From positions 1 to 64,000 of IMG/VR virus record IMGVR_UViG_3300032285_001029: a stretch of 64,000 nucleotides of DNA; one strand, 5' to 3'. The notes under the pieces were generated by a model. It was not told where the DNA came from, did no database searches, and saw only the letters and a program-made list of their open reading frames with translations. The stretch is from a virus. Numbering within the stretch: the first letter of the stretch is position 1; each line of letters opens with the position of its first letter. Below, piece by piece: positions 1 to 64,000 of the stretch. The translations under genes were made by a program, and so were the position numbers.

Positions 1-1
1 A

Positions 2-427
2 ACTGCTAACGTGCAACTGTTTAGCAACATTAATGCAGCAACTAGCGTGTACGCTAATGCAGTAAAGCGCAGCGCAGCTAAAATTGCAACTAACAGCGCA
101 GAGGCAGTTGCTAACTTTACAGCACAACAAAATTACTTTACGCATACAGCTTGCTACAGCGTAGTTAAGCATAACACTAACAACAACTTGTACTTGTATT
201 GCATTTATAACAATGCTAGCAGCTTGTACTTTATTAACAATGTGTTAGCAACTAAGCAGCAAGTAGCACAATACTTAACAGCAAGCGCAGCAGCTAAGTT
301 GCTTAATAATACAGCAACAGTACACAATGTTACTAATAACGTAACGCACAACGTAGTAGTGCGTACTATACAATTAAGCAACATAGTTACTATTAACGCA
401 ATGCAGCAGCAGCTTGTAGCAGCTTAA
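2..427 (+). CDS. Hypothetical (probably early) protein, 5'-truncated by window edge; N/A/T/Q-rich
   Basis: Frame is open from position 2 to TAA at 425-427 and followed by a terminator; no Asp, Gly, Pro or Trp and a single Glu, matching the DNA's lack of GA/GG/TC/CC. Confidence 0.75.
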   Translation, partial: TANVQLFSNINAATSVYANAVKRSAAKIATNSAEAVANFTAQQNYFTHTACYSVVKHNTNNNLYLYCIYNNASSLYFINNVLATKQQVAQYLTASAAAKLLNNTATVHNVTNNVTHNVVVRTIQLSNIVTINAMQQQLVAA

Positions 428-464
428 CAACATACATAGTGCGCACTCGTATAGTGCGTTTTAC

Positions 465-499
465 AGCAGCGTTAGCGTAATGTTAACGCTGCTTTTTTT
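465..499 (+). terminator. Rho-independent terminator
   Basis: AGCAGCGTTAGC-gtaat-GTTAACGCTGCT stem (one G:U) followed by a T run, just downstream of the first ORF. Confidence 0.85.
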
Positions 500-516
500 G
501 TTGTAAAAATACAACA
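499..516. promoter_or_regulatory. Palindromic operator-like site TGTTGTA-AAAA-TACAACA
   Basis: Perfect 7-bp inverted repeat with 4-nt spacer, about 20 nt downstream of the leftward sigma70 -10 element. Confidence 0.5.
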
Positions 517-536
517 GGTGTCGGCTATAACTGCAC

Positions 537-565
537 AGTATAGCACATTTTTTTGCGCAACGCAA
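537..565 (-). promoter_or_regulatory. Sigma70-type promoter, leftward
   Basis: TTGCGT-17 nt-TATACT with extended -10 TG and A-rich upstream region. Confidence 0.65.
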
Positions 566-727
566 GCATTTTTTTAAAATATTTTTATTATTATTTTTGC
601 AAGAGGGTGGGAGACATGCTTTTTTATTAACTATTATTTTTTTTGCAACAGCGCAAGCAAAAATTGAGGGGTATTGCCAAATCACCAGACCAAATCTATA
701 AGTACTTCTTTTATTTTTTTCGCAGTC

Positions 728-754
728 AAAAAAAATAGGCCCCTAAGGACCCAT
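728..754 (-). terminator. Rho-independent terminator
   Basis: Minus strand ATGGGTCC-ttag-GGGCCTAT followed by a T run, downstream of 778..1299. Confidence 0.7.
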
Positions 755-777
755 TCATAGTAAATTCTATTGTAAGC

Positions 778-1299
778 TTATATACCCAAGTGTGTTTTGA
801 TACTGTTAATGTCTGACTGTAGTGTGCTTATAGCTGATCTTATATTGTGCAAGTCATCAGTGCCCGGTACAAATCCCACGCCTTTTAACGTTGACTGTAT
901 AGTGTTACTGGCTGTAATAATGCCGGTACTTAGTGTGCTTTGTACTGCTGTTAGTGTAGTTCCACTGGCCATGTTACTGATACCGCTTGAGATACCATTT
1001 AAAGTACTTTGTTGCGCCAAATCATTGGCTGTGATCCGACCACTTATTGCGTGTAAGCTATCTGTACTTGTAGAAAATCCTACGCCCTGTTGTTGGTACA
1101 GTAAATTGTTTATATAAGTAGCATCGTCATGTGTAGCCAATCCTATATCCAGTGTTATAGCATTTCCACCAGGCGTAACACCGTCTCCTATACGTAACAT
1201 ATTAGTAGCAGGATCAAAGAACACACTGCCCACTTCACCTACATACGTACTAGCGTTTGCTGAAATGTTCTTATAGTGTAGTTTACGTGTAGTTGGCAT
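778..1299 (-). CDS. Small virion/fibre-associated protein
   Basis: N-terminal YVGEVGSVFFD...LRIGDGVTPGG module typical of phage fibre N-termini; coiled C-terminus; TAAATA at 1318-1323 and AAGGA RBS. Confidence 0.6.
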   Translation of the reverse strand: MPTTRKLHYKNISANASTYVGEVGSVFFDPATNMLRIGDGVTPGGNAITLDIGLATHDDATYINNLLYQQQGVGFSTSTDSLHAISGRITANDLAQQSTLNGISSGISNMASGTTLTAVQSTLSTGIITASNTIQSTLKGVGFVPGTDDLHNIRSAISTLQSDINSIKTHLGI

Positions 1300-1336
1300 A
1301 ATGTGTCCTTACGATATTATTTATGCTCAAAACTTG

Positions 1337-1537
1337 TCAAATTTTATTGCCATTAAAAAAGGGCTTAATGCCCCATTTAATAGTAGTCCAAGTTCTCTCA
1401 TGTATATAATACGCTACAGTCATCCATATATTAATTACTATAGCACCGCTTAATCCTGTAAAATACGCTGTTACTGCAGTAGCTACAATACGCCAACTGA
1501 TTGATTTTGCTACGGTACGCCAATGTGACTCTGTCAT
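1337..1537 (-). CDS. DUF2061-like small membrane protein
   Basis: ESHWRTVAKSISWRIVAT...YYIHERTW pattern; AGGAG RBS. Confidence 0.75.
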   Translation of the reverse strand: MTESHWRTVAKSISWRIVATAVTAYFTGLSGAIVINIWMTVAYYIHERTWTTIKWGIKPFFNGNKI

Positions 1538-1692
1538 GTGTTTTCTCCTAGTGTGTATGTATGCATCTAAATATGCACACTAGAGAGTATTTAGCAGCGT
1601 AAAACTGACCCCATGTGAACTCTAAGTACTGGTCAAATTTTTTTTGCGCAGATTTTTTTCCTGCCTGTAACTACCATTCTTATAAGTACTAG

Positions 1693-2490
1693 ATGCAACA
1701 CCTAGTTACTGTTACCTGTCGTAGAGATCGTGCTCAAATGCTCATACAAGCTGAAAGCCTACGTTATCTAACCGAACCCATAACTCATCATGTTATAGTA
1801 GATTCGGATTCGGATATAGACACATGGTATCAGTTATTATCACCCTTTTACACTAGTCATACACTAGATCTATCTCCGGCACCTGATATTATTAGTAATT
1901 CTTCAACTAACACAATAAATTGTTGGCACAGTAACGGATGGCGTAGACAACAGATTTACAAGCTACTAGCATGGCAGCGTGTGCAAGCAGACTACTTGAT
2001 TATAGACAGTCAAAACTTTTTTATTAGACCCTGTACACTGGATCTATGGTCAGGCATAATAGGAACAGGCTTTTGGAATGACTCTGTAGCAGACTGTACA
2101 GTACCAGTAGTAATGACGTATAGTCGTCATTTATCAGTTGCCATCTGTCGTCGTGTACGCAGCGATGGAGTACCATTTGTAATAAATGCCAGTGTCATGA
2201 CTCAGTATGATGTTGACACTATAGTTGATCAGTTTCAAAAACAGCAGTGTGCGCCCATGGAATTTGTTTTTTATAATCTAATGGCCGAACGACTAGGTCT
2301 GCAGGGTAGACAGCATGATTATTCATTACAATGTCTAGTACGTCAACCCAAGCAGCAATTTCCGGCTGATTATTGGCAGTCACCTAACTGTGTTCTAGCG
2401 GGCATACATCGTACATTTTTAAACTACGGGCATAATAGATCACGTGCGAATACGTGGCTGCAGGCTTGGGGGTTTAACGGTCAATTATGA
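1693..2490 (+). CDS. Putative glycosyltransferase (DUF6492/GT-A-like)
   Basis: LVTVTC start, GWRRQQIYKL, DYLIIDSQNFFIRP, PF and EF..Y motifs; TAAGTA 4 nt upstream. Confidence 0.55.
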   Translation: MQHLVTVTCRRDRAQMLIQAESLRYLTEPITHHVIVDSDSDIDTWYQLLSPFYTSHTLDLSPAPDIISNSSTNTINCWHSNGWRRQQIYKLLAWQRVQADYLIIDSQNFFIRPCTLDLWSGIIGTGFWNDSVADCTVPVVMTYSRHLSVAICRRVRSDGVPFVINASVMTQYDVDTIVDQFQKQQCAPMEFVFYNLMAERLGLQGRQHDYSLQCLVRQPKQQFPADYWQSPNCVLAGIHRTFLNYGHNRSRANTWLQAWGFNGQL

Positions 2491-2492
2491 AA

Positions 2493-2681
2493 TTAAATGT
2501 TAGTTTTCGTATATGGATATTCAGATTTGAGCTCATGCCCAGACCCAGGATAGTCTTGGACGTTAGACGCAGGCTCTTTTAGTCGGGGGGCATAACGGTT
2601 GATTAATAAGCAGAGTATGATTACGCCTGCAAATTCTAGTAGAATAATTAACACTGTTAAGGTTGGTGGCATAGTTGTCAT
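2493..2681 (-). CDS. Small hypothetical membrane protein
   Basis: 62 aa, hydrophobic N-terminal helix, AAGGA RBS. Confidence 0.5.
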   Translation of the reverse strand: MTTMPPTLTVLIILLEFAGVIILCLLINRYAPRLKEPASNVQDYPGSGHELKSEYPYTKTNI

Positions 2682-2703
2682 AATTAATGGTTCCTTTGCA
2701 GTA

Positions 2704-2790
2704 ACGCTAGTTCGCGTTTTACCGCTGCCGCTTCGCGGATTATAAATTTTTGCGCTGTGCGCTTCGCTTTAAAATTTGCCAGCCGCGCTG
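2704..2790. repeat. Three CGCT-N-TTCGC units separated by A/T tracts, including GCGAAGC mini-hairpins on the minus strand
   Basis: CGCTAGTTCGC (2705-2715), CGCTGCCGCTTCGC (2723-2736), CGCTGTGCGCTTCGC (2753-2767) in an intergenic gap. Confidence 0.55.
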
Positions 2791-3129
2791 TTAGTTCACT
2801 TTAATTTGATGTTGCCCTGCACCGATCTTTAAGGTAGGATGTGCTGTACGCACTAGATAGTTAAACTGTTCAATCTGCGGATTCCAAACCTTAAGTAGTG
2901 CTACGCCCAGGCCTGGATGTTCCAGTATTATGGATTCGTGGTCCTGTATGGCCAGCAGTTCTTTCTTATTGCGCTGACTGGCACGACGAACGATGTGTAT
3001 GACTCTAGCTAGATCAACACCATGTTGTTCCAGTCGTTGTTTTAAATGGTCAGTTAGGACTAGATTTCCGTCGGGAAATACATTGGCCATGTGTTCATAG
3101 CCTTCTAGTATAAATTCAGTGGCTCGCAT
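2791..3129 (-). CDS. Hypothetical protein with MRATEFILE leader
   Basis: 112-aa ORF directly downstream of the kinase gene. Confidence 0.65.
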   Translation of the reverse strand: MRATEFILEGYEHMANVFPDGNLVLTDHLKQRLEQHGVDLARVIHIVRRASQRNKKELLAIQDHESIILEHPGLGVALLKVWNPQIEQFNYLVRTAHPTLKIGAGQHQIKVN

Positions 3130-3136
3130 AGTATGG

Positions 3137-4516
3137 CTAGCCCCGATTCCAAAAATTCACTTCAGCTGATTTATCAGTTGGCGGTTGCAGGGCTTTGGCA
3201 AGTTTATCTTGTGCTAGACGATTCTTTAATGCTGTTCCTAGTCCTGGCTTTTTTGCGGTCTGTTGTGTTTTACTAGCCTGTAGGTCATGCCGGTTTCCGA
3301 ATTGATCATAGCCTTCTGGACCAACTATTTTGATACCTAAATTTGTCAAATAATCTATAATGTTTAAGTATCGGACGCCATGCTGGAAACTTGGTGTTAG
3401 AATTTTCTCTAGTTCCTCATAAGTAACATATCCCTGTCGCTGTGCTAGTTCTTTAACTTGATTAAGTGAATTACGACGATCATCAATCTTGTCGCGATAC
3501 GCATCGGCCCTTGGTTCAGCAGGTGCTTCAGCTGACTGTTGCAATAGTGCATCTGCCTTATGTTTAGCTACGACCTGACTTCTATAATAACTATAACCCT
3601 TGGGTTTAGACCAGCTGTCATTTATCGAAAATTGATCCCATTTAGCCTGCGCATGTTTCTGATTAACAGCTGAAAACGAAGTTAGTAAATGCCAATTGTC
3701 ATCCGAGTCTTTGTACACTACACAGTAGGTGTCAGCTGCTGGTTTTTCTTGTGTTCGCTGAGTACGTTTCTTGTTAGCAACCTTTTTTAAATTAGCATCT
3801 TGATCAGCATGAGGGCCTCGATCAACTTCGTATCTTAAAGGAATACTGCGGCCGCTGTCGCTAACAGGATCTGTAATTACTAACTGTGGGCCTGTACTAG
3901 TTGCACGTATCATAAAGTTACCTGAGTGCATGTCTAAATCATACTTATATTTTCTATACAGTACACCCACATATTTAAGTGCCTGTTTCAGTTGATCATC
4001 TACAATACCGCCGTACTTTTTGGATTCAGCAGCTTCTTTGCAATTATTGCAAATCAGTCTCCATATGTCATATTCCGTGTCGGTGTCGTCGAGCTCGTCA
4101 TAATTCCCAAACATACGTTCATACATGCCGACTAATGCAGCTTTATCAAACTCTCTAAAATTCTTAAGAGCCTGTAAGTGATACTGTGGGCGTGTGCTTT
4201 GATTAGGATCTCGAGTTATTTTGATTTCATACACAGCGGGAAAATAGGGATTTTCTATACCTTTTTTACGTAATGCTGTGATCATTTCAACATACTTGTG
4301 AAATGCATCATTATTTAATTTACTAGTATACTTGGTTGATTTGATAAAAGTATGCGGATCAGTCGGATGAGGAACTCCGCGACTATACCATCCTGCACCT
4401 CCTCTTCGATTATCGGCATTGCCTAATCGATTTAGAGAATCGTAGTTAAAGGCCTGTTGGCGAGTCTTTTCTTTACGTACGGTATCGTATTGTTCAAGTA
4501 TTTCGATAATTTTCAT
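3137..4516 (-). CDS. T7 gp0.7-like Ser/Thr protein kinase with C-terminal sigma70 region 1.1-like domain
   Basis: GAGWYS Gly loop, FIK lysine, YFPAVY, DMHSGN catalytic loop, VITDPVS; aa ~351-399 KELAQRQGYVTYEELEKIL...IIDYLTNLGIKIV resemble RpoD region 1.1. Confidence 0.75.
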   Translation of the reverse strand: MKIIEILEQYDTVRKEKTRQQAFNYDSLNRLGNADNRRGGAGWYSRGVPHPTDPHTFIKSTKYTSKLNNDAFHKYVEMITALRKKGIENPYFPAVYEIKITRDPNQSTRPQYHLQALKNFREFDKAALVGMYERMFGNYDELDDTDTEYDIWRLICNNCKEAAESKKYGGIVDDQLKQALKYVGVLYRKYKYDLDMHSGNFMIRATSTGPQLVITDPVSDSGRSIPLRYEVDRGPHADQDANLKKVANKKRTQRTQEKPAADTYCVVYKDSDDNWHLLTSFSAVNQKHAQAKWDQFSINDSWSKPKGYSYYRSQVVAKHKADALLQQSAEAPAEPRADAYRDKIDDRRNSLNQVKELAQRQGYVTYEELEKILTPSFQHGVRYLNIIDYLTNLGIKIVGPEGYDQFGNRHDLQASKTQQTAKKPGLGTALKNRLAQDKLAKALQPPTDKSAEVNFWNRG

Positions 4517-4522
4517 GTTAGC

Positions 4523-4567
4523 TTACAACCTTGTACGTATATCTATGACGAATTCTCTAGCTCTCAT
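4523..4567 (-). CDS. 14-aa mini-ORF MRAREFVIDIRTRL (gene remnant or leader peptide)
   Basis: ATG 6 nt after TAAATA (4574-4579); stop 6 nt before the kinase ATG; same leader style as neighbours. Confidence 0.4.
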   Translation of the reverse strand: MRAREFVIDIRTRL

Positions 4568-4580
4568 AATATGTATTTAT

Positions 4581-4838
4581 TTACATACCCCAGCGTAGTA
4601 AGCATAAGGTTTTGTACTGTGGTTTCTTAAAGGCCACGGATATTTCATAGTATTTTTGATGCTGACTTTCGGCCCAACACCAAGCTACCCAACGTGGACC
4701 TGTGTAGTCTATAAGCCACAGTTCTAGTTCACTTAGCCCTTCGATCCAATCAATTTGCGCAGTGGATCTAAAATTAGGCCATGGTACACAGGCAATGTAG
4801 CTGAATGAGTGATATTCTGGATAAGCAGATTTTATCAT
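4581..4838 (-). CDS. Hypothetical Trp-rich protein
   Basis: Start moved to MIKSAY because the track's GTG start lies inside a terminator hairpin. Confidence 0.6.
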   Translation of the reverse strand: MIKSAYPEYHSFSYIACVPWPNFRSTAQIDWIEGLSELELWLIDYTGPRWVAWCWAESQHQKYYEISVAFKKPQYKTLCLLRWGM

Positions 4839-4851
4839 AGGATCTTCACAT

Positions 4852-4882
4852 AAAAAAACAGCTGACACCACGTCAGCTGTTT
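4852..4882 (-). terminator. Rho-independent terminator
   Basis: AAACAGCTGAC-5 nt-GTCAGCTGTTT plus T run, immediately after the 4889 stop. Confidence 0.85.
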
Positions 4883-4888
4883 GGTTGA

Positions 4889-7800
4889 TTAGGCCTGAGC
4901 TTCACCCCAACGTAAAACCATGTTAGTAAGAACTGGGCTACCTTGTGTTAGGTAAACATTAATGGCCAATACGTCTGGACCATTAGGGAATGTACCGCGT
5001 CCGCCAATTGGCGTATTAACCAGTTCTTTAAGTGGGCTTAGGTCGATGCTGTCCTTACTGCTAGGGTTACTGACGAATGAGAAAATAGTTTCGCCAGGTA
5101 GTGCATAGGTATTGCGGCTGAATGTTACTGGCGAACCGTAAGGTAAGCTAGTTACAATTGCGTTGTTTAGCGTAATAGAGTTACTGCTTACACTGGTTAC
5201 ACGACTGTTGCCCGATAGACCTGTTGTAGTGGTAAATGTTACGTCATCGCCTAAACGCACACCAGCTACTGTTGGATCGCTTAGTAGAAACATTGTTGTG
5301 GCGCCCGACTGTGGACCTACTGATATAGTTGCGCCACTTAGTGCCTGCGATGGCGCCACGCTGACTGTAAATCCTGTACCGCTACCGTTCAATGCTGTTA
5401 CAGTTGTTAAGGCAACAAATGTTCCAGTTCCAGATGTAACTGATACATAGTCACCTACTTTTAGTGTCAAATAGTTAGATACTGTAATAGTTGTACTACT
5501 GCTACTAGCACCGGTTATAACTAATGATGCACCCGAGTTAATGTTTAAACTAGCAGCGCCTTCCCATGTAACGCTGGATCCTGCAGCAACTTGACTAAAG
5601 CTAGGCTGTCCACCAGCAAAGTAGGTATAACTAAAACTCTGTAGCGTATTCCAAGTAATATTGTTTACATTAGTCGGATAGTTCTGCGGATTTAACACAC
5701 CTTCAATAACCAGTGCTGAGTTTGAGTTAGTTGTACCGCCTGCAGTAATTTCTAATCCCTGTAACAGTAGTTGCGCACGATTTAGTAGTTCACGTACACC
5801 TAAGTCTCCTACAATAGCGTTTGATACACTAGGTGCTAGTCGAATTGCAAAAGCAGTTGTTTTTCTTGTACTGACTGAAACGTTGGTACTTTGATAGTTA
5901 AAGATGTAGCCGCGATCTGTATCAAATCCGCCGTCAGTCATAAATGCTGAACCCCAATGGCTAACTACAGGAGTAGCTGTTTGATTAATTAAAATTACAC
6001 CCGTGCCCACTGGCATCGTAGCTGCAGTACCTCCACTATATGTTCTAGTAGATCCTGCAGCAAACTGCGAGAATGTACTAGCTCTAGTACAGCCTGTAAA
6101 TGTAGTAGGAGTCTTTCCAGTATAGTTGACAATTTCACCGTCAGCCCATAGTGTACCAGTGCTAGGGAAAAATGTAGTATCTGCTACAGTTAATGTAGTA
6201 TCTATACTAGCAGCCTGTGTAGTTATAGCAGTCTTAGGACCTTCGTTGATAACTTCATATCTAACTGGTTGGTTACCTGAACGCATATAAGCTTCTGTAT
6301 TTACGTTAGCTGCTTTAACACGATGTACAGTAATATAATTACCTTCGGGTCCGCGCAACATCCAATCTATAAAGCCTGCACCGTACCAAGTCCATTGTAT
6401 ACCCACCATCTGCATTTTGTTTGGTAATAGTCCATAACCGCTGGGATTGTAAACACTATTAGTACCGTCGCAACGATCTATGTTCCACTGATTTTGCGGT
6501 GTAATAAATTCTTTAACTTTTACACATTTTACACCTGTCAGGTTTGTGCTGCCTCTGAAGTCCGGTGTGACATATAGTTGGGTATCACTTGTTACACTAC
6601 TAACTAAGTGTGTCATACCTTTGATAACAATCCTATCACCTTCGCTTAATTGTCCAAGGAAACGTGTATTAGTTCCTGTAACAGTATTACTATCAGCATT
6701 AATGGCAATAGTACCTGCAACTTGGAATGTTGAGCTGCGATAACCTACTGCTACAGTCTGTCCATCATATTGCCAAAACTGACCGTTTTGATCGTCGAAT
6801 GTACCTGCACGTACAGTTGCTCCGGCCCAGTTGACTAAACTGACTAAGCAAGGAGTGCCAATGGCAGCGTTAACATCCGCTAAAACACTTTTTGCTAATA
6901 CAGTAAATTGACGTTCATCTACAATGCTGTTTACTGTATAGGTATCATTATAACCGCTAGTAGTAACACCAGTGATAGTAACTACTGCACCCGCTTGCAG
7001 ACCATGATCAACATCGTCTGTAGCTACTGTGATAGTCGATCCAATTGCAGTGCCAGTAGCAGTTAAACTACGCAAATCATAGTTGGGTGCCATTAACAGA
7101 CCTGTGTTGTAGTTAATAGCTTTACCTGACTGATAACGAATATATTTTTTACTTTGACGTATGGCCTGTGCACCATGTGCTGGACCGCCTGTACCTAGCT
7201 GTACGCCGCCGTCAAATGGTCTGTGAACATAAAAACAGTCAGGTCTTGTATATACTGTACCCTGTACAAGATATGGATTATAGTTAATTGTAGCAGCAGA
7301 TAATCCAACAGTTGGAAATTGATTTACTGTAAACTGTGTACCATTTACATTTACGCTAGTTACAGTTGTGTTGGCAGCAAACGATCCTGTTCCTGCACTA
7401 ACAGTCACTTGACTACCTACCGTTAATCCTGTTGTACTAAAAACAGTGATTGTTAAACTGTTTGTAAAACCACTGCCACTGGTCAATGTTCCTGCACTAC
7501 CTACTAGAATTGTACCTGGTGCTCTTGCTGTATATGTCAGTGTTGTCGGTGTAGGTACACTTTCAACGAAGTAAGGACCTTGCGCAAGACTATGACTATT
7601 AACTCCGTTATCCGATGTTATATTAACTAAGATAGTATCGGCAGGTATCAGTCCGTGTGGACTGGCAAATGTTGCTGTAATTACTGGTGTAGCAGCACCG
7701 GTGTAAGTAAATGTAGTAGTCCCAATTGTGGAACCTGTATAAAATCCGCCTTTTCTTAATTGCGTATATGTTGTACTTAATACATCACCGTTACTTGTCC

Positions 7801-8509
7801 CTACTTTAGCTTTTGCATAGTAAGTAAATGTAGTTGTTGTGGGCACGGTGTTGATAATAAATGTACCTTCTGCACGGCTAAATCCGCTAATAGTATTTAG
7901 ATAACCTTTAATTGTTACCGGAGTGCCGGTAGAAAATCCGTGCGCACTTACTGTAGTAACAGTGATTAAACTAGCGCCACTTCCGCCTGTTCCCGTTGAT
8001 GCATCTGTTGTAACTGAAGTAACTGGTGTATCTGTACCTGGGATTTCGTATACACTAGGATAGTTACGCATCAAGTCAAGCACTTGCCATTTAGTTGGCT
8101 GTAGTCCGTATTCAAAGTCAGCGTCTAGCATACTTTGTGGATTAGCAACACGAGTACGTTCAAACGCATCTGTACCTACATTGGCTAATCTGACTTGTTG
8201 GATAGGATTATCATAAAATATCTGTAGTGTGTCACCGGATAAATGTGTATTAGTACTTACAGCCAGCGTAATTGTAGTATACCCGTCACTGTTACTAGTT
8301 GCGGTAGGAAATGCGGTACTATTAGCCCTTGTAAACGTGCAAGCGGTATTTGCATACGTTGTGTCAGCAAAGTTGTATATGATAATATTTCTAGTTACGT
8401 TAGTGATTAGCAGTAGTTGACTCAAATCAACTTTTCCAGGTACTACAATAGTCCCAGAGCCAGCATTACCTGGTGTGTACACATACGTTCTAATCTGCGA
8501 TTTTGACAT
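4889..8509 (-). CDS. Large virion structural / tail-fibre-associated protein
   Basis: 1206 aa, Thr/Gly/Ser-rich; repeated TVTT..AHG...G..V.I beta modules; LLLITNVT..IIYNF N-terminus; DADFEYGLQPTKW motif. Confidence 0.7.
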   Translation of the reverse strand: MSKSQIRTYVYTPGNAGSGTIVVPGKVDLSQLLLITNVTRNIIIYNFADTTYANTACTFTRANSTAFPTATSNSDGYTTITLAVSTNTHLSGDTLQIFYDNPIQQVRLANVGTDAFERTRVANPQSMLDADFEYGLQPTKWQVLDLMRNYPSVYEIPGTDTPVTSVTTDASTGTGGSGASLITVTTVSAHGFSTGTPVTIKGYLNTISGFSRAEGTFIINTVPTTTTFTYYAKAKVGTSNGDVLSTTYTQLRKGGFYTGSTIGTTTFTYTGAATPVITATFASPHGLIPADTILVNITSDNGVNSHSLAQGPYFVESVPTPTTLTYTARAPGTILVGSAGTLTSGSGFTNSLTITVFSTTGLTVGSQVTVSAGTGSFAANTTVTSVNVNGTQFTVNQFPTVGLSAATINYNPYLVQGTVYTRPDCFYVHRPFDGGVQLGTGGPAHGAQAIRQSKKYIRYQSGKAINYNTGLLMAPNYDLRSLTATGTAIGSTITVATDDVDHGLQAGAVVTITGVTTSGYNDTYTVNSIVDERQFTVLAKSVLADVNAAIGTPCLVSLVNWAGATVRAGTFDDQNGQFWQYDGQTVAVGYRSSTFQVAGTIAINADSNTVTGTNTRFLGQLSEGDRIVIKGMTHLVSSVTSDTQLYVTPDFRGSTNLTGVKCVKVKEFITPQNQWNIDRCDGTNSVYNPSGYGLLPNKMQMVGIQWTWYGAGFIDWMLRGPEGNYITVHRVKAANVNTEAYMRSGNQPVRYEVINEGPKTAITTQAASIDTTLTVADTTFFPSTGTLWADGEIVNYTGKTPTTFTGCTRASTFSQFAAGSTRTYSGGTAATMPVGTGVILINQTATPVVSHWGSAFMTDGGFDTDRGYIFNYQSTNVSVSTRKTTAFAIRLAPSVSNAIVGDLGVRELLNRAQLLLQGLEITAGGTTNSNSALVIEGVLNPQNYPTNVNNITWNTLQSFSYTYFAGGQPSFSQVAAGSSVTWEGAASLNINSGASLVITGASSSSTTITVSNYLTLKVGDYVSVTSGTGTFVALTTVTALNGSGTGFTVSVAPSQALSGATISVGPQSGATTMFLLSDPTVAGVRLGDDVTFTTTTGLSGNSRVTSVSSNSITLNNAIVTSLPYGSPVTFSRNTYALPGETIFSFVSNPSSKDSIDLSPLKELVNTPIGGRGTFPNGPDVLAINVYLTQGSPVLTNMVLRWGEAQA

Positions 8510-8525
8510 TTTATTTCCTATTTCT

Positions 8526-9704
8526 TTATGTTAGGGCAACAGCAACACCAATAGCTAGTGCAGAAATCAAATTTCGTATTCCCACACCATTGACACTTAA
8601 ATTAGTAAATCCTGCGGTAGTAGCAGTTACGGTAGTGGCACCTAAAGTAGTAAAGATACCTGTACTAGGAGTTACACTGCCAATTGCTATGTTATCAATA
8701 GCACCGGATCCATAACTTAACGATCCTGCTACCAATGTTCCTGATACGTATAAATTCTGGCCAATCCATGCACCGCCAGTAACTTGAAGTGCTCCTGTGC
8801 TAGTACCTGATGATACTGTACTACTAGTTATTTTTACATCGCCACCGACATTTAATTTTTTACCTATACCAACACCACCGGCAGTAACAACAGCACCGCT
8901 TCCAGTATTTGTAGAGTCGGTAGTGTTAATAACAGATAGTGTTGTGAATCGTCCACTCAGAGGAGTAGATACTCCAATAGTCATGTTATCTATACTACCT
9001 GTAGTAGTTGGATTAACTGTTACGGTTCCAGTAGGTGATAAACTTACACTGATTGTTGCAGTTAAATTGGTAAACGAGCCTGCGGCTGGTAATATACTAC
9101 CTATTGCAGCCGGGCTGGCTAGATAATTTGAAAATCCTGTTCCTGATACTGTTCCGCTTGCACTTAGGTTAGTTAGCGTAGCAGAACCAGTTAATGATCC
9201 TGTAAATGAACTTGCTATCACAGCGCCAGTTACAGTAAGACTTGTTAGTGTTCCTACGCTAGTTAAACTGGAACTAACAACATTACTTGCTAGACTAGTT
9301 CCTGTTAATCCGGAAGCACTACCGGCATGTGTATCCACATACGTTTTAATTGCATACTGTGTTGGTACAATATGAGAACTATTACTAGCTAATGTAGTAT
9401 CATTATCGAATGCCGTAACTGAAGGCCCTGAACTAAATGCCAGGCTACTAATAGATGTAAGAGAACCGCTTGATAAGTTGCCAGTTACATTTCCAGTTAC
9501 ATTACCTGTTAAATTTCCTGCAAATGTACCTACAACAGTTGCAGCATTTACTGCTGTAGCATTGACTGTAGTAGCATTGACTGTAGTAAAAGTAGGGCTT
9601 GCAATTGGGACCAAATCCCAAGTCGTTCCAGTCCAAACCCATGTGGATCCATCGGCAGTATAGGTATCGTTTGTATCAGGATTTGTTGGAAATATGATTG
9701 CCAT
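8526..9704 (-). CDS. Tail fibre protein
   Basis: FPTNP...W.W.G..W N-terminus, GNVTGN repeats, VPTQYAIKTYVD, GALQVTGG; hydrophobic C-terminus; TAAATA at 9725-9730. Confidence 0.7.
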   Translation of the reverse strand: MAIIFPTNPDTNDTYTADGSTWVWTGTTWDLVPIASPTFTTVNATTVNATAVNAATVVGTFAGNLTGNVTGNVTGNLSSGSLTSISSLAFSSGPSVTAFDNDTTLASNSSHIVPTQYAIKTYVDTHAGSASGLTGTSLASNVVSSSLTSVGTLTSLTVTGAVIASSFTGSLTGSATLTNLSASGTVSGTGFSNYLASPAAIGSILPAAGSFTNLTATISVSLSPTGTVTVNPTTTGSIDNMTIGVSTPLSGRFTTLSVINTTDSTNTGSGAVVTAGGVGIGKKLNVGGDVKITSSTVSSGTSTGALQVTGGAWIGQNLYVSGTLVAGSLSYGSGAIDNIAIGSVTPSTGIFTTLGATTVTATTAGFTNLSVNGVGIRNLISALAIGVAVALT

Positions 9705-9740
9705 TGTATTCTCTTATAACTTAATATTTATTGATATTTA

Positions 9741-11780
9741 TTACCAGGTGATAGACCCTGACCCACTTGTAAATTTGTAGACTCTATACCCAGGTCTAGT
9801 AACACCGTTATCGTAAGTATAACTAACACCTGAAATAGATCTTAATGCTGGATATGCAGTTAGATATGCAATAATTACGACACCATTGCCTCCCTTCCCA
9901 CCATTACTTGTTGATCCGCTACCAGATGGTCCACTATATCCGCCACCACCTCCACTACCAGTTCCATCTGTAGCCGCACCACCTGTAGTGTTGCCGTTTC
10001 CAGTGCCAGCACCATATGGACTATAACTATCGGCAGTAGGATAAGAACCACCTGCGGCAGTATTTCCTTGACCATCGCCACCACCGCCACCACCACCTGC
10101 ATAAGCAGTGGTTACACCTGTAATAGTTGAAGTAATGCCGATTCCGCCTTTACCTGGCTGACTTTGACTTGGTATACTTTCACCTATAGATCCAGCACCA
10201 CCGCCACCACCACCTGATGCTCTTCCGCCTCCTGCGCCACCGCCACCAGAACCGCCGTTATAACCTTGTCTTGGTGGCCCTGCAGTACCAGAGCCGCCGC
10301 CTGTAAAGTTTGGACCTGCGCCACCACCTCCAGAACCTCCAGGTTGTCCACTTGGTCCTGAATCGGCCTGCCCTCCACGACCGCCGCCAATAGCAGTAAA
10401 TGATCCCAATGTGCTATTATTCCCACTTGTATTACTGCCACCGCCAGTACCAATACTAACAGACAACGAACCTCCGTATGCTAATGCATATGGCCCAGAT
10501 ACACTGCTTGAAAGTACACCTCCGGCACCACCACCGCCACCGATAAAGCTCGAGCCTCCACCTCCACCACCTACAACAAGATATTCTAAGTAAACTTGTG
10601 TGTCAGCCGCTAACGTACCAGTTCCAGCAGCACTTGATCCACCTGCATTATCGGTCGTAACATAGATTGTATATGCTGTTAATGGATCTAGATTAGAAAT
10701 AGTTGCTGGCAGTGATGCAGGGTATGATACATTAGTTGTTACAGTTGTAGGAGAAGTCGTTATAGTATATCCTGTTGCAGTCGGACCTAAATTGAGTCCA
10801 TCGGTCCAACTAACAAATGCTGTCGTTCCTGCAGTCAATCCGGATGTATTTCTAATTACACTAATGCCAGTCGGAGGGTTAGGTACAGTAATTGGATTGA
10901 CTGTATTACTAGTGCCTGGCGATCCAGGTCCGCCAGCATTTACAGCTTTTACTGTAAAATAGTAACTGTTTGAAGGTGTAAGGCCATTTATTGTTACGGG
11001 TAGCGATAATCCTGATACAGATACCGATTGAGATATCAATGCTGGCACACTAGTAATAGTATACGAAGTTATTGGAGATACTGGTGTTGGTGGAGTCCAT
11101 GTGAGTGTAGCAGATGCGCCGGTTATTCTTACAGCAGACACACTAGTTGGTGCATTCGGAACTACTGTTAATCCCATAGAATTGCTGACACCTGCAGAAC
11201 TCGTTCCTATGCCATTAGTAGCTGTGATAGAAAATGTGTATGCAGTCGATGTTGACAGCCCTATAAGCGCAATTGGTTGCGATAGTAAACTTGCATAAGT
11301 GAAATAATTTATACCTGCAGGTGAACTAGTAACAGCATAGGAGGTAATTGTTGCTCCTCCGTTAAATGGCAAATCGAATGTTATAATACATGATGTTCCG
11401 TCACCAGTTCTTCCTGCAACTACGTTAGTTGGCGCACTTGGTACTGTTACAACACCTACAGTATTACTAGTTGCATACACTCCTGTACCGGCTACATTAG
11501 TAGCGGTGACTTGAAATGTGTAAGGTACTGTTGCTAATATTCCAACAATGGATATTGGCGATGTTGTGCCACTGTTAGTATATCCTCCAGGAACAGATGT
11601 AACTGTGTATGATGTAATAGGTAAATTACCGTTATCTACCGGAGGAGAAAATGATACATCAGCAGTAATACCTGTTGCACCTGTTCTGGCCGCTGATACA
11701 CTAGTAGGCGCACCTGGAACGGACGGAATAACGCTGTTAATTGATAATGTTCTTCCAGATAGTGTAGATAATACAGGCAT
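9741..11780 (-). CDS. Fibronectin type III repeat + glycine-rich domain virion protein
   Basis: Four VP.APT.V...ITSY.VTS.P...Y.F.V.A.N..G FN3 units, then EYLVVGGGGGG...GGNGVVIIAY glycine-rich domain. Confidence 0.85.
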   Translation of the reverse strand: MPVLSTLSGRTLSINSVIPSVPGAPTSVSAARTGATGITADVSFSPPVDNGNLPITSYTVTSVPGGYTNSGTTSPISIVGILATVPYTFQVTATNVAGTGVYATSNTVGVVTVPSAPTNVVAGRTGDGTSCIITFDLPFNGGATITSYAVTSSPAGINYFTYASLLSQPIALIGLSTSTAYTFSITATNGIGTSSAGVSNSMGLTVVPNAPTSVSAVRITGASATLTWTPPTPVSPITSYTITSVPALISQSVSVSGLSLPVTINGLTPSNSYYFTVKAVNAGGPGSPGTSNTVNPITVPNPPTGISVIRNTSGLTAGTTAFVSWTDGLNLGPTATGYTITTSPTTVTTNVSYPASLPATISNLDPLTAYTIYVTTDNAGGSSAAGTGTLAADTQVYLEYLVVGGGGGGSSFIGGGGGAGGVLSSSVSGPYALAYGGSLSVSIGTGGGSNTSGNNSTLGSFTAIGGGRGGQADSGPSGQPGGSGGGGAGPNFTGGGSGTAGPPRQGYNGGSGGGGAGGGRASGGGGGGAGSIGESIPSQSQPGKGGIGITSTITGVTTAYAGGGGGGGDGQGNTAAGGSYPTADSYSPYGAGTGNGNTTGGAATDGTGSGGGGGYSGPSGSGSTSNGGKGGNGVVIIAYLTAYPALRSISGVSYTYDNGVTRPGYRVYKFTSGSGSITW

Positions 11781-11782
11781 GA

Positions 11783-13657
11783 TTAACTGTAATTTACTCG
11801 TTGTGCAATGATTGTGAAGGTTTTATCTGCAGTTTTTAATATAGTGAGGGAGTACACATCTATAGAGCTAGCGTTCCCAGTTGACAGTATAGTTACACCT
11901 TTAGGATATTTATAGCTGATACTGTAACCATTTGAACCATTAGTATATCCGTCGATTGTTATACCTGATAAAGATCCCGGCGTTGCACTTGTAGTAATCA
12001 TTGCTGTAATAGATACAGTTCTTCCTATGGCCATAACAGTGTTTAACTCATTGCCGGCTCCGGATGAACCTCTTATATTAATAGTGAAATTGTTTGATGT
12101 GGAAATTGTATACCAAACAATTGCCTGTGTGTTTACATCAAAATTAGTAACACCACTAACAACAGTGGTATTATCAATAGTTGCTTTTTCAAATATTTGT
12201 TGTAATGTAGTAGCACCCGATATAGTTGCAGTAGTTGTATTAACATTACCGGTTATTGATAATGTCGATCCTGACCAAGTTAAGTTAGCACCAGTATCTG
12301 ATAATGTTTGTCCTGCAGCGGCATAGTATGCTAGTCTATTTACAACACCGGTATTAATTGCATAAGCTGCACCGGCTGTTCCTGTAATAGTTACTGTCTT
12401 GTTTACAGAATCAGTAGTGATTGAAATATTAGTACCGGCAACAAATGCCAATGAATCATTAGTCGAAGTTGCTGTAACATTGTTTTGTCCAGCAACAGTT
12501 ACGTTAGTAAATGTGTTAGAAAGATCACTATAGTTTGCAATTGGAATCCAATTAGTTCCGTTAGCAACATACAATCGACCGGCAGTTCCTGCGTAACCTA
12601 TTGCACCAGAATATGTTACAGCACTTACTGTACTTTGTAATGCACTTATGCTAGGCCAATAGAAACGTATGCGGCTACTTGCTCCGCTGGCAATTACTGT
12701 GCCGGTTACATTCAGATTACCTGTTGTATCATCAAATGTTAAATTAGTAGTTGGATCAACTTGATTAGTTGCAGAACTGTATTTGGCTAATGCGTAGGCT
12801 GTACCGGTACTAACTGTACCGCTACCTACAGGAAAACTGATATTAGCAGTGCCATCGAATGATACACCGTTTATTGTTCTTGCTGTGTAAAGTTTAGTTG
12901 TGGTAGACGAGTTACCTAAAAAACTAGTAGCAGTAATGGAACCACCTACGGTTAGATTGTTGCCGTCAAAACTTAAATTTGCACCGGTACCTTGAACTAC
13001 TGCCCCGTTAGCAGCATACCACGCTAAGTTTCCAGTTGTAGAAGATATTACGGTTCCTGATCCTGCACTAGTCGTAACAAACTCCCAATATATGCCGTTC
13101 CACTTCCAGCTTTTTGTTCCATAAGTATGGATATAATTTAAACTAGGATTTGTTGGAAAACCAATAGGAGGTGTCAGGCCTGCCGATCCACCTAAACCTG
13201 GTTGAATCCATGCTGTACCATTGTAAACTAAAAATTCACCAGTTGTATTATCAAACCATGCATTACCAATAATTGCTGTAGGACTGGTTAGTGCAACGTT
13301 TATATTAGACGTAGTTGGTGTGCCGCTTCCACCACTGCCGCCGCCGAATGCAGGAAACTGCGGTTGTACCCATGCTCCGCCATTATAAACATATAATTTT
13401 TCGGAAGTAGTATCTAACCAGATTGTGCCTTCTTGATGGTTAGTCGGGGGCGTGTCACTGATAGCAGCACCGATAGTTTTAGAAATATTCGCTAAATCGG
13501 CTCTAGCTATCTCATATCCACCAAAAGTTTGCCCATCGTATACTCGGAGCGATTTTTTATCTGTATCGTAAAAAACTTCGCCGATAAGATAAGTTTGGGC
13601 ATCTAGTGTAGTGCTGTGAAATTGCTGTAATTTTATACTTCGTTGCGTTACAGTCAT
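11783..13657 (-). CDS. Tail fibre protein
   Basis: GEVFYDTD...VYDG, G.IW.DT...YNG..W repeats, ARTINGVSFDGTANI, C-terminal DVYS..I.KT receptor-type domain. Confidence 0.7.
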   Translation of the reverse strand: MTVTQRSIKLQQFHSTTLDAQTYLIGEVFYDTDKKSLRVYDGQTFGGYEIARADLANISKTIGAAISDTPPTNHQEGTIWLDTTSEKLYVYNGGAWVQPQFPAFGGGSGGSGTPTTSNINVALTSPTAIIGNAWFDNTTGEFLVYNGTAWIQPGLGGSAGLTPPIGFPTNPSLNYIHTYGTKSWKWNGIYWEFVTTSAGSGTVISSTTGNLAWYAANGAVVQGTGANLSFDGNNLTVGGSITATSFLGNSSTTTKLYTARTINGVSFDGTANISFPVGSGTVSTGTAYALAKYSSATNQVDPTTNLTFDDTTGNLNVTGTVIASGASSRIRFYWPSISALQSTVSAVTYSGAIGYAGTAGRLYVANGTNWIPIANYSDLSNTFTNVTVAGQNNVTATSTNDSLAFVAGTNISITTDSVNKTVTITGTAGAAYAINTGVVNRLAYYAAAGQTLSDTGANLTWSGSTLSITGNVNTTTATISGATTLQQIFEKATIDNTTVVSGVTNFDVNTQAIVWYTISTSNNFTINIRGSSGAGNELNTVMAIGRTVSITAMITTSATPGSLSGITIDGYTNGSNGYSISYKYPKGVTILSTGNASSIDVYSLTILKTADKTFTIIAQRVNYS

Positions 13658-13660
13658 ACA

Positions 13661-13700
13661 AAGGTCCTATTTTCATAGTATTTACCAGAAATAGGACCTT
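13661..13700 (-). promoter_or_regulatory. Late promoter inside a 12-bp inverted repeat that covers the RBS
   Basis: Minus strand AAGGTCCTATTT-ctggTAAATActatga-AAATAGGACCTT-tgt-ATG. Confidence 0.75.
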
Positions 13701-13703
13701 AAG

Positions 13704-15119
13704 TTATAGAGTATCGTTAGGAAGATTATTTAACAATTCACGCAGTTTTGAACTCTCTACATGTGCTTTTACTTTTGGAACAGGAGCACCATCTGCCGGA
13801 TCATCCTGTACTATGCTGCGCTGTTTAATGCTGTTTAATAACGTGCTGCCAGCACTCTGAGTGCCAGGATTTCCGTAGCCATCTTCGCCTTCTAAATCGG
13901 TAATCCTAAGTGTATCGACATTAAAATCTAAGTCAATTTTTTGTCCAACACCGCTACTGCTACGTGTTTTCATAAGCTGTATTTGGTATCTGCCACGTTC
14001 ACGCATTGCACGACTAGTAAAGATACCAAATACGTTATCAGCAGTTTGAATTTTACTCAATCCGCCTGAAATATGACTGTGATCAAACTCTACTTCTTCA
14101 ACTGCTCCACGATTTAACTGTGCTGCAGTTACAAATACACATTGCTTTTCTACTGCCAGATTACGCAGTTCTTCTGACACATATTTGTCTTTAACAAACA
14201 GATTTTCTGCACTGATTTTTTTAGATAAGGGCATCAATAAATCCATATAATCGACTAGTAATACATCAATTTTATGACCCATCTTAATTTCGTATTCTTT
14301 TAGATATGCTCTTATATCATTTGCATTCTTACCACTAGGCATGTACTTAACTTGAAAGTGTCCTGACTTTTTACCTATCATTTTAACTTTCATCTCAACA
14401 TCGTCAATGCTCTTAAAAATTTCTCTTGTTGGAATTCCTGTAGTCATTGCATCTACACGCATACATACCAGATCCTCTGACAGTTCTAGTGTAAGATACA
14501 ATACATTTAATCCAGCAAGAGCATAATTAACACCAAGATTAGCTAAGAATAAAGATTTACCTGCACCGGAGCCACCTGCCCATATATTAAGTTCACCGCG
14601 ATTAAATCCACCGTATAGCTTATCATCAATCGCTTTCCATCCTGTCGAGATTTGTCCATTTTTATCTTTAATACGTGCTAAACGTGATCTTGGATCGGCA
14701 AAATAATCAGTGCCCATGTCTTTCTGTAAACCAATCTGCACTGCCGCTTTAATCTTATCTTCAACGGGACCGTACTCTCCTTTTTCAAGCATGTCAGCGG
14801 ATTCTAAAATTGCTCTTTCTAATCCTTTGTGCCTAATAAATGTTTCAAAATCGCTCAGTAACCAATCAAAATGTTCTTCATGTAGATTATTTGGAACTTT
14901 AAAACTACTGTTTGTTGCAGCATTAATGATTTCCTCTGTAGGAACAACATTATGTTCATTAACATACCCTGAAATAAATTCTGCTGCTACCTGCAGTTTA
15001 CGATCAAACAATGTATAATCAAAAATGCTCTGACATCGACTAAATGTTGCCGCGTCCGCCAACATCATTTCTAAATATAACTTTTGTATATCGTAACCGT
15101 AGTCTGTGTTTTGTTTCAT
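13704..15119 (-). CDS. dnaB: Replicative DNA helicase (DnaB / T4 gp41-like)
   Basis: ISTGW..ID, Walker A GGSGAGKS, LEL, VDYMDL, AQLNR, KTR. Confidence 0.95.
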   Translation of the reverse strand: MKQNTDYGYDIQKLYLEMMLADAATFSRCQSIFDYTLFDRKLQVAAEFISGYVNEHNVVPTEEIINAATNSSFKVPNNLHEEHFDWLLSDFETFIRHKGLERAILESADMLEKGEYGPVEDKIKAAVQIGLQKDMGTDYFADPRSRLARIKDKNGQISTGWKAIDDKLYGGFNRGELNIWAGGSGAGKSLFLANLGVNYALAGLNVLYLTLELSEDLVCMRVDAMTTGIPTREIFKSIDDVEMKVKMIGKKSGHFQVKYMPSGKNANDIRAYLKEYEIKMGHKIDVLLVDYMDLLMPLSKKISAENLFVKDKYVSEELRNLAVEKQCVFVTAAQLNRGAVEEVEFDHSHISGGLSKIQTADNVFGIFTSRAMRERGRYQIQLMKTRSSSGVGQKIDLDFNVDTLRITDLEGEDGYGNPGTQSAGSTLLNSIKQRSIVQDDPADGAPVPKVKAHVESSKLRELLNNLPNDTL

Positions 15120-15328
15120 TTAATTTTCTCAAGTAATTCTTGTCTATATTCATCATTCCATTGCTGTTGTGTACTTACGGAAAGACACAACTCTATGGCT
15201 GTTTTAACTTCTTCGTTTGACAATGTTAAATCTTCAATAACTGCAAACAAGTGTTCAAACACATTTCTAGGTAATCCCGGTCCATCTGGTCCGCCGTGTT
15301 TAGGAATTTTTATTTCACGTTGAACCAT
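15116..15328 (-). CDS. Hypothetical protein
   Basis: 70-aa ORF overlapping both primase and helicase genes. Confidence 0.5.
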   Translation of the reverse strand: MVQREIKIPKHGGPDGPGLPRNVFEHLFAVIEDLTLSNEEVKTAIELCLSVSTQQQWNDEYRQELLEKIK

Positions 15329-16314
15329 TTTTTAGCTCTTAATTGTATTTTGAGATTGCTGTGCTCTTTAGCATTAATAATTAGCCATAGTGTTGCAAGT
15401 TTGCCTAATTTAATTACAGCATCATTAACATCTTTAACACTATCTGGCCATTCGGGCATACTAACACTCCAACCGAACTCTAATGCCTGCTCTACTGTTT
15501 TGTGTCCTTCATGATCTCGATCCGGTACTAGGATAATTTCTCGATTTAATCGCTTCAAAAGCCAATTTTGTTGATCCTTGATTTCAGCACCTAGTAGTGC
15601 GCATCCATCAATACTAATAGCATCCATCGGACCTTCGCATACAATTACGAACGCACGATCATGCGGATTTTGTTGATCTAGATTGAAAACATACCCAGGT
15701 TGTTGCTCCGACAAATATTTAGGTTTGGCATCATTAATTGCCCGAGCGGTCCAGCCAACAATCTTTCCTTCATATAAAAACGGTATTATTAATCGATTTT
15801 GAAATCCAATCTTATCTGAATAATAAAATGGATAGGACAACGGATTAATGCCTCTATTGTTAACGTAGTTAACTACGTCTATCAGTCCTTTAGGCGTAAC
15901 GTTCAATATGTTATCATCTGCAAGAGTCAACCAGGTATGCCAAGCTGCAAACTCTTTGGCATCCATAGGAAGAGCTCTTTCATGGAATATTGGTATTAGA
16001 TCTTTTACAAGATTATTTTCTGTTTCATTAAGTTTAAGAGCTTCTAATGCTAATTTATTAATTAAATTGTCGTCCATGTTTAATAACTTCATGAACTTGC
16101 GCATTTTATGACTTAGTGTACGTCCAGGTTGCCAGCTGCATTTAAATTGACAATTGAAGCAGTGATAGCTTACAGCATCGCCTGCATTAAAGATTATACC
16201 GCCTCGACTTCGTCTATCATCGCAACAAGGAGCATTAAATCCAATCCAACCGCTAGGAGTTGATTTCCTTTTATGTGGAAGATATGCTCGGATAGATTCT
16301 GTGATTAGGCTCAT
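15310..16314 (-). CDS. dnaG: DNA primase (T4 gp61-like)
   Basis: N-terminal Zn finger (PCC...HCFNC), RLIIPF, KYL, Toprim EGPMDA, DRD, KDVND. Confidence 0.92.
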   Translation of the reverse strand: MSLITESIRAYLPHKRKSTPSGWIGFNAPCCDDRRSRGGIIFNAGDAVSYHCFNCQFKCSWQPGRTLSHKMRKFMKLLNMDDNLINKLALEALKLNETENNLVKDLIPIFHERALPMDAKEFAAWHTWLTLADDNILNVTPKGLIDVVNYVNNRGINPLSYPFYYSDKIGFQNRLIIPFLYEGKIVGWTARAINDAKPKYLSEQQPGYVFNLDQQNPHDRAFVIVCEGPMDAISIDGCALLGAEIKDQQNWLLKRLNREIILVPDRDHEGHKTVEQALEFGWSVSMPEWPDSVKDVNDAVIKLGKLATLWLIINAKEHSNLKIQLRAKKWFNVK

Positions 16315-16321
16315 AGCCTAA

Positions 16322-16350
16322 AGTATATTATATAACTGTTATGCTGTCAA
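16322..16350 (-). promoter_or_regulatory. Sigma70 promoter, probably leaderless primase mRNA
   Basis: TTGACA-17 nt-TATACT-7 nt-ATG. Confidence 0.8.
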
Positions 16351-17416
16351 CTGTACCGGAATAGTTTGAGCCTGACACTTTAAAGGTATCTGTGCCAAGA
16401 ACTGATGTACCAATCCAAGTGACTCTAGAGATTGAACTAACAGTATAACTGCTAATAGCACCTGCTTGATCAATGCCACTAACTTCTATGATTAGATCAT
16501 TAGTAACATCTACTCCACCAAGTTGACTACCTGGAACTTTAATTAATGACCCTCTACTGTAATTAGTTCCGCCTTGATCAACAGTTACAGAATATGATCC
16601 GTTAAGATTTTGAGAAACATTGAAACTAGCACCAACTCCTGCGATAGAATTAGTTTGATAACTGACTCTGAACCAACTATAGTCTCCGATAGTAACATTT
16701 TGCGCAAATGGAATAGTTCCGTAGAATAAACCGTCTTCTAAACTACGATTCCACGACCCAAATGGTTTACCTGCCGATCTCCATGCTTCAGTGTTAATAG
16801 TGTCGCTAGTTGTCGCTTCTAACCAAATAGATCCTGTAAATCCTGTTGCCTGTATCACAAAACTCATTGAAGTGGTTTTTATTGCTTCGTAGAATTTTGA
16901 AGGTATTGCACTGCTATGAAAAATTGGAACACCTTTTATATCTATTTCGGATGTAAAATCTCGATAAACTTTTTCAGGCCTAGTAATAGGCAATGCTCTG
17001 TTTAATAGTTCCATAGTACCAACAGCATTGAATGAACTGTCAACATAAAACAGCACGTCATTGCCCGCAGCATCAGAGCCAGTTAGTGTGTATTTTAATG
17101 TTTGTAGATCCAAATCTATGATATCGTATAAGGGTATCGTTACTGTTGCAATACCTTTGATATCGGTAGTTGTTAACGAATACGACAACACGCTGTTGTA
17201 CTCAGCATCCATAACATTTAGTTTAATATCTTGGTACGTTGTCAGGTCGAGTCTTTTTTGATCCGTATTCATGATCTCAAATTGTACGGTATTATCAATA
17301 CCGCTATAAATTTTCATTGTTCTAGCGTACACTTTTTTAAACTCCGTTATGAAAGCTGCCGTATCTGCAATAGCAATTGATCTGTTTGGATATAAATAAC
17401 TTTGAATTTTTTGCAT
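16328..17416 (-). CDS. Putative virion structural protein
   Basis: Start adjusted to MQKIQSY; KIYSGIDN.VQF...N.DQK Ig-like N-terminus; GG.NY..G..I...G..LGG...NDL.I.V module also present in the giant fibre; late promoter 17439-17445. Confidence 0.55.
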   Translation of the reverse strand: MQKIQSYLYPNRSIAIADTAAFITEFKKVYARTMKIYSGIDNTVQFEIMNTDQKRLDLTTYQDIKLNVMDAEYNSVLSYSLTTTDIKGIATVTIPLYDIIDLDLQTLKYTLTGSDAAGNDVLFYVDSSFNAVGTMELLNRALPITRPEKVYRDFTSEIDIKGVPIFHSSAIPSKFYEAIKTTSMSFVIQATGFTGSIWLEATTSDTINTEAWRSAGKPFGSWNRSLEDGLFYGTIPFAQNVTIGDYSWFRVSYQTNSIAGVGASFNVSQNLNGSYSVTVDQGGTNYSRGSLIKVPGSQLGGVDVTNDLIIEVSGIDQAGAISSYTVSSISRVTWIGTSVLGTDTFKVSGSNYSGTVDSITVI

Positions 17417-17443
17417 ATCGAGCAAACCTTTATATACATATTT

Positions 17444-17821
17444 ATGGCGAAACTCCGAGGACAAGTAGAACAAAATCTCCCCTTTATTTCGGTACTAAAC
17501 TACGGTGAAAACGAGTATATTGGCATTATAATAAATCAAGACCAATATGTAACTAGTTTTTACGATTTAAATGCCATACATTCCGCCGACGAGAAAAAGC
17601 TATTTTTAGAAATTGGCGAAACTTGGTGGTGGGAAAGTAACAGACAGTTTCCGATATCTATTTTCTGCAGAGATCAAATACAGCCCTTTTCTTATGCTAT
17701 TAAAACATTTAACAGTAAAGATGTAAGGATTATACTAGGGCCAGTAGTAAATTTAATGAATCTTACCTTAAAGCGAGTAAAGAGGAAAAGTGTTCAATTG
17801 ATGCGAACTCCTCCAAAGTAA
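17444..17821 (+). CDS. Hypothetical protein (WWWESNR motif)
   Basis: Start adjusted to MAKLRGQ; perfect TATAAATA at 17391-17398. Confidence 0.65.
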   Translation: MAKLRGQVEQNLPFISVLNYGENEYIGIIINQDQYVTSFYDLNAIHSADEKKLFLEIGETWWWESNRQFPISIFCRDQIQPFSYAIKTFNSKDVRIILGPVVNLMNLTLKRVKRKSVQLMRTPPK

Positions 17822-17824
17822 TTT

Positions 17825-18391
17825 CTAAATACCTTCGCAAATTAAGTTCATGTGAACAATAATTAAATGAGCATAAGCAATAGCATGTGCTTTTTTAAAA
17901 TAATACTCATCATTCGTGGGTTTTGTCCAGACTTCTTCCATTATCGTAGTCCAATCTTTCCCAATCAAATATCTCTTCGCTGGGCGAATCATTGCTAGGA
18001 CCGCAGCTAATTGTTCCACAGAAGTAGGGCAACATTTTTTCAGAATTCCATCGTGGCCATTCAAATGAAATAGTAGATCGACGAAGTCTTTTTGTTGTAA
18101 TAGTTCCCATAAAGGTTCAGTCTCCATTAATTTTAATAAATGTCCTCTGTCACGGACATGTTCATAGACATTAACATTAAGAAAGTCTATTTTAAAATAA
18201 CCTCTATTTTCGGCGTCTTTATAATCAATTGTACTTATGTTTGTAATCGGATTATAGGGAATAGAAGTGCAATAGATACCAGTATTATGCTTTTTAAAAT
18301 TACCAGTTTGATCTTTTATTGCCGCAACAACGTGCTTGATTTTATCAAGTGCAATAGTTCTATCTGCAAAATCTATATCAATATCTGGCAT
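17825..18391 (-). CDS. dnaE: Miniature DNA polymerase III alpha (DnaE)-like catalytic core
   Basis: PDIDIDF, KHNTG, GYFKIDFL, LAMIRP, YFKKAHAIAY in DnaE order within 188 aa. Confidence 0.85.
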   Translation of the reverse strand: MPDIDIDFADRTIALDKIKHVVAAIKDQTGNFKKHNTGIYCTSIPYNPITNISTIDYKDAENRGYFKIDFLNVNVYEHVRDRGHLLKLMETEPLWELLQQKDFVDLLFHLNGHDGILKKCCPTSVEQLAAVLAMIRPAKRYLIGKDWTTIMEEVWTKPTNDEYYFKKAHAIAYAHLIIVHMNLICEGI

Positions 18392-18573
18392 TAGTGTTTG
18401 ACGCTGGATTCAAATAATAAAAAGGGTAAATTCTCGGCAAGATAATCTGCATAGTTTTCTGCATCTTCCATTTCTTCAAATCCAGATAATTTAACATATA
18501 TGGATAAATCTTCTTCACTAACAATTACTTCTAAATCTAAAGGAATTTTTCCTTCTGTATCTTGATGCATCAT
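18391..18573 (-). CDS. Small acidic hypothetical protein
   Basis: 60 aa, start/stop overlaps with both neighbours. Confidence 0.6.
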   Translation of the reverse strand: MMHQDTEGKIPLDLEVIVSEEDLSIYVKLSGFEEMEDAENYADYLAENLPFLLFESSVKH

Positions 18574-19265
18574 ATTTTAGATTCCTTGACAATGTCTTTT
18601 ACTAATTCTACGTCATCTGGCAATTTTTTAAATTTAGCTAGCCAGAATGGAAGATCCAAAATTGTACTTACTGATGACAACTGTTCATCATTAAGCTTCT
18701 TTAATAAATCTTTACCATTATTACTATTTAATATTAGCCAAGGACTAATCTTTCCATCTTTGATATCGAATGTAGCTCTACTTAAACTTACATATAAAAA
18801 ATAATGATTCCAAAGAACATTGTTAGTTTCGCCCCAACTCATCATGTGTTTAATACTGCGTTCTAATGCAGTTTCAACTAATTCTTTTTTAATCAATTCT
18901 ACCACATATTTGTCATACAACTCGTCTCTGCACCAATGATCTAGTTTAACACCTGAAGTAACAATATAATTAATGAATTTGTCAGGGTATAAGGGGTCAA
19001 CATTGCTAACAAAGCTGCCAAATTTGACAAAAGCATTATAGTAAGGACTACGGGCAAATTCCTCATAGGTTTTATTACCGTTAAAATTTTGATTAATCTT
19101 ATAAAACTGATTAAATGTTTCAAATCCTATTAGCACATGCTTCTCGCTCTTTGCTAATGCTCTGCGCTTCTGTTCGCAAACATGTACAAACAAAGTTTTT
19201 TCTTTACTAAAAGAATGATTACAATACTGACAAACAAATAGTTGAGTCGACACTAGTTTAATCAC
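18570..19265 (-). CDS. Hypothetical protein with N-terminal zinc finger
   Basis: CQYC...F.....L..HVC. Confidence 0.65.
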   Translation of the reverse strand: MIKLVSTQLFVCQYCNHSFSKEKTLFVHVCEQKRRALAKSEKHVLIGFETFNQFYKINQNFNGNKTYEEFARSPYYNAFVKFGSFVSNVDPLYPDKFINYIVTSGVKLDHWCRDELYDKYVVELIKKELVETALERSIKHMMSWGETNNVLWNHYFLYVSLSRATFDIKDGKISPWLILNSNNGKDLLKKLNDEQLSSVSTILDLPFWLAKFKKLPDDVELVKDIVKESKI

Positions 19266-19753
19266 TATAAAATCTTTTTAATTGTAGCATGGTCCATACC
19301 GTGCCCTAATGCCAATTCTTTTACTTCTGCGTCTGTCATTAGTTTTGATAATAGTTCAATGTCTTCGAGTTTCTGTGTCAGGTATACTGTTTTTAAAAAC
19401 TCAATTTTTTTTGAGCTAGGCCTTCTATGAGGAATGTATTCATGACGAAATACAGTCTTGTTATCGTAACTGCACATGCATAGTAGCATCCACAATAACT
19501 TGCTATGATCGCGCTGTAGTGCAAACCAATTTTTATTGTAATATTCGTTAACGGTTAATACAAAGTGTTCTAACACGTCACGATTATTTGATTGGACACA
19601 ACTAATCCATCGAATAAGAACGAATAGATTATTTTTTAATTTTTTTCGACCATCTTCGTCTAGAGCATCCCAATACTCGCGGATGTTCGTATCAGCAGCC
19701 GGAATATGCTCATCAAATAAAATTGTATCTTTTTCTTTTTTTACTTTAGTCAT
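19265..19753 (-). CDS. Hypothetical protein, possibly clamp-loader small subunit (gp62-like)
   Basis: 162-aa helical protein in the replication block; F...RW.S and N...N pattern only weakly reminiscent of gp62. Confidence 0.35.
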   Translation of the reverse strand: MTKVKKEKDTILFDEHIPAADTNIREYWDALDEDGRKKLKNNLFVLIRWISCVQSNNRDVLEHFVLTVNEYYNKNWFALQRDHSKLLWMLLCMCSYDNKTVFRHEYIPHRRPSSKKIEFLKTVYLTQKLEDIELLSKLMTDAEVKELALGHGMDHATIKKIL

Positions 19754-20372
19754 TTTTTGGTCTTAATACTGCATCAAATGCTAATACAGTTCTATATCCC
19801 GTTCCCTTCCACGGATATACTGTGTGTTGAAGATAGCTTGGAAATACAATAACTGTTCCAGGTGTAGGAGAATATCGCATTTTATCATTCATAACAAACT
19901 TAGTTATATCCTTTGTTTGTGGTAATGCAAATAAAACTTGACCGTCAGATGTATCGCTTTCGGGTTCTAAATCCGGCGCACTAATGTAAACATTTCCGCT
20001 TATGTTGCCACCGGGATGACTATGCATTTCTTGATATTGTCCAGGTTCTTGACGAATTGTCCAAATACTAGTAATTACAGGTTTACAATAGTCTAAATCC
20101 TCTGTTCCACATTGAGTGGTAACTAGTTTCATATAGCCATAACAAATGCTTTCTAAATAATTTACAAGCCAATTTATGTCTAAGTTTAACTCATTAGGAT
20201 ATACTTGTATCTGCTGTCCTCCTCGAATACTAATCTGAGGATTTCCTGAATCGTTAAGTTCAGGATGTTTATGAAGATCTTCTACTAAGTTAAAAATTTG
20301 ACTAAATTCCAAAGGCGGAACATCATCGATCGCCATTACAATTGGCTGAAAATAAGCTACTCTAAATGCCAT
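19746..20372 (-). CDS. 2OG-Fe(II) oxygenase superfamily protein
   Basis: W......G.YQEMHSH...ISG.VY, PGTVIVFPSYLQHTV, R.VLAF. Confidence 0.85.
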   Translation of the reverse strand: MAFRVAYFQPIVMAIDDVPPLEFSQIFNLVEDLHKHPELNDSGNPQISIRGGQQIQVYPNELNLDINWLVNYLESICYGYMKLVTTQCGTEDLDYCKPVITSIWTIRQEPGQYQEMHSHPGGNISGNVYISAPDLEPESDTSDGQVLFALPQTKDITKFVMNDKMRYSPTPGTVIVFPSYLQHTVYPWKGTGYRTVLAFDAVLRPKND

Positions 20373-20377
20373 TATTA

Positions 20378-20620
20378 CTACTCCTTACTTAGGTTGTATA
20401 TCATTATAGCACGGTCTAATGCTTTTTGCAAGGTAATATTGTCCTTTGCTTTTTGACGAATATCATGCCACATTTGATTTTCTCTTATCTCGTCAATTGC
20501 TGCGCGAGTTTTTTGATCCATTCCGACTATTGTACGATCAGTAGAGCCGAATTCTCTAGCATACGTAACACCGTCTGCTTTTTCATATATATAAGTTGCA
20601 CCTGGTTTAAGCTGTCCCAT
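20378..20620 (-). CDS. Hypothetical protein
   Basis: 80 aa, YIYE..DGVTYARE.G motif, coupled to upstream gene. Confidence 0.65.
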   Translation of the reverse strand: MGQLKPGATYIYEKADGVTYAREFGSTDRTIVGMDQKTRAAIDEIRENQMWHDIRQKAKDNITLQKALDRAIMIYNLSKE

Positions 20621-21126
20621 TATAGTAATTTGTCTAGTTGTATTATTTCACTTTGTCGGCTAATCTCTTTGACAAAATAAGCACAACTCGGTTTCTCAAT
20701 ATCTTCTGTAGGTACTGCTAGTAGCTGTCCATTCTTCATTTTAGGAAAATACCACCTAACATCATTGTAAAAATTTACAATTTCTATTTTTTTAAATTCT
20801 ATTCTAAAGCTACTTAGTGGGTTGAATACTAGTGCCTCAAATCCTCTGTCATTAAGACTAGTCAGTGGTAAGATTTCAATATCGCTAGAGCTACTACTAT
20901 CTCCTACAGCAATACTCCAATCTATAGGCATTGTTACTTCATTATCGCCTATTTTTAGTACCATTGCAGGAGCATTAAAACTTTCTAAAAATACCAAAGG
21001 CATAAAGTAGAAATCTGGTTCCCTTGGATCTGCATTGTCTAGTACTGCGAATCTTGTATTATCGTCAACTTCGTCTGGTAAATTGTTTAGTGAAAACGGT
21101 TTATTATCTAATGTTAAAATCTTCAT
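20620..21126 (-). CDS. Hypothetical protein (possible degenerate Hint fold)
   Basis: Start adjusted to MKILTLDN; beta-rich pattern. Confidence 0.6.
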   Translation of the reverse strand: MKILTLDNKPFSLNNLPDEVDDNTRFAVLDNADPREPDFYFMPLVFLESFNAPAMVLKIGDNEVTMPIDWSIAVGDSSSSSDIEILPLTSLNDRGFEALVFNPLSSFRIEFKKIEIVNFYNDVRWYFPKMKNGQLLAVPTEDIEKPSCAYFVKEISRQSEIIQLDKLL

Positions 21127-21137
21127 AATCTTTATTT

Positions 21138-22604
21138 TTATTTTTGCCAATCCGTTTTTTCAATCTTAAACGGGTATTTGGCTTCGGAATAAAACTTCTT
21201 CCGTTCCGTGAGGTGACGTTTAGCGTATTTACAGGTGGAAGTGATATCCCAGATTTGTACGAAGTCTTTGTCTTCAGCCTTGCGGATACCTCGGCCAATA
21301 GATTGGATAACTCTAACAAAGCTTTTTCCGGGCTCCAAAAGAACCAGATTAAAAATCCGAGGAATATTAATACCCACAGCGGCCACACCATAAGTCGCCA
21401 CAGTAATCTTTTTATCGCTAGTTGCATGTTCTTTATATTCCTCTTTCCTCTTGGATCCTTTAACTTCGCCTGATATAAACACAGCGTCTTCTATTATTTC
21501 TGTTAAAAATTTGCCTGAATCAATCCTGTTTACTAGTACTAGTGTGTTGCCTGTTTCTGCTATTATTTTAACAAGATTACTGATATATGTCATTCTTTTT
21601 TTATCAGTAACTAGATATTTTAATTCTTCTGGATAACTTTTAAATTCTTTTAAATCTATTAATTGTTTAATATCAACATGGCATTTAGATAATATTCCCA
21701 TGTCTTGCAGCTGATGTGCTTTAATGCCGCCAACTAATGGACCAATACTTAAAAATATGCTTTCTGACTCTAATTCAACCTTAGGTATTGTGCCTGTAAG
21801 ACCCCAACGTATTGGTGAATTGCAAAGATTATGTGTAAGTAAGTTTTTTAAAACATCTGCTTTTGCCATGTGTACTTCGTCGACAATTACAGTTGAAACT
21901 CCGTCTAAAAATTCTGCTAAAGTTAAAATTTCAGTCTCACTTGACTTAGATTTTTTGTCTAAAATGTTTAAACTTTGCCATGTACAAATAGTATGAGTTT
22001 TATTCAGGACCTTTCTATCTCCATAATAAACTCCAACATCTAGGCCTACATTAACAAAATCTTCTTCTGTTTGCGATACTAAATCTTTATTAGGAACAAT
22101 TATAATTACACGACCATACGGTTCACAAAGATGTGCCATTGTAGCTGTCATAATAGTTTTTCCAGCACCTGTAGCAACTTCCTGTAAACTTTGCGGATTT
22201 TCTAAGAATCGATTTACAACTTCGACTTGGTCATCGCGTAGTACAATAGGTTGCCCAGCAAAGCGATGATCATCGGGCCAAACTTTACCTTGATCGGCCC
22301 AGTAAGTCGGTGTAATTTTTTGAAAAACTAATTTGTGAGGTATTCTTCTATCGTCAATTTCTTCGATTTCTACCCCAGAACTACTTAGTATTCCTAATAC
22401 TTTTTCTAATTGATTTAGATACCCATTTCCTCCTAGACCAAATAGAGTTTTTGTTCCATCGCCTCTACCTAATTTTACATGTGGAAGATACCTTGCATAA
22501 GGTATTTCATACTTGAATGCGTTAACTAGTTTTTTTCTTACATCAAGAGGTAAATTTTCAATTTTTATATTAACTTCGTCTTTGATTACTAACTTGATAG
22601 CCAT
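21138..22604 (-). CDS. uvsW: Superfamily 2 DNA helicase (UvsW-like)
   Basis: LRDDQ, ATGAGKT, DEVH, GLTGT, GINIP, QSIGRGIR. Confidence 0.92.
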   Translation of the reverse strand: MAIKLVIKDEVNIKIENLPLDVRKKLVNAFKYEIPYARYLPHVKLGRGDGTKTLFGLGGNGYLNQLEKVLGILSSSGVEIEEIDDRRIPHKLVFQKITPTYWADQGKVWPDDHRFAGQPIVLRDDQVEVVNRFLENPQSLQEVATGAGKTIMTATMAHLCEPYGRVIIIVPNKDLVSQTEEDFVNVGLDVGVYYGDRKVLNKTHTICTWQSLNILDKKSKSSETEILTLAEFLDGVSTVIVDEVHMAKADVLKNLLTHNLCNSPIRWGLTGTIPKVELESESIFLSIGPLVGGIKAHQLQDMGILSKCHVDIKQLIDLKEFKSYPEELKYLVTDKKRMTYISNLVKIIAETGNTLVLVNRIDSGKFLTEIIEDAVFISGEVKGSKRKEEYKEHATSDKKITVATYGVAAVGINIPRIFNLVLLEPGKSFVRVIQSIGRGIRKAEDKDFVQIWDITSTCKYAKRHLTERKKFYSEAKYPFKIEKTDWQK

Positions 22605-23794
22605 TTTATAAACCTTAGATTTTCCAGTGGTTCTTTATCAGTATACATTGCAACTAGATCGCAAGACTCTAAGAATACTGCTGTTTTATTATTATTCAAG
22701 TGATTACATAAAGAAATCACACTCATAGGTGTCCAGTTATTTTTTAGGAAAAATTTAGGTATTTTTCCGCTCTGTACACCTACTACTTTTGTATGTTTGT
22801 TTAACTGTTTATTGTACTGTTTTTGTGCTATGAGTTGATTAAATTCTTTACCAATCTCAGTATTTTCTAATCTGAAGTAAATGCCAATATCGTCAAAAAT
22901 ACCAAGTTTTTCAAGAGATTGATTTAAATTTTTCAAATTTTCGAGGCATCTTGCAGCATCGTAAGAATCGAATACTATCATAACTGGAAATCTTCTAAGT
23001 TCGATTAAAGATGATAAAGTGTCGATAATTGAATGCTTTTGACTATTGATCCAAAAATGTGAATTTTCACGGGTTGCAATCAAATTAGTCAAATTTTGGT
23101 CATTTTTTTCGGAAAAATTTGAAAAAAGTTGATATCGCAATGACCTATCCATCATGAGTGTTTCGTTGACAAACTCTAATGGTAATTCTTCTAAAAATTT
23201 TTCTGAAAATCTTTTATTGTCAAATCTGTCTATTGCAAAATTCGCAGAAAAATCGGATTTTTCCCAAGATTTTATGGTGTTATAGTGATCTAACAAATCT
23301 GCCCGAATGTCAAACTTATAATCTTGTAAATGTTCGACAACAGCAACAAGATTCTTTTCATTCATAGAACAATACTGTTGTTTTTTATTAGTAGCCTTGG
23401 TAAGTAGCTTAACTTTAGCATCTAATTTTGCAAATATTTTCCTATTTTCGGAAGAATACTGAGATTCTATCACTAATAGTAAAGAACCATATTCATCGGT
23501 TTCGGAATATATTTTTTTAGTTTCAAATATTGGTCGAAAAGGTTTTGACCAAGTAGGATTTTTAAGAGCTGTTTCTAATTCTTCGGAAAATTTAGAGAAT
23601 TGCTTTATATAAATTTTCAGAATTTTAAGTAAAAGCTTAGATTGACTTTCTGTAATGAAACTTGAATTAGTTACGCTCTGAGATAGATTATGTAAAACTT
23701 TAAAATCTTTTTTTGAAATAAATTTAATGTCTTCGCCCGGTAAAGTGAGCGAGGACATTATTTTTACTAATAATAAATCCACTGTTGTTGTCAT
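22589..23794 (-). CDS. Hypothetical protein
   Basis: About 400 aa; start set at MTTTVD, 6 nt after a consensus -10. Confidence 0.65.
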   Translation of the reverse strand: MTTTVDLLLVKIMSSLTLPGEDIKFISKKDFKVLHNLSQSVTNSSFITESQSKLLLKILKIYIKQFSKFSEELETALKNPTWSKPFRPIFETKKIYSETDEYGSLLLVIESQYSSENRKIFAKLDAKVKLLTKATNKKQQYCSMNEKNLVAVVEHLQDYKFDIRADLLDHYNTIKSWEKSDFSANFAIDRFDNKRFSEKFLEELPLEFVNETLMMDRSLRYQLFSNFSEKNDQNLTNLIATRENSHFWINSQKHSIIDTLSSLIELRRFPVMIVFDSYDAARCLENLKNLNQSLEKLGIFDDIGIYFRLENTEIGKEFNQLIAQKQYNKQLNKHTKVVGVQSGKIPKFFLKNNWTPMSVISLCNHLNNNKTAVFLESCDLVAMYTDKEPLENLRFIKWLSS

Positions 23795-23800
23795 ATATGT

Positions 23801-23829
23801 ATTATACAATTAATATAACAGCAAGTCAA
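23801..23829 (-). promoter_or_regulatory. Sigma70 promoter, probably leaderless mRNA
   Basis: TTGACT-17 nt-TATAAT-6 nt-ATG. Confidence 0.85.
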
Positions 23830-23843
23830 CAGTAAATTTAATT

Positions 23844-24299
23844 TTATATCGATGCGTCTTCCATTCCGGCAACACGTAATTTAATAATATTCGTAATTTG
23901 CCACTGTTTTTGATCTAATGCTTTAGTTATACCCAACCATTTATTTCGTAGCAAGGCAAATTCGTTGATTATTTTTTCAAAATCAACTACATCTGCCTCG
24001 CCATCTACAAATTTTTCACAATCTCTTGAACTTAATGATCTTTGATAGTTTTCTAGGTATTTTCGAAAATGTTGACTTTTGAGTCGTCGTAATTCTATGT
24101 TAAGATACTCTAAAATTGCTTCAATTTCTTGCAGTTGACCAAATCTTTGCTCTACAATACCTGGCATTCCTGCTGCTGCTTTTTCAATATTTCCCATTAT
24201 GCGGCATTCAGCTTTTGCAACTAATAACTCGGCATTAAAAAAGTCTACCGCATCGGGAATAAAGGAAATATCTTTTGAAACCTTAGAGTACCAACCCAT
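23844..24299 (-). CDS. uvsY: Recombination mediator UvsY-like
   Basis: Helical 151 aa, Y...LSSRD.EKFVDGE, KALDQKQWQI.NII; near uvsX. Confidence 0.75.
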   Translation of the reverse strand: MGWYSKVSKDISFIPDAVDFFNAELLVAKAECRIMGNIEKAAAGMPGIVEQRFGQLQEIEAILEYLNIELRRLKSQHFRKYLENYQRSLSSRDCEKFVDGEADVVDFEKIINEFALLRNKWLGITKALDQKQWQITNIIKLRVAGMEDASI

Positions 24300-24535
24300 T
24301 AGAAGTCCAATTCTTTAAGATCATCTTCTTCATCGTCACTATCTTCATCAAGATAGTATTCGATAGCTTGATCGAGCACAGGATCTACACCGGTAGCATT
24401 TTGTAGCACTCTATCACTGACGTCAAAGTCAGCTAATAAATCTACATATCGCTCTGCTACGGCTTCTGACTGCTTTTTATCAATAAATTCACTAAAAAGC
24501 ATCCAGATATCACCAATTTGTGTTTCATTCAACAT
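24299..24535 (-). CDS. Acidic hypothetical protein
   Basis: 78 aa between uvsX and uvsY, acidic tail. Confidence 0.65.
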   Translation of the reverse strand: MLNETQIGDIWMLFSEFIDKKQSEAVAERYVDLLADFDVSDRVLQNATGVDPVLDQAIEYYLDEDSDDEEDDLKELDF

Positions 24536-25583
24536 GTTCTTCAGTCTCCTCAGGAATAGTAGGTGTTGTTATAGGTGTGATATGAAAATTCTTCATTATC
24601 ATATCTAATTTATCATCTTTCCATTCTTTTCGGTAGAATTTATGTGCTTCTCCCGTGACCGGATCAACCCATTCTAACCTATTACCTGACTGTTTTAATA
24701 ATCCTGCCTTTTCAAACATGTCTACTAATCCACTATAAGGATTCATACCTGTTTCATATGGAATTTTAACCTGAAGTGATTCGAAAGGTTTAGCGTAACG
24801 TGTTTTCATAATCTTACAAGCGGCACGAATACCGTTTACTTCTGAAACTTTGTTACCATCTTCATCTTCTTTTAGTTTCAATTTTTTCATTGCTACAACA
24901 ATACTGCTTGCATAGACAAATCCTTGTCCACCGCTGATTTTATCATCAGGATCAAACATATCTTGACTTGCATAAGTATGATTAGTAGCAACTAAACCAA
25001 CATTGTAGTTACCAAACATATTCACACAATTACGTACAAGTGCTGTAAGTGCTTTTGGCTTGCGTCCCATATCACCTTTGAGATCACCTGCCTCAAACTG
25101 ATTAACATCGGTAGGTGTTAATAACATACCAAGACTATCTATGACAAAAAGCACCTTTGGACGCTCCTCCATGGCTTTATATTCTTTCATGAATTCGTTG
25201 ATAGTTTTAGCAACGTCATCAATCATAGCCATATTCAGTTTGAGTAGTTTATCTTCACTTGTATCGACACCTAGTGCATGTAGCCATTTTTCATCAAGTG
25301 CATTTTCACTGTCAATTAAGATACAGTAAATTCCTTGTGCTTGTGCGTTCTTGATAATATTACCAGAACAGATATATGACTTACCAGCACCTGACTCGCC
25401 GGCAAATACAGTAACTTTACCTAGTGGAACACCTTTGTTAAAGTCTCCACTAATCAGATAATTCAATGCATAATTACCTGTGCTGATCCAATCTGTTGGA
25501 TCATTGAACCCTACACCAAGTCCGTCAATTGACTTAGTTAGTGTCTTTCTAAATTTTGATAAATCGAATGCCTTAGTAGCCAT
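24525..25583 (-). CDS. uvsX: RecA-like recombinase UvsX
   Basis: ISTG, GESGAGKS, IDSENA, VIDSLG, NHTY, SGG, KTR. Confidence 0.95.
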   Translation of the reverse strand: MATKAFDLSKFRKTLTKSIDGLGVGFNDPTDWISTGNYALNYLISGDFNKGVPLGKVTVFAGESGAGKSYICSGNIIKNAQAQGIYCILIDSENALDEKWLHALGVDTSEDKLLKLNMAMIDDVAKTINEFMKEYKAMEERPKVLFVIDSLGMLLTPTDVNQFEAGDLKGDMGRKPKALTALVRNCVNMFGNYNVGLVATNHTYASQDMFDPDDKISGGQGFVYASSIVVAMKKLKLKEDEDGNKVSEVNGIRAACKIMKTRYAKPFESLQVKIPYETGMNPYSGLVDMFEKAGLLKQSGNRLEWVDPVTGEAHKFYRKEWKDDKLDMIMKNFHITPITTPTIPEETEEHVE

Positions 25584-25771
25584 TATGATAACTCCATACT
25601 GTTATACTCTTTAATTATATCGATTAACTCTTCTTCCGTATTACAGAGGATTTTTGCAGTAACCCAATCATCAACATAATTTCTGCCATTGATTTCTACC
25701 ATAAATCCATTATCGTAACGATTGATTGTAAATGAATCGTTAACTTTACTTAATTTGTTTAATTTTGTCAT
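25583..25771 (-). CDS. Small hypothetical protein
   Basis: Start adjusted to MTKLNKL (AGGAG RBS); I.RYDNGF.V motif. Confidence 0.65.
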   Translation of the reverse strand: MTKLNKLSKVNDSFTINRYDNGFMVEINGRNYVDDWVTAKILCNTEEELIDIIKEYNSMELS

Positions 25772-25842
25772 GATTATTCTCCTAATAGATATAAGAACCC
25801 GAGCGTGTGACTGAGTCACAGAGGCTCGAGCTATATTTGTTA

Positions 25843-26805
25843 TTACTTCTGACGATTGCGAATCATTGCCAAGATATCTTGAGCTTTGCTATCGCCGCTA
25901 GCAGCACTAGCAACGTTAACACCTTTAGAAGGTGCCACGGGCTCATCATCCATGTCTTCAACGGAAGTAGTTTTAGGAGTGTCTTTGTTAGGATCACCAG
26001 TATTTTGACTTATACCGGCTGGTTTGTAGTATTGACCCCATTTTTCCATATCATAAGGTTCACCATCGACGCTGGCTTTAAACATATCATAAATGATAGC
26101 AAGCTCTGTTTCATTTGGTTTCTTAGGTAGGAAATCATCTAATTTGAATAAACCGTATTGTGCAATAGCTGCCTGTTCTGCATCATTTAATGGACGCTCA
26201 CGACGTGCCCAGTTTGATGTTGAGTAGTCAGCATAACCGCCTTTGCTGGTTTTTTTCATACGGAAATCGATGCCATGAACATAGTCAGTTGGCAAATCTT
26301 CTAGATCTGGATCAACTAATGCTCCACGGATTAGATTGTAAATCTGAGGTCCAATAATAAATCTACGAATTGGATTTTCTGGTTGTTCTTCCGATTTTTC
26401 CTTAAGACCGTCTTCAACAACAAATCCTTGGAAAATATAACTACGCTTTTTCCAATATTTACGACCCATATCTTCTAATGATTTATCTTTAAACCATGTA
26501 CGTACTTCGGTAAGGATTGGACAAGCTGTGCCATCGTTGTACATTTCTACACAAGGTACTTGTACTGTGATGTTTTCTGCTTCGGATTTGTCTTTGATTC
26601 CAGCGAAAGGCAATTTAATCATTGCACGTTCAACCCAGAAGAAAGAATTTTTGTCGTTGCCATCGGGCAAGAAACGAAGGGTTGCTTCTTCACCTTCTTT
26701 GAGATTCCAGAACGGATAAATTGATTTATCTCCGCCTGTTTTGTTTTCTGTACTACGTTCAGATGCCTTAAGTTTTGCTCGAATTTCTGCTAAAGTAATT
26801 GCCAT
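25843..26805 (-). CDS. Single-stranded DNA-binding protein (T4 gp32-like)
   Basis: LRFLPD, C......CP, YWKK, IG.QI, GIDF..KK...GGYADYS.S, acidic tail; AGGAG RBS. Confidence 0.9.
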   Translation of the reverse strand: MAITLAEIRAKLKASERSTENKTGGDKSIYPFWNLKEGEEATLRFLPDGNDKNSFFWVERAMIKLPFAGIKDKSEAENITVQVPCVEMYNDGTACPILTEVRTWFKDKSLEDMGRKYWKKRSYIFQGFVVEDGLKEKSEEQPENPIRRFIIGPQIYNLIRGALVDPDLEDLPTDYVHGIDFRMKKTSKGGYADYSTSNWARRERPLNDAEQAAIAQYGLFKLDDFLPKKPNETELAIIYDMFKASVDGEPYDMEKWGQYYKPAGISQNTGDPNKDTPKTTSVEDMDDEPVAPSKGVNVASAASGDSKAQDILAMIRNRQK

Positions 26806-26883
26806 AATTATTCTCCTTTATTAGCCTTTATTGTTTGCCTTATATGCTTAGAACCTACTAAGCAAAAACGCATACATTGTTAA

Positions 26884-26912
26884 ATTGTATGCGTTCTTAT
26901 TTATAATTGCAA
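26884..26912 (-). promoter_or_regulatory. Overlapping sigma70 and late promoters of the SSB gene
   Basis: TTGCAA-17 nt-TACAAT with TATAAATA (26898-26905) inside the spacer. Confidence 0.7.
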
Positions 26913-26948
26913 GAAAAATAATACCCTAAAATAGGTATTTTTGCCTTT

Positions 26949-27122
26949 TTATTTTCTGTATGTTGCCAAATTGATAATTCGAGCTAGTGTAGGTTCATGT
27001 GAAAGTACTGCATCCTGTCGAATTTCTGGTTCTGCCTGTTCTTCTATTGTTGTTTCTGTATTTTGAATTGGGTCTAATAATTTAATATAATCGAGAAACC
27101 CTTTGAAGTTATAATCTGCCAT
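26949..27122 (-). CDS. 57-aa protein absent from the ORF track (MADYNFKGFLDYIKLL...LARIINLATYRK)
   Basis: ATG directly after the upstream stop; fills the gap; carries the L..I..LA motif of neighbouring proteins. Confidence 0.65.
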   Translation of the reverse strand: MADYNFKGFLDYIKLLDPIQNTETTIEEQAEPEIRQDAVLSHEPTLARIINLATYRK

Positions 27123-27123
27123 T

Positions 27124-29220
27124 TTATAGTCCCATCATTTTTTGAATTAAGTCTTTCATAGAACCATTAAGTGTATTATGCGTTTGTTCTGATTCACGAC
27201 TTGGCTGTTCTTGAGGTGCAGAATGCACATTGGCAAGTTTAAGAATATGTCCTAATTCTTGTTGCCCGCCTTCATGATCGTGCGTATCTGTACTTGGATC
27301 TGCATGTTCAATATCTCTAATTATGGCGTGTAGATCATCTTCACTGGCATTTGGAAACTGTCCATCGTCAAATGCTTTTTTGATGTGAATTTTAACCCAT
27401 TGTCCGCCGCGTGGGAAATTCTTTTCTTCTTTATTCCAAAAGCCTTGTGCAAATTTTTTCAGTTGCTCGTAACCGGAACCGTATTGTGAGTAACCTAATT
27501 GTTGTGGATCGCATCCACAGTCTTCGATAATTTCTTGGATCGATTTTACACCATGACCAAAATCTAGTTTTGTTTCTAATGTGGCGCCAGCTTTACGTGC
27601 TTTACGTAATGCGGATACAATTGCAGATTCTTCGACTGGGCTAAATTTTTGTGGATGATCGTCAGGCATATCATCTTCTGCCACAGGCGCCGGAGCTGCT
27701 TCTTCAGGTGCAGGAGGCATTGCTTCGGGTGCAGCAGCAGGCTCAGGTGCAGCAACAGGTTCAGGCGGTGGAATCTCAGCCGAACCTTCTTTGCCCATTT
27801 GATCCAAGTCTAATTGATCAATAACATTAGGATCTGGGAATTTATCTTTATTTGCAAGTAACCACGCACCGATTGCGCCTCTTACATCTACATTATCAGG
27901 TGCATCTTTTAAAAGCATATTTAATTCCGGATCATCGATAATGCCTTTTAAACTATTTTGTGGATCTATACCTTGTTCTCCTGGTAACATAGGAGATTGC
28001 ATAATTTCTTTAAATTTGTTAATAGCATCATTTTGTGCAGTTCTATTAGGACTGAACAATCCATTACCTTCTTCATTAACCATACTTTCAATAAAGTTTT
28101 CATAACCTTCTAATTCTAGAAAACTTTCTTCTACTTTATCATCACAAATACAATCTTTAGATGGCCTGTCACATGCGTCGCAATATCCGTCGTTACCTTC
28201 GTCACCGTCTTCGCCTAGTATATCATCTGCTGTTAATTCTTTAACAGGAATATCCGACTCGTCAACTAGCTTATAAATGTACGGGAATACTGATTTTAAT
28301 TCTTCATTAAATGTACGAATGGTCAATCTGTCAACCCAGTCATTCATAATATCTTCTGGGATATCTTTTGCTAAATGCTCTTCGAAGCTTTCTGCAAATT
28401 GTCGATAATAAGTAGGACGTTGTAGACTTAGAATTTCTTTTTTAACTTGATCAATGCGTTCCATTACTTTACTAGTAATGTCGCCCATTGCTTCACTGAT
28501 CTGCTCTTGACGGCCTACGTAATTTTTAAATTTACGTAATTGTCCAAGTTCTTCACTTAGACTGATAATGTATGTACCAATGCTGTCGTAAGGATTGCCG
28601 CCTGCTTTGATATGTTCGGCAAGAGCACGAGCACCATTGATATTCTTGCTTGGAAAACGGAAACGTTCGCCTTGTGAATTTTCAATGTAGATACTGTCTA
28701 CGTGCATTGTTCTGCCAGCTGGTAGTTCCATATTTACAGGCTGATTATGCTTAATAATTAGTTGTGCTTCGCCTAAGTCCTGATAGCTCATTCTGGATGT
28801 GCCATACAACTTATTTTCCATGATAAAATCTTCCTTACGTTGTGAGAAATATTGGTAGTCTCTTTTTTCTAATTGACTTTTGTTTAGTCGTTGCATTTTA
28901 AATTTTAATAATCTGTCTCTAGCAAAATTTTTAAAACTACGAATGAATTTGTAAGCACCTTTATGTGCAACTCCGTCCTCATCGTTGACAAGATCACTGC
29001 CTGCTTGCACAACAATGCCATCGTCCTTGTCTAGAATAATAACAACGGTACCTAAAGGAACATCGTTTTCATTATAGACAAATTCAAAGAATCGTGCCTT
29101 GGGTATATCGGTTTTTTTGCTTAAAACTTCGCCGGCTTCATCGCCGATTTCAATGTCCGGAAAGCGGGTTTGTATCTTTCCGTACAGTTCTTTTGCTATG
29201 ATGTCTAAGTTTGCGTCCAT
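27124..29220 (-). CDS. Large acidic putative head/prohead protein
   Basis: Start adjusted to MDANLDII (TAAATA 4 nt upstream); Glu/Asp-rich, Pro/Ala linker; next to terL. Confidence 0.55.
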   Translation of the reverse strand: MDANLDIIAKELYGKIQTRFPDIEIGDEAGEVLSKKTDIPKARFFEFVYNENDVPLGTVVIILDKDDGIVVQAGSDLVNDEDGVAHKGAYKFIRSFKNFARDRLLKFKMQRLNKSQLEKRDYQYFSQRKEDFIMENKLYGTSRMSYQDLGEAQLIIKHNQPVNMELPAGRTMHVDSIYIENSQGERFRFPSKNINGARALAEHIKAGGNPYDSIGTYIISLSEELGQLRKFKNYVGRQEQISEAMGDITSKVMERIDQVKKEILSLQRPTYYRQFAESFEEHLAKDIPEDIMNDWVDRLTIRTFNEELKSVFPYIYKLVDESDIPVKELTADDILGEDGDEGNDGYCDACDRPSKDCICDDKVEESFLELEGYENFIESMVNEEGNGLFSPNRTAQNDAINKFKEIMQSPMLPGEQGIDPQNSLKGIIDDPELNMLLKDAPDNVDVRGAIGAWLLANKDKFPDPNVIDQLDLDQMGKEGSAEIPPPEPVAAPEPAAAPEAMPPAPEEAAPAPVAEDDMPDDHPQKFSPVEESAIVSALRKARKAGATLETKLDFGHGVKSIQEIIEDCGCDPQQLGYSQYGSGYEQLKKFAQGFWNKEEKNFPRGGQWVKIHIKKAFDDGQFPNASEDDLHAIIRDIEHADPSTDTHDHEGGQQELGHILKLANVHSAPQEQPSRESEQTHNTLNGSMKDLIQKMMGL

Positions 29221-29230
29221 GTTATATTTA

Positions 29231-30823
29231 TCAAAGGTTATGTGAAACGAATAAGGGTAGAGGAGGAACCCAGTCCTCATCAAACCCTTCTACACTAAGC
29301 TTTTCAAATACCACAGGATCCCATTCTGCTAATACTACACTCATTCTTATTATTAATAATAGACCAGCTACTAAATCGTCGTGCTGCCCAACTTTAGCTT
29401 TGAATCCTACACCGTGCGCTATGAATGATTTTAATTCACTAATTAACGCCTTAGAATTGATCTGCATCTTATTTTCTTCAATTAGAAATTTTAATCGACT
29501 ACAAGCTGATATCTTATTACCATGTGTGGTATTAAATCCTTTACGGAATTTACGTACATGTCCTTTACGTACAGGTTCGCTTAAGAATAATCCAGGGAAC
29601 GATTCTTCACCAAAATCTGAAATTACAACTAATGCTGCTTCTCCGATGGTGTTATTTTCTACGCTCCAGTATATGTTACTTCTATTATCTATACCTATTT
29701 CGTCTTGAATATAAACTAGTACTTCTCTAAGTAATCGAACTTGTTCTTGAACTTTTGTTATATTATGCTGCCACTCGGCGCACTGTGTCATGCTAGGCAT
29801 TTCGAATACTTCAATAGCTGCATAATCGCCACCGGTACCCAAACTAGGATCTAATGCTATTAAATACACATTACCAGGTGTTGGTTTTTTATACCAACGA
29901 ACTTGCCCCATACGCAATATTGGATCTTTGCCTACTAACTCGGATAATTTAATACTGTTAACTAATGTTTCATCATAGACTAAGAATTCGCAGCCATATT
30001 CACGACGGAATCTTTCTTCGCCAATACGGCCAATTTCTGTTCTACGCCAATCATCATCGCGATCTGGATGTTCGCTCCAATCTGCTCTAAAACCGTAAAA
30101 TCCATTTATGCCACGTCCGTCTTCACTTTCGTTGCCAAATTCGTCAAATCGATTTTGACTTTCTTTCCATATGGTTGCGAATTCGTCTTCGTCACTGTTA
30201 GGTGTACTAGTGATAATTGCACGACCACCAGTTGCTAGAGTGGGCGATATTGAAGTCCAGAATTCTGTAGCAATGTTCGGTTGCACAAATGCAAACTCGT
30301 CGCAATATAGTAAAGATATTGACATACCTCGACCTGTATTACCAGTAGTAGTTGCACTGACAATACGCGAACCGTTATCGAATTCGATACTGCCTTTATT
30401 ATAGTTTACAACACCGGATCTTATATAATCAGGACATAGTTCGTATGCGTATCGAATACGCTGCATAATTTCCTGTGATCCTGTGTATTTGTGTGCAGCT
30501 ACTAATATTGTTTGATCAGGATGAAACATTGCATACCATAACAAGTACGATGCTGCACATGTAGTCTTGCCGCTTTGGCGTGGCAGCATATTAATGTTAA
30601 ATCTATAATTATGATAGCTGTCTAGTAATCTTGTTTGATATTCAAATGGTTCAAATAATAACTTACCTTTGACAGGATGTTGTATATAAAAGAAATTCTT
30701 AGCAAAATAATGATGCCCGTCAACAGGACTAGCACAGCCCATTAAATGTGTTAATTGATCTTCTGTAAACTTTTCTTTAGTATGCGCCTTTTTTGTTAAG
30801 ACGCCATCGAGTGTTTTTACCAT
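29231..30823 (-). CDS. terL: Terminase large subunit (T4 gp17-like)
   Basis: PRQSGKTT, YCDEFAF, ITSTPN, F.REY.CEF, LDPSLG.GGDY, VENN, HDDLV. Confidence 0.95.
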   Translation of the reverse strand: MVKTLDGVLTKKAHTKEKFTEDQLTHLMGCASPVDGHHYFAKNFFYIQHPVKGKLLFEPFEYQTRLLDSYHNYRFNINMLPRQSGKTTCAASYLLWYAMFHPDQTILVAAHKYTGSQEIMQRIRYAYELCPDYIRSGVVNYNKGSIEFDNGSRIVSATTTGNTGRGMSISLLYCDEFAFVQPNIATEFWTSISPTLATGGRAIITSTPNSDEDEFATIWKESQNRFDEFGNESEDGRGINGFYGFRADWSEHPDRDDDWRRTEIGRIGEERFRREYGCEFLVYDETLVNSIKLSELVGKDPILRMGQVRWYKKPTPGNVYLIALDPSLGTGGDYAAIEVFEMPSMTQCAEWQHNITKVQEQVRLLREVLVYIQDEIGIDNRSNIYWSVENNTIGEAALVVISDFGEESFPGLFLSEPVRKGHVRKFRKGFNTTHGNKISACSRLKFLIEENKMQINSKALISELKSFIAHGVGFKAKVGQHDDLVAGLLLIIRMSVVLAEWDPVVFEKLSVEGFDEDWVPPLPLFVSHNL

Positions 30824-30837
30824 AAACTTATTTACTC

Positions 30838-30865
30838 AAAAAAATAGACTCCGAAGAGTCTATTT
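30838..30865 (-). terminator. Rho-independent terminator with UUCG loop
   Basis: AAATAGACTC-TTCG-GAGTCTATTT plus T run, followed by the terL late promoter TAAATA (30829-30834). Confidence 0.9.
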
Positions 30866-30898
30866 GGCACTGTTAAACGATGTGCTAACTACAACAAA

Positions 30899-31678
30899 TT
30901 ACTTTTTATATTTGTTGTATTTGTCACGGATAGCATCCATTTCTTTTTCGCTAGCACCTTCACGTCCTGCTTTGGCTAGTTCTTCCATACCATCGCCATA
31001 CTTTTCCCAGCCTTTAGCAGCACGACTCATTGTTTGCTTTTTACCTTCTTTGATTTCATCATACATTACTGCTAATTTTTGTTTTAAAGTTTCTTGCATA
31101 GGATTTCCGCCACCGTTAACTTTTGGTGCTTCTTTACCTTTGCTAGCCAAGTCATCTCCTGTGCCAATCACTGCGGCAAGTTTAGCAACTTTTGCATTTG
31201 GTTCATTCATCCACTCGTCGGTTGGTTTTTCACCTAATAATGTGTCATCTTCTTCTTTGGCGCCTAACAATACATCGTTGTCTGGCACATCGAACTGTGG
31301 TTGCATTGATTCTTCGTAATCGTCTAACTCAACTTGCCCTAACTCTGGACCGCCCATGACTCGTAATTCGTGAGCGACGATTAAAGAATCTATACCAGTT
31401 TCGTCGGAAATTGCTTGAGCATAATCTAAAATGTTTTCCGGAGTTATGTTCTCTACTGATAGTTCCATGCTATCCATGGCACTATAGATTGCTCGTTCTC
31501 TTTCATTGTACTCTTCTGGTACAGGTTGGCCTGATAAGTGTCTAATTGCTGACAGCTCGTCCATCGGCATTTCTGGACTGCTTGGGGCTGCCATAGCTGC
31601 TTGCGCAGGAGGCTGCATACTTTCTTGAGTTGGCTGATCCAACTCTTGCATTTTTTTAAGTAAATTGTCGAAATTCAT
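30899..31678 (-). CDS. Acidic putative head/internal protein
   Basis: 259 aa, low complexity, LSAIRHLSG motif. Confidence 0.55.
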   Translation of the reverse strand: MNFDNLLKKMQELDQPTQESMQPPAQAAMAAPSSPEMPMDELSAIRHLSGQPVPEEYNERERAIYSAMDSMELSVENITPENILDYAQAISDETGIDSLIVAHELRVMGGPELGQVELDDYEESMQPQFDVPDNDVLLGAKEEDDTLLGEKPTDEWMNEPNAKVAKLAAVIGTGDDLASKGKEAPKVNGGGNPMQETLKQKLAVMYDEIKEGKKQTMSRAAKGWEKYGDGMEELAKAGREGASEKEMDAIRDKYNKYKK

Positions 31679-32298
31679 TATTTGGCCCCTTTAATTGGAC
31701 TAGGTATTTTAACTTGTTTAGATAGTGGGCCATCAGTATTAATCTTGGCACTTTCTGCCTTAGGTGTTTCACTGTCATGTGTTGGCATGGAACTAGCAAG
31801 TATGTTATCATTTACACCTTTATACTGTTCGCCAATATTTTTAGTTTTGCCTAGTTCTTTTAGAAAAGACATAACCCATTTATCGCCTACTTTATCTTGT
31901 GCAGATTCAGATTCAATTTCAAAAGTGTTTAGTAAAGCTTTGCCACTTTTTTCGGAGTTTGCATTATTAATTCGTATTTCATCTTCTTCTTTTAAATTAC
32001 GAACAACTACGCAGTGTAGTGGAAGATTACAACTCTCGCTAATCGCTGCACGTATTTGTGTGCTAGTTGCTGGATATGACGTAACTATATCAAATAATGT
32101 TACGCTAATATTCTTGTGATCAGGAAAATCTGAGTGATTTTCTGCAATTGGTAAACTTTTTCCAGAACTGCATTTTGCGCATTGAAACTGCGATAATGCT
32201 GCCTGAATGTCCTTTGCAGTACACTTGCCATCTGCGATTTTAATCTTAAATTCGTAGATTCTGTGGCTTTCTTGTAAGTACGAGGTAAATGGTTTCAT
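31678..32298 (-). CDS. Hypothetical virion protein
   Basis: MKPFTSYLQES start; TAAATA at 32316-32321. Confidence 0.6.
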   Translation of the reverse strand: MKPFTSYLQESHRIYEFKIKIADGKCTAKDIQAALSQFQCAKCSSGKSLPIAENHSDFPDHKNISVTLFDIVTSYPATSTQIRAAISESCNLPLHCVVVRNLKEEDEIRINNANSEKSGKALLNTFEIESESAQDKVGDKWVMSFLKELGKTKNIGEQYKGVNDNILASSMPTHDSETPKAESAKINTDGPLSKQVKIPSPIKGAK

Positions 32299-32318
32299 AA
32301 GTCAATCCTATACTATAT

Positions 32319-32795
32319 TTATTTCATATTCTTTAATTTTTCAAGTAGACTGTTGCGATCTGACACAACAAATCCTTCACCATTTACAGTAATACCCTTG
32401 TCCTCTGTAACAGCATCTTGATCTAACTTTTGCTTTTTAAGCTGTAAATCGATCATTTTTAGCTTTTTATCGATTTTAGCTGACTTTGCATCTATAGCAT
32501 TTTTTAACATTGCACCAGCTACTTCAAAGATTCGAGCACTATATCTTGCTTCTACATTCATACCTAAATCAATTAAATCGTCGTATGCATTCGTAGCTCG
32601 CAGGGCTAGTTCATCAAATTCAGCATCTGCTAGATCTCCTAGTCCTTTTACTTGCGGTAAACTGGCTGAAATTTTATCAAATTCTGCCATGTCTCTAAGA
32701 AAGGGTTCGGGTTTAGAAGGAGCAGAAGCCTTTTCTTCTGATTTAATAATTTTTTTACTTTCAGGTAAATTGAGTAATTCTTCAAGTTTTTTCAT
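32319..32795 (-). CDS. terS: Probable terminase small subunit (T4 gp16-like)
   Basis: Helical; ARIFEVAGAMLKN resembles the gp16 PR..EV...L motif; C-terminal FV.S....L...LK; TAAGTA upstream. Confidence 0.6.
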   Translation of the reverse strand: MKKLEELLNLPESKKIIKSEEKASAPSKPEPFLRDMAEFDKISASLPQVKGLGDLADAEFDELALRATNAYDDLIDLGMNVEARYSARIFEVAGAMLKNAIDAKSAKIDKKLKMIDLQLKKQKLDQDAVTEDKGITVNGEGFVVSDRNSLLEKLKNMK

Positions 32796-32818
32796 ATGTT
32801 TACTTATCTAATCGTGGC

Positions 32819-33247
32819 CTAGTAGAACATGTCGTTTTCGTTGATTACTCTAAATTTGATACCTTGTTTGCTGCACCAAGCATTTGCACTAGCCCATTTA
32901 GCCTGATTCTTTACAAATTGTGCTTGATTATACTTGTTTTTTCCTACACGTTCTAAAATAGTTTGACTAGCAGGCTTAATTTCAATTAGCTCTACGTGCA
33001 TTTTGCCAAATTTATCGGCATATTGAATAAAAAAATCAGGAACGTATACAGTTTGTTTTCCTGTTAAAGGATCTCTATAAGGAATTTGAACAGCTTCGCT
33101 AGCCCATTTATGTACATTCTCATTGGTATCGCAGAATCGCATAAAGCTTAACTCCCAACTACTGCGATATGTGGGAATTTTGGTTCCTACATACTTTTCT
33201 GGACGAGTAATTGTAAATCTGCCTTTTGCGAACTTTCTGCTAGCCAT
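32819..33247 (-). CDS. Head completion nuclease (T4 gp4-like)
   Basis: PEKYVG, YRSSWE..FM.FCD, WASE...IPY, YVPDF, IEIKP, N.AKW..A, F....E. Confidence 0.9.
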   Translation of the reverse strand: MASRKFAKGRFTITRPEKYVGTKIPTYRSSWELSFMRFCDTNENVHKWASEAVQIPYRDPLTGKQTVYVPDFFIQYADKFGKMHVELIEIKPASQTILERVGKNKYNQAQFVKNQAKWASANAWCSKQGIKFRVINENDMFY

Positions 33248-33612
33248 TATATAAGAATATTTCGCGATTCGAATGTGTCAACCGTAGGGTTAATTCTGTA
33301 ACCTAATAAACTAGTTTTTTCTCTGTAAGAATTTAAAACCTGAGCTACGACTTGACTTAATTGTATATTTGTTAAGATTTTTAGCGAATCTATAAGAGCC
33401 ATTACATTTACATTATCTAGTCTTGCTTGATTTAATAAGATTATAGATACTGTTCTAGCACTTTCTGTACTAAACCCTTGTTTAATAAAAAATCCAACTA
33501 CTGCATCTATTTGTCCGGCAGGAAAAGATAGCTGATTTTGAAAATATTTGTCAAAAAAATCTTTAACTTCTGTATGTCCAGTTGTTTGAGTTGTAGGTAA
33601 ATTACCGATCAT
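33247..33612 (-). CDS. Hypothetical protein
   Basis: 121 aa, coupled to the gp4-like gene. Confidence 0.6.
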   Translation of the reverse strand: MIGNLPTTQTTGHTEVKDFFDKYFQNQLSFPAGQIDAVVGFFIKQGFSTESARTVSIILLNQARLDNVNVMALIDSLKILTNIQLSQVVAQVLNSYREKTSLLGYRINPTVDTFESRNILI

Positions 33613-33627
33613 ATTTAGGCCATAAAA

Positions 33628-34611
33628 TTAAATTGGTTTTGCAATCACTGTCGCACCGCTGATACTAGCTGTTGGGAATGCAACATTTGAAATGCCGCTA
33701 ACATTTGATACAAGTGTGTTAGATGTACTAGTAACAATATTGTTTACATTATCTATGACAGTTTTTGTATTTTGATATGTATTAACAGTATCGATTAAAT
33801 TTCCTAAAAAACTAGTAGAATTATCTTTTATTTTAGAAGTAGAAACAAAACTAGCAGGTTGACGTCCGTCTTGATTAATACCCGACAGTGTACTTGGGGT
33901 TTGATCATAATGCTCTAACCCAAATCCTTCAGGTGTGCCGGCAGTAACATTTCCATAACTATAAGATACTGCTTCGTAAGCAATAGTCATATTATTGTCA
34001 TGTACATCGTTGGTACTGTAAGATACTTTGTTATGATTCCAAGCTGTGATAATTGGGTTGTGTAGTTTATAACAGACATATTCATGTCTTGCCATTTGAT
34101 ACATTTTAATATAAGTAAAAAACGGAGTTGTACTACCGTTATCTAAACCGTATGTGCCTGTAGTATATGCAAAACTTCTTGTAGCAGTTCTGTTATATGC
34201 ACCTGGTTTTGTTGCACTTGTAGGATCTGCATAGTAATAACTATAATAATTATTCCATAAATTATTAATTACACCTATGTTGTCATCGTGAAATACTATA
34301 TTCAGTGGTTTATACTCTTGTTTATATTGTATGTTCTTTTTTCTATTGTATTGATTAAGAGTTTCGATTTTAATTTCAAAGTTAGGCAAATCTGCACTTT
34401 TAACTAACATATTAATTTCGTTATTATGTACTTGTCCAAGACTAGGATCTCTAAGTGCAGCTTTGTTCAATCCAAATGCAAGGTGATAACTAAATTTCCA
34501 CTTTGGAGCTAATGCAAATTGCCCGTCAGTAAAGAGTCTAGCTGCATGTTGATAATCATGCAAGACTTGGTTTGATACTTGAGATAAGTTTCTATTAGGT
34601 GTGAATGGCAT
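33628..34611 (-). CDS. Tail-tube-like baseplate protein (gp48/gp54-like)
   Basis: LVKSADLP.F......NQYNRK, Y.P..I.FHDD; adjacent to the tube gene; TAAATA 4 nt upstream. Confidence 0.65.
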   Translation of the reverse strand: MPFTPNRNLSQVSNQVLHDYQHAARLFTDGQFALAPKWKFSYHLAFGLNKAALRDPSLGQVHNNEINMLVKSADLPNFEIKIETLNQYNRKKNIQYKQEYKPLNIVFHDDNIGVINNLWNNYYSYYYADPTSATKPGAYNRTATRSFAYTTGTYGLDNGSTTPFFTYIKMYQMARHEYVCYKLHNPIITAWNHNKVSYSTNDVHDNNMTIAYEAVSYSYGNVTAGTPEGFGLEHYDQTPSTLSGINQDGRQPASFVSTSKIKDNSTSFLGNLIDTVNTYQNTKTVIDNVNNIVTSTSNTLVSNVSGISNVAFPTASISGATVIAKPI

Positions 34612-34658
34612 ACCGTATTTATCAATTTAATAAACTGGGTAGTTTATGAAACCCTATT

Positions 34659-34683
34659 AAAAAACCCACCGAAGTGGGTTTTT
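34659..34683 (-). terminator. Rho-independent terminator with UUCG loop (potentially bidirectional)
   Basis: AAAAACCCAC-TTCG-GTGGGTTTTTT after the tube gene. Confidence 0.9.
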
Positions 34684-34685
34684 AT

Positions 34686-35306
34686 TTAAATACCGCCACC
34701 TGTTGCATTTGTTAATGCAGTTCGAGTCGTCGAAGGTGCTGCACCTCCTGTGACTTCTAAACAATTATCGACTTGTATTGTTAGATCAATAGTTACTGGA
34801 TCCATGGTTGAGTATTTTAGATCACCGTACGCAACGTCTTGTAAATAGCAGCCATAACACTCCCATGTTTCTAAGACATTTGGAGCAAATGCACCGTTAC
34901 CGCCATCTAACATTTCGATACGCATCGTGAACTTGTAATCACCACCACTAGCTGCTGAACTTTGTTCAAAGAAGTCAAATTGTTTTTGGATTTGTTCCCC
35001 GACTAGTTTACTAACTGCTCCAGACACATCGTCTCGAAGTACAACTTTAATTGATCCCCAAGATGGTTTTCCAGCTAAGTTGACTTTTGAGTTGTATACA
35101 TCAATAACTTTATTTTCAAAAGTTACCTTTGGACGACCAGCATCTTGAACTTGTTTGGTCAATTCAGTTGTAGGAGTTGATGTGCCGAAGTTTTCAAAGT
35201 TAATTCTAAAACGATATTTTAACTTCGGCATTAACAAGCCTTGGGTACTAGCACTTTGATCCGATGCTAGTGGTACTGTAAATTTACTTAATGATGAAAT
35301 AGCCAT
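34686..35306 (-). CDS. Tail tube protein (T4 gp19-like)
   Basis: YRFRI.F, RP...F, AGK.SW..I...RDD, W...GC; immediately downstream of the sheath gene. Confidence 0.85.
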   Translation of the reverse strand: MAISSLSKFTVPLASDQSASTQGLLMPKLKYRFRINFENFGTSTPTTELTKQVQDAGRPKVTFENKVIDVYNSKVNLAGKPSWGSIKVVLRDDVSGAVSKLVGEQIQKQFDFFEQSSAASGGDYKFTMRIEMLDGGNGAFAPNVLETWECYGCYLQDVAYGDLKYSTMDPVTIDLTIQVDNCLEVTGGAAPSTTRTALTNATGGGI

Positions 35307-35318
35307 TTTTAAACTCCG

Positions 35319-38300
35319 TTATGCTGTTAATGCAGCAGTTGCACCGCCTAGTTGTGCAATTTCACCAGTATTTCTTAAGCGAATTGGAATATAGATAAAT
35401 TCTGCTGCTTTAACTGGTTCAACAGCAATATCTAAATGCAGTTCGCTCTTGTCAATAGTTGCTGGTGTGTTGTTAACAGTATCACAAACAGTGATAAAGT
35501 CATAAATTGCACGTTGACCTACTAATTCTAATAACAAGGTATCAGCTTGTTGTTTAATTTCATTACGTGTAATTGTATCGTTTGGTTCAAACACATACGG
35601 TTTTGCCAATTGATTAAATATTCGACGTAAGTAAATGACTAAACGTGCAACATTTACTCGATCCAATGAACTAGCTATTAATTGTCGTGTATATTGTCCG
35701 TATGCTACGATTCCTGTACCTGAAATATAGGTAATTGGATTTACATGGATTGAAGCTAGTGTATCCCTTTGCCCAGTGTTTAATGCCACAGATTGAAATT
35801 CACCTTCTGTAGTAATATAACCCGCTGCACTAGCATTAGTAATATGTCCACGGCGTGTACCAGCCGGTGCAAACCAAGGATAACTTACATTATCGCTTAA
35901 AGATATAGTTTTTAACATCATATGACTTGGCGGTACTGCGATATTTCTTCCATTATTGTCAACAGTATAGCCCCATGGGTAATATACACCTAAATACGGA
36001 TCTGTAGTTACCAGACCTGCATCTCCGTCAACTAATGCTTTAGCTTTGTTATTACCCCAGTTGTTTAAAGTTGTTGCATCTGGGGTTAATCGTGCAGGAG
36101 TATCTCCAACAACAAATGCATCTAATCCTCTATCATAATTTAATGCCACTAGTTCTGGGATACATTCAGGATAGCCTGGTGCTGCTAATAAATTAATTAT
36201 TAGACTTTCTTCGTCTCTAATATATTGATTGCTTGTCAACAATGCATTCATTGCTTGTATGACAACTTGTCTTTGAGACTTACGCCCAAATGATCCGGCA
36301 CCATCTTCTTGATTAGCAGCTACACTGACCCAGCGATTCGGGTAATAATCGGACATTGGCTCATCATTGTTGAAACGAGGATTACGATCTAAAACATTTA
36401 CGTAGTTTTTAACATAATGTTTAACGTTATTGCTGCTGCGACGTAAATTGTATAGCATCATGCCACGTGGATATAATGCTGGGTCTGGGCAATCAAAATC
36501 TACAAAATCGCTCGTTAATAAACTAACGATACTTGCAGGATCTGCACCTTGACCGTTTGTATTCCAACGTGCATCATGGAATACAATACCTGATTCAGTT
36601 GTTTGATCCGACTTATCAACTAATACCCATAGTTTAGTTAATGAATTATACTTGTAAAGTACAGGGAAATTTTCTAAATCTCCAGTATCGATCCATAGAT
36701 CGCCAGTTTGTAAGCTAGTACCATCAGACTGTTTAGTTGGTTCTGTTGCTGAAATAATTGGACCGTTTGGATCTGTTTGTACTGTATCATCATTATCATA
36801 ATACGGCGAAGTTAAACTGAGATAACCAACCCATTTTGACCCATCGTTAATCATGATATCTACATCGTGTACATTGCTATCATACCATAATGTCTGATCT
36901 GCAGGTGTTGTAGTAGGTGCACTGCTGCTTGGGATGATAGTTGCCGCATTCCATAAACTAGCAACAAAGTGACCTGTTACACCTTTTGGATCATTGTAAT
37001 AATTGTCAGTTGAATCAACTGCAAATAATGCTGTCAATGGATTACCTGTTCCGTCGACTAAGTTAATTTCGCCACCTTGTTTATGACTAATTGTGATAAC
37101 ATTAGTCGAAGTATTTAGGTTAGTAATTATGTTAGAGTCTACTGGAAGTGCTGCAGTCAATGCTGCTAGAAATGCATTTGCATTTCCTGTAGCAACGCCT
37201 GTTCCTGTAGCTGCTGTAAAGCTGACTTCAATCGGATCTGTCATCGATGCACTGCCTGCATCAGATTCACTAATCATAAATTCGTTACTGCCATTTGCAA
37301 ATGTGCCGTCTCCGATTACTCCGGACACAATACTTGTAGGACCAGATGATGTGCGCTCATAAATTTTGAAGTCGGCCATTTGAGTATTACCTTCGTCGCC
37401 GTTGTATTTGATGTACAATGCGCCTTTGGCAAGATTTAATCCGCCGCCCTTAGGATCAAGTTTTGACAATGCAGTTGTATTATCACTGTATAAATTAGTT
37501 AAGAATGTAGTCCAAGCAGCAGTTGTACTATTATATTTCTTAATAATCCAGTTTGCTCCATAGTTAGGACTAGTTGATTTAACCCAGATACTACCTGTTG
37601 GATAACCGTTTGGATATTGACTGGAAACTCCGTATAAAGGAATTTGTGTATGTGGTTGAATTGTTAACTTAGGAGCCAGATAACTTGCTTCAGCTAGGCC
37701 GACTGCTGCAGCGGCTGTTCCACTTAAAGTAACAGTATTACCTGTTGAAAAGATATTAATAAAACCTTTGATAACTGCTGCTGTGATACCATCACCAGTA
37801 ATAGCTGTAGTATTATTAATTGCACTAACTAGTTCATTTAATGTTGTTGCTGCTTCTACACCGGTTACACTATGACTATTGATAGATAGTGTGTTTGAAT
37901 TCAATGTTACGCTACCGGTTGGTGTTGTTCCTACTGCAGTAGGCCAACTTGCTACCCAGTCAGAAGAACCTACTTCCACCCAAGAACCTGCTGGATGTGC
38001 TACACTACCAGTTTCGGGTTTTTTATACCATAACACATTTAAATCTGTAACAGCAACTAATGCATAACTACCGATTGCTCCGAAACTCTTTGCAGGTGAA
38101 TAATCAGATGCTGAGAAATTATTTACAAGCAGAGTGTCTGTAATTACTGATACTGATTTTACTTTGAATGACTGTCCACCTGATAGTGCGCTCCCGGCTT
38201 GCCATTCAAAGACGCCGTATTGTGAATCAGCAGTATCGAACCAAATAGTACCATCCTCTGGTGATCCGGCTGGAATAGTTGTTGTTTCTTTTAAAGAATT

Positions 38301-38651
38301 TAAATCTACGTCCGCTCTTACGACGTATGCGCGATTGCTTACACCTAATAAACTATAAGCGGCTTGTAAACCATATTCACTAACTTCGCTTGCGTGTACT
38401 GGATTGTTGCTAGCGTCTGTTTGAAAATATGGGACACCGAAGTTATCGCTTAAATCTTTTTGACTTGTTAGCAAATATACCTTTCCTGCATTTTTAGCTA
38501 GTGTACCAGGTGCTATACCTGTTCCGGCAGCATTTGATTTATTTTCTGCTGAAGCTACAATGATTAAAGGTACAGTGCCTGGAGCATTAGCAACGTAAAA
38601 ACTTTCATCTTTAACTGTTACGCTAACACCCGGTGAATTTAATGTGGCCAT
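35319..38651 (-). CDS. Tail sheath protein (T4 gp18-like) with large insertions
   Basis: Start adjusted to MATLNSPGVSV; YYPW, VPPS, PWFAPAG..RG, VNPI, LDRVNVARL, FEPND..TR, P.KAAEFIYI; TATAAATA at 38684-38691. Confidence 0.95.
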   Translation of the reverse strand: MATLNSPGVSVTVKDESFYVANAPGTVPLIIVASAENKSNAAGTGIAPGTLAKNAGKVYLLTSQKDLSDNFGVPYFQTDASNNPVHASEVSEYGLQAAYSLLGVSNRAYVVRADVDLNSLKETTTIPAGSPEDGTIWFDTADSQYGVFEWQAGSALSGGQSFKVKSVSVITDTLLVNNFSASDYSPAKSFGAIGSYALVAVTDLNVLWYKKPETGSVAHPAGSWVEVGSSDWVASWPTAVGTTPTGSVTLNSNTLSINSHSVTGVEAATTLNELVSAINNTTAITGDGITAAVIKGFINIFSTGNTVTLSGTAAAAVGLAEASYLAPKLTIQPHTQIPLYGVSSQYPNGYPTGSIWVKSTSPNYGANWIIKKYNSTTAAWTTFLTNLYSDNTTALSKLDPKGGGLNLAKGALYIKYNGDEGNTQMADFKIYERTSSGPTSIVSGVIGDGTFANGSNEFMISESDAGSASMTDPIEVSFTAATGTGVATGNANAFLAALTAALPVDSNIITNLNTSTNVITISHKQGGEINLVDGTGNPLTALFAVDSTDNYYNDPKGVTGHFVASLWNAATIIPSSSAPTTTPADQTLWYDSNVHDVDIMINDGSKWVGYLSLTSPYYDNDDTVQTDPNGPIISATEPTKQSDGTSLQTGDLWIDTGDLENFPVLYKYNSLTKLWVLVDKSDQTTESGIVFHDARWNTNGQGADPASIVSLLTSDFVDFDCPDPALYPRGMMLYNLRRSSNNVKHYVKNYVNVLDRNPRFNNDEPMSDYYPNRWVSVAANQEDGAGSFGRKSQRQVVIQAMNALLTSNQYIRDEESLIINLLAAPGYPECIPELVALNYDRGLDAFVVGDTPARLTPDATTLNNWGNNKAKALVDGDAGLVTTDPYLGVYYPWGYTVDNNGRNIAVPPSHMMLKTISLSDNVSYPWFAPAGTRRGHITNASAAGYITTEGEFQSVALNTGQRDTLASIHVNPITYISGTGIVAYGQYTRQLIASSLDRVNVARLVIYLRRIFNQLAKPYVFEPNDTITRNEIKQQADTLLLELVGQRAIYDFITVCDTVNNTPATIDKSELHLDIAVEPVKAAEFIYIPIRLRNTGEIAQLGGATAALTA

Positions 38652-38759
38652 TCTGTGCTCTCCATGAATACAAATTGTTAATGTATTTATAGTATTTTGG
38701 GTTTTCCTACGGGTAATAAGCAATCGAAAAGGGATAAAAAAGGTTCAATTAAATACAGT

Positions 38760-39089
38760 ATGAGACCTTTATGTAAATGTGGACGTAGACCTGCTGCTGT
38801 TAACTACTATAAAGAAGGCAAACCATACTACAGAAAACTGTGCGAGGCTTGCCTTAAAGGTAATAGTTCGAATCCAAGATGGCAGCGATCTGGTTATGTT
38901 ATGAAAAATACTTGCGATAAATGCGGGTTTAAATCACCATACCCGGAAGTTTTTGCAGTATTTCATGTAGACGGCGATTTGAATAACTGTAAACTAACTA
39001 ACTTAAAAACAGTCTGTGCTAACTGCCAAAGAACACTACATAGAGATGGTGCTAAGTGGCGTCAGGGAGATCTAGTCCCTGACTTATAA
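38760..39089 (+). CDS. HNH-like Zn-binding nuclease
   Basis: Start adjusted to MRPLCKCG; CxxC pairs; HVDGDLNN....NL.TVCANC. Confidence 0.7.
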   Translation: MRPLCKCGRRPAAVNYYKEGKPYYRKLCEACLKGNSSNPRWQRSGYVMKNTCDKCGFKSPYPEVFAVFHVDGDLNNCKLTNLKTVCANCQRTLHRDGAKWRQGDLVPDL

Positions 39090-39723
39090 GTAGTGCATTA
39101 ACCTGATCGTATAGGCTATCTAAATCAGTGTTGTTATCTAATACTGCATCAAACTTACTTCCCACCCATGCTGTTTCGCTATCATGAATATTAAGTTTAG
39201 ACATTCTGTCTTTGGATAAGGCCCATCCTATATATTTTGGTCCGCGATTAACTGCTTGTGCATCTTGATACCAATCAGGCTCGGGGCCACGAACAACACG
39301 GATTACTATGCCTCCGGCATTTTTGATACTCTTAATCTCATTCGGAAATCTACAATCAGATATAACAATATTATCCTGACTGGCACGTAATTTATTTTCT
39401 AAACTGGCAATCCATATATCGTCATGAAACCCTTGTCTGCAGACTTCTGTACCCCAGTATTGTAAAATCCATCTTGGAGTGAGATTAGGCATTTTTAATC
39501 GTTCTGCCCACCATGGATCAACTTGGTCACGCCACTCTCTGCTTTGTTTGGTACGCCCTTCTAGCATAGTGCGATCCCAACCAAAGACTTGACTTACTGC
39601 ATCTTTCAAACTGTTAGCAAAACTTTCTCGTCGAAATCCATGAAAGTTAGTTAAGTAATCAGCGATAGTATCTTTACCGCTACCAATAAATCCACAAATT
39701 CCAATAATGATAGGTTTAGCCAC
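39052..39723 (-). CDS. Deoxynucleoside monophosphate kinase
   Basis: IGICGFIGSGKDT, FA..LKD, PR..LQ..GTE, ISDCRFPNE, H.SE. Confidence 0.92.
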   Translation of the reverse strand: MAKPIIIGICGFIGSGKDTIADYLTNFHGFRRESFANSLKDAVSQVFGWDRTMLEGRTKQSREWRDQVDPWWAERLKMPNLTPRWILQYWGTEVCRQGFHDDIWIASLENKLRASQDNIVISDCRFPNEIKSIKNAGGIVIRVVRGPEPDWYQDAQAVNRGPKYIGWALSKDRMSKLNIHDSETAWVGSKFDAVLDNNTDLDSLYDQVNALLISQGLDLPDAT

Positions 39724-39747
39724 AGGTTATCCTTTGAAGGGTTGTAT

Positions 39748-39776
39748 ATAGTAACACACAAGTTGTAATAATGCAA
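39748..39776 (-). promoter_or_regulatory. Sigma70 promoter for dNMP kinase
   Basis: TTGCAT-17 nt-TACTAT with extended -10 TG. Confidence 0.65.
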
Positions 39777-39786
39777 TAACTTTTGA

Positions 39787-40770
39787 TTAGTAGGAAGGAT
39801 ACCACTTTTGTGTACTACTGTCGTAAGTCATTATTAATGCTTTATTTACAACTGCTGTGGTACCTAGTGCAATATTTCCTGCAGTATTAGTGAAGAATAC
39901 GCCTAAAGGAATAAGTGTGATTTGCCCACCGGAAAGTGCAATCAGTGGATGGGGTGTGATAGTATTGATAACTTGTGTGCCGCTGATAAAAGTTATCGGT
40001 GCTGTTGGTGCAATAGTAGGTCCGCTGGATATTGTAGGTGCGGTTGTGCTTGTAGCAAATATTTTATAAACTGCTTGACTGGCAAATGTTATTTTGCCTC
40101 CATTAGCACTGCCAATGTTAACATTAGTAGTGCTAAATGCACCACCACCCGTACCTATATTAATAGTTTTGGTAGCTAACGCAGCTACAGGTCCTGTAGA
40201 AATATTTGTAGTACTAGCAAGAGATCCAACATTCCCTAGCGTTAATGTTAACACACTACCAAATGCTTGAAAAGTCGTAGTACCGTCTATGCTACTATTA
40301 AAGATCGGGTCTGTCGAAGTGATAAAGGTTGTACCAGTACCTGATTGACTAGTAATCGATGTTGTATTACCAACACTGGTTATAACTCCATTTAAATTGG
40401 CATTTGTAGTTACAGTATTAGCATTGCCAGCTAAATCTGCATTAATAGGAGTAGATACTGTTAGTGCTGCCAACGTTCCAACATTAGTTAAACTTGAATT
40501 AACAATTGTTGCTGCTAGCGTATTACCAGTAAGTACATCACCTGACACAGTAATATTAATACTTGCTGATCCGTCAAATCCGATGCCATTAATATAAACA
40601 GGACTAGCTAATTTAGTAGCAGTTGCACTGTTACCTGCTTGAATATATGATGCTAATGCGTCTGTACTGGTCTGTTTGCTTTCAGGTGTGCCACTAATGT
40701 CGGTAACAGCAAATATTTCTGTACCTGTAATAGTAGATAATAATGGTAACTCTGTAAATTTAATTGACAT
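39787..40770 (-). CDS. Fibre protein (possibly neck/collar-associated)
   Basis: IKFTELP N-terminus, ATKL....ING..FDGS..I, SSLT.VGTL, C-terminal YD....KW. Confidence 0.6.
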   Translation of the reverse strand: MSIKFTELPLLSTITGTEIFAVTDISGTPESKQTSTDALASYIQAGNSATATKLASPVYINGIGFDGSASINITVSGDVLTGNTLAATIVNSSLTNVGTLAALTVSTPINADLAGNANTVTTNANLNGVITSVGNTTSITSQSGTGTTFITSTDPIFNSSIDGTTTFQAFGSVLTLTLGNVGSLASTTNISTGPVAALATKTINIGTGGGAFSTTNVNIGSANGGKITFASQAVYKIFATSTTAPTISSGPTIAPTAPITFISGTQVINTITPHPLIALSGGQITLIPLGVFFTNTAGNIALGTTAVVNKALIMTYDSSTQKWYPSY

Positions 40771-40772
40771 GT

Positions 40773-41540
40773 TTAACCAATTACAAATGTATAAGGAATA
40801 CCGCCTGGGATTAAATTATCGAGTTCTTTTTCTAGCTTGTCTATTTCAGCTTGAGCTTCTGTTTTAAGCGCAGAACCGTTCAGTTGTATACCAGCCTGGG
40901 GGCCAGCAATACTTGAAAATTTACTACGTGCTTCACCTAACATCATTTTAGCAGTAGCTAAACTATAGTCGTATAACCATTGTTTTGCATAGATATCGGA
41001 TAGTAAAACAAAGTCAGGACGATAGTTATAAGTTCTTATTAAAATCTGTTCGCCATTTGCAAACGGACGCTGTAATATGGTCAATATGTGATTACTTTGG
41101 CGCCAATTAAATTCAATATAACTACCAAACATACGACCCACTAATTTTTGATATCCTGCAAATAAATCGTAAGTTGCAAGACCGCCCATCATCGTACCAC
41201 TTAATAGATAGGTATTAGTATAAGCTAAGTTAAATGGCTCAAATAGTGTTCCGCCTGATCCAAGTCCTGAGCGAGAGCCGACTGATCGTCTGAACACTTG
41301 ACGAACTTCAACAACTTCATCCGGAAGTCTGTACTCGTTTTGATCTTGTACCAGTTCTAAAAACATGTAAGATTCTTCTACACTATTTGAACTACGCTGT
41401 CTAAATCGATTAATTGCACGAGTTAAGGCTGTTTCTAAGTGTTTAGGATCCAGCTCAACTTCGACCATACCGTCGGCCAGCATAGTTCGTATGTAATCAA
41501 ATACTTTGCTGCGTTCAATCATGCTTGTGTTTTCGGACAT
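40773..41540 (-). CDS. Neck protein (T4 gp13-like)
   Basis: L....VEVEL, Y.LP, W..DY..A..K..LG..RSKF, G..LNG..L..EA..E...L. Confidence 0.8.
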   Translation of the reverse strand: MSENTSMIERSKVFDYIRTMLADGMVEVELDPKHLETALTRAINRFRQRSSNSVEESYMFLELVQDQNEYRLPDEVVEVRQVFRRSVGSRSGLGSGGTLFEPFNLAYTNTYLLSGTMMGGLATYDLFAGYQKLVGRMFGSYIEFNWRQSNHILTILQRPFANGEQILIRTYNYRPDFVLLSDIYAKQWLYDYSLATAKMMLGEARSKFSSIAGPQAGIQLNGSALKTEAQAEIDKLEKELDNLIPGGIPYTFVIG

Positions 41541-41556
41541 AATTCGTTCTCCATTC

Positions 41557-41578
41557 ATATTTATCTAGCGATAAATAT
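41557..41578. promoter_or_regulatory. Palindromic back-to-back late promoter pair
   Basis: ATATTTATC-TAGC-GATAAATAT between the divergent neck genes. Confidence 0.75.
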
Positions 41579-43060
41579 ATGACTATGCCAAGAATTAGCC
41601 TCTATCGCCCGGAAAAGGGCAACGACTATAAGTTTATGGATAAAAACATAAGTGAAATGTTCACTGTGGGTGGTACAGATTTGTACTTTCATAAACTATT
41701 AGGTACTTTGAATCCAACAACTGGCACTGCTGATCAGCCAATTTATGCTAGTCAAAGTGTAACCAACATACAAGATCTGTTATTTTTAGAAAATCGTGAT
41801 AGGAAATACGATCCTGAAATTTACAGAATACGTGGACATTATCAAGTTCAGAATCTAGATTGGAATCTAAGCCAATTTGGACTATTTTTAGAAAATGATA
41901 CGATTAATATGACTATTCATATTAATGATATTATCAGTACTATTGGACGAAAACCTATGAGTGGGGATGTATTTGAATTACCTCACTTGGCTGATTATTA
42001 TGCATTTAACGACTTAGCTTATGCATTACCTAGATATTTTGTTATTACAGATGTTAACAATGCAACCGAAGGTTATAGTCCATCTTGGTTTCCACATTTA
42101 TATAGATTAAAATGTAAAAAAATCACAGACAGTCAACAGTTTGCTGATATTTTAAATCTACAAATGACTGATGCTAACGGAGATCCTGTAGTTGATAGCT
42201 TAGGCAATCCGGTAACAGTTAAAGATTCTATCAGTCAACTAGCTACTAATCTTGCTGTAAATGATGCCGTTGTTGCGCAGGCTGCGGCAGATGCTCCTAA
42301 GAGTGGTTTTGAAACTCGTCAATTTTTTACACTGGCTGTCGATGAGCATGGTAAACCTACTATTAATACGGCAGATGAATATACTAATTTAGATGCTAGT
42401 AACACCGACATAAATGCAAATGACAGTTTAGGTGTTCCGCAAAGAACGGGTTATACAGGTTACCTTGTAGGCGATGGTATTCCTAGTAATGGCTATGCAT
42501 TTGGATTTGGTATACAGTTTCCTGCTAATCCACAAAAGGATGATTTCTTTTTAAGAACAGATTTTTTACCTAACAGACTATTTCAGTTTAATGGTCGTAG
42601 TTGGTCTGTGCTTGAAGATGCAGTACGCATGGATCTAAGTAATACTGATACTAGACAGACGTTAAAAACTAGTTTTATTAATAATACAGATTACATTTAT
42701 AATGATGCAGTAATTCAAACTTATGTTACATATACTGTTGAAGAAATACAAGCTGGTATTAATATAATACGAACTAAAAAACCATATCTTTCAAGTTATC
42801 AAACAGTTCCTTATATATCTTTGAAAATAGATGCATTTAGTTTAAGCTTTGCTATTGATGATTACGATGGCAGTTTAGTAACTTCTTATTTGGATACGAA
42901 TCCTAACAGCAACACTTATAATCAAACATTGATGCAGATTACGCTTCCAGATAGTAAAACATTGCCGTATGCAGGGCAATGGCAAGCGGGGTTATATAAC
43001 AACAGAGAAGCGGTACGTCAGAGTTTAAGTACAGTTTTAAAACCTAAGGCAGATTTCTAA
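41579..43060 (+). CDS. Neck protein (T4 gp14-like) with C-terminal extension
   Basis: D.LFLENR.R.Y, LSQFGL, P..GDV.ELPH, W.PH.Y...C. Confidence 0.7.
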   Translation: MTMPRISLYRPEKGNDYKFMDKNISEMFTVGGTDLYFHKLLGTLNPTTGTADQPIYASQSVTNIQDLLFLENRDRKYDPEIYRIRGHYQVQNLDWNLSQFGLFLENDTINMTIHINDIISTIGRKPMSGDVFELPHLADYYAFNDLAYALPRYFVITDVNNATEGYSPSWFPHLYRLKCKKITDSQQFADILNLQMTDANGDPVVDSLGNPVTVKDSISQLATNLAVNDAVVAQAAADAPKSGFETRQFFTLAVDEHGKPTINTADEYTNLDASNTDINANDSLGVPQRTGYTGYLVGDGIPSNGYAFGFGIQFPANPQKDDFFLRTDFLPNRLFQFNGRSWSVLEDAVRMDLSNTDTRQTLKTSFINNTDYIYNDAVIQTYVTYTVEEIQAGINIIRTKKPYLSSYQTVPYISLKIDAFSLSFAIDDYDGSLVTSYLDTNPNSNTYNQTLMQITLPDSKTLPYAGQWQAGLYNNREAVRQSLSTVLKPKADF

Positions 43061-44508
43061 TGCAATATTTTTACGATGGTCAGATAAGGCGATATCTAAC
43101 ACAGACTATACGTGTGTTCAGTAACTTTGTAGTCAAATATGGTGATGGTACACTACATCGTGTGCCAGTGTTATACGGTGATCCAGATCGTCAGGTAGCC
43201 AGTATTATGACGCAGAACAGTGCTTCGACGCTGCCTAGTGCTCCAAGAATAGCAGTTTACATAACTGGATTAGAATTAGATACAAATAGACTGGCTGATC
43301 AAACATTTGTAGGAAAAATGCATATTAGAGAACGCGATGTAGACCCAGCAAGTTCTACATATACGCACGGTCAAGGTCGTAATTATACCGTTGAACGCTT
43401 AATGCCTACTCCCTTTAAATTAACAATGAAGGTAGATATTTGGTCTACAAGTACTGAACAGAAATTACAGATATTGGAGCAGATATTAGTGTTGTTTAAT
43501 CCTAGTTTAGAGATACAAACAACCGATAACTATGTTGATTGGACTAGTTTAAGTGTACTCAATCTTACACAAACTAATTGGTCCAGCAGAAGTGTTCCTG
43601 TTGGCACTGATAGTCCTATAGATATTGCTTCATTAACATTAACTGCACCTATCTTTATTAGTCCTCCAGTTAAGGTTAAGCACTTAGGTGTTATTACAAA
43701 AATTATTACCAGCATTTATAGCCATGCAGAAACAGATAATAATACTTACATAGAAGGTTTAGGTCAGCCGTTAACTAGTCCTGGTACCACTTTTAGTGAT
43801 CTGCTAGACAGACAAGTCGTTACAATAACAGATTATCAGATACAGGTCTTTAACAACCAGGCATTGCTAATGGCTCCAAGCGAAAATACTATTCCACAGG
43901 AACCTAGTCTAGAACCTACAGTAAAATTAGGACCTAGTATAAACTGGGACACTGTGCTCAATCGTTATCCTGGAAAATATATTGCAGGTTCTAGTACAAT
44001 ATATCTATTACAACCTAGTGGTAGTTATATAGTCGGAACTGTAGCAGTTAATCCTACAGATAATACTGTGTTACAAATTGCTTGGGATTTGACAACCTTG
44101 CCCAGTGATACACTAATCGACAGTAATGGCCTAATGTATCCAGACCCAGATTACGGCGCTGGTACACAATACAGATCAAGTCCTGGAAATTTTGATGCTA
44201 TCATTAATCCGTACAATGTATATCCAGGGCATGGAATGACTGATATAGAAGCGGGTGATCGATTCTTAATTGTAGAAGATATTCCTTCAAATGGTTCTGC
44301 TTGGGATGGATTCGTGGCCCTAGCAAACGATATTATCGAATATACTGGTTCTGAATGGCATGTAGTTTTTGCCAGCAGTCAGATTACAGACATGATTGTC
44401 TATCAGACTAATATATACACTGGGATACAGTACATCTGGAATGGTGTAACTTGGTCCAAGAGTTACGAAGGTGAATATAAGGCTGGTCAATGGCAACTGG
44501 AACTGTAA
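43060..44508 (+). CDS. Tail terminator / sheath stabiliser (T4 gp15-like)
   Basis: YFYD.QIRRY, VPV.YG, P.P..L...VDIW, QILEQI...FNP. Confidence 0.8.
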   Translation: MQYFYDGQIRRYLTQTIRVFSNFVVKYGDGTLHRVPVLYGDPDRQVASIMTQNSASTLPSAPRIAVYITGLELDTNRLADQTFVGKMHIRERDVDPASSTYTHGQGRNYTVERLMPTPFKLTMKVDIWSTSTEQKLQILEQILVLFNPSLEIQTTDNYVDWTSLSVLNLTQTNWSSRSVPVGTDSPIDIASLTLTAPIFISPPVKVKHLGVITKIITSIYSHAETDNNTYIEGLGQPLTSPGTTFSDLLDRQVVTITDYQIQVFNNQALLMAPSENTIPQEPSLEPTVKLGPSINWDTVLNRYPGKYIAGSSTIYLLQPSGSYIVGTVAVNPTDNTVLQIAWDLTTLPSDTLIDSNGLMYPDPDYGAGTQYRSSPGNFDAIINPYNVYPGHGMTDIEAGDRFLIVEDIPSNGSAWDGFVALANDIIEYTGSEWHVVFASSQITDMIVYQTNIYTGIQYIWNGVTWSKSYEGEYKAGQWQLEL

Positions 44509-44939
44509 CAGATAGAATAGTTTGTAGTGGTGCATTATTTTATGCAAAAACAACTAAACGAGTTTTATTACTGCAAAAGTCTGCAGGTAAACATCAAGGA
44601 ACTTGGGGCTTAGTTGGGGGCACAAACATCGAAGGAGAAACTGCTTGGCAAGGGTTACTTCGAGAAGTTCAAGAAGAAATTGGACAAGTTCCTAAAATTA
44701 TTAAAACTATTCCTTTAGAAACATTTGTTAGTGGAGACAGGGTGTTTCACTTTCACACATATCTCTGCGTTATTTCCGATGAATTTGTTCCTATACTTAG
44801 CGACGAACACATGGGCTGGGCGTGGGCTAGTTTAAATCATGTGCCTAAACCATTACATCAAGGACTGAAAAATAGCTTTACTAATAAGATTATCAAAACA
44901 AAACTTCAAACGATTTTTGATATGCTAGAACTAATCTAG
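44490..44939 (+). CDS. NUDIX hydrolase
   Basis: Nudix box GGTNIEGETAWQGLLREVQEEIG; LSDEH..W.W, PLH. Confidence 0.9.
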   Translation: MATGTVTDRIVCSGALFYAKTTKRVLLLQKSAGKHQGTWGLVGGTNIEGETAWQGLLREVQEEIGQVPKIIKTIPLETFVSGDRVFHFHTYLCVISDEFVPILSDEHMGWAWASLNHVPKPLHQGLKNSFTNKIIKTKLQTIFDMLELI

Positions 44940-44949
44940 CATATCAAAA

Positions 44950-47900
44950 TTATGCAGTTGGAAATAATGTTCTTGGCAATGCAGGTCTATCTGTGCCAAT
45001 GTGTGTCATAACTGCAAGGCTAACTGACTGTGTAGTTCCAGTTATAGAAGTTAAGTTAGCTTGACTACCAGTTGCAATGGCTGCTGCACCAACAGACGCG
45101 GATACAGTCATCGAATATCCATCTAGTGTTTTAATATAGTAAGTAGTACCGCCTCCTACACTACCAAATCCGCCGCTAAAACTAATAGGCTGATTTGGAT
45201 GCAATCTTGTTAGATCACCAGTAAAATAAATTATATAAGTGTCTGAACTTACTAGTGTAATGGTATAAGGATCAAACTGTACCGCTCTAGTTTCATATCG
45301 CGGAAACATTGTAAATCTAAAATCGTGTAAATGTCCGGTCCAACCAGTAACTACAGATTGTGTATAATCTGCCCCTATTGTAAAGTCAGCAGTAGCATAA
45401 TCTAAATCTCCATTTTCAGTAGTTGGGCCTTGTCCGCCTGGATAAGTTCCAGTTCTAGTAGTTGGAAATGCATTGACATATATACCATTAATAAACCAGT
45501 AGAATATACCACCTTTACGCATCATACAAATGTAATCCATAGCTTTGCTAGTAACTGTACTGACTAGATATGTGCTAGGATTATAGTCAAAATATCCTTG
45601 AGTATTAGTGCTAGCTAATCCTGTACCGCCACCAGAAGCTTGCCTAAATCTCCAGTAACCTGTGGGATTAATCTGTGCTGCCATGTTGTTTGCATAGAGC
45701 CAAAGCACATTACCTACGGAAGCATTAATAGCACGACCTCCTGCTGTAGTGTCCATATGATTAACCCAACATTCGACAGTAAAATCTTGATATCGTGTAT
45801 CTGGCCTGAATGCTTGATATTCTTGAGCTGTGAATATTATGTAGTCGGTCTGAACAGTAGTATCATAATTCATAAATGTCATAGTAGAATTAGCACCATA
45901 TCGCTTGGTTCTGTAGTTAGGTCTGCCAGCAGAGCCATAACTATAGTGCGGCCATCTATGACATGCATCGGCAAATGGAAAATGATGATTAACTAACTGT
46001 ACACTATACTGATCATAAGCCCAAAAAGCGGTAGGAATTGTATATGTTGTAGAATCATTATTATATCTAGCTATATTGCTTATTCGGGCTGGGCCTGTTC
46101 TGCTGTCACTGGCAAGTCGATACGTCTGCCAAGTCTTCTGCCCAGGTGTTAGTGTTGTTGCAGTAGCAACTCTGTATCCATTAATAAACATGGCTATCTT
46201 ATTAGTCCTAGTTGGATCCCACACTACAGCTATATGATTGAAGCAATGACTCTTCCAATAGCTAGTCGCATATCCTGTAGTATAAATTCTTTGAACACCG
46301 CTGTTATGTGCAGTCCAAAATTCAAATGTAACATCATTCCAACTATTGCTAGCATTACTACGATCTCTGATAATCCTAAATCCTTCGTGACCTGCTGATG
46401 TAGCTGTATATAAGATTTGAATAGTTTCTGTCGGACTAGCAGGATTACTTATACTAGACCATATCCACATTTCCGCAGTCCATGCGCTGCTCAGTCTAGT
46501 TATAAAACTAAGTTCGTGATATACGCTGTCATTTTGTACAGGACCTGTACTATACCATTCAGAACCGCTGCTAGTAGACCCGTATGCATGTGCATTATAG
46601 TCAAATGGAATGCCACTGTATGGACTCCAAGACTGTATATATGGATTCCAAGCACTGGTGAAATTACCATCAGTTCGTCCGCCTGTATCTATATAATTAT
46701 TAGCAGGACTAGCGTCTCTATAGGTCGGATATTGGGCTGACCATAAACAAACAGTACTAGATGTAACTGGTAAAAATGTTGTAGGTACTTGAAAATATTC
46801 TGGATTAGATGAGCTAGTTCCCGGTCCAGACGCAGTATAAGAACCGTATGCTGCGGTTGTCTTACATACTCTAAAATCGCAGAAAGCGCCATTAAATCGT
46901 CTGCTATAGTCTGTACCTGAGTATTGATCGTTGCCTATGACAATTCTACTATTTTGTGGAGCAGCAAGACTTGCAGTAAATACAACTTCGCTACGCTTAC
47001 GACCATTTACATAGAACGCTAGCATTCCATTGACTCGTTGTAGACAAATGTGTGTCCATACAAAGTGTCGAAGTAATGTGTAATTGTCGAGCAATATTAT
47101 TCTACCAGCATACCAAACTTCAAGTTTACCTTGATAGTTCTGTCTAATAGCAAATTGAGTATCTGTATAGCCAGATCTTAAAGACAGTAGATAATTATAT
47201 GTGGTTGTAAAATATTGAAATTCGTTGAAATTTCTATTGTAACACCAAAATTCCATACTAAAATCGCCAGTACCGAATGTAAAGTTAGTGCCGCTATCAA
47301 CAATACTAATTTTATCTTGACTACTATCTCTATACATAAGTCCACTATGACCGTGGCGATGTGTAGGAGAACCTATTCCGGTACGCAATTCATTGTTTGC
47401 ACGACGTGGAAATACATATCGTGTAGTTCCATAATCGATAAGATAATCAAAAATTCCAGCTGGTAAAGTTGCACCGTTATTGGCAGTAGTTCCAAACATC
47501 ATCCAAGTGTTTGCATCTACGGTCATACTAGTATCTAAGAATGTAACAGCACCACTACTAGGTTCTACAGTTGTACCAAATGGAGTACCTGGCGTATATC
47601 TTGCTGTTCCAGAAACTCTAAGCCCTGCATAATACATGTAAGAGTTAAACTGTGCATTTCTGCTGTTAAGAATGATAGCGTAATCTGTGTTGTTATAGTT
47701 AGTGCTTACTGTACCGGTATATGCAACTGCACCATTTACCCACATACCAAATCCGCTGGCTAGTGTGTTAACTCTGGCAGCTGCCACATGATACCAAGCA
47801 CCTTGTGTCATTGAATTATTAGGGCTTGAGTTAAGACTGGCGTTAACATCCGACCAGCGTAAATATCCGCTGCTATCAATCCAAAAACTCCAACCAGTAC

Positions 47901-49143
47901 CAGATGTATCATTACCAGTACCCTTGCCCATAATTCCACGATTGCTACCGTCATTGACAATCAGATAAACCCAACATTCAACTGTAAATTGACCTGTGCC
48001 GAACTGTAGATTTCTTGCCGGATTAACATCATATACTCTATAATATGGATTACCTTCTTGATGGGGAGCTAAACTATAAGCACCATTACCAGTTAATTTT
48101 GCAGTATTGACTAGGAACGGACTATCAATGATTCGACGAATATACGTTCCGCCTCTTGTAATGGTCAATCCCTGTAATTGATTAGTTACTATAGTATCAT
48201 GATGCGGTTTCAACATGCTTATGCATAATACCGTACCTGTTAATGTCTGACTTAGTGCGGCGGTCGGTGCTGTGAATATACTAGCGCCAACAGTTACACT
48301 AGCTGTTGAATATACTGCAGTATTATTGATTCTAATATCAGTTAGTAATCCCCAGAAACCAGTGGCTGCAGTTCGATCAGCACCTATATATAATGTTTCT
48401 GTTGAAGTATAGTTACCTGAACTTGTACCTACGCCATCTAATACACCATTAATAAAGATACGAAGACCGTTAGTAGCGGTGCTACTACGAACGATAGCTA
48501 CGTGATACCATGTGTCTCTAGATAATGCAGTCGCACCCGTAGTAGTTGTATTGCCTTGTGCATCGTAGTAAAACATGAAATAACCGGAAGTTAGCCCAAT
48601 TACCCATCCATTACCAGAAGTTACGCCTGCTTGATTGCCTTTACCCATAACATAGTGTTGGGTAGCATCTTGTCGCAATCCTTTGTACCAAAATTCTATC
48701 GTGAAATTGCTAGTACCTAGGCGTAAGTTTGCAGTATCAGTTACGTTATAATAGTCGCCTTCATGAAATTTACTAGCCCAGTCTCTGTAGCGTGGACCAA
48801 AATATGTTGTACTTGGATTACGATTATTTGCTTGGGTTGCTAGATATACATCCCAGAAGTTACCTGACTGATCATGTAGTAAACTAGAGTTATACTGTGA
48901 ATCAGTTAAATGAACTAACGTCATGTTTATATACGGGTCTGTTAAACCTGTAGTCTTAGGATCCGTAACACCGCCTACTCTGTTCCACTGTGGTCTAGGA
49001 ACCTCGTATCCGTTAGTTGTATACGATACTTCTGCATCTAGTTTTGACAACATGACGTCGTCGCTGGTATATACGCCACTTCGACTGTAGCTTCTTTGAG
49101 CTAATCTTTTACCAACAACTCCACCGTTTCTTCTTGTACGCAT
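44950..49143 (-). CDS. LamG / concanavalin-A-like repeat protein, copy 2 (putative receptor binding)
   Basis: About five FT.E.W...W.H.A..R......F.NG...G...D.R units. Confidence 0.85.
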   Translation of the reverse strand: MRTRRNGGVVGKRLAQRSYSRSGVYTSDDVMLSKLDAEVSYTTNGYEVPRPQWNRVGGVTDPKTTGLTDPYINMTLVHLTDSQYNSSLLHDQSGNFWDVYLATQANNRNPSTTYFGPRYRDWASKFHEGDYYNVTDTANLRLGTSNFTIEFWYKGLRQDATQHYVMGKGNQAGVTSGNGWVIGLTSGYFMFYYDAQGNTTTTGATALSRDTWYHVAIVRSSTATNGLRIFINGVLDGVGTSSGNYTSTETLYIGADRTAATGFWGLLTDIRINNTAVYSTASVTVGASIFTAPTAALSQTLTGTVLCISMLKPHHDTIVTNQLQGLTITRGGTYIRRIIDSPFLVNTAKLTGNGAYSLAPHQEGNPYYRVYDVNPARNLQFGTGQFTVECWVYLIVNDGSNRGIMGKGTGNDTSGTGWSFWIDSSGYLRWSDVNASLNSSPNNSMTQGAWYHVAAARVNTLASGFGMWVNGAVAYTGTVSTNYNNTDYAIILNSRNAQFNSYMYYAGLRVSGTARYTPGTPFGTTVEPSSGAVTFLDTSMTVDANTWMMFGTTANNGATLPAGIFDYLIDYGTTRYVFPRRANNELRTGIGSPTHRHGHSGLMYRDSSQDKISIVDSGTNFTFGTGDFSMEFWCYNRNFNEFQYFTTTYNYLLSLRSGYTDTQFAIRQNYQGKLEVWYAGRIILLDNYTLLRHFVWTHICLQRVNGMLAFYVNGRKRSEVVFTASLAAPQNSRIVIGNDQYSGTDYSRRFNGAFCDFRVCKTTAAYGSYTASGPGTSSSNPEYFQVPTTFLPVTSSTVCLWSAQYPTYRDASPANNYIDTGGRTDGNFTSAWNPYIQSWSPYSGIPFDYNAHAYGSTSSGSEWYSTGPVQNDSVYHELSFITRLSSAWTAEMWIWSSISNPASPTETIQILYTATSAGHEGFRIIRDRSNASNSWNDVTFEFWTAHNSGVQRIYTTGYATSYWKSHCFNHIAVVWDPTRTNKIAMFINGYRVATATTLTPGQKTWQTYRLASDSRTGPARISNIARYNNDSTTYTIPTAFWAYDQYSVQLVNHHFPFADACHRWPHYSYGSAGRPNYRTKRYGANSTMTFMNYDTTVQTDYIIFTAQEYQAFRPDTRYQDFTVECWVNHMDTTAGGRAINASVGNVLWLYANNMAAQINPTGYWRFRQASGGGTGLASTNTQGYFDYNPSTYLVSTVTSKAMDYICMMRKGGIFYWFINGIYVNAFPTTRTGTYPGGQGPTTENGDLDYATADFTIGADYTQSVVTGWTGHLHDFRFTMFPRYETRAVQFDPYTITLVSSDTYIIYFTGDLTRLHPNQPISFSGGFGSVGGGTTYYIKTLDGYSMTVSASVGAAAIATGSQANLTSITGTTQSVSLAVMTHIGTDRPALPRTLFPTA

Positions 49144-49146
49144 TGT

Positions 49147-49533
49147 TTATCCTATAATATCATATGTGCAGGTAACAGTAATGGCATTATTTACTGACGA
49201 TTGTATTTGAAATGAGTCACCTTCTTGCAACCATATTTGAATGTCTCGAGCTATCAAGTTAGCTATACTACCATAAGGAATAGTCACAGTATTAAACATA
49301 GTGTAAGTCCCAGCTGTACTTAGCGGGGGTGTAGCTGAGTTGTTGGCTCGAACTAGATATATGGTTACATCTGAACTTGCTGTAGAAGTATTTGTAGCAA
49401 ACATGGAGTTTACTTTATACACTCGATTTGAGCCGGAACTATTTGAAAGAAAAGTAGCAGCACTACTAGTAGCTACTTGGGGTAGTGTTCCTGAATAAAT
49501 TATAGTGCTTAAAACTGTGTTCGGTGCTGACAT
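49147..49533 (-). CDS. Small virion adaptor protein, copy 2
   Basis: APN...LSN......KVN...N......D.T...LQEGDS; own TATAAATA at 49549-49556. Confidence 0.7.
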   Translation of the reverse strand: MSAPNTVLSTIIYSGTLPQVATSSAATFLSNSSGSNRVYKVNSMFATNTSTASSDVTIYLVRANNSATPPLSTAGTYTMFNTVTIPYGSIANLIARDIQIWLQEGDSFQIQSSVNNAITVTCTYDIIG

Positions 49534-49558
49534 GACATTTCCTAAACTTATTTATAAA

Positions 49559-52500
49559 TTAGTAACTTGGGAACAACGCGGTAGGTAATGCAAAGGTATC
49601 TGTTTGTGCATGACACATTGCACTTACTGTTTTATCTTGTGTTGTTGCTACAATCGATTGACCAGTAGTTGTACCTACCTGTACTGGAACTCCGCCTATA
49701 GTTGTAGCCACAGTTAAATTATTATCAAACACATTAGTTATGTAATATGTTGTACTACTTACAATATTACCAAAGTTACTAGCAAAAGTAACAGGTTGAG
49801 TCATTACACACAGATTATTCAAACTAGTAGTTGTTGTTATAATTGCACCACTACTGCTTGACACAGTAAATGTGATAGGAGTAAATCGCTTGGCTCTAGT
49901 TTCATAACGTGCAATTGCACTTACACGGAAATCTTGTATAAATCCTGCCCAGCTAATACCACTTTGACTGTAAGTATCATGAGCAATGTTTATAGTAGTA
50001 GTTCCTGGACTGCTGACATAGTCTGGATGACCTTGATCACCAGTTGTCTGCATACCTGTTCCGAACATGATAAATGCTTCAATACCATTGATATAAAAAT
50101 ACCATTCGCCGCCTCGACGCATTAGTACTAAATGATCAAATGTTCCACTAGTAGTAGTACTTGCATAGTATGTGCTAGGATTGTAATCATATCCAGTACT
50201 ATATGCAGAGTTACCGCTAAATGTTCCATTAGCTGGGTTAGTAGAGTTGCCGTTTAAAAATCTCCAATAGCCGCTGCTGTTAATCATAACAATAAGATTG
50301 TTACTATATTGCCACAATGCTCGACCTTGAGCACCGGTACCAGGTCCGCCAGCTGTGCTGTCCCAGTACATAGCCCAGCATTCCATAGTACAGTCGTTAA
50401 TGCGGAAGTCCATTAAATAATTGTATTGACCCCAGTGCTGTGCTAAAATGCGTTCGCATAATAGGGAAGGATTCTTTTGGCCAAATTTCATACTAGCATT
50501 GCCAAATCGCTTGTATTTGTAACTTGGAAGTACTCCATATTGCATTACACCAACTGCTGCACCTGCTTTGTTAGCAAAAGGTTCATCTACATCAATCAAT
50601 GAATAGGTATACTGATCGTAAGCCCATCGTGTAGTTGGCATTGTATAAGTGCCTGAATCGTTATTATATCGCGCAGTTGTACTAATACGTACTGGGCCTG
50701 TGCCTTGACCAGAGTGCTGCAGTCTGTAGGTATTCCACATTTTTTGCCCTTGTGTAAATGTACCACTAGTAGCAACACGGTATCCGTTAACGAATATAGC
50801 TAGCTTAGAACCTTTAGTATTATCCCAACATACAGCAATATGCCACCATGCATAGCCACTAGCGATATTACGCAGATAGTTACTGCTTGAATACATTCTC
50901 TGAACACCACTATTGTGAGCAGTCCACCATTCAAATGTAATATCACAATAGCTAGCACTGGTATTCGATTGATGAACTATGATACGCCACCCTTCGTGGC
51001 CGCCTGACGTAGCCGTATATAACGAGGCATAGTTATTACCTGGGCCTGGTGCACCAATCTGTGTCATATACACCCAGTGCCAGCATTCAATAGTCCATGG
51101 ATTATGATTAGTTAATCGCGTTATCCAGCTGTAATCGGGGTATGTACTATCACCACGCACTGGACCGTATGCATCCATTCCTCGAGCTGTATCTACAGCC
51201 TGTCCAAACATCTGCTTTGTTCTGTCCCAGTCTTGTATGCCTTGATATGGGCCATAAGAAACTGAGTAAATTTCAAAACTGTATGGGTTAGCTGGATCAT
51301 TAGGTCCACCTGGTTCTACACGTTGTTGTTGACCTGAAGCATCATAAAATCCGGAGTTTAATGCACTTATTAATAATGTACAATTACTGACAGCAGTTAA
51401 CGGATTTCTAGGAACTTCTATATAGTTAGGATTATAGTTGCCGGATGCATATGGTGCAGAACCGTTAACTACCCGAATATCGGAAAATCCGGTAGTTGCT
51501 CCACTGTCAGTTCTATGATTAGAACTATAACAGTTACCAATATAGAATCTACCAGACGGGCAAGTGATAGTTGTTGTATAAATGGTCTCTGCTCGTTTAC
51601 GACCGTTGACATAAATTGCTAGATTACCGTTTACTCGTTGAACAAGAATGTGATTCCAAATATTTGAACCGGAAAAATCTTCCCAAGTTGCTATAATAAT
51701 ATTATTGTTTCCGTGCAGTTCATAACTTTTACGAAAACTTCTTCTTAACCATAAGCCTGCATCACTATAAGCGGCCTGTGTACACCAAAGTGTTCTAAAT
51801 GTAGTATTATCCTGATCTAACCAGTGTGGCATGATCCACATTTCTACGCTAAAGTTATTAGTACTGAATGCAAAATTTGAACCATTCTGTGTAACTACTA
51901 ACTTAGTATTAGTATCTCTGTTTGGAAATGCACTGTGGCCCGTTCTACTGTAAGGATTGTAATTAGTTATAATCTCGCTACTATGTCTTACTGGGGCACA
52001 CCCCGACTGACCTGCATCTCGATAGTGCGATCCTCCATTGGCTGGATCTTGCGTACCAGTTGTTCCGATAAGATAGACGGTATTGGCATCTACAGCCATG
52101 CTACTGTCTTTAAATGTGGACAATTCAACGTTATATGGCGATCCGGAACCGCTGTAGCGACCAGTGTTACTAAGTCTTAAACCGCAAATATATCCATTCC
52201 AGTTAGAGTACTGATTATTTCTGCTATTGCCGATAACCATTGTCTCAGTTCCGGAATAGTCAGTGCTGACTGTACCTTGATAAGTTAAGTTACCATTAAC
52301 ATAAATGTAAAACTGATTAGCGGCAGTACCTACTCTACTAGCAGCAATGTGATACCACCCACCGAATCTAATAGGATTATTAGGGCTGCAATTAATTGCC
52401 TGCGAGGCATCGTCCCAACGAACATATCCGCTACTATCGACCCATAGACTCCACCCACTACCGCTGCTAGTATTACCACTACCTTTTCCAATAATTCCGT

Positions 52501-53707
52501 TATTCTGTCCCTGTTGCAATGAGCTAGTTGATCCGTACACCCAACATTCAACCGTAAATCCGCCAGTACCAAATCGTAAACTAGTATTACCAGTCTGTAC
52601 ATCCCATACCTGCATATAGGCATCTACGTTCCAGAAATTTAAGCTGTGTGCGCCGTTGCCGGTTAATAAAGTTGTTTGATTACTAACGATAGGTGTGGCA
52701 GTTCTGTCTACATACAAGAAAGGACCGTCACGATATCTGAACACATTATTGTTAGTAACAACAGTTCTATTGCCGCCTGCGTTGAATGGAATATCGTCGT
52801 GATGCGGTTTCCCACCACTTTGATAAAATACTGTGTTTGCATCTGAACCAATTGGTCCGCTTGGCATACTAACAGTGCCAGCTACACCTGTTCTAATTCT
52901 AAGATCGTATATACGTCCTTGGAAAGACACTGTAGCACCAGTTGCTGCTGATCGATCTACGCCAACATATAATGGGTTAGTATCTGCAAAGTTTTGACCC
53001 GAAGTACCGGTAATATAGTTTGCACCGCTAGTGACATTATTGCCACAATACAGTGTAGTGCCCGATCGATAAATGTGAATAAAATACCAACGATCACGTT
53101 CTAAAACGGTACCGTTAGTAGTTGTGCTTCCAGTACCGTTAGCATCAAAAAAGAATAGTTGATAAGACGTATTAATACCAATAACCCAACCGGTATTATT
53201 ACCTGCTGTTACGCCAGTACCGGATCCTTTGCCCATAACGTAATACTGATTAGCATCTTGTTTACGTAGTTTGATCCAAAAAGAAATGTCGAAGTTACCA
53301 CTGCCAAAGCGTAAGGCAGCTGCATCACTTACAGTGTAGTAACCATTTTCATAAAAATCACTACACCAGTCAGTATACCGTGGACCAAAATGTGTTGCAA
53401 TCGGCGCTCGTTGATAAGCATTGATCGTTGTATAAGTGTCCCAGTTATTACCAGACTGATCTTTTATTAAATGATTTGCAACATCCGAATCCTGTAGATG
53501 AACTCTAACAGTATTATAATAAGGATCTGTATTTCTAGCCTGAGGCCACGTCATTGGTGGAGTATACTTATGAAATGCATCAACGATCGAGCCTTCATCA
53601 AGTTTACTGCCGACTACATCATCTAGGTTATTAGTTCCAGATCTATTATAGTTCTTAAGATTTAATTTACGTCCAATCAGGCCGCTATTTCTTCTAGTTC
53701 TTGACAT
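49559..53707 (-). CDS. LamG / concanavalin-A-like repeat protein, copy 1 (putative receptor binding)
   Basis: Same repeat architecture; colinear paralog of 44950..49143. Confidence 0.85.
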   Translation of the reverse strand: MSRTRRNSGLIGRKLNLKNYNRSGTNNLDDVVGSKLDEGSIVDAFHKYTPPMTWPQARNTDPYYNTVRVHLQDSDVANHLIKDQSGNNWDTYTTINAYQRAPIATHFGPRYTDWCSDFYENGYYTVSDAAALRFGSGNFDISFWIKLRKQDANQYYVMGKGSGTGVTAGNNTGWVIGINTSYQLFFFDANGTGSTTTNGTVLERDRWYFIHIYRSGTTLYCGNNVTSGANYITGTSGQNFADTNPLYVGVDRSAATGATVSFQGRIYDLRIRTGVAGTVSMPSGPIGSDANTVFYQSGGKPHHDDIPFNAGGNRTVVTNNNVFRYRDGPFLYVDRTATPIVSNQTTLLTGNGAHSLNFWNVDAYMQVWDVQTGNTSLRFGTGGFTVECWVYGSTSSLQQGQNNGIIGKGSGNTSSGSGWSLWVDSSGYVRWDDASQAINCSPNNPIRFGGWYHIAASRVGTAANQFYIYVNGNLTYQGTVSTDYSGTETMVIGNSRNNQYSNWNGYICGLRLSNTGRYSGSGSPYNVELSTFKDSSMAVDANTVYLIGTTGTQDPANGGSHYRDAGQSGCAPVRHSSEIITNYNPYSRTGHSAFPNRDTNTKLVVTQNGSNFAFSTNNFSVEMWIMPHWLDQDNTTFRTLWCTQAAYSDAGLWLRRSFRKSYELHGNNNIIIATWEDFSGSNIWNHILVQRVNGNLAIYVNGRKRAETIYTTTITCPSGRFYIGNCYSSNHRTDSGATTGFSDIRVVNGSAPYASGNYNPNYIEVPRNPLTAVSNCTLLISALNSGFYDASGQQQRVEPGGPNDPANPYSFEIYSVSYGPYQGIQDWDRTKQMFGQAVDTARGMDAYGPVRGDSTYPDYSWITRLTNHNPWTIECWHWVYMTQIGAPGPGNNYASLYTATSGGHEGWRIIVHQSNTSASYCDITFEWWTAHNSGVQRMYSSSNYLRNIASGYAWWHIAVCWDNTKGSKLAIFVNGYRVATSGTFTQGQKMWNTYRLQHSGQGTGPVRISTTARYNNDSGTYTMPTTRWAYDQYTYSLIDVDEPFANKAGAAVGVMQYGVLPSYKYKRFGNASMKFGQKNPSLLCERILAQHWGQYNYLMDFRINDCTMECWAMYWDSTAGGPGTGAQGRALWQYSNNLIVMINSSGYWRFLNGNSTNPANGTFSGNSAYSTGYDYNPSTYYASTTTSGTFDHLVLMRRGGEWYFYINGIEAFIMFGTGMQTTGDQGHPDYVSSPGTTTINIAHDTYSQSGISWAGFIQDFRVSAIARYETRAKRFTPITFTVSSSSGAIITTTTSLNNLCVMTQPVTFASNFGNIVSSTTYYITNVFDNNLTVATTIGGVPVQVGTTTGQSIVATTQDKTVSAMCHAQTDTFALPTALFPSY

Positions 53708-53710
53708 ATA

Positions 53711-54115
53711 TTATGGTAGTGTTGTAGCTTGTGTGATAATTTCGTATGAGCAAGTAGCTTGTAGTGTACTGTTGTTGCTAGCAATTACTTGCAATGAATC
53801 GCCTTCTTGCAGATAGATCGTAGTATCTTTACCAATTAAAATCAACGTTGATTTTTCTGGAACAGTAACAGTATATGCAAGTGCATAAGTACCTGTTGTA
53901 CTAGCCGGAGGACCTGCTGTAGTAACAGTTCTTACCAAGTTTAATGTAATATCATTTGCGTATGCTGAAATGTTAGCTATCATTACCATGTTTACTTTGA
54001 CAAGATAACCCGTAGTTGAACCGTTTGATAAAAGTGTTGCACCGCCTGTTGTAGCTGCTATTGTTTGCGTACCAGCTGTGATTAGGCCAACACTAATAAT
54101 ATTTGGAGCTGCCAT
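53711..54115 (-). CDS. Small virion adaptor protein, copy 1
   Basis: Paralog of 49147..49533; TAAATA at 54139-54144. Confidence 0.7.
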   Translation of the reverse strand: MAAPNIISVGLITAGTQTIAATTGGATLLSNGSTTGYLVKVNMVMIANISAYANDITLNLVRTVTTAGPPASTTGTYALAYTVTVPEKSTLILIGKDTTIYLQEGDSLQVIASNNSTLQATCSYEIITQATTLP

Positions 54116-54141
54116 GTTTTAATTCCTTTAATCTGTAATAT

Positions 54142-54879
54142 TTATCCGCCGAAAACTAACGCCATCGCAATTGCTTTACCGATAGATGTTAATCGACTTG
54201 TATTTTCCCAAATTTGGGTACCATAAATTGCACCGTTTGCAGCAATACCTCCGCCTACCACTAACGCACCAGTTGTTGTGTTAGTTGCGGCCTTAGTACT
54301 AGCAATTGTGAAAACAGCAGCACTTGAGTTACTGCCCATGCTAATCGCAGTTGCGGCACCAAATGCATTCACAGTTGTTGCTGTTGTATTGTAAAGCGTT
54401 TGAGTTGCACTGTTACCGACTACAGTGGGATTGTTTAAAGTTAACGTACCAGAAGTTGCACCAATGTTTAGTGTAGTAGCTGCTGTAAATGCACTAATGC
54501 TAGTAGCGGTTGCAGTTAACAAATTGAAACTAGTATTACTAGTAACTAATTGATCTACGTATGCATTAACACTGCTGCTAATAATATAGTTAGTACCATC
54601 TGATGAAAATGTTATACTTGCCAAACTAGGAACAACTTGTAGAGTTGTTCCGCTGGAGCCTGGACCGACAAAAACACCGCTTGGGGTTTGGAAAGTTACG
54701 TTTCCTCCCGCCGCATTGTAAAATGTCTGCGGAATACCACTATAAAGTGCCGGACTTGGCAAATTAACTTGGTAAGGAGCCGTTCCAGATAACGTCGTTA
54801 AAAGCCCCTGTGTTGGAGCGGAAATTGTTTGCGCTCCAGAAATTGATGTTGTTCCTACAACGGTATTATATCGTGCCAT
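54142..54879 (-). CDS. Short fibre protein
   Basis: T-rich, F.AAT..I repeats, TGALVVGGG, C-terminal GKAIAMALVFGG; TAAATA at 54909-54914. Confidence 0.65.
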   Translation of the reverse strand: MARYNTVVGTTSISGAQTISAPTQGLLTTLSGTAPYQVNLPSPALYSGIPQTFYNAAGGNVTFQTPSGVFVGPGSSGTTLQVVPSLASITFSSDGTNYIISSSVNAYVDQLVTSNTSFNLLTATATSISAFTAATTLNIGATSGTLTLNNPTVVGNSATQTLYNTTATTVNAFGAATAISMGSNSSAAVFTIASTKAATNTTTGALVVGGGIAANGAIYGTQIWENTSRLTSIGKAIAMALVFGG

Positions 54880-54918
54880 AGTTTCTCTCTTTTTACACTA
54901 TCTTAAGTTATTTACCAA

Positions 54919-55260
54919 TTACGCTGTGCTGGTTTCTATACCATAGACTGTGACATTAATGCCACTAGCCACGCTGGCTTGAACCCACACGTAAGGTGCG
55001 CTGGCTGCACTGGTAACTAGACCAGTTCTTTCAAATACACCTTTGGCCTGTAATACAGTATCGTACTCGATGTATTCTGCTGTTGCTACACCGCCTGCTG
55101 TACTTGCTGTACTAATCGCCACCCTAAATGTTACGCTGCTAGTGGTAGTATTTGTTATACTAACATTGAACACAGAATAATAACCAGATGGTGATGTATA
55201 AACCAAATTGTTTGTGTTGTTTGTAGCTAAAGCTACGTTTCCTAATCTTCCTGTTGCCAT
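54919..55260 (-). CDS. Small virion adaptor protein
   Basis: MATGRLG, VYT.P, N....VTFRVA, YIEYD, ERTGLV, VYGIE; similar size and pattern to the other two adaptors. Confidence 0.65.
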   Translation of the reverse strand: MATGRLGNVALATNNTNNLVYTSPSGYYSVFNVSITNTTTSSVTFRVAISTASTAGGVATAEYIEYDTVLQAKGVFERTGLVTSAASAPYVWVQASVASGINVTVYGIETSTA

Positions 55261-55275
55261 AGTTTTATTTCTCCA

Positions 55276-58200
55276 TTATCGTTGCATAAAGAATCCCATA
55301 GCGACCGGTGCCCCGTCAATACCGCCTGTGAAATTCATCTTAGCTGTTACTTTTATTTGTCCACCAGATGTAGTACTGATGGTATTACCTGCTACATATA
55401 TAACACCTGCTGTTAACGTGTTAACATTCAATTGACTTTGACCGCCACCAATCTGCGATGTAATATAACTCTTAATTGCCTTTTGTGTTGGAACAATATT
55501 ATCACTGTTAGCAGTAAAATACGGATCTGTTGAGAACTGTGTAATTACTGCACTGGCAACGCCAACACTAACACTACCAAGTTGCAAGCTCTGTAGTCCT
55601 GATAAGTTAAACGCACTAGCGTTCAATGTAGCAGTACCTGTAGCCTGTTGTACTCCAAATAAGTTACCAACGTTGAAGTTACCATCTTGGTCAGTACTTG
55701 TAAAGAATACTCGTCCACCGACATTTGCATAAGTCTGATTTGCAGTGATAGCGGTAGTTGTATCTACATTCGGATAGTTAGTTGTTACTTGATTACCAGT
55801 TCCAATATATAAGAAATCGTGACCTGTTAATCGAACTTGACTATATTTTAATCTTGTTGTAATTGTATCACCATGCGCTGGAGCATTTGCTACACTTAAA
55901 CTTGGATTAATTTGGAATGTAGCTGTATAATTTCCTAAACTTCCTAAAAGATTTGTAACTGATACTAGTTTAAACCAAGTATTTGGAATACTAGCAAACT
56001 GCACATTTGCACCTGCAGTCGGCTGTGAATATAAACCAGATATTGATATAAACGTACTTGGTTGATACAAATCTGAATAACCGTCACCGGATACACTAGC
56101 AACTGCAGCAGTATTAGCTGTTCCTCGATTACTAAATGTTGGATTAGCTAATGCGCCGACACCCATTCTAACTCTTGTTGATGCTGTTTTAACTTTGTTA
56201 GGATCAGTTTGAGTTATAATCGGGCCTGCTCTATAACTAGCTGTCAGCCCAGTTCCTGTTGATAATGAAACTGCTGTTGCACTTCCTGCAGTTGCAGATA
56301 CTTTAAAACTTGTATTAGTAACGATAGTTGATCCAATAACATAATACGTAGTATTAGTAATTAAACCATATGAATCTAAACCAGTAAATTCAATTGGTTG
56401 AGAATCTGCTAAATTTCGTGTACTTGATGTTGTAATAACATTTGTACTGGTAGTAGTTGCTGTAATACTGCCGTAAGGATAACCAGAACCAGGTTCAATC
56501 ATTCTGATTTCAGTAATTGCTCCAGATGCAGCTTTCATTCTACCTTGTGCAGTTGCTCCAGTAAATATGCTAGTTGCCGCTGTTCCACTAGTATTTGCTA
56601 CACTTGCCCACATTGGATAATTGCTAATACTACCAAATACAATGCCTTTCCAGTTGATGCTTCCAGAAAGTGTTCTTAATGTCCAGTTAATTCCGTCTGG
56701 GCTAGTAGCACAGGTACTTGTGCCTTGGGCAATTGCTATGAACAGTCCTTGTCCATATGCAACTCTTGTCCATGTTAAACTTGATGAAAGGATACTTGTT
56801 GTTGCGCCGCTACATGATGGAGCAGCAGTCCATGTTGCGCCTGCACCGTCGATACTGTATGCAACAGCACCACTAGCAGCAAGAGCTACAAATCTTCCAT
56901 TGCCGTAAGCAATGCTGGTCCAAGTTGTACTGGTAGGCATATTTCCACCTGCAGCCCAAACACCTGCGGTATATACTGCGGTAGTCTGAGATCCAGTTGC
57001 TACAGCAACAAATATACTGTTACCAAATGCAACACCGGACCATGTGCCTGCACCTAATGATGTAATTGCTGTAGTAGTCCAAGTATTACCATTAGCTGTA
57101 ATTGATGCTGTTCCTGCACCGCCTACTGCCATCCAAACTGGACCGCCGCCTTGAACACCGAATGTAATATCTGCATAAGTTCCTGCAGGTACGTTACCTG
57201 AACCTGTTGACCAACTACTTCCTAGGTTTGCCAGTGTTTGATATGATGCTGCTGCTCCGCCGCTGGCAGGAACAGCTATGAACTTTGCATTTGTATCTAC
57301 AATAGTTACTGTAGGTTGCGATGTATAACCAGTTCCGCCGTTGTTGCCGACTGCAATACTGGCAACACCATTATTACTTAATGTAGCTGTTGCTGTTGCT
57401 TGATTGCTAGATCCACCGCCTGACACGGTAACTGTAGGTGCAGTTGTGTAATTTTTACCATAAGTGTTAACAGTAATTGATGTAATGATATCGGTTCTTG
57501 CAGCCACAGTTGGTGCTACACCGTACGAGGAACCACCGACAGTTACAGTAACTTGTGTAATTGCACCGTTAAGAACAACGGCTGTTGCTGTGGCACCCGA
57601 TCCACCGCTTACTGCTGTGAATGCGATTGACGGTGATGTTGTATAACCAGCACCGCCGTTAACAACTGTTACGCTAACAACTTGTCCTGCTGTTGCACCA
57701 CTGCCTAATACTGCTGTGAGAACAGCACCACTTCCGCCTAAACCGCCAACAACTGCGGTTGCTGTTGCGCCTTCACCGCCGCCATATTGTATACCCATCC
57801 ATGTAGTATTAGTTACTGCGCCTGCACTACCCCAAGATGTACCATTAGTACTGTATGCGGTAACTGTACCGCTAGTATTAATAGCAACGTATGCACCAGC
57901 ACCAAAAGTTACATCTGTATAAGCTGCACTTGGTACAGTTAATGCTGTACTAGTAAATCCTGGACCTGTATATGTAATACGTGGTTCAATTAAGTATGTT
58001 GTAGTTAAATCTAATGTAGCAGATATTGTAGTTCCAGGAACAACATGATCCCATCCAGCTGCATAGAATGTTACTGACTGAGCCGTAGTAGTTGTAATTG
58101 CAGTAGTTAACGCAGCACCACCACTAGTTGCAGATACATTAAATGTAGTTGCACTAGCAATTGCCTGAACATAATACACTACCCCTGCTGTTAATCCACC

Positions 58201-61200
58201 TACAGTGGTTGCTACATAGAATGGCATAGTTACATACAATGTTGCAGTGCTTGCTACTGTCACTGTACTTGGGCTACCTTGTGTTGTTGCTGTAATTGTT
58301 AATGTAGTAAATGATTCTTTATAAACTGTAGCTACTTTACTACCGTTGCTATATGTTAGTATTGCAGCAGTCTGTCCTACACCTGTACCAGCTGTAATGT
58401 TGATTCGCATGCCAACATAAGCTGTACTTAATGATGTATCTGCAGCACTAACTGTAATACTCACTCTGTCACCAGTCTGTGCTGTACTCGCAGCGGTAAC
58501 ATAACTTGTACCGCCTACGCTAGTTGTAGTAGCATCACCGTTGTCAGTAAGTCTTGTTTCAAACACTGCATTATCACGGAATTCATCGCCGATGGCCGCG
58601 GCATTGTAGCCCGTGCCACTGATAGTATATGCAGCGTTGGAGTAATTAGTACCTGCATTTTGATACTCAAGTCTTAATACTTTATTAGAGCCATCTGTGA
58701 ATACGTTGGTTATGTATGCCTGACTTGCATGATTATTTAATGTTGCATAGATCGGTGTTTCTGTACTATCAACACCTTCGGCGATAACACCATATGTACC
58801 ATATGAGCTATTACCATTAGTAGCACGAATACGTCCACCTAATTCTGCTAGATATCCTGCGTAATTATAGTACGAGAATACAGAAACAGCTTCTACTAAT
58901 GAGTTGTGACCAGTACACCATATACCGATACCATCACTGATAATTGTTGTATAGTCATTAGATACGATACTTCTGTTTCCACCGGCGTGTAATGCACCGT
59001 CTATCTTTTGTCCTATACAACCTGTTCCAAATACAGAAAGATTTTGAGCATAAGGACTTCTTGCGTAAATCCATGCATTGCTATCGTTTGGTCCAAATCC
59101 TGGATCTAAGCTTGCGTAAGCACCAGCTGTTGGACGCTTTGTACCATAACTGTTTGCAGCACTCAATGATCCTGTTAATCCACTTAAGGTCATATTTCTT
59201 AAACCAGTAGCATTTCTTAACAAGAACATGTTGCTTAACAATGATCCGTTTATATCGTTTAAATATAAATCTGCAGTACGTAGACTTCTATAGTTACCTG
59301 GATACTGCATGTCGTAAACAATAGCATCGACCCAGTCTCGTATGTACTGTCGACAGGTTGTTCCACTAAATGAATAACGTACAGTTAGACTTGGACTTGA
59401 AACATTAGATGTAATTGTTACAGCAGTCGTTGATCCTTGCGTTGCAGTTACTGAAAATGCTGTACTTGCTAAATTTGCTGCTAACACGTAGTAAGTTGTA
59501 CCTGTTGTAATACCGCCAGCACTAGTACCTGTGAATACTACAGGATCGCCTGCAACAAAATTATGTGCAGAACTAGTGTTAATTAAATTATTTGTTATCG
59601 CTAAACTACTAACAGTACCACCATAACTTTGAGTGATATAAGCAGATGCTTCATATGCTAAAAATTCTTTATTAGCACGAATAATTTCGGCACCTTTAGT
59701 TGTACTTAATGATGTTGAATAAGTTAATGTACCTGCATACTGAACATTTTGTCCAGATATAAATTGTGTACCGTTAGCATAATAAATGATGTCGTCAATA
59801 ATTGAACTAGCTCTAGCTACTGCTCCTACACCTGCAATTGGTTTGATCTTATTCAATAAGAAATTAATCATACCTAATTCAGCAGTTTTTTGACTTGAAA
59901 TTACAGTCTGTGCAGAAGTATTAGTAAATCCTACAGAGTATGCATAGTATCTTCTTGCTGCGATTGCACTGGCAGCATTACTGCTATAGGTCAAATCGTT
60001 TGCAATTGCAGTTGCAATATATCCAACGTCTCTGCTACAGGTAGCGGAGTTAAATGACAAACTTGGATAATATTTTTGAACCCAAACAACACCATCGGAC
60101 TGAATTTCTGACAAACGTTCTACTACTGCAGCGTATGCCGTATTAAGTAATGTAGTTGCTCCAGCAGAATAAAATGCAACTGCTGTATCGGCTGTACCGT
60201 TGTTAATCCAGTTGACAACATTCGTAACACGATCTTGTGCAAAACTTGCTGCGTTTGCACTACCAGCTGTACCGCCTGTTACTTGTGTATATGTAACCTG
60301 TCCTGCAGGTGCTGACACAGAGCCTTTTGTAATAACAGTGCTAATTTCGGATTTTAATTCATTGTACATTGCAGCCATTGCTGTTTTACACTGCGCTGCA
60401 GTTTGACTTGTGACTTGAATTGTGAATACTGTATAAGAATAATATTCACTACCTGCAATGTTACTTTGGCTGTTACCACCGTAAATCATGTCATAAACAA
60501 TACCGTCTAAAACACGACCAACCATTGCTTTTACATTAGTTGATGTCAATGCTGTTCTAATAGTGCTGTAGTTATTTGATAGATACTGATCACAGTTAGC
60601 TTGTAAGAAATTATAGTTTTGTATAACTTGTTGTGCGCCATATCCATAGCCAGTTGATACACCAGTAGCATTACCAGTAGTTGTGTAAGCAGTGTTTGTT
60701 ACACTAGATGTGTTATAACCAACAGGCCAAGGCATTACTAAACTTGGAACTGAACCAAGTCCACTGTTAACAATGTTGTACATTACTGTTGAATTATTAA
60801 CAGTACTAGCAACTGCGCTGTAGCCATAAGTTACAGTTAGTGTACCGCCAGTTTGACTCGTTAACGTTACTGCTGTACTAGCATCAGCAACTGGTGTTGC
60901 TGTCGTAATGCTAAATGTTCCGCTACTTATTATAGTTTTAACATAGTAAGTAGTTCCCATAGTTATACCAGCACCCGTTGCCATTGTGCCAGTGCCAGAA
61001 AATACTACAGGCATACCAACAGTCAATGCTGAAGTGTCTGCAACTGTAATATATCCAGGGGATCCTGCTGTTACTGCAGATGCACTAAAACTTGGTGATG
61101 CATAACTTCCAGTATCACCTGCTGCTAGTGTTTTAATCTGTGTTTGCGTATTACCGGTTGTTGGAGTAACTGTTGAGTTACTAATTAAATTAGTTAATAC

Positions 61201-63999
61201 AGATTGAATGCGTGTTAACGAGGCCACAGTCTTTGCTTTATCATTAACTAATGCACTGTTTGCTGTTTTTGGTCGAACAACTGTGCTACGTAATTCGTCA
61301 CCAATAACTGCTGTATATGCTGGAACAACCACAGGAAGAACTTCATCATAAGTTCCAGTTTTAACAAATACCGATGTATTCGGTGTAGTTGCCGTAGGAA
61401 TTGCAGCCGTAGAACCTTTACTTAGCCCTGTTGTTACAATTGAGACTAACGATTGTGCTAATGTAGTTGATCCAGTTTCTGCTGTATAACTTGTATTAAT
61501 CTGTTGATATGCTGTATTACCTGCACTAACACCATTTAATGATTGATAATTTACTGGTGCAGTATTTGCAAGCACGTTACCAATAATTATTGATAGATAA
61601 TTTAATGCACCAATAAATTGTGTAACTTGATAACCAACATTGGTATTAACATACGTAGTTCCAGTTGAATCAAAATAAGCGATTGCTGCAGTTACAGTTT
61701 TATAGTTACCATTGTGTCCAATGTCCCAAATTACTGCATCAAGTACTAGTCCTGCATCTCTGGCTATTTCGTTACTTAATGATGTATAGAATGATACTGT
61801 TGCAGTACCAGTGCCGCCGGCTGTTACTGCTGACCCACCATAACTAGCTGCTACTGTAAAACTAGTATCTGGGGAAATTGTTTTTATATAATAAGTTACT
61901 GAATTACTAATAGGATTGCCATTGATTGTTAAACTACCAGTTTGTGAACTAAATCTTACTGGCATACCTACGTTAAGTCCTGCTGTGCTTGCTGTAGTAA
62001 ACGAACTACCACTAGTTCCTGTAACAGATGCTTTATATGTATACGTTACATAGTTATAAGTTTCCTGCATTAAAAACTGTTTATTAATTTTTAATAAAAA
62101 TTGTGCTTGAGGGTTTAAATAGCCATCTTCAACTTGTTTTAATGCATATTTTAATGTTGCCCATGGAACATCAATCGTTGCTCCATTAGTTGGATAAGGG
62201 CTATCTGTTCCGGTAGGGCCTACGAATACTACATCATTAATAAATCCATAATTACCCCATACTGGATATCCGTTAGATACACGTAAAATTTGACCATTTG
62301 TGCCTACTGGAAGTCTTGTAGGACCAGTTGGACCATAATACACCATATCGCCTTGTGTAGTTAAAGTCGATGTCTCTGCTCCTGCTGACAGTAGATTCCA
62401 ATAGAATCCTACAGTGTCATTATCTGGACGATTTGCAGTGATAGATAAGTGTGCTCGTTGACTTATGTAACTGTTAACACCAAATGTTGCAATATCGCCT
62501 TGAACATAGTTTATGCCAGTTGACCAAGTTGCACTGATACCACTGTAAGTAAACAAATTAACAGCACTACCTGATACAGAAGAAACTGTAATAGTAATAT
62601 CATTTGCAGGACTTAGGCCACCGACGTCTGTACCAAGAATCTTGATAATATCATTAGCTGAATAGTTAGATCCATTACTAGTTTTTGTTAATGTATATGT
62701 AGTTCCTGATCTTAATACAGTAAACTGAACACCACTAGCAGCGACGTTGCCTACAGTAACATTAGTAGTAGATACACCTGTGTATGTTTGAGGACTATTG
62801 ACCCACTGCAAACCAGAATTTAATCTTGCCCACACAGTGCTCTTAGGAGGAGCATACTGTGCATAAGTTGCAATTGTTTGCCCGCTTAATGTTGATGAAA
62901 TATCTAATACAGATCCGCCTATTGTTGTGCTTATCTGTATTGTTCCGGATCCAGAAGATCCTGTGACAGCAGTAATATAATAATTAGTTGATCCAGCTAC
63001 ACCAGCAAAACTTGATGCAAATTGTATCATCATGTCTGCTGCTAGTCCTGATACTTCACTAACTGTAATAGTGTCTGCAGATGAATTAGTCGCTGTTGCA
63101 GTTATACTATAAGCAGTTGAGTCTAATATAGAAACATAAGTGTAACCGTGTAAATTAACTACTTTTCCTACGGTATAACTAGTCTGTATGCTCCATTCAC
63201 CTGAATATAACAATCCTTGTGTTAATACAGCCCATTTACTTGTGTCTGTAGGCAGATAGTTTAGATTGTTACTTTTAGCAATGTAAGTATTTCCACCGTA
63301 TGTAACAACATCGCCTTGAATATAGTTCGATGAATTATTCCATTGATTTGCGTATTCAATACCATTAGTGAATATAGCAAACTTGGCTGCATCTATTGTT
63401 GTGCCGGTAGATGTATGATATGTTGTACAAATCCATAAATTCGCACCGTATTTGACAACATCATTGAGTCTATATCTAACCGATGATCCACTCCAAGCCC
63501 CAGCATAATAGACACCAGCATTAAAAACTGTCCAACTTCCTATATCGGATTCTAAACCCGATGCAATTGTTGCAGCAGAAGTATGATAAGTTGAGCAATA
63601 GTAACTGATACCACCGTAGGTTACTATATCTCCTAGATGATAAATGGTGCTTGGTTGCCAATCTCCGGTGTTATAAAATCCTTCTACAAATGTATTCCAT
63701 TTATCTGAATCATCTTCTAGACCTAATGTAGTTGTTGTAGCCGAAGTATGAGCGGTATTACAATAATAAATTATACCGTCATTTTTGACTATATCACCAA
63801 AGTTATATAGTGTTGTAGGTGTCCAATCGCCCCGCCATTGAATACCATCCGAAATAATGCTCCATTTATTAAGATTGAAATCAGTAATGAACAATCCCGC
63901 AGCAACATGACTAATTCTACAAATATAAGTCTTGCCGCCATTAGTAACAACATCATCTACAAGATATTGATTACTTGCAGTCCAATTTCCTTGATATAC
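55276..63999 (-). CDS. Giant multidomain tail-fibre/virion protein (>2900 aa), 5'-truncated
   Basis: Frame stays open to the window edge (VYQGNWTASNQY...); CBM5/12-like W....Y..GD.V.YGG..Y repeats, split beta-helix motifs, W..V.FG.G.FVA propeller repeats, C-terminal RLTGHDFL.IGTG and VPTQKAIK.YI. Confidence 0.85.
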   Translation of the reverse strand, partial: VYQGNWTASNQYLVDDVVTNGGKTYICRISHVAAGLFITDFNLNKWSIISDGIQWRGDWTPTTLYNFGDIVKNDGIIYYCNTAHTSATTTTLGLEDDSDKWNTFVEGFYNTGDWQPSTIYHLGDIVTYGGISYYCSTYHTSAATIASGLESDIGSWTVFNAGVYYAGAWSGSSVRYRLNDVVKYGANLWICTTYHTSTGTTIDAAKFAIFTNGIEYANQWNNSSNYIQGDVVTYGGNTYIAKSNNLNYLPTDTSKWAVLTQGLLYSGEWSIQTSYTVGKVVNLHGYTYVSILDSTAYSITATATNSSADTITVSEVSGLAADMMIQFASSFAGVAGSTNYYITAVTGSSGSGTIQISTTIGGSVLDISSTLSGQTIATYAQYAPPKSTVWARLNSGLQWVNSPQTYTGVSTTNVTVGNVAASGVQFTVLRSGTTYTLTKTSNGSNYSANDIIKILGTDVGGLSPANDITITVSSVSGSAVNLFTYSGISATWSTGINYVQGDIATFGVNSYISQRAHLSITANRPDNDTVGFYWNLLSAGAETSTLTTQGDMVYYGPTGPTRLPVGTNGQILRVSNGYPVWGNYGFINDVVFVGPTGTDSPYPTNGATIDVPWATLKYALKQVEDGYLNPQAQFLLKINKQFLMQETYNYVTYTYKASVTGTSGSSFTTASTAGLNVGMPVRFSSQTGSLTINGNPISNSVTYYIKTISPDTSFTVAASYGGSAVTAGGTGTATVSFYTSLSNEIARDAGLVLDAVIWDIGHNGNYKTVTAAIAYFDSTGTTYVNTNVGYQVTQFIGALNYLSIIIGNVLANTAPVNYQSLNGVSAGNTAYQQINTSYTAETGSTTLAQSLVSIVTTGLSKGSTAAIPTATTPNTSVFVKTGTYDEVLPVVVPAYTAVIGDELRSTVVRPKTANSALVNDKAKTVASLTRIQSVLTNLISNSTVTPTTGNTQTQIKTLAAGDTGSYASPSFSASAVTAGSPGYITVADTSALTVGMPVVFSGTGTMATGAGITMGTTYYVKTIISSGTFSITTATPVADASTAVTLTSQTGGTLTVTYGYSAVASTVNNSTVMYNIVNSGLGSVPSLVMPWPVGYNTSSVTNTAYTTTGNATGVSTGYGYGAQQVIQNYNFLQANCDQYLSNNYSTIRTALTSTNVKAMVGRVLDGIVYDMIYGGNSQSNIAGSEYYSYTVFTIQVTSQTAAQCKTAMAAMYNELKSEISTVITKGSVSAPAGQVTYTQVTGGTAGSANAASFAQDRVTNVVNWINNGTADTAVAFYSAGATTLLNTAYAAVVERLSEIQSDGVVWVQKYYPSLSFNSATCSRDVGYIATAIANDLTYSSNAASAIAARRYYAYSVGFTNTSAQTVISSQKTAELGMINFLLNKIKPIAGVGAVARASSIIDDIIYYANGTQFISGQNVQYAGTLTYSTSLSTTKGAEIIRANKEFLAYEASAYITQSYGGTVSSLAITNNLINTSSAHNFVAGDPVVFTGTSAGGITTGTTYYVLAANLASTAFSVTATQGSTTAVTITSNVSSPSLTVRYSFSGTTCRQYIRDWVDAIVYDMQYPGNYRSLRTADLYLNDINGSLLSNMFLLRNATGLRNMTLSGLTGSLSAANSYGTKRPTAGAYASLDPGFGPNDSNAWIYARSPYAQNLSVFGTGCIGQKIDGALHAGGNRSIVSNDYTTIISDGIGIWCTGHNSLVEAVSVFSYYNYAGYLAELGGRIRATNGNSSYGTYGVIAEGVDSTETPIYATLNNHASQAYITNVFTDGSNKVLRLEYQNAGTNYSNAAYTISGTGYNAAAIGDEFRDNAVFETRLTDNGDATTTSVGGTSYVTAASTAQTGDRVSITVSAADTSLSTAYVGMRINITAGTGVGQTAAILTYSNGSKVATVYKESFTTLTITATTQGSPSTVTVASTATLYVTMPFYVATTVGGLTAGVVYYVQAIASATTFNVSATSGGAALTTAITTTTAQSVTFYAAGWDHVVPGTTISATLDLTTTYLIEPRITYTGPGFTSTALTVPSAAYTDVTFGAGAYVAINTSGTVTAYSTNGTSWGSAGAVTNTTWMGIQYGGGEGATATAVVGGLGGSGAVLTAVLGSGATAGQVVSVTVVNGGAGYTTSPSIAFTAVSGGSGATATAVVLNGAITQVTVTVGGSSYGVAPTVAARTDIITSITVNTYGKNYTTAPTVTVSGGGSSNQATATATLSNNGVASIAVGNNGGTGYTSQPTVTIVDTNAKFIAVPASGGAAASYQTLANLGSSWSTGSGNVPAGTYADITFGVQGGGPVWMAVGGAGTASITANGNTWTTTAITSLGAGTWSGVAFGNSIFVAVATGSQTTAVYTAGVWAAGGNMPTSTTWTSIAYGNGRFVALAASGAVAYSIDGAGATWTAAPSCSGATTSILSSSLTWTRVAYGQGLFIAIAQGTSTCATSPDGINWTLRTLSGSINWKGIVFGSISNYPMWASVANTSGTAATSIFTGATAQGRMKAASGAITEIRMIEPGSGYPYGSITATTTSTNVITTSSTRNLADSQPIEFTGLDSYGLITNTTYYVIGSTIVTNTSFKVSATAGSATAVSLSTGTGLTASYRAGPIITQTDPNKVKTASTRVRMGVGALANPTFSNRGTANTAAVASVSGDGYSDLYQPSTFISISGLYSQPTAGANVQFASIPNTWFKLVSVTNLLGSLGNYTATFQINPSLSVANAPAHGDTITTRLKYSQVRLTGHDFLYIGTGNQVTTNYPNVDTTTAITANQTYANVGGRVFFTSTDQDGNFNVGNLFGVQQATGTATLNASAFNLSGLQSLQLGSVSVGVASAVITQFSTDPYFTANSDNIVPTQKAIKSYITSQIGGGQSQLNVNTLTAGVIYVAGNTISTTSGGQIKVTAKMNFTGGIDGAPVAMGFFMQR

Positions 64000-64000
64000 A

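Follow-up and report, generated by a model that had tools for sequence, protein, structure and literature searches.

The first-step-transfer region of phage T5 is a case of restriction-site avoidance, in which early phage DNA has been cleared of a motif. DpdA-type enzymes of 7-deazaguanine modification fall into families DpdA1 to DpdA4, and the DpdA2 enzymes tested so far modified <0.1% of G (PMC10516641). The target of CAjan DpdA is GA and GGC (PMC7544227). Bacterial transcription in vitro is almost eliminated by 7-substituted deazaguanines, the block being seen at initiation and not at elongation, and the authors point to the G of the −35 element (PMC4838386). The DNA of phage PA5oct, which depends on host polymerase (PMC7318152), carries modified G at GA and/or GG, as judged by restriction pattern (PMC12191111). 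In Bacillota, Rho shapes gene composition (PMC13323073).

The locus described here, in which genes are purged of GA and GG (GR) and of TC and CC (YC), shares its sequence context with DpdA-type modification, and its relatives carry a fold of the tRNA-guanine transglycosylase (TGT) type together with FolE, QueD and QueE. However, purging of the target step from genes or promoters is unreported for DpdA systems, and the cluster found here has a glycosyltransferase-like gene and no QueC that we could find in PA5oct or in relatives G002 and G003. With the restriction-site avoidance of T5 it has in common that early DNA is cleared of a motif, but the motif here is two bases long, strand-dependent and bounded by promoter and terminator, the encoded proteins are restricted to about 15 kinds of amino acid, and the cost likely comes from the phage's own enzyme. 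Rho avoidance likewise includes coding-strand YC loss in transcribed genes, yet it is a diffuse purine bias in RNA with no absolute ban and with promoters and GA/GG unaffected (PMC13323073). We found no description of a GR/YC-purged gene in the literature.

The window, i.e., the whole stretch of DNA analysed, comprises 64,000 nucleotides (positions 1 to 64,000 of IMG/VR record IMGVR_UViG_3300032285_001029). As judged from its sequence, the source is an uncultured PA5oct/Rak2-like jumbo phage from lake water, with an MCP 67 to 72% to the PA5oct/Rak2/GAP32 group of jumbo phages. The first-pass annotation had counted a single GA, a single GG and neither TC nor CC in positions 1 to 446 (GC content, 39.5%) and four further banned steps ahead of 600, which was borne out on recount (the four lie at 447, 517, 521 and 523); ordinary usage was back from 603. 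Within positions 1 to 500, 3 banned steps were seen and approximately 98 were expected. The longest GR/YC-free run in the block was 344 nt, compared to 57 nt outside it (in a 141,855-nt contig), and other dinucleotide sets gave runs of 27 to 99 nt only. The depletion had been attributed to a single gene; the depletion stood, whereas that gene, which encodes a 203-aa protein (P0002), is cut by the window start, the block beginning approximately 820 nt to the left of it. On L005, a 161-kb scaffold that is an identical assembly of the same phage (0 differences in 10 kb), the whole block extends from 9,367 to 10,787 (1,421 nt), contains 11 GA/GG/TC/CC steps (approximately 256 expected), and spans a 117-aa gene and then the 203-aa gene. 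This pair closes an extended array of small genes that have sigma70-like promoters. Because the same protein is present on ENA, JGI and Logan assemblies and has 327 homologues, the block is no assembly artefact, and with two genes affected here and 45 of 75 homologous genes purged, the depletion is not confined to one short ORF either; both outcomes had been named as counting against the pattern. Features at the right end of the block are listed below.

Features at the right end of the purged block (positions in the window)
Feature	Position	Strand	Basis
Right end of the GR/YC-free block	1..602		Dinucleotide counts
Last 141 codons of the conserved 203-aa early gene P0002	2..427	+	ORF, homologues, L005
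Sole GA and GG of the gene (its one Glu codon plus the next base)	101..104	+	Count
Intrinsic-terminator-like hairpin, 13 pairs plus T run, GR/YC-free	465..499	+	Predicted; similar hairpins after most homologues
16-nt palindrome	500..515		Copies at both block promoters (L005 9,389 and 9,886), nowhere else in the contig
Leftward sigma70-like promoter, recoded −35 TTGCGT, aimed into the gene	537..565	−	Predicted
Block edge, run of GA/GG steps	603..614		Count

The palindrome is a possible operator. The leftward promoter was retained in the three closest relatives and missing from many other purged homologues, and antisense transcription was rejected on these grounds as a general cause of both-strand purging. 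Positions 520 to 780 of the window are non-coding, with A/T tracts, this leftward promoter and a converging terminator (733 to 756), and could be a terminus or packaging signal.

The full-length 203-aa protein lacks Asp, Gly and Trp and has a single Glu and a single Pro; the earlier description, of the part within the window, had been no Asp, Gly, Pro or Trp and one Glu. Its 327 close homologues form 195 clusters at 50% identity. Among 75 distinct homologous genes with DNA, 45 were purged on both strands, 13 were normal and the remainder were intermediate, with exactly zero GA/GG/TC/CC steps in 15. Since normal homologues exist, the unusual composition is not a requirement of the fold. In a quick tree, confounded by composition, relaxed genes nested within the purged group; the purged trait may have been lost repeatedly in the family, although composition may distort the tree. 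The gene is usually found at the edge of an early array, beside a signal-rich non-coding zone. Neither the region nor the protein had a match among cultured phages, and the gene family was absent from PA5oct, GAP32, Phosso, Vibrio phage 2.275.O and 19 IMG/VR contigs.

No function was named by Pfam, PHROG, Foldseek PDB or Atlas, and four uncharacterised viral models matched the protein. The predicted model (pLDDT 91) is a split Sm-like barrel (residues ~25 to 70 and ~175 to 203) with a large insert of ~100 residues. The top fold match, YaeO/Rof (Z 6.8, rmsd 2.2, 69 aligned, 3% identity), was within the chance range, and WYL domains and Hfq were nearly tied with it (all Z 5 to 6.8, identity 3 to 22%). 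The protein would share the barrel with these Sm-like proteins and differs from them by the insert, the Z scores being weak. We take the product to be a putative early regulator that binds nucleic acid; a role in opening modified DNA to polymerase is conjectural.

The ban is, on the evidence of codon usage and substitutions, maintained by selection and not by mutation or amino-acid make-up. The gene contains 5 banned steps, compared to 37.9 ± 5.2 expected when its protein is written with the codon use of the genome, and the minimum in 2,000 resamplings was 21. Codon junctions respected the ban (G|A, 3; G|G, 9; versus G|C, 896). Where normal homologues have Glu, purged genes have Gln (25%), Thr (19%) or Ala (16%) and Lys in only 5%, and Pro gave way to Ala in 42%. 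GC content was kept at 0.33 to 0.44, C-ending codons were favoured where allowed, and YC on the coding strand was the stricter ban. Because of these look-alike replacements (Glu by Gln, Pro by Ala) and the kept GC content, selection is favoured over C-to-T/G-to-A change. The earlier proposal of selection against a dinucleotide context is thus supported by resampling, junctions and substitution spectrum alike; the swaps that it predicted on alignment (Asp to Asn, Glu to Gln, Gly to Asn or Ala) were seen in part, as Asp to Asn, Glu to Gln and Gly to Ser or Asn, Glu going also to Thr and Ala.

Around the purged gene, the ban runs from approximately −75 to the terminator and fades beyond, the first cluster of banned steps lying mostly at a distance of 40 to 250 nt on both sides of the gene. 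Between −36 and −1 of nine promoters, namely those at loci with GR/YC-containing DNA further upstream and with starts predicted from consensus, 0 of 49 G were in a GR step and 0 of 59 C in a YC step. TTGAC was present in 0 of 31 promoters predicted for purged genes, whose −35 element is TTGCNN or similar instead of TTGACA, and was often present at normal homologues. At the related locus L007, small plus-strand genes were devoid of TC/CC yet retained GA/GG, and minus-strand genes were the mirror image; it is therefore the template strand that lacks GR. Such template-only genes were also found in the window's phage, ~4 kb further left, and in relative G008 (a 743-nt example), in which the rule flips with gene direction. 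They are scattered among normal genes over >10 kb and encode small acidic proteins, GA/GG being kept on the coding strand, whereas purged genes lack GA/GG as well (zero in 15 genes). The rule initially described as strand-symmetric consequently applies to the block and the promoters and fails for many neighbouring early genes, in which only the template strand is kept free of GR. The ban follows transcription units, and the finding that the untranscribed promoter is clean on both strands and other early genes on the template strand only points to DNA and RNA polymerase. The presumed modification more plausibly targets G in GR than C in YC. CmdT is a toxin directed at GA in mRNA; toxins of this kind were rejected, the template-only genes being rich in GA. 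Avoidance of UV dimers was rejected as well (TT/CT are retained, and the strand is wrong).

The contig ends ~670 nt upstream of an exonuclease gene. Among the closest exonuclease relatives with enough flank, FolE/QueE cluster genes were present in 31 of 32 loci, just past the point corresponding to the end of this contig, starting with QueE, FolE and adjacent genes, after which come a glycosyltransferase-like gene (a weak call) and a 542-aa protein bearing a DSGG motif. This protein was reached neither with CAjan DpdA nor in a PDB sequence search and was detected by fold only, its fold resembling those of tRNA-guanine transglycosylases/DpdA (Z 17.4, rmsd 4.8, 298 aligned; Z 15.2 with DpdA 7ui4) versus Z scores of at most 11.8 for unrelated barrels. 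Pfam QueC/TGT searches missed the cluster, and the two QueC-like matches were small stand-alone genes. The precursor genes FolE, QueD and QueE were found in G002, G003, PA5oct and G008. They are not on the present partial contig, which ends before the cluster; no modification gene was found on it or on any contig with a visible fully purged gene, and no assembly was found that carries this phage on into the cluster. Candidates for the modification genes that the first-pass annotation proposed to look for were thus found in close relatives, as a cluster of FolE/QueE and a DpdA fold. In G002, the cluster is present and the gene is only partly purged.

At locus L363 (3699 to 10001), clamp and exonuclease have none of the DpdA/FolE/QueE cluster between them, and the synonymous bias (0.93) was the weakest of 20 relatives (0.34 to 0.73 in the others); this locus is a natural negative control for the cluster, in one case only. 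At loci with normal homologues, there was little or no bias (0.80 to 1.62, versus mostly 0.24 to 0.57, to which the block itself contributes). Bias across a genome is not specific, because GAP32, without DpdA, shows 0.78. Nor is DpdA sufficient, because a DpdA-like gene is present without GR bias or block in G003 (IMG/VR, 362,810 nt, complete) and DpdA with bias and without a block in Vibrio phage 2.275.O. Synonymous G before T was depleted instead in G003 (0.69), which hints at another target motif. Near the purged gene of three relatives, a carbamoyltransferase lies beside a DnaB-like helicase (L007 14027 to 16972 and L009 9205 to 11319), which may point to cytosine modification.

The cultured phage PA5oct carries the same FolE/QueE/DpdA-like cluster, and in its genome (NC_071039.1) positions 267,341 to 267,557 form a 217-nt stretch that is GR/YC-free on both strands and consists of tandem promoters (−35, TTGCAA) ahead of tRNA genes. 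In GAP32, without the cluster, the longest clean stretch was 59 nt. Synonymous bias in long genes was alike in the window's phage (G|A, 0.78; G|G, 0.75) and PA5oct (0.86 and 0.71). TTGAC is retained in most promoters of PA5oct, and there is no purging of its early genes, which lie in a 39-kb terminal repeat. Further GR/YC-free stretches of PA5oct were observed at 264,990 to 265,135, at 239,311 to 239,460 and at about 27,590 to 27,690.

The best reading of these data, which we consider probable, is that of genes rendered modification-free by their own sequence. A DpdA-type transglycosylase would swap G before A or G for a 7-substituted 7-deazaguanine after replication, and incoming virion DNA would therefore already be modified. 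For the host sigma70 RNA polymerase, modified G would be an obstacle on either strand of a promoter and on the template strand of a gene body. Genes needed first, before any phage protein is made, would stay unmodified through the loss of the target step, at the price of Asp, Glu, Gly, Pro and Trp; the removal is observed, and the purpose is presumed. Purging would accordingly have two grades, template strand only or both strands (promoters and this gene pair), and the simplest reading of the both-strand cleaning of this gene may be that the highest and earliest output is needed. The in vitro data leave the purge of the gene body unexplained, because the block there was at initiation (PMC4838386). 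Of the two readings initially offered, the one in which the phage's own modification of G is kept off first-read genes thus fits promoters, strands and gene content, the modification in this phage itself being presumed; the other, in which first-injected DNA hides from a host enzyme, is weakened, since edges track promoters and terminators and template-only genes are scattered over >10 kb.

The same modification might instead be read at GR by a host nuclease or glycosylase (END-like or type IV) or by a DNA-modifying toxin, with the purged genes encoding early counter-measures. END nucleases do target the modified G of PA5oct, which encodes an inhibitor (PMC12191111), both-strand purging of this gene fits, and repeated relaxation within the purged clade would fit host changes. 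Yet a cut at any position harms the genome, whereas the ban stays within individual transcription units, changes with the direction of the gene and has altered the −35 element, and we regard this explanation as unlikely. Messages could also avoid UC and CC to escape Rho, the 203-aa protein then being a Rof-like Rho inhibitor: the primary site of Rho binds YC (PMC5314796), the coding strand avoids YC the more strictly, and YaeO/Rof is the best fold match. However, Rho reads RNA and so explains neither why the promoter core, which is not transcribed, is clean and the −35 element recoded nor why the message has lost GA/GG; many fully purged homologues have no antisense promoter, and the fold match is one that chance could provide, so that we hold an escape from Rho to be improbable.

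It is more doubtful still that the block represents the end of the genome that is injected first, alone exposed before counter-measures in the style of T5 pre-early DNA. The usual position of the gene at the edge of an early array and the placement of PA5oct early genes in its terminal repeat would agree with this, but banned steps reappear close to the gene on either side, purged units alternate with normal genes without a single contiguous clean segment, and the clean PA5oct promoter at 267 kb is away from the record ends. A context-specific deaminase or other mutational process that locally erased YC/GR is hardly credible, since, although Asp to Asn and Gly to Ser or Asn are expected products of G-to-A change, the substitution spectrum (Glu to Gln, Thr or Ala rather than Lys, Pro to Ala rather than Ser or Leu), the kept GC content and the C-ending codons favoured where allowed largely refute it.

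The promoter test and the cultured model, PA5oct, are new here, and PA5oct offers a system for direct testing. Under modification-free genes as the reading, the locus bears on how transcription by host RNA polymerase begins when phage DNA is hypermodified and on what hypermodification costs, whole proteins being forced into a 15-amino-acid alphabet; the pattern would serve as a readout of modification motif and first-expressed genes in uncultured phages. A tentative extension, possible though speculative, is a transcription timer of a widespread jumbo phage group written in base chemistry, in which a bulky modification of guanine in the GR context silences the genome for host polymerase, a few purged genes escape and the product of this gene is the first factor to open the rest. 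If that were true, purged islands would reveal the modification motif and the earliest genes of each phage from sequence alone.

Other genes of this phage were observed in passing. A 459-aa protein encoded at positions 3137 to 4516 of the window (minus strand) had a weak T7-kinase match and a match to sigma70 region 1.1 (348 to 402; E value, 4.9e-5, over the cut-off). The early array on L005 includes tRNA-Met, tRNA-Leu(TAA) and tRNA-Arg(TCT) at 4645 to 4902, and beyond the window, at genome positions 127,607 to 133,194, small genes that by eye look like glycosyltransferases follow the tail-fibre genes.

Follow-up and report, generated by a model that had tools for sequence, protein, structure and literature searches.

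Within the 64,000-nt window analysed (positions 1 to 64,000 of IMG/VR virus record IMGVR_UViG_3300032285_001029), an intact 459-aa open reading frame on the minus strand encodes a kinase related to T7 gp0.7 (T7K) that carries an additional domain resembling region 1.1 of group 1 sigma factors (Table 1). The gene is placed at the end of a block of structural genes, behind a late-type TAAATA motif. A letter-identical ORF is present in a 161-kb ENA scaffold and in a Logan contig, which rules out an assembly chimera, even though these two further assemblies probably derive from the same sample. Only one sequence of the kinase with its insert is known, and it stems from one population of an uncultured phage. 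Of the small neighbouring ORFs, the upstream mini-ORF has a 5-codon counterpart in L003 (MRAQE), where it overlaps the kinase ATG. The downstream 112-aa ORF gave no family match and was rejected as a kinase fragment, its match to kinase N-termini being limited to the first 10 residues.

Table 1. Features of the kinase gene, its product and its surroundings (window coordinates, nt).
Feature	Position	Strand	Description	Evidence
Downstream 112-aa ORF	2791..3129	-	Only the N-terminal leader (MRATEFILE) in common with the kinase	
Whole kinase gene	3137..4516	-	459-aa T7K-type kinase with inserted sigma-1.1-like domain; stop codon 3137-3139	ORF list, translation
C-terminal tail, aa 403-459	3140..3310	-	Basic, net charge +5; mostly low model confidence	
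Sigma70 region 1.1-like domain, aa 339-402	3311..3502	-	Insertion relative to all relatives	Pfam, 2k6x/RpoD sequence, 5mww structure, ESM Atlas
Middle domain, aa 259-333	3518..3742	-	beta-beta-alpha-beta-alpha; common to the closest kinases	Alignments A1, A3
Basic linker, aa 226-258	3743..3841	-	Net charge +4, pI 10; helical in model	
Kinase domain, aa 1-225	3842..4516	-	Gly loop G42, Lys K59, catalytic D195-N200, DPV 216-218	hhalign, PHROG 15752, PF27024, fold matches, pLDDT
Upstream mini-ORF, 14 codons (MRAREFVID...)	4523..4567	-	Ends 6 nt before the kinase ATG	
GTAAATAAATA, T4-late-type promoter-like core	4574..4584	-	Second TAAATA begins 12 nt before the mini-ORF ATG	
Conserved 85-aa ORF, between structural gene and kinase	4581..4838	-	66-67% identity to 83-aa ORFs of L003 and L005	
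Intrinsic terminator after 1206-aa virion structural gene	4856..4882	-	12-bp stem, then T-run	

The phage is a PA5oct-like jumbo myovirus whose terminase shares 56% identity with the PA5oct terminase; PA5oct depends on the host RNA polymerase (RNAP) (PMC7318152). Its contig encodes a T4 gp55-like late sigma factor, which is without region 1.1, and no Sigma70_r2 domain was found in the contig. A limited search covering 38% of the genome detected no RNAP. Because of the gp55-like sigma and the lack of a detected polymerase in that portion, and because of the kinship with a phage that relies on host RNAP, this phage probably uses the host enzyme too.

An earlier note on this DNA had placed the gene under a late promoter. 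In agreement, TAAATA is strongly enriched in the sense strand between genes, the only one of the motifs counted to stand out; the GTAAATAAATA core lies at 4574-4584 and the gp55-like factor is encoded on the same contig. The motif also occurs upstream of the kinase in L003, in L005 and in 15 of 21 IMG/VR homologues. A scan for sigma-70-type promoters was negative in the stretch from the upstream ORF to the start of the kinase. Within the window, the T4 late-promoter octamer TATAAATA was not enriched (5 found vs 10.9 expected), and neither was GTAAATA overall. The TAAATA enrichment, the core upstream of the gene and the gp55-like factor support the prediction of a late-type TAAATA promoter for the kinase gene.

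By homology, the phage protein is a T7K-type kinase with intact catalytic motifs. The motifs quoted in the earlier note were located at aa 40-45 (GAGWYS), 57-59 (FIK), 195-200 (DMHSGN) and 214-219 (ITDPVS), and the T7 gp0.7 strings it had set beside them were correct on a sequence check (GNGHFS, VIK, DMHSGN and ITDPVS in T7 gp0.7). A profile of 82 members of the kinase family aligned with T7 gp0.7 over 154 columns (hhalign probability 93%, E 3.5e-7), spanning aa 33-224 of the phage kinase and residues 67-221 of T7K. Residues G42, K59, D195, N200 and D216-P217-V218 fall opposite GNGHFS, VIK, D195-N200 and D213-P214-V215 of T7K. Precomputed Pfam annotation likewise places PF27024 (Phage_T7_kinase) on the 459-aa protein, and 48 of the 82 family members match PHROG 15752, the T7 kinase family. 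The phage kinase retains all catalytic motifs, among them the DPV that replaces DFG and is defined for the T7K family (PMC13645617). The AlphaFold model has pLDDT >90 over aa 11-225, and the fold matches for this region (all from Foldseek, and all from VIA on aa 4-230) are exclusively protein or small-molecule kinases. A family-profile search against PDB sequences was uninformative, returning designed helical proteins and a weak CDKL3 match only. The protein is predicted to have Ser/Thr(/Tyr) protein kinase activity.

Beyond the kinase domain, the protein departs from T7K. In both proteins a C-terminal accessory region follows the kinase core, in which the Gly loop, the lysine of VIK/FIK, DMHSGN and DPV are held in common. 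However, the phage kinase lacks the DNA-binding shut-off (SO) domain (hhalign of alignment A1 against T7K residues 243-359, probability 0.1%) and instead has a different middle domain and the sigma-1.1-like insertion. It also comes from a jumbo myovirus and lies behind a late-type motif, whereas T7K is an early gene. The best structural match of the middle domain, PaaB, was not convincing (Z 4.2-5.0). T7K homologues of other jumbo phages (~300-400 kb) share the kinase domain and have likewise lost the shut-off domain, with 'no alternative domains' found in their divergent C-termini (PMC13645617); the shut-off domain therefore marks the T7 subgroup rather than the whole family. Unlike the phage kinase, none of these homologues has been reported with a sigma-1.1 domain.

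The earlier note had matched a C-terminal segment to region 1.1 of RpoD, and that match was borne out at aa 351-399 (nt 3320-3466) by Pfam, PDB sequence, BLASTP and structure comparisons. The Pfam Sigma70_r1_1 profile scored 23.6 bits on aa 348-402 (cut-off 22.5, E 4.9e-5), and the six-frame domain score was 26.8 bits against the same cut-off. Among PDB sequences the top match to the segment was T. maritima sigmaA 1.1 (2k6x; E 0.0047 for the fragment), and a single-pair BLASTP against E. coli sigma70 residues 2-64 gave 29% identity (E 6e-6). The predicted fold points to the same family: for two separate models, B. subtilis sigmaA domain 1.1 (5mww) ranked first of 48,161 PDB chains, with 71 of 76 residues aligned at an rmsd of 4.7 and Z scores of 6.8 and 7.2, a range in which small helical domains can match through a common arrangement. 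The runner-up for the C-terminal model had Z 5.6, and a Foldseek search with that model returned nothing below E 0.18. In an ESM Atlas search, all 30 feature matches carried PF03979, with TM scores of 0.6-0.8 to RpoD/SigA N-termini. The Atlas also holds short stand-alone Sigma70_r1_1 clusters of unrecorded origin. The profile comparisons, the language-model search and both predicted structures are in accord, and the resemblance to sigma region 1.1 thus goes beyond chance.

The domain is like group 1 sigma region 1.1 (PF03979; 2k6x, 5mww; E. coli sigma70 residues 1-56) in sequence pattern, length, order of secondary structure and fold. It differs in its setting: region 1.1 of a sigma factor stands at the N-terminus, ahead of regions 1.2-4, whereas the phage domain lies inside a kinase, and Pfam found no other sigma region in the 459-aa protein. 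It differs also in charge, as the earlier note had seen in calling it less acidic: the phage domain has a net charge of 0 (pI 6.8) and is followed by a basic stretch, whereas the sigma domain is strongly acidic (-8 and pI 4.05 for E. coli residues 1-56; -18 for residues 1-80) and leads into an acidic linker. By the charge calculation, the phage domain does not have the strongly acidic surface expected of a DNA mimic.

The T7K-like kinase family is large (753 representatives at E <= 0.001) and viral, and most members have 200-250 aa. Some bear C-terminal extensions; in 16 longer members, Pfam recognised no accessory domain. The sigma-1.1 segment turned up in no other member in our searches. The closest kinases (P0002-P0005; ~50% identity) lack the sigma-1.1 segment in a matching gene order, and the segment is therefore an insertion. 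Searched alone against 5.8 billion proteins it returned only the protein itself; it had no relative in IMG/VR and only insignificant matches in phage records. At the nucleotide level the locus matched none of 50,697 phage records, and the tblastn matches of the protein were confined to two Stenotrophomonas jumbo phages, with 22.6% identity across the kinase half. The kinase with its sigma-1.1 insert is thus a singleton in the proteins, IMG/VR and sequenced phages searched, and the fusion, which the earlier note did not know from described phages, is absent from those records. That note had also described the sigma domain as captured. A recent capture from host rpoD was rejected, as no close donor was found among the 5.8 billion proteins and the GC and GC3 of the segment equal those of the remaining gene.

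How might such a domain serve a kinase? T7K is hyperpromiscuous, and its usefulness depends on the C-terminal domain, which steers the enzyme and biases its targets; RNAP is among the proteins it phosphorylates (PMC13645617). In the reading that we consider most likely, and which we hold tentatively at a little under even confidence, the sigma-1.1-like module targets the kinase to host RNAP, making the polymerase a substrate and altering host transcription. The module would act as the targeting domain of the kinase and bring it to the polymerase, where the domain may dock at or near the usual site of sigma region 1.1, which in the holoenzyme lies in the DNA channel. Polymerase subunits and their bound factors would then become preferred substrates, and host transcription would be remodelled or shut off. 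Electrostatic mimicry of DNA in the positively charged RNAP cleft is unlikely in its canonical form, because the domain is neutral and its flanks, including the tail, are basic. Counting against the targeting reading, region 1.1 is held in place in sigma factors by the rest of the sigma, and to our knowledge an independent affinity of the isolated domain for core polymerase has not been established. As the protein is a singleton, there is no conservation or covariation behind a functional interface.

The same basic flanks lend themselves to a different interpretation, which we regard as rather unlikely: the sigma-1.1-like fold may have been repurposed as a general adaptor that works close to nucleic acid and, with the basic linker and tail, replaces the DNA-binding shut-off domain of T7K. 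The preferred substrates of the kinase would then be proteins bound to DNA or RNA at large, defence systems included, and not RNAP specifically. Consistent with this, the whole protein is basic (pI 9.2), its charge residing in linker 226-258 and tail 403-459 around the neutral domain, and the fold is also like small winged-helix-like modules (Roco COR, Z 5.6-6.0; RecX; the MCM8 WH domain). However, the sequence match is specific to sigma 1.1 rather than to DNA-binding HTH families, and we know of no DNA binding by region 1.1. Moreover, the basic linker is already present in the closest relatives, which lack the domain, and a different contribution is therefore to be expected from the insertion. 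It is improbable, in our view, that the domain instead binds another partner of region 1.1, either free host sigma70 or the phage gp55-like factor, or that it regulates the kinase as an intramolecular lid. Region 1.1 does auto-inhibit free sigma70, the gp55-like sigma of this phage has no region 1.1 of its own, and the pTM of 0.61 for the whole protein means that the arrangement of the domains is not fixed by the model. Nothing points to a specific partner, however, and whether region 1.1 directly touches other sigma domains is debated. That the resemblance is convergent or accidental is very unlikely; the insert would then be a generic spacer of three helices, unconnected with transcription, in a family with freely varying C-terminal extensions. 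In favour of this reading, the Pfam score exceeds its cut-off by only 1.1 bits, three archaeal control genomes also contained matches to the PF03979 profile at E <= 1, a Z of ~7 is reached for a helical domain of 70 residues, and other family members have C-terminal extensions without a recognisable domain. Against this, four kinds of evidence agree on one family, co-linearly over ~60 residues that include the hallmark QGY[VIL]TYxE[VIL] ... [IL]Ixx[IL]xxxGIx[IV], and 5mww is covered over nearly its full length and stands first for both models.

A more elaborate form of the targeting reading follows from the N-terminus of the protein. In T4, a capsid-targeting sequence at the N-terminus brings Alt and IPI-III into the head; they are cleaved by gp21 and injected, and Alt modifies host RNAP. 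The kinase leader MKIIEILE resembles the capsid-targeting sequence of T4 IPII/IPIII (MKTYQEFIAE), with an (I/L)xE site, and a gp21-family prohead protease is encoded at 82391-82828 of the contig (PF03420, 87.3 bits). A similar leader is also found on unrelated neighbouring ORFs. Counting against packaging, a leader-like N-terminus runs through the entire kinase family, and T7K, which is not packaged, starts with MNITDIM and so partly echoes it. Packaging of the kinase in the virion, as suggested by its leader, is therefore a lead only. We consider it doubtful that the whole scenario applies, in which the kinase would be made late, packed into the head by its T4-like leader and injected with the DNA, and the sigma-1.1 mimic would enter the DNA channel of RNAP in competition with region 1.1 of sigma70, with phosphorylation of the polymerase and of factors bound to it within seconds of infection. 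The likeness to T4 Alt and IPI-III lies in an enzyme with host RNAP as a possible target, the leader-like N-terminus, the gp21-family protease, the gp55-like sigma and the late-type promoter motif; unlike Alt, an ADP-ribosyltransferase, this enzyme would act by phosphorylation. If the scenario were true, the packaged kinase would be a counterpart of T4 Alt, addressed to its target by a piece taken from sigma.

For the T7K family, the interest of the finding lies in the possible targeting of host RNAP through the sigma-1.1-like module. As far as our searches reach, a sigma-1.1 domain would here be seen for the first time in a phage protein other than a sigma factor. A natural variant with a domain of known address allows one to test whether swapping the accessory domain redirects T7K-type kinases, and whether region 1.1 can find RNA polymerase alone. 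Should the domain bind, it would offer a small tag by which enzymes could be brought to bacterial RNA polymerase.

The earlier note had read the intact 459-codon ORF at window 3137-4516 (−) as a T7 gp0.7-like kinase, from motifs close to those of gp0.7, and profile, motif and fold comparisons bore this out. PHROG 15752, the T7 gp0.7 kinase family, matched residues 189-221 (E 6.5e-5). An exhaustive search collected 753 representative family proteins at E ≤ 0.001, nearly all of 200-250 aa and matching only residues 1-225; members are encoded on viral contigs, many of them 280-400 kb long. PHROG 15752 was matched by 48 of 82 aligned members (best 9.4e-13), and the family profile aligned with T7 gp0.7 over 154 columns (probability 93%, E 3.5e-7). 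The motifs pair as GAGWYS/GNGHFS, FIK/VIK, NPYFPAVY/RPGIPNVY, DMHSGN/DMHSGN and ITDPVS/ITDPVS (here/T7 gp0.7), the last placing D216-P217-V218 on D213-P214-V215 of the T7 kinase (T7K), whose family uses DPV as its replacement for DFG (2026 T7K paper, PMC13645617). Across the 82-sequence alignment N89, P93, N200, R204, V213, D216 and P217 are invariant, and G42, K59 and D195 nearly so. In agreement, the precomputed annotation was PF27024 (Phage_T7_kinase in Pfam 38.1), and an AlphaFold2 model (mean pLDDT 84.9) exceeded 90 across residues 11-225, a region for which Foldseek and an independent VIA search returned only kinases with a protein-kinase-like fold. Core, motifs and fold of the T7K family are all present; on this combined evidence we take the assignment to a kinase with an intact active site as settled, and infer kinase activity.

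Profiles, pairwise sequence, structure and the ESM Atlas, four kinds of evidence, converged on residues ~339-402 as a counterpart of sigma70 region 1.1, the match proposed originally. Pfam Sigma70_r1_1 placed residues 348-402 on profile positions 4-58 at 23.6 bits (E 4.9e-5), a small margin over the cut-off of 22.5, and three archaeal control genomes also gave matches to the PF03979 profile at E ≤ 1; the domain score on DNA was 26.8 bits. NCBIfam RpoD models matched weakly, at their own N-termini. The top PDB sequence match for the fragment was region 1.1 of T. maritima sigmaA (2k6x, E 0.0047), a full-length RpoD matched too at residues 7-57, and BLASTP aligned the fragment with residues 2-64 of E. 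coli sigma70 (29% identity, E 6e-6 for the pair). No homologue carries the segment, so that its model rests in practice on one sequence, and it still reached pLDDT 70-90. When the whole protein was compared with 48,161 PDB representatives in a non-Foldseek search, domain 1.1 of B. subtilis sigmaA (5mww) came first (Z 6.8, 71 of 76 residues), as it did for another model, made from the C-terminal 204 residues (Z 7.2; next chain 5.6), a Z of ~7 not being extreme for a small helical domain. All 30 nearest ESM Atlas clusters by language-model features carried PF03979, and the Atlas's own model gave TM 0.6-0.8 against RpoD/SigA cluster N-termini. Homology to sigma region 1.1 is thus very probable from sequence and predicted structure. 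The segment is also less acidic than its RpoD counterpart, as had been noticed, with net charge 0 (pI 6.8), where E. coli residues 1-56 carry −8 and residues 1-80 carry −18. Whereas canonical region 1.1 sits in a sigma factor and is acidic, the insert has neither feature, and we therefore call it sigma-1.1-like and not a sigma region. The ESM Atlas also includes clusters whose members are short hypothetical proteins (51-85 aa) that stand alone, with Sigma70_r1_1 in 40-93% of members, two of these clusters having no recorded taxon; free-standing region-1.1-like proteins may exist.

By sequence comparison, the segment is an insertion relative to the four closest kinases (~50% identity), which have residues 1-333 and a short C-terminal tail in common with it and nothing between. 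Two of the four share the gene order large structural protein, 83-85-aa ORF, kinase, with 55-62% identity in the structural protein and 66-67% in the small ORF. One of these related phages carries a radical SAM/SPASM gene between small ORF and kinase (L005:7104-7976), a junction that is a variable accessory-gene site. Searched alone, the segment retrieved the kinase protein itself and nothing else from 5.8 billion clustered proteins, had no match in IMG/VR and no significant match in phage genomes. Literature searches found no description of a kinase and sigma-1.1 fusion, in line with the earlier note, which did not know it from described phages. Segment GC (0.39) and GC3 (0.29) are the same as in the remainder of the gene, so its acquisition was not recent or the donor was similar in composition. 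Mis-assembly of the fusion is opposed by a 100% identical kinase ORF in an ENA 161-kb scaffold and a Logan contig, data that probably derive from one sample.

The window covers the initial 64 kb of an IMG/VR viral contig of 141,855 bp (completeness judged 38%), and the gene's surroundings, read from sequence, are typical of a large T4-like myovirus. Besides the neighbouring structural gene they encode tail-fibre-like proteins, a DnaB helicase and a primase, together with a T4-type terminase, a tail-sheath protein and a gp15-like sheath stabiliser. The terminase shares 56% identity with its counterparts in PA5oct, a Pseudomonas jumbo phage, and in that phage's relatives, PA5oct being the nearest cultured relative by this protein; no nucleotide-level relative was found among 50,697 phage records. 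The structural protein has a 2092-aa version in the relatives (L003:679-6957, a syntenic locus), and the alignment falls into three blocks of 56-62% identity; large internal parts are thus absent here or were gained there. Two ~1390-aa proteins with triple Laminin_G_3 (concanavalin-like lectin) domains (window 44950-49143 and 49559-53707, −) and an ORF of >2870 aa extending past the window end (55276-63999, −) are probably giant fibre or adhesin proteins. A DUF6492 protein lies on the opposite strand (1693-2490, +; 23.5 bits, barely over cut-off), and a DUF2061 small membrane protein (1337-1537, −) is conserved beside the kinase locus in L003.

Features around the kinase gene and elsewhere on the source contig (G000:C1, contig coordinates beyond the window; L044, locus on the contig carrying the gp55-like ORF)
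Feature	Position	Strand	Remarks
GTAAATAAATA	window 4574-4584	−	T4-late-type promoter-like motif upstream of kinase
14-codon mini-ORF (MRAREFVID...)	starts window 4567	−	ends 6 nt before kinase ATG
85-aa ORF	window 4581-4838	−	66-67% identical in two related phages; missed by ENA and Logan gene callers
Strong terminator	window 4856-4882	−	3′ end of upstream structural gene
Virion structural protein, 1206 aa	window 4889-8509	−	PHROG 5838, E 1.7e-267
gp21-family prohead protease (Peptidase_S77)	G000:C1:82391-82828		outside window; 87.3 bits
gp55-like ORF, 279 aa	G000:C1:93900-94960; L044:1384-2223	−	T4 gp55, 37% identity over 77 residues, E 1.2e-6

No sigma-70-type promoter was found before the kinase. 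TAAATA is the most frequent hexamer in the window's upstream regions and shows strong sense-strand enrichment in intergenic DNA: 14 of its 56 occurrences fall within the 2.6% of bases that a permissive gene call defines as intergenic (12 of the 14 on the sense strand). Both syntenic relatives also have it shortly before the kinase, and of 21 distinct IMG/VR homologues 15 carry it ≤60 nt upstream of the start, in most cases at −10 to −13 (background windows, 5%). The gp55-like ORF, outside the window, adjoins gp47-like (metallophosphoesterase) and gp46-like (ATPase) genes in a T4-like order. Given the motif and this factor, the site can reasonably be read as a T4-type late promoter, and the late promoter claimed earlier stands as a motif. 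T7K is an early gene, whereas the kinase gene here lies behind a late-type motif. TAAATA precedes the 14-codon mini-ORF by 12 nt; the L003 counterpart is a 5-codon mini-ORF overlapping the kinase ATG. TAAATA 10-13 nt before an ATG would imply near-leaderless late transcripts.

At its N-terminus the kinase reads MKIIEILE, which resembles MKTYQEFIAE, the capsid-targeting sequence of T4 IPII/IPIII (T4 record), whose role is described in PMC9026906. A portable decapeptide, M-[KR]-x-x-E-[FI]-[ILV]-x-E, forms the N-terminus of late ORFs that are not homologous, all (−): the kinase (window 4516), the 112-aa ORF after it (3129; MRATEFILE), the 14-codon stub (4567) and a 386-aa ORF (G000:C1:90142) that is not a kinase and has TAAATA 28 nt upstream. 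At the syntenic locus L005, two ORFs after the kinase begin MRAYEFIPE and MRFYEIND (9089-9373, 9437-9910). The leader occurs on only 4 of 275 contig ORFs, those beyond the kinase and 112-aa ORF being at window 32795 and contig 90142. Its resemblance to the T4 sequence, its presence on non-homologous ORFs and the gp21-family protease speak for packaging of the kinase. Against this, a leader-type start is found in 64% of the 153 proteins collected, of which 152 are kinase-family sequences retrieved by homology searches, and T7K, which is not packaged, begins MNITDIM. Leader conservation could also have a cause at the level of the DNA, a nucleotide cassette of promoter and start codon. Packaging in the virion is rather doubtful.

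T7K is a hyperpromiscuous dual-specificity kinase, and RNA polymerase is one of the very many proteins that it phosphorylates. By binding DNA, its C-terminal shut-off domain biases the enzyme towards proteins bound to nucleic acid; jumbo-phage homologues have lost this domain and were left unexplained (PMC13645617). Like other jumbo-phage members, the protein here has no shut-off-domain homologue. PA5oct depends on host RNAP (PMC7318152), and this dependence, the gp55-like protein and the lack of any Sigma70_r2 match in the contig indicate that host polymerase is probably the phage's transcription engine. The simplest mechanism, which we hold tentatively, is that the inserted domain would act as an address label concentrating a promiscuous kinase on RNA polymerase.

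Electrostatics are the main counter-evidence. Alongside the neutral insert there is a +5 tail directly after it and a +4 linker (residues 226-258) further upstream, before the middle domain, and the whole protein has a pI of 9.2. Canonical region 1.1 mimics DNA by its acidity, with the rest of sigma serving as its tether; a copy that is neutral and has no such tether may fail to sit in the channel, which makes room for other readings. A general nucleic-acid-proximal targeting role for the insert would then be conceivable, if unlikely, and service to another partner or self-regulation of the kinase is less probable still. A chance or convergent fold, set against the convergence on region 1.1, is the most improbable. 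In its way of working the protein would, by hypothesis, resemble T7K with an exchanged targeting domain and, if packaged, might perhaps be comparable to T4 Alt. Although it rests on a single uncultured sequence, the fusion is surprising and offers a clean experiment.

Follow-up and report, generated by a model that had tools for sequence, protein, structure and literature searches.

The DNA analysed here, referred to throughout as the window, is a stretch of 64,000 nucleotides from an uncultured phage (positions 1 to 64,000 of IMG/VR record IMGVR_UViG_3300032285_001029); its source record is a linear viral sequence of 141,855 bases, estimated to be 38% complete. The window carries an intact minus-strand open reading frame (ORF) for a protein of 188 amino acids, which we call the C-half, and the same gene has been called by independent pipelines on other contigs that encode an identical protein. 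A preliminary description, made from the sequence letters, had read this frame, with five listed motifs, as a minimal C-family polymerase. Both the frame and all five motifs are present in the window, and the motifs follow one another in the order found in DnaE (Table 1).

Table 1 The C-half gene, its motifs and its neighbours in the window.
Feature	Position	Strand	Remarks
C-half CDS (188 aa)	17825..18391	minus	Intact ORF, ATG start; phrog_11778, E 4.7e-64; model pLDDT 96.9
PDIDIDF, residues 2-8	18368..18388	minus	D3, D5 correspond to E. coli DnaE D401, D403; D7 conserved too
KHNTG, residues 34-38	18278..18292	minus	H35, G38 nearly invariant; palm beta-hairpin replacing the thumb region (model)
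KIDFL, residues 67-71	18179..18193	minus	K67, D69 correspond to E. coli K553, D555 (third catalytic Asp)
LAMIRP, residues 132-137	17981..17998	minus	Fingers motif; corresponds to E. coli ALFRPG, ending at residue 641
FKKAHAIAY, residues 165-173	17873..17899	minus	Fingers motif; corresponds to E. coli FNKSHSAAY 756-764
Acidic 60-aa ORF	18391..18573	minus	Translationally coupled (TAATG); no PHROG match
Upstream gene, 231 aa	18570..19265	minus	phrog_11058 (E 1.7e-58), function unknown; often immediately upstream of the C-half in relatives
Superfamily-2 helicase, 488 aa	21138..22604	minus	Pfam ResIII/DEAD/Helicase_C; DNA helicase at the equivalent Phosso position
Convergent downstream gene	17402..17821	plus	phrog_11637 (E 7.7e-32), function unknown; conserved neighbour of the C-half
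Toprim primase	15310-16314	minus	Weak Toprim_2 match
DnaB-type helicase	13704-15119	minus	PF03796 DnaB_C

The coupling to the upstream gene that had been described earlier is real, because the stop codon of the one frame and the start codon of the other overlap by one base in TAATG. A role for this strongly acidic 60-aa ORF as a third polymerase subunit was considered and rejected as a general feature, because no more than 19 of 73 related loci have a homologue in the slot upstream of the C-half; elsewhere, the slot is empty or taken by another small ORF. With no conserved partner in it, the slot looks variable, although the gene directly downstream of it is conserved. One of the alternative small ORFs in this slot shows the pattern CPxKW...ETGE, possibly a zinc ribbon.

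Beyond the coupled ORF, the C-terminal sequence of the phrog_11058 gene is found again in many related loci, where it immediately precedes the C-half. On the downstream side, a gene in the position of the convergent phrog_11637 gene also lies next to the C-half in Sinorhizobium phage Phosso, and a homologue adjoins the fused gene described below; a functional link between this gene and the C-half is possible, as is simple persistence of the two genes side by side. The replication gene block that holds the C-half also includes the DnaB helicase and Toprim primase genes (13704..16314), in the same order as in Phosso. Overall, the gene order common to the window and Phosso runs from the superfamily-2 (SF2) helicase through several small genes, the C-half, the convergent small gene and a structural gene to the primase and DnaB.

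Family, conservation and fold of the C-half

Comparison with PHROG profiles assigned the 188-aa protein to phrog_11778 ('DNA polymerase'), residues 3-186 corresponding to profile positions 8-193 of 197, with a further match to positions 578-678 of phrog_405 (E 1.5e-5). None of the curated Pfam thresholds for DnaE models was passed and PF07733 was not matched; the sole Pfam match, to the finger domain PF17657, scores 11.5 bits and so stays below the cut-off of 22. Searches with tblastn revealed homologues in 96 isolate jumbo phages at 38-53% identity, some of them annotated as 'DnaE-like DNA polymerase III alpha', so that the window C-half is at most 53% identical to the protein of any isolate phage. 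The genomes of these isolates span ~280-490 kb, except for one unannotated 94-kb record among the matches listed, and they include Phosso, Agrobacterium phage Atu_ph07, XacN1 and SCTP-2 as well as PA5oct-like Pseudomonas phages and 121Q/PBECO4/RaK2-like enterobacterial phages. Metagenomes hold more than 8000 C-half clusters at 90% identity, which is a lower bound, and 424 clusters at 50% identity with E <=1e-3. Judged from sequence, the resemblance of the ORF to DnaE is far beyond chance, given the strength of the phrog_11778 match (E 4.7e-64) and these 424 clusters.

Conservation was assessed in 86 full-length representatives of clusters at <=50% identity. K67, D69, R136 and P137 are present in all 86, D3 and D5 in 84 and D7 in 83; within FKKAHAIAY, H169 is retained in 84, and K166 and Y173 are conserved as well. 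Across 295 pairs with dS <1.5, drawn from 78 related IMG/VR copies, pairwise Nei-Gojobori estimates gave a median dN/dS of 0.13 (range 0.04-0.25). The extreme reduction relative to DnaE, and the separation of this chain from the other part of the catalytic domain, might raise the suspicion that the gene is a fragment in decay, or that its product has lost catalysis and survives in a structural or regulatory role. The preliminary description had already argued against a pseudogene, and had named loss of the aspartates or neutral evolution among homologues as signs to the contrary. The homologues instead keep the catalytic residues invariant or nearly so (D3 and D5 in 84/86, D69 in 86/86) across highly divergent representatives and evolve at a dN/dS of ~0.13, and the family counts more than 8000 metagenome clusters at 90% identity. 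Conservation, dN/dS and family size therefore argue against a pseudogene or inert relic, which we consider scarcely credible.

AlphaFold2, supplied with an alignment of 85 divergent homologues, predicted a confident fold for the 188-aa protein (pLDDT 96.9, pTM 0.88). The 15 best PDB matches of this model in Foldseek are all C-family polymerases. In VIA-align, model residues 1-188 were superimposed on residues 461-836 of Taq Pol III alpha (Z 10.0, 186 residues aligned), 400-779 of E. coli Pol III alpha (Z 9.3, 183 aligned), 419-806 of Mycobacterium tuberculosis DnaE1 (Z 9.7, 186 aligned) and 971-1294 of Geobacillus PolC (Z 9.7, 185 aligned); the first unrelated chain scored Z 3.5, against Z 9.3-10.0 for the C-family.

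The same relationship is detected by a profile of the 85 homologues, which found E. coli Pol III alpha in the PDB at E 4e-6. This profile pairs K67 and D69 with K553 and D555 of E. coli DnaE (GLVKFDFLGL), IRP with FRP (639-640) and FKKAH with FNKSH 756-760, and MPDIDIDF is paired by sequence with residues 413-420 of M. tuberculosis DnaE1. The catalytic residues of E. coli DnaE are D401, D403 and D555. From the profile, DnaE1 and structural pairings taken together, D3, D5 and D69 are therefore equivalent to D401, D403 and D555.

This residue-level map also shows what the phage protein lacks. Its DxD strand and third aspartate are separated by 58 residues, compared with ~147 in E. coli (D405 to K553), and the thumb is therefore absent; about half of the fingers as far as E. 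coli residue 779 is missing, as is everything past that residue. Pfam found no PHP, HHH_6 or OB domain, and all 188 residues are taken up by the palm and fingers alignment, in agreement with the earlier statement that PHP, clamp-binding, helix-hairpin-helix (HhH) and OB parts are lacking. In Pol-beta-type folds, the nucleotide triphosphate is bound by a helix-strand-helix element with a G-S motif that precedes the DxD strand. The GRGS NTP-binding motif is not on the 188-aa chain, which starts at the DxD strand, at the equivalent of E. coli residue 400.

The claim of a minimal polymerase with all three catalytic aspartates consequently needs to be divided. The aspartates stand, but the protein is not self-contained, since the NTP-binding half of the palm with its GRGSS sequence is missing from it and, in the long relatives examined, resides in a separate gene of ~170 aa. 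Likewise, the internal deletions inferred earlier are clean with respect to the thumb and part of the fingers, whereas the N-terminal palm has been moved to another gene rather than deleted.

The N-terminal half in relatives and in a fused gene

We found this other gene, the N-half, in each of five long related IMG/VR records (180-358 kb), whose C-halves are 68-74% identical to the window protein. There, an ORF of 169-183 aa (stop to stop) lying 159-207 kb from the C-half gene matches positions 11-101 of PF07733 (E 1e-13 to 1e-10). These N-halves are assigned to phrog_11127 and end in ...KYNLDWREFLR, at the point where DnaE runs on into the DxD strand; GVGRGSS is nearly invariant among N-halves. 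Among the options that the preliminary description had offered, one subunit of a split polymerase is the one supported by this separate gene, present in every long relative examined (5/5). A single-frame family B polymerase (PolB) of ~900 aa is encoded in four of the five. In three of the five long relatives (G002-G004) the layout is alike: the C-half is found at ~7-37 kb, PolB within 165-219 kb and, on the same strand, the N-half within 190-245 kb.

Isolate phages show the same pairing. In Atu_ph07, gp316 (177 aa, 'DNA polymerase') aligns with PF07733 over profile positions 18-94, and its sequence stops at the point where that of the C-half starts. Isolate genera that have one half also have the other, and the two counts are almost the same (Escherichia 34/34, Pseudomonas 11/11, Klebsiella 11/10, Erwinia 8/8, Salmonella 8/8 and Xanthomonas 4/4). 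The C-half of 121Q is gene 16 (start 13,327) and its N-half gene 56 (match from 44,479), and in PA5oct the halves lie at ~144 kb and ~188 kb. In metagenomes, the N-half is about as abundant as the C-half, with more than 8000 clusters at 90% identity, again a lower bound. Separately, we observed that the family B polymerase of Atu_ph07 is annotated as two adjacent genes, gp276 and gp277 (417 + 565 aa; L002:21877-24846).

The preliminary description had proposed a search of the rest of the genome for complementary DnaE parts and a family B polymerase. The 141,855-base record was searched with PF07733, PF00136, phrog_11127, Atu_ph07 gp316, gp276 and gp277 and the N-halves of the five relatives, and with phmmer --max over all six-frame ORFs, and neither an N-half nor a family B polymerase was found in this record (best score E 0.16); in the long relatives the same search target is present, the N-half in 5/5 and PolB in 4/5. 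As the record is a 38% fragment, the absence of the N-half and PolB from it says nothing about the phage. Its C-half is located at 17.8 kb and the record ends at 141.9 kb. At the extreme end of the record, outside the window, lies a homologue (G000:C1:140197-141204, minus strand) of Atu_ph07 gp271 ('DNA polymerase I', E 1.7e-87), and gp271 is encoded ~3 kb from the family B polymerase in Atu_ph07; the main polymerase gene therefore probably lies shortly beyond the point at which the record ends. Going by the layout of the relatives, the N-half would be located past this end. Truncation is the simplest account of the missing N-half, and we infer the pairing of N-half and C-half in the phage of the window from the layout in its relatives.

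Additionally, we identified a single-chain form, P0214 (375 aa, L089:1066-2193), on a 2.4-kb ENA metagenome contig, in which an N-half and a C-half are joined by a linker of ~10 residues. PF07733 spans the junction (residues 97-207, E 4.8e-16), and the gene lying convergent downstream on the contig is homologous to the phrog_11637 neighbour in the window (E 2e-8). The C-part of P0214 groups with two stand-alone C-halves (95% SH-aLRT) in a tree that was built quickly, rooted at its midpoint and is poorly resolved elsewhere; one of these two C-halves has an unrelated small ORF and a stop codon upstream of it on its contig. The model of the whole chain is poor (pLDDT 67.8, pTM 0.40, with the catalytic sheet below 50), the alignment behind it containing few C-halves. 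Its confident N-part (residues 73-187) superimposes on E. coli 270-399 at Z 10.1 and on DnaE1 302-421 at Z 12.2, and E. coli 270-399 directly abuts the segment 400-779 that corresponds to the window protein. The joining of the halves in P0214 is 'Rosetta-stone' evidence for their acting as one enzyme, and this 375-aa fused form supports the proposal that the two halves may work together.

P0214 is the only fused form that we found: it has no relatives in IMG/VR, where none of 80 loci has an N-terminally extended frame. Three other candidates were discarded. P0121 (335 aa, ENA), in which a C-half is joined to the C-terminus of the neighbouring SF2 helicase, is an assembly chimera, with the sequence DVYKRQ, a translated Nextera transposase adapter, at the joint. 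A 'longer' homologue with PHP and exonuclease domains turned out to be a fragment match covering 15% of the query, and the match to P0128 (1386 aa), a low-complexity repeat, is a false positive.

These observations bear on whether the 188-aa protein could be sufficient by itself, as a minimal polymerase or transferase. In its favour, it is predicted to fold confidently alone, it has all three aspartates, and the 141,855-base record holds no partner. Yet it starts at the DxD strand, without the GRGSS NTP-binding element; that element is separately encoded in all five long relatives and accompanies the C-half across isolate genera; and a natural fusion of both halves exists. We therefore judge a self-sufficient protein to be very improbable.

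Possible activity and role

With a probability of roughly 0.8, the 188-aa ORF encodes the C-terminal partner of the N-half in the two-piece 'minimal Pol III alpha' known from group 2.2 jumbo phages. Together, the two chains would form a nucleotidyltransferase of the Pol-beta fold, ~360 aa in size, which would elongate a primer along a template. In such an enzyme, the N-half would position the triphosphate of the dNTP by means of its triphosphate-binding loop, and the C-half would bind two Mg2+ ions as well as touch both template and incoming base. The resulting mini-Pol III would probably serve as an auxiliary polymerase beside a T4-type family B polymerase, rather than as the main replicase, with repair, gap filling and short primer extension as candidate roles. 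As the PHP domain, thumb, clamp-binding motif and OB domain are lacking, it is expected to be poorly processive, and how a putative enzyme without thumb or clamp contact would hold DNA is a difficulty that we count against this explanation.

The same gaps would suit a two-piece enzyme that is real but is a specialised nucleotidyltransferase of the Pol-beta superfamily instead of a templated DNA polymerase, acting for example in untemplated nucleotide addition, in making a nucleotide signal, or in the synthesis or handling of modified phage DNA. Beyond the loss of the thumb, clamp-binding and OB elements with which DnaE holds DNA, this reading draws on the full family B polymerase that such phages already possess (4/5 long relatives, and the genomes surveyed by Iyer et al., cited below), and on a literature search that turned up no biochemical study in which polymerase activity or the formation of a heterodimer was assayed. 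Against it, the conserved residues outside the triad are the fingers motifs specific to Pol III (IRP and FKKxHxxxY), which align with the fingers of DnaE and not with other Pol-beta-fold transferases; the significant structural matches are all C-family replicases; and the gene is placed among primase and helicase genes. On this evidence, we consider a non-templated transferase unlikely.

Within the polymerase reading, the position beside the primase and helicase and the strict conservation allow a further, speculative proposal, namely that the paired halves form a dedicated hand-off or specialist polymerase and not a back-up copy of the replicase. It may be the enzyme that first elongates what the primase makes, ahead of the family B polymerase, or it may copy or repair modified phage DNA that the main polymerase or host enzymes may handle poorly. 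We regard this proposal as unlikely; were it true, the pair, a natural minimal scaffold made up of two chains with ~360 aa between them, would also be the most compact C-family polymerase core known to work.

Stand-alone Pol III modules had been guessed to be on record for other large phages, and this is the case. Iyer, Anantharaman, Krishnan, Burroughs & Aravind (2021, Viruses 13:63, PMC7824862) described a 'minimal, split Pol III alpha' in group 2.2 jumbo phages (RaK2, 121Q, PA5oct, Atu_ph07), where it occurs beside a family B polymerase; they suggested synthesis of one strand, or repair, as its role, and discussed the split form as a model for ancestral Pol III. A Pol III alpha gene is already listed in the Atu_ph07 paper, and PF07733 is the marker gene of the largest marine jumbo-phage cluster (Weinheimer & Aylward 2022, PMC9123017). 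The split mini Pol III alpha is accordingly real, conserved and already described, both in the 2021 literature and in PHROGs, and the window itself provides one more uncultured example. Our analysis adds the fused form, the figures on selection and abundance, and the residue-level map onto DnaE. The wider implication, which Iyer et al. had drawn before, is that a bacterial-type replicase can keep its catalytic core in the form of two small proteins, ~360 aa in total, and that this form is widespread.

Comparison with known systems

The phage protein shares with bacterial DnaE and PolC a Pol-beta-type palm, the DxD...D triad, the equivalent of K553 and the fingers motifs RP and F-x-K-x-H. It differs from them in size, with 188 aa against >1000 aa, in having no PHP domain, thumb, full fingers, clamp-binding motif, HhH, OB or tau-binding parts, and in that the first half of the palm is placed on another protein in the split phage system.

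A C-family polymerase encoded by two distant genes also occurs in cyanobacteria, where DnaE-n and DnaE-c are joined by protein trans-splicing through a split intein. In the phage system, by contrast, the split point is inside the palm domain and there is no room for an intein: the first residue of the C-half corresponds to E. coli residue 400, and the N-half ends in a DnaE-like ...FLR. The phage halves would therefore have to associate non-covalently.

Full-length DnaE is found in other phages, such as the group 3.2 jumbo phages exemplified by Bacillus phage G (PHROG 405), and its catalytic core is homologous to the one described here. In those phages, it is a host-like protein of ~1100-1200 aa with a PHP domain and serves as the main polymerase (Iyer et al., PMC7824862), whereas that of the window is minimal, split and, in relatives, accompanied by a family B polymerase.

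The closest comparison is with the split Pol III alpha of group 2.2 phages, whose C-half is PHROG 11778 and whose N-half is PHROG 11127. The window protein belongs to the same family by HMM and constitutes the same stand-alone Mg2+- and template-binding unit of ~190 aa, in a replication-gene context of the same kind and probably in the same kind of phage, with the N-half a distant, separate gene in relatives. Nothing essential is different; the copy in the window comes from an uncultured phage whose own N-half is not on its record.
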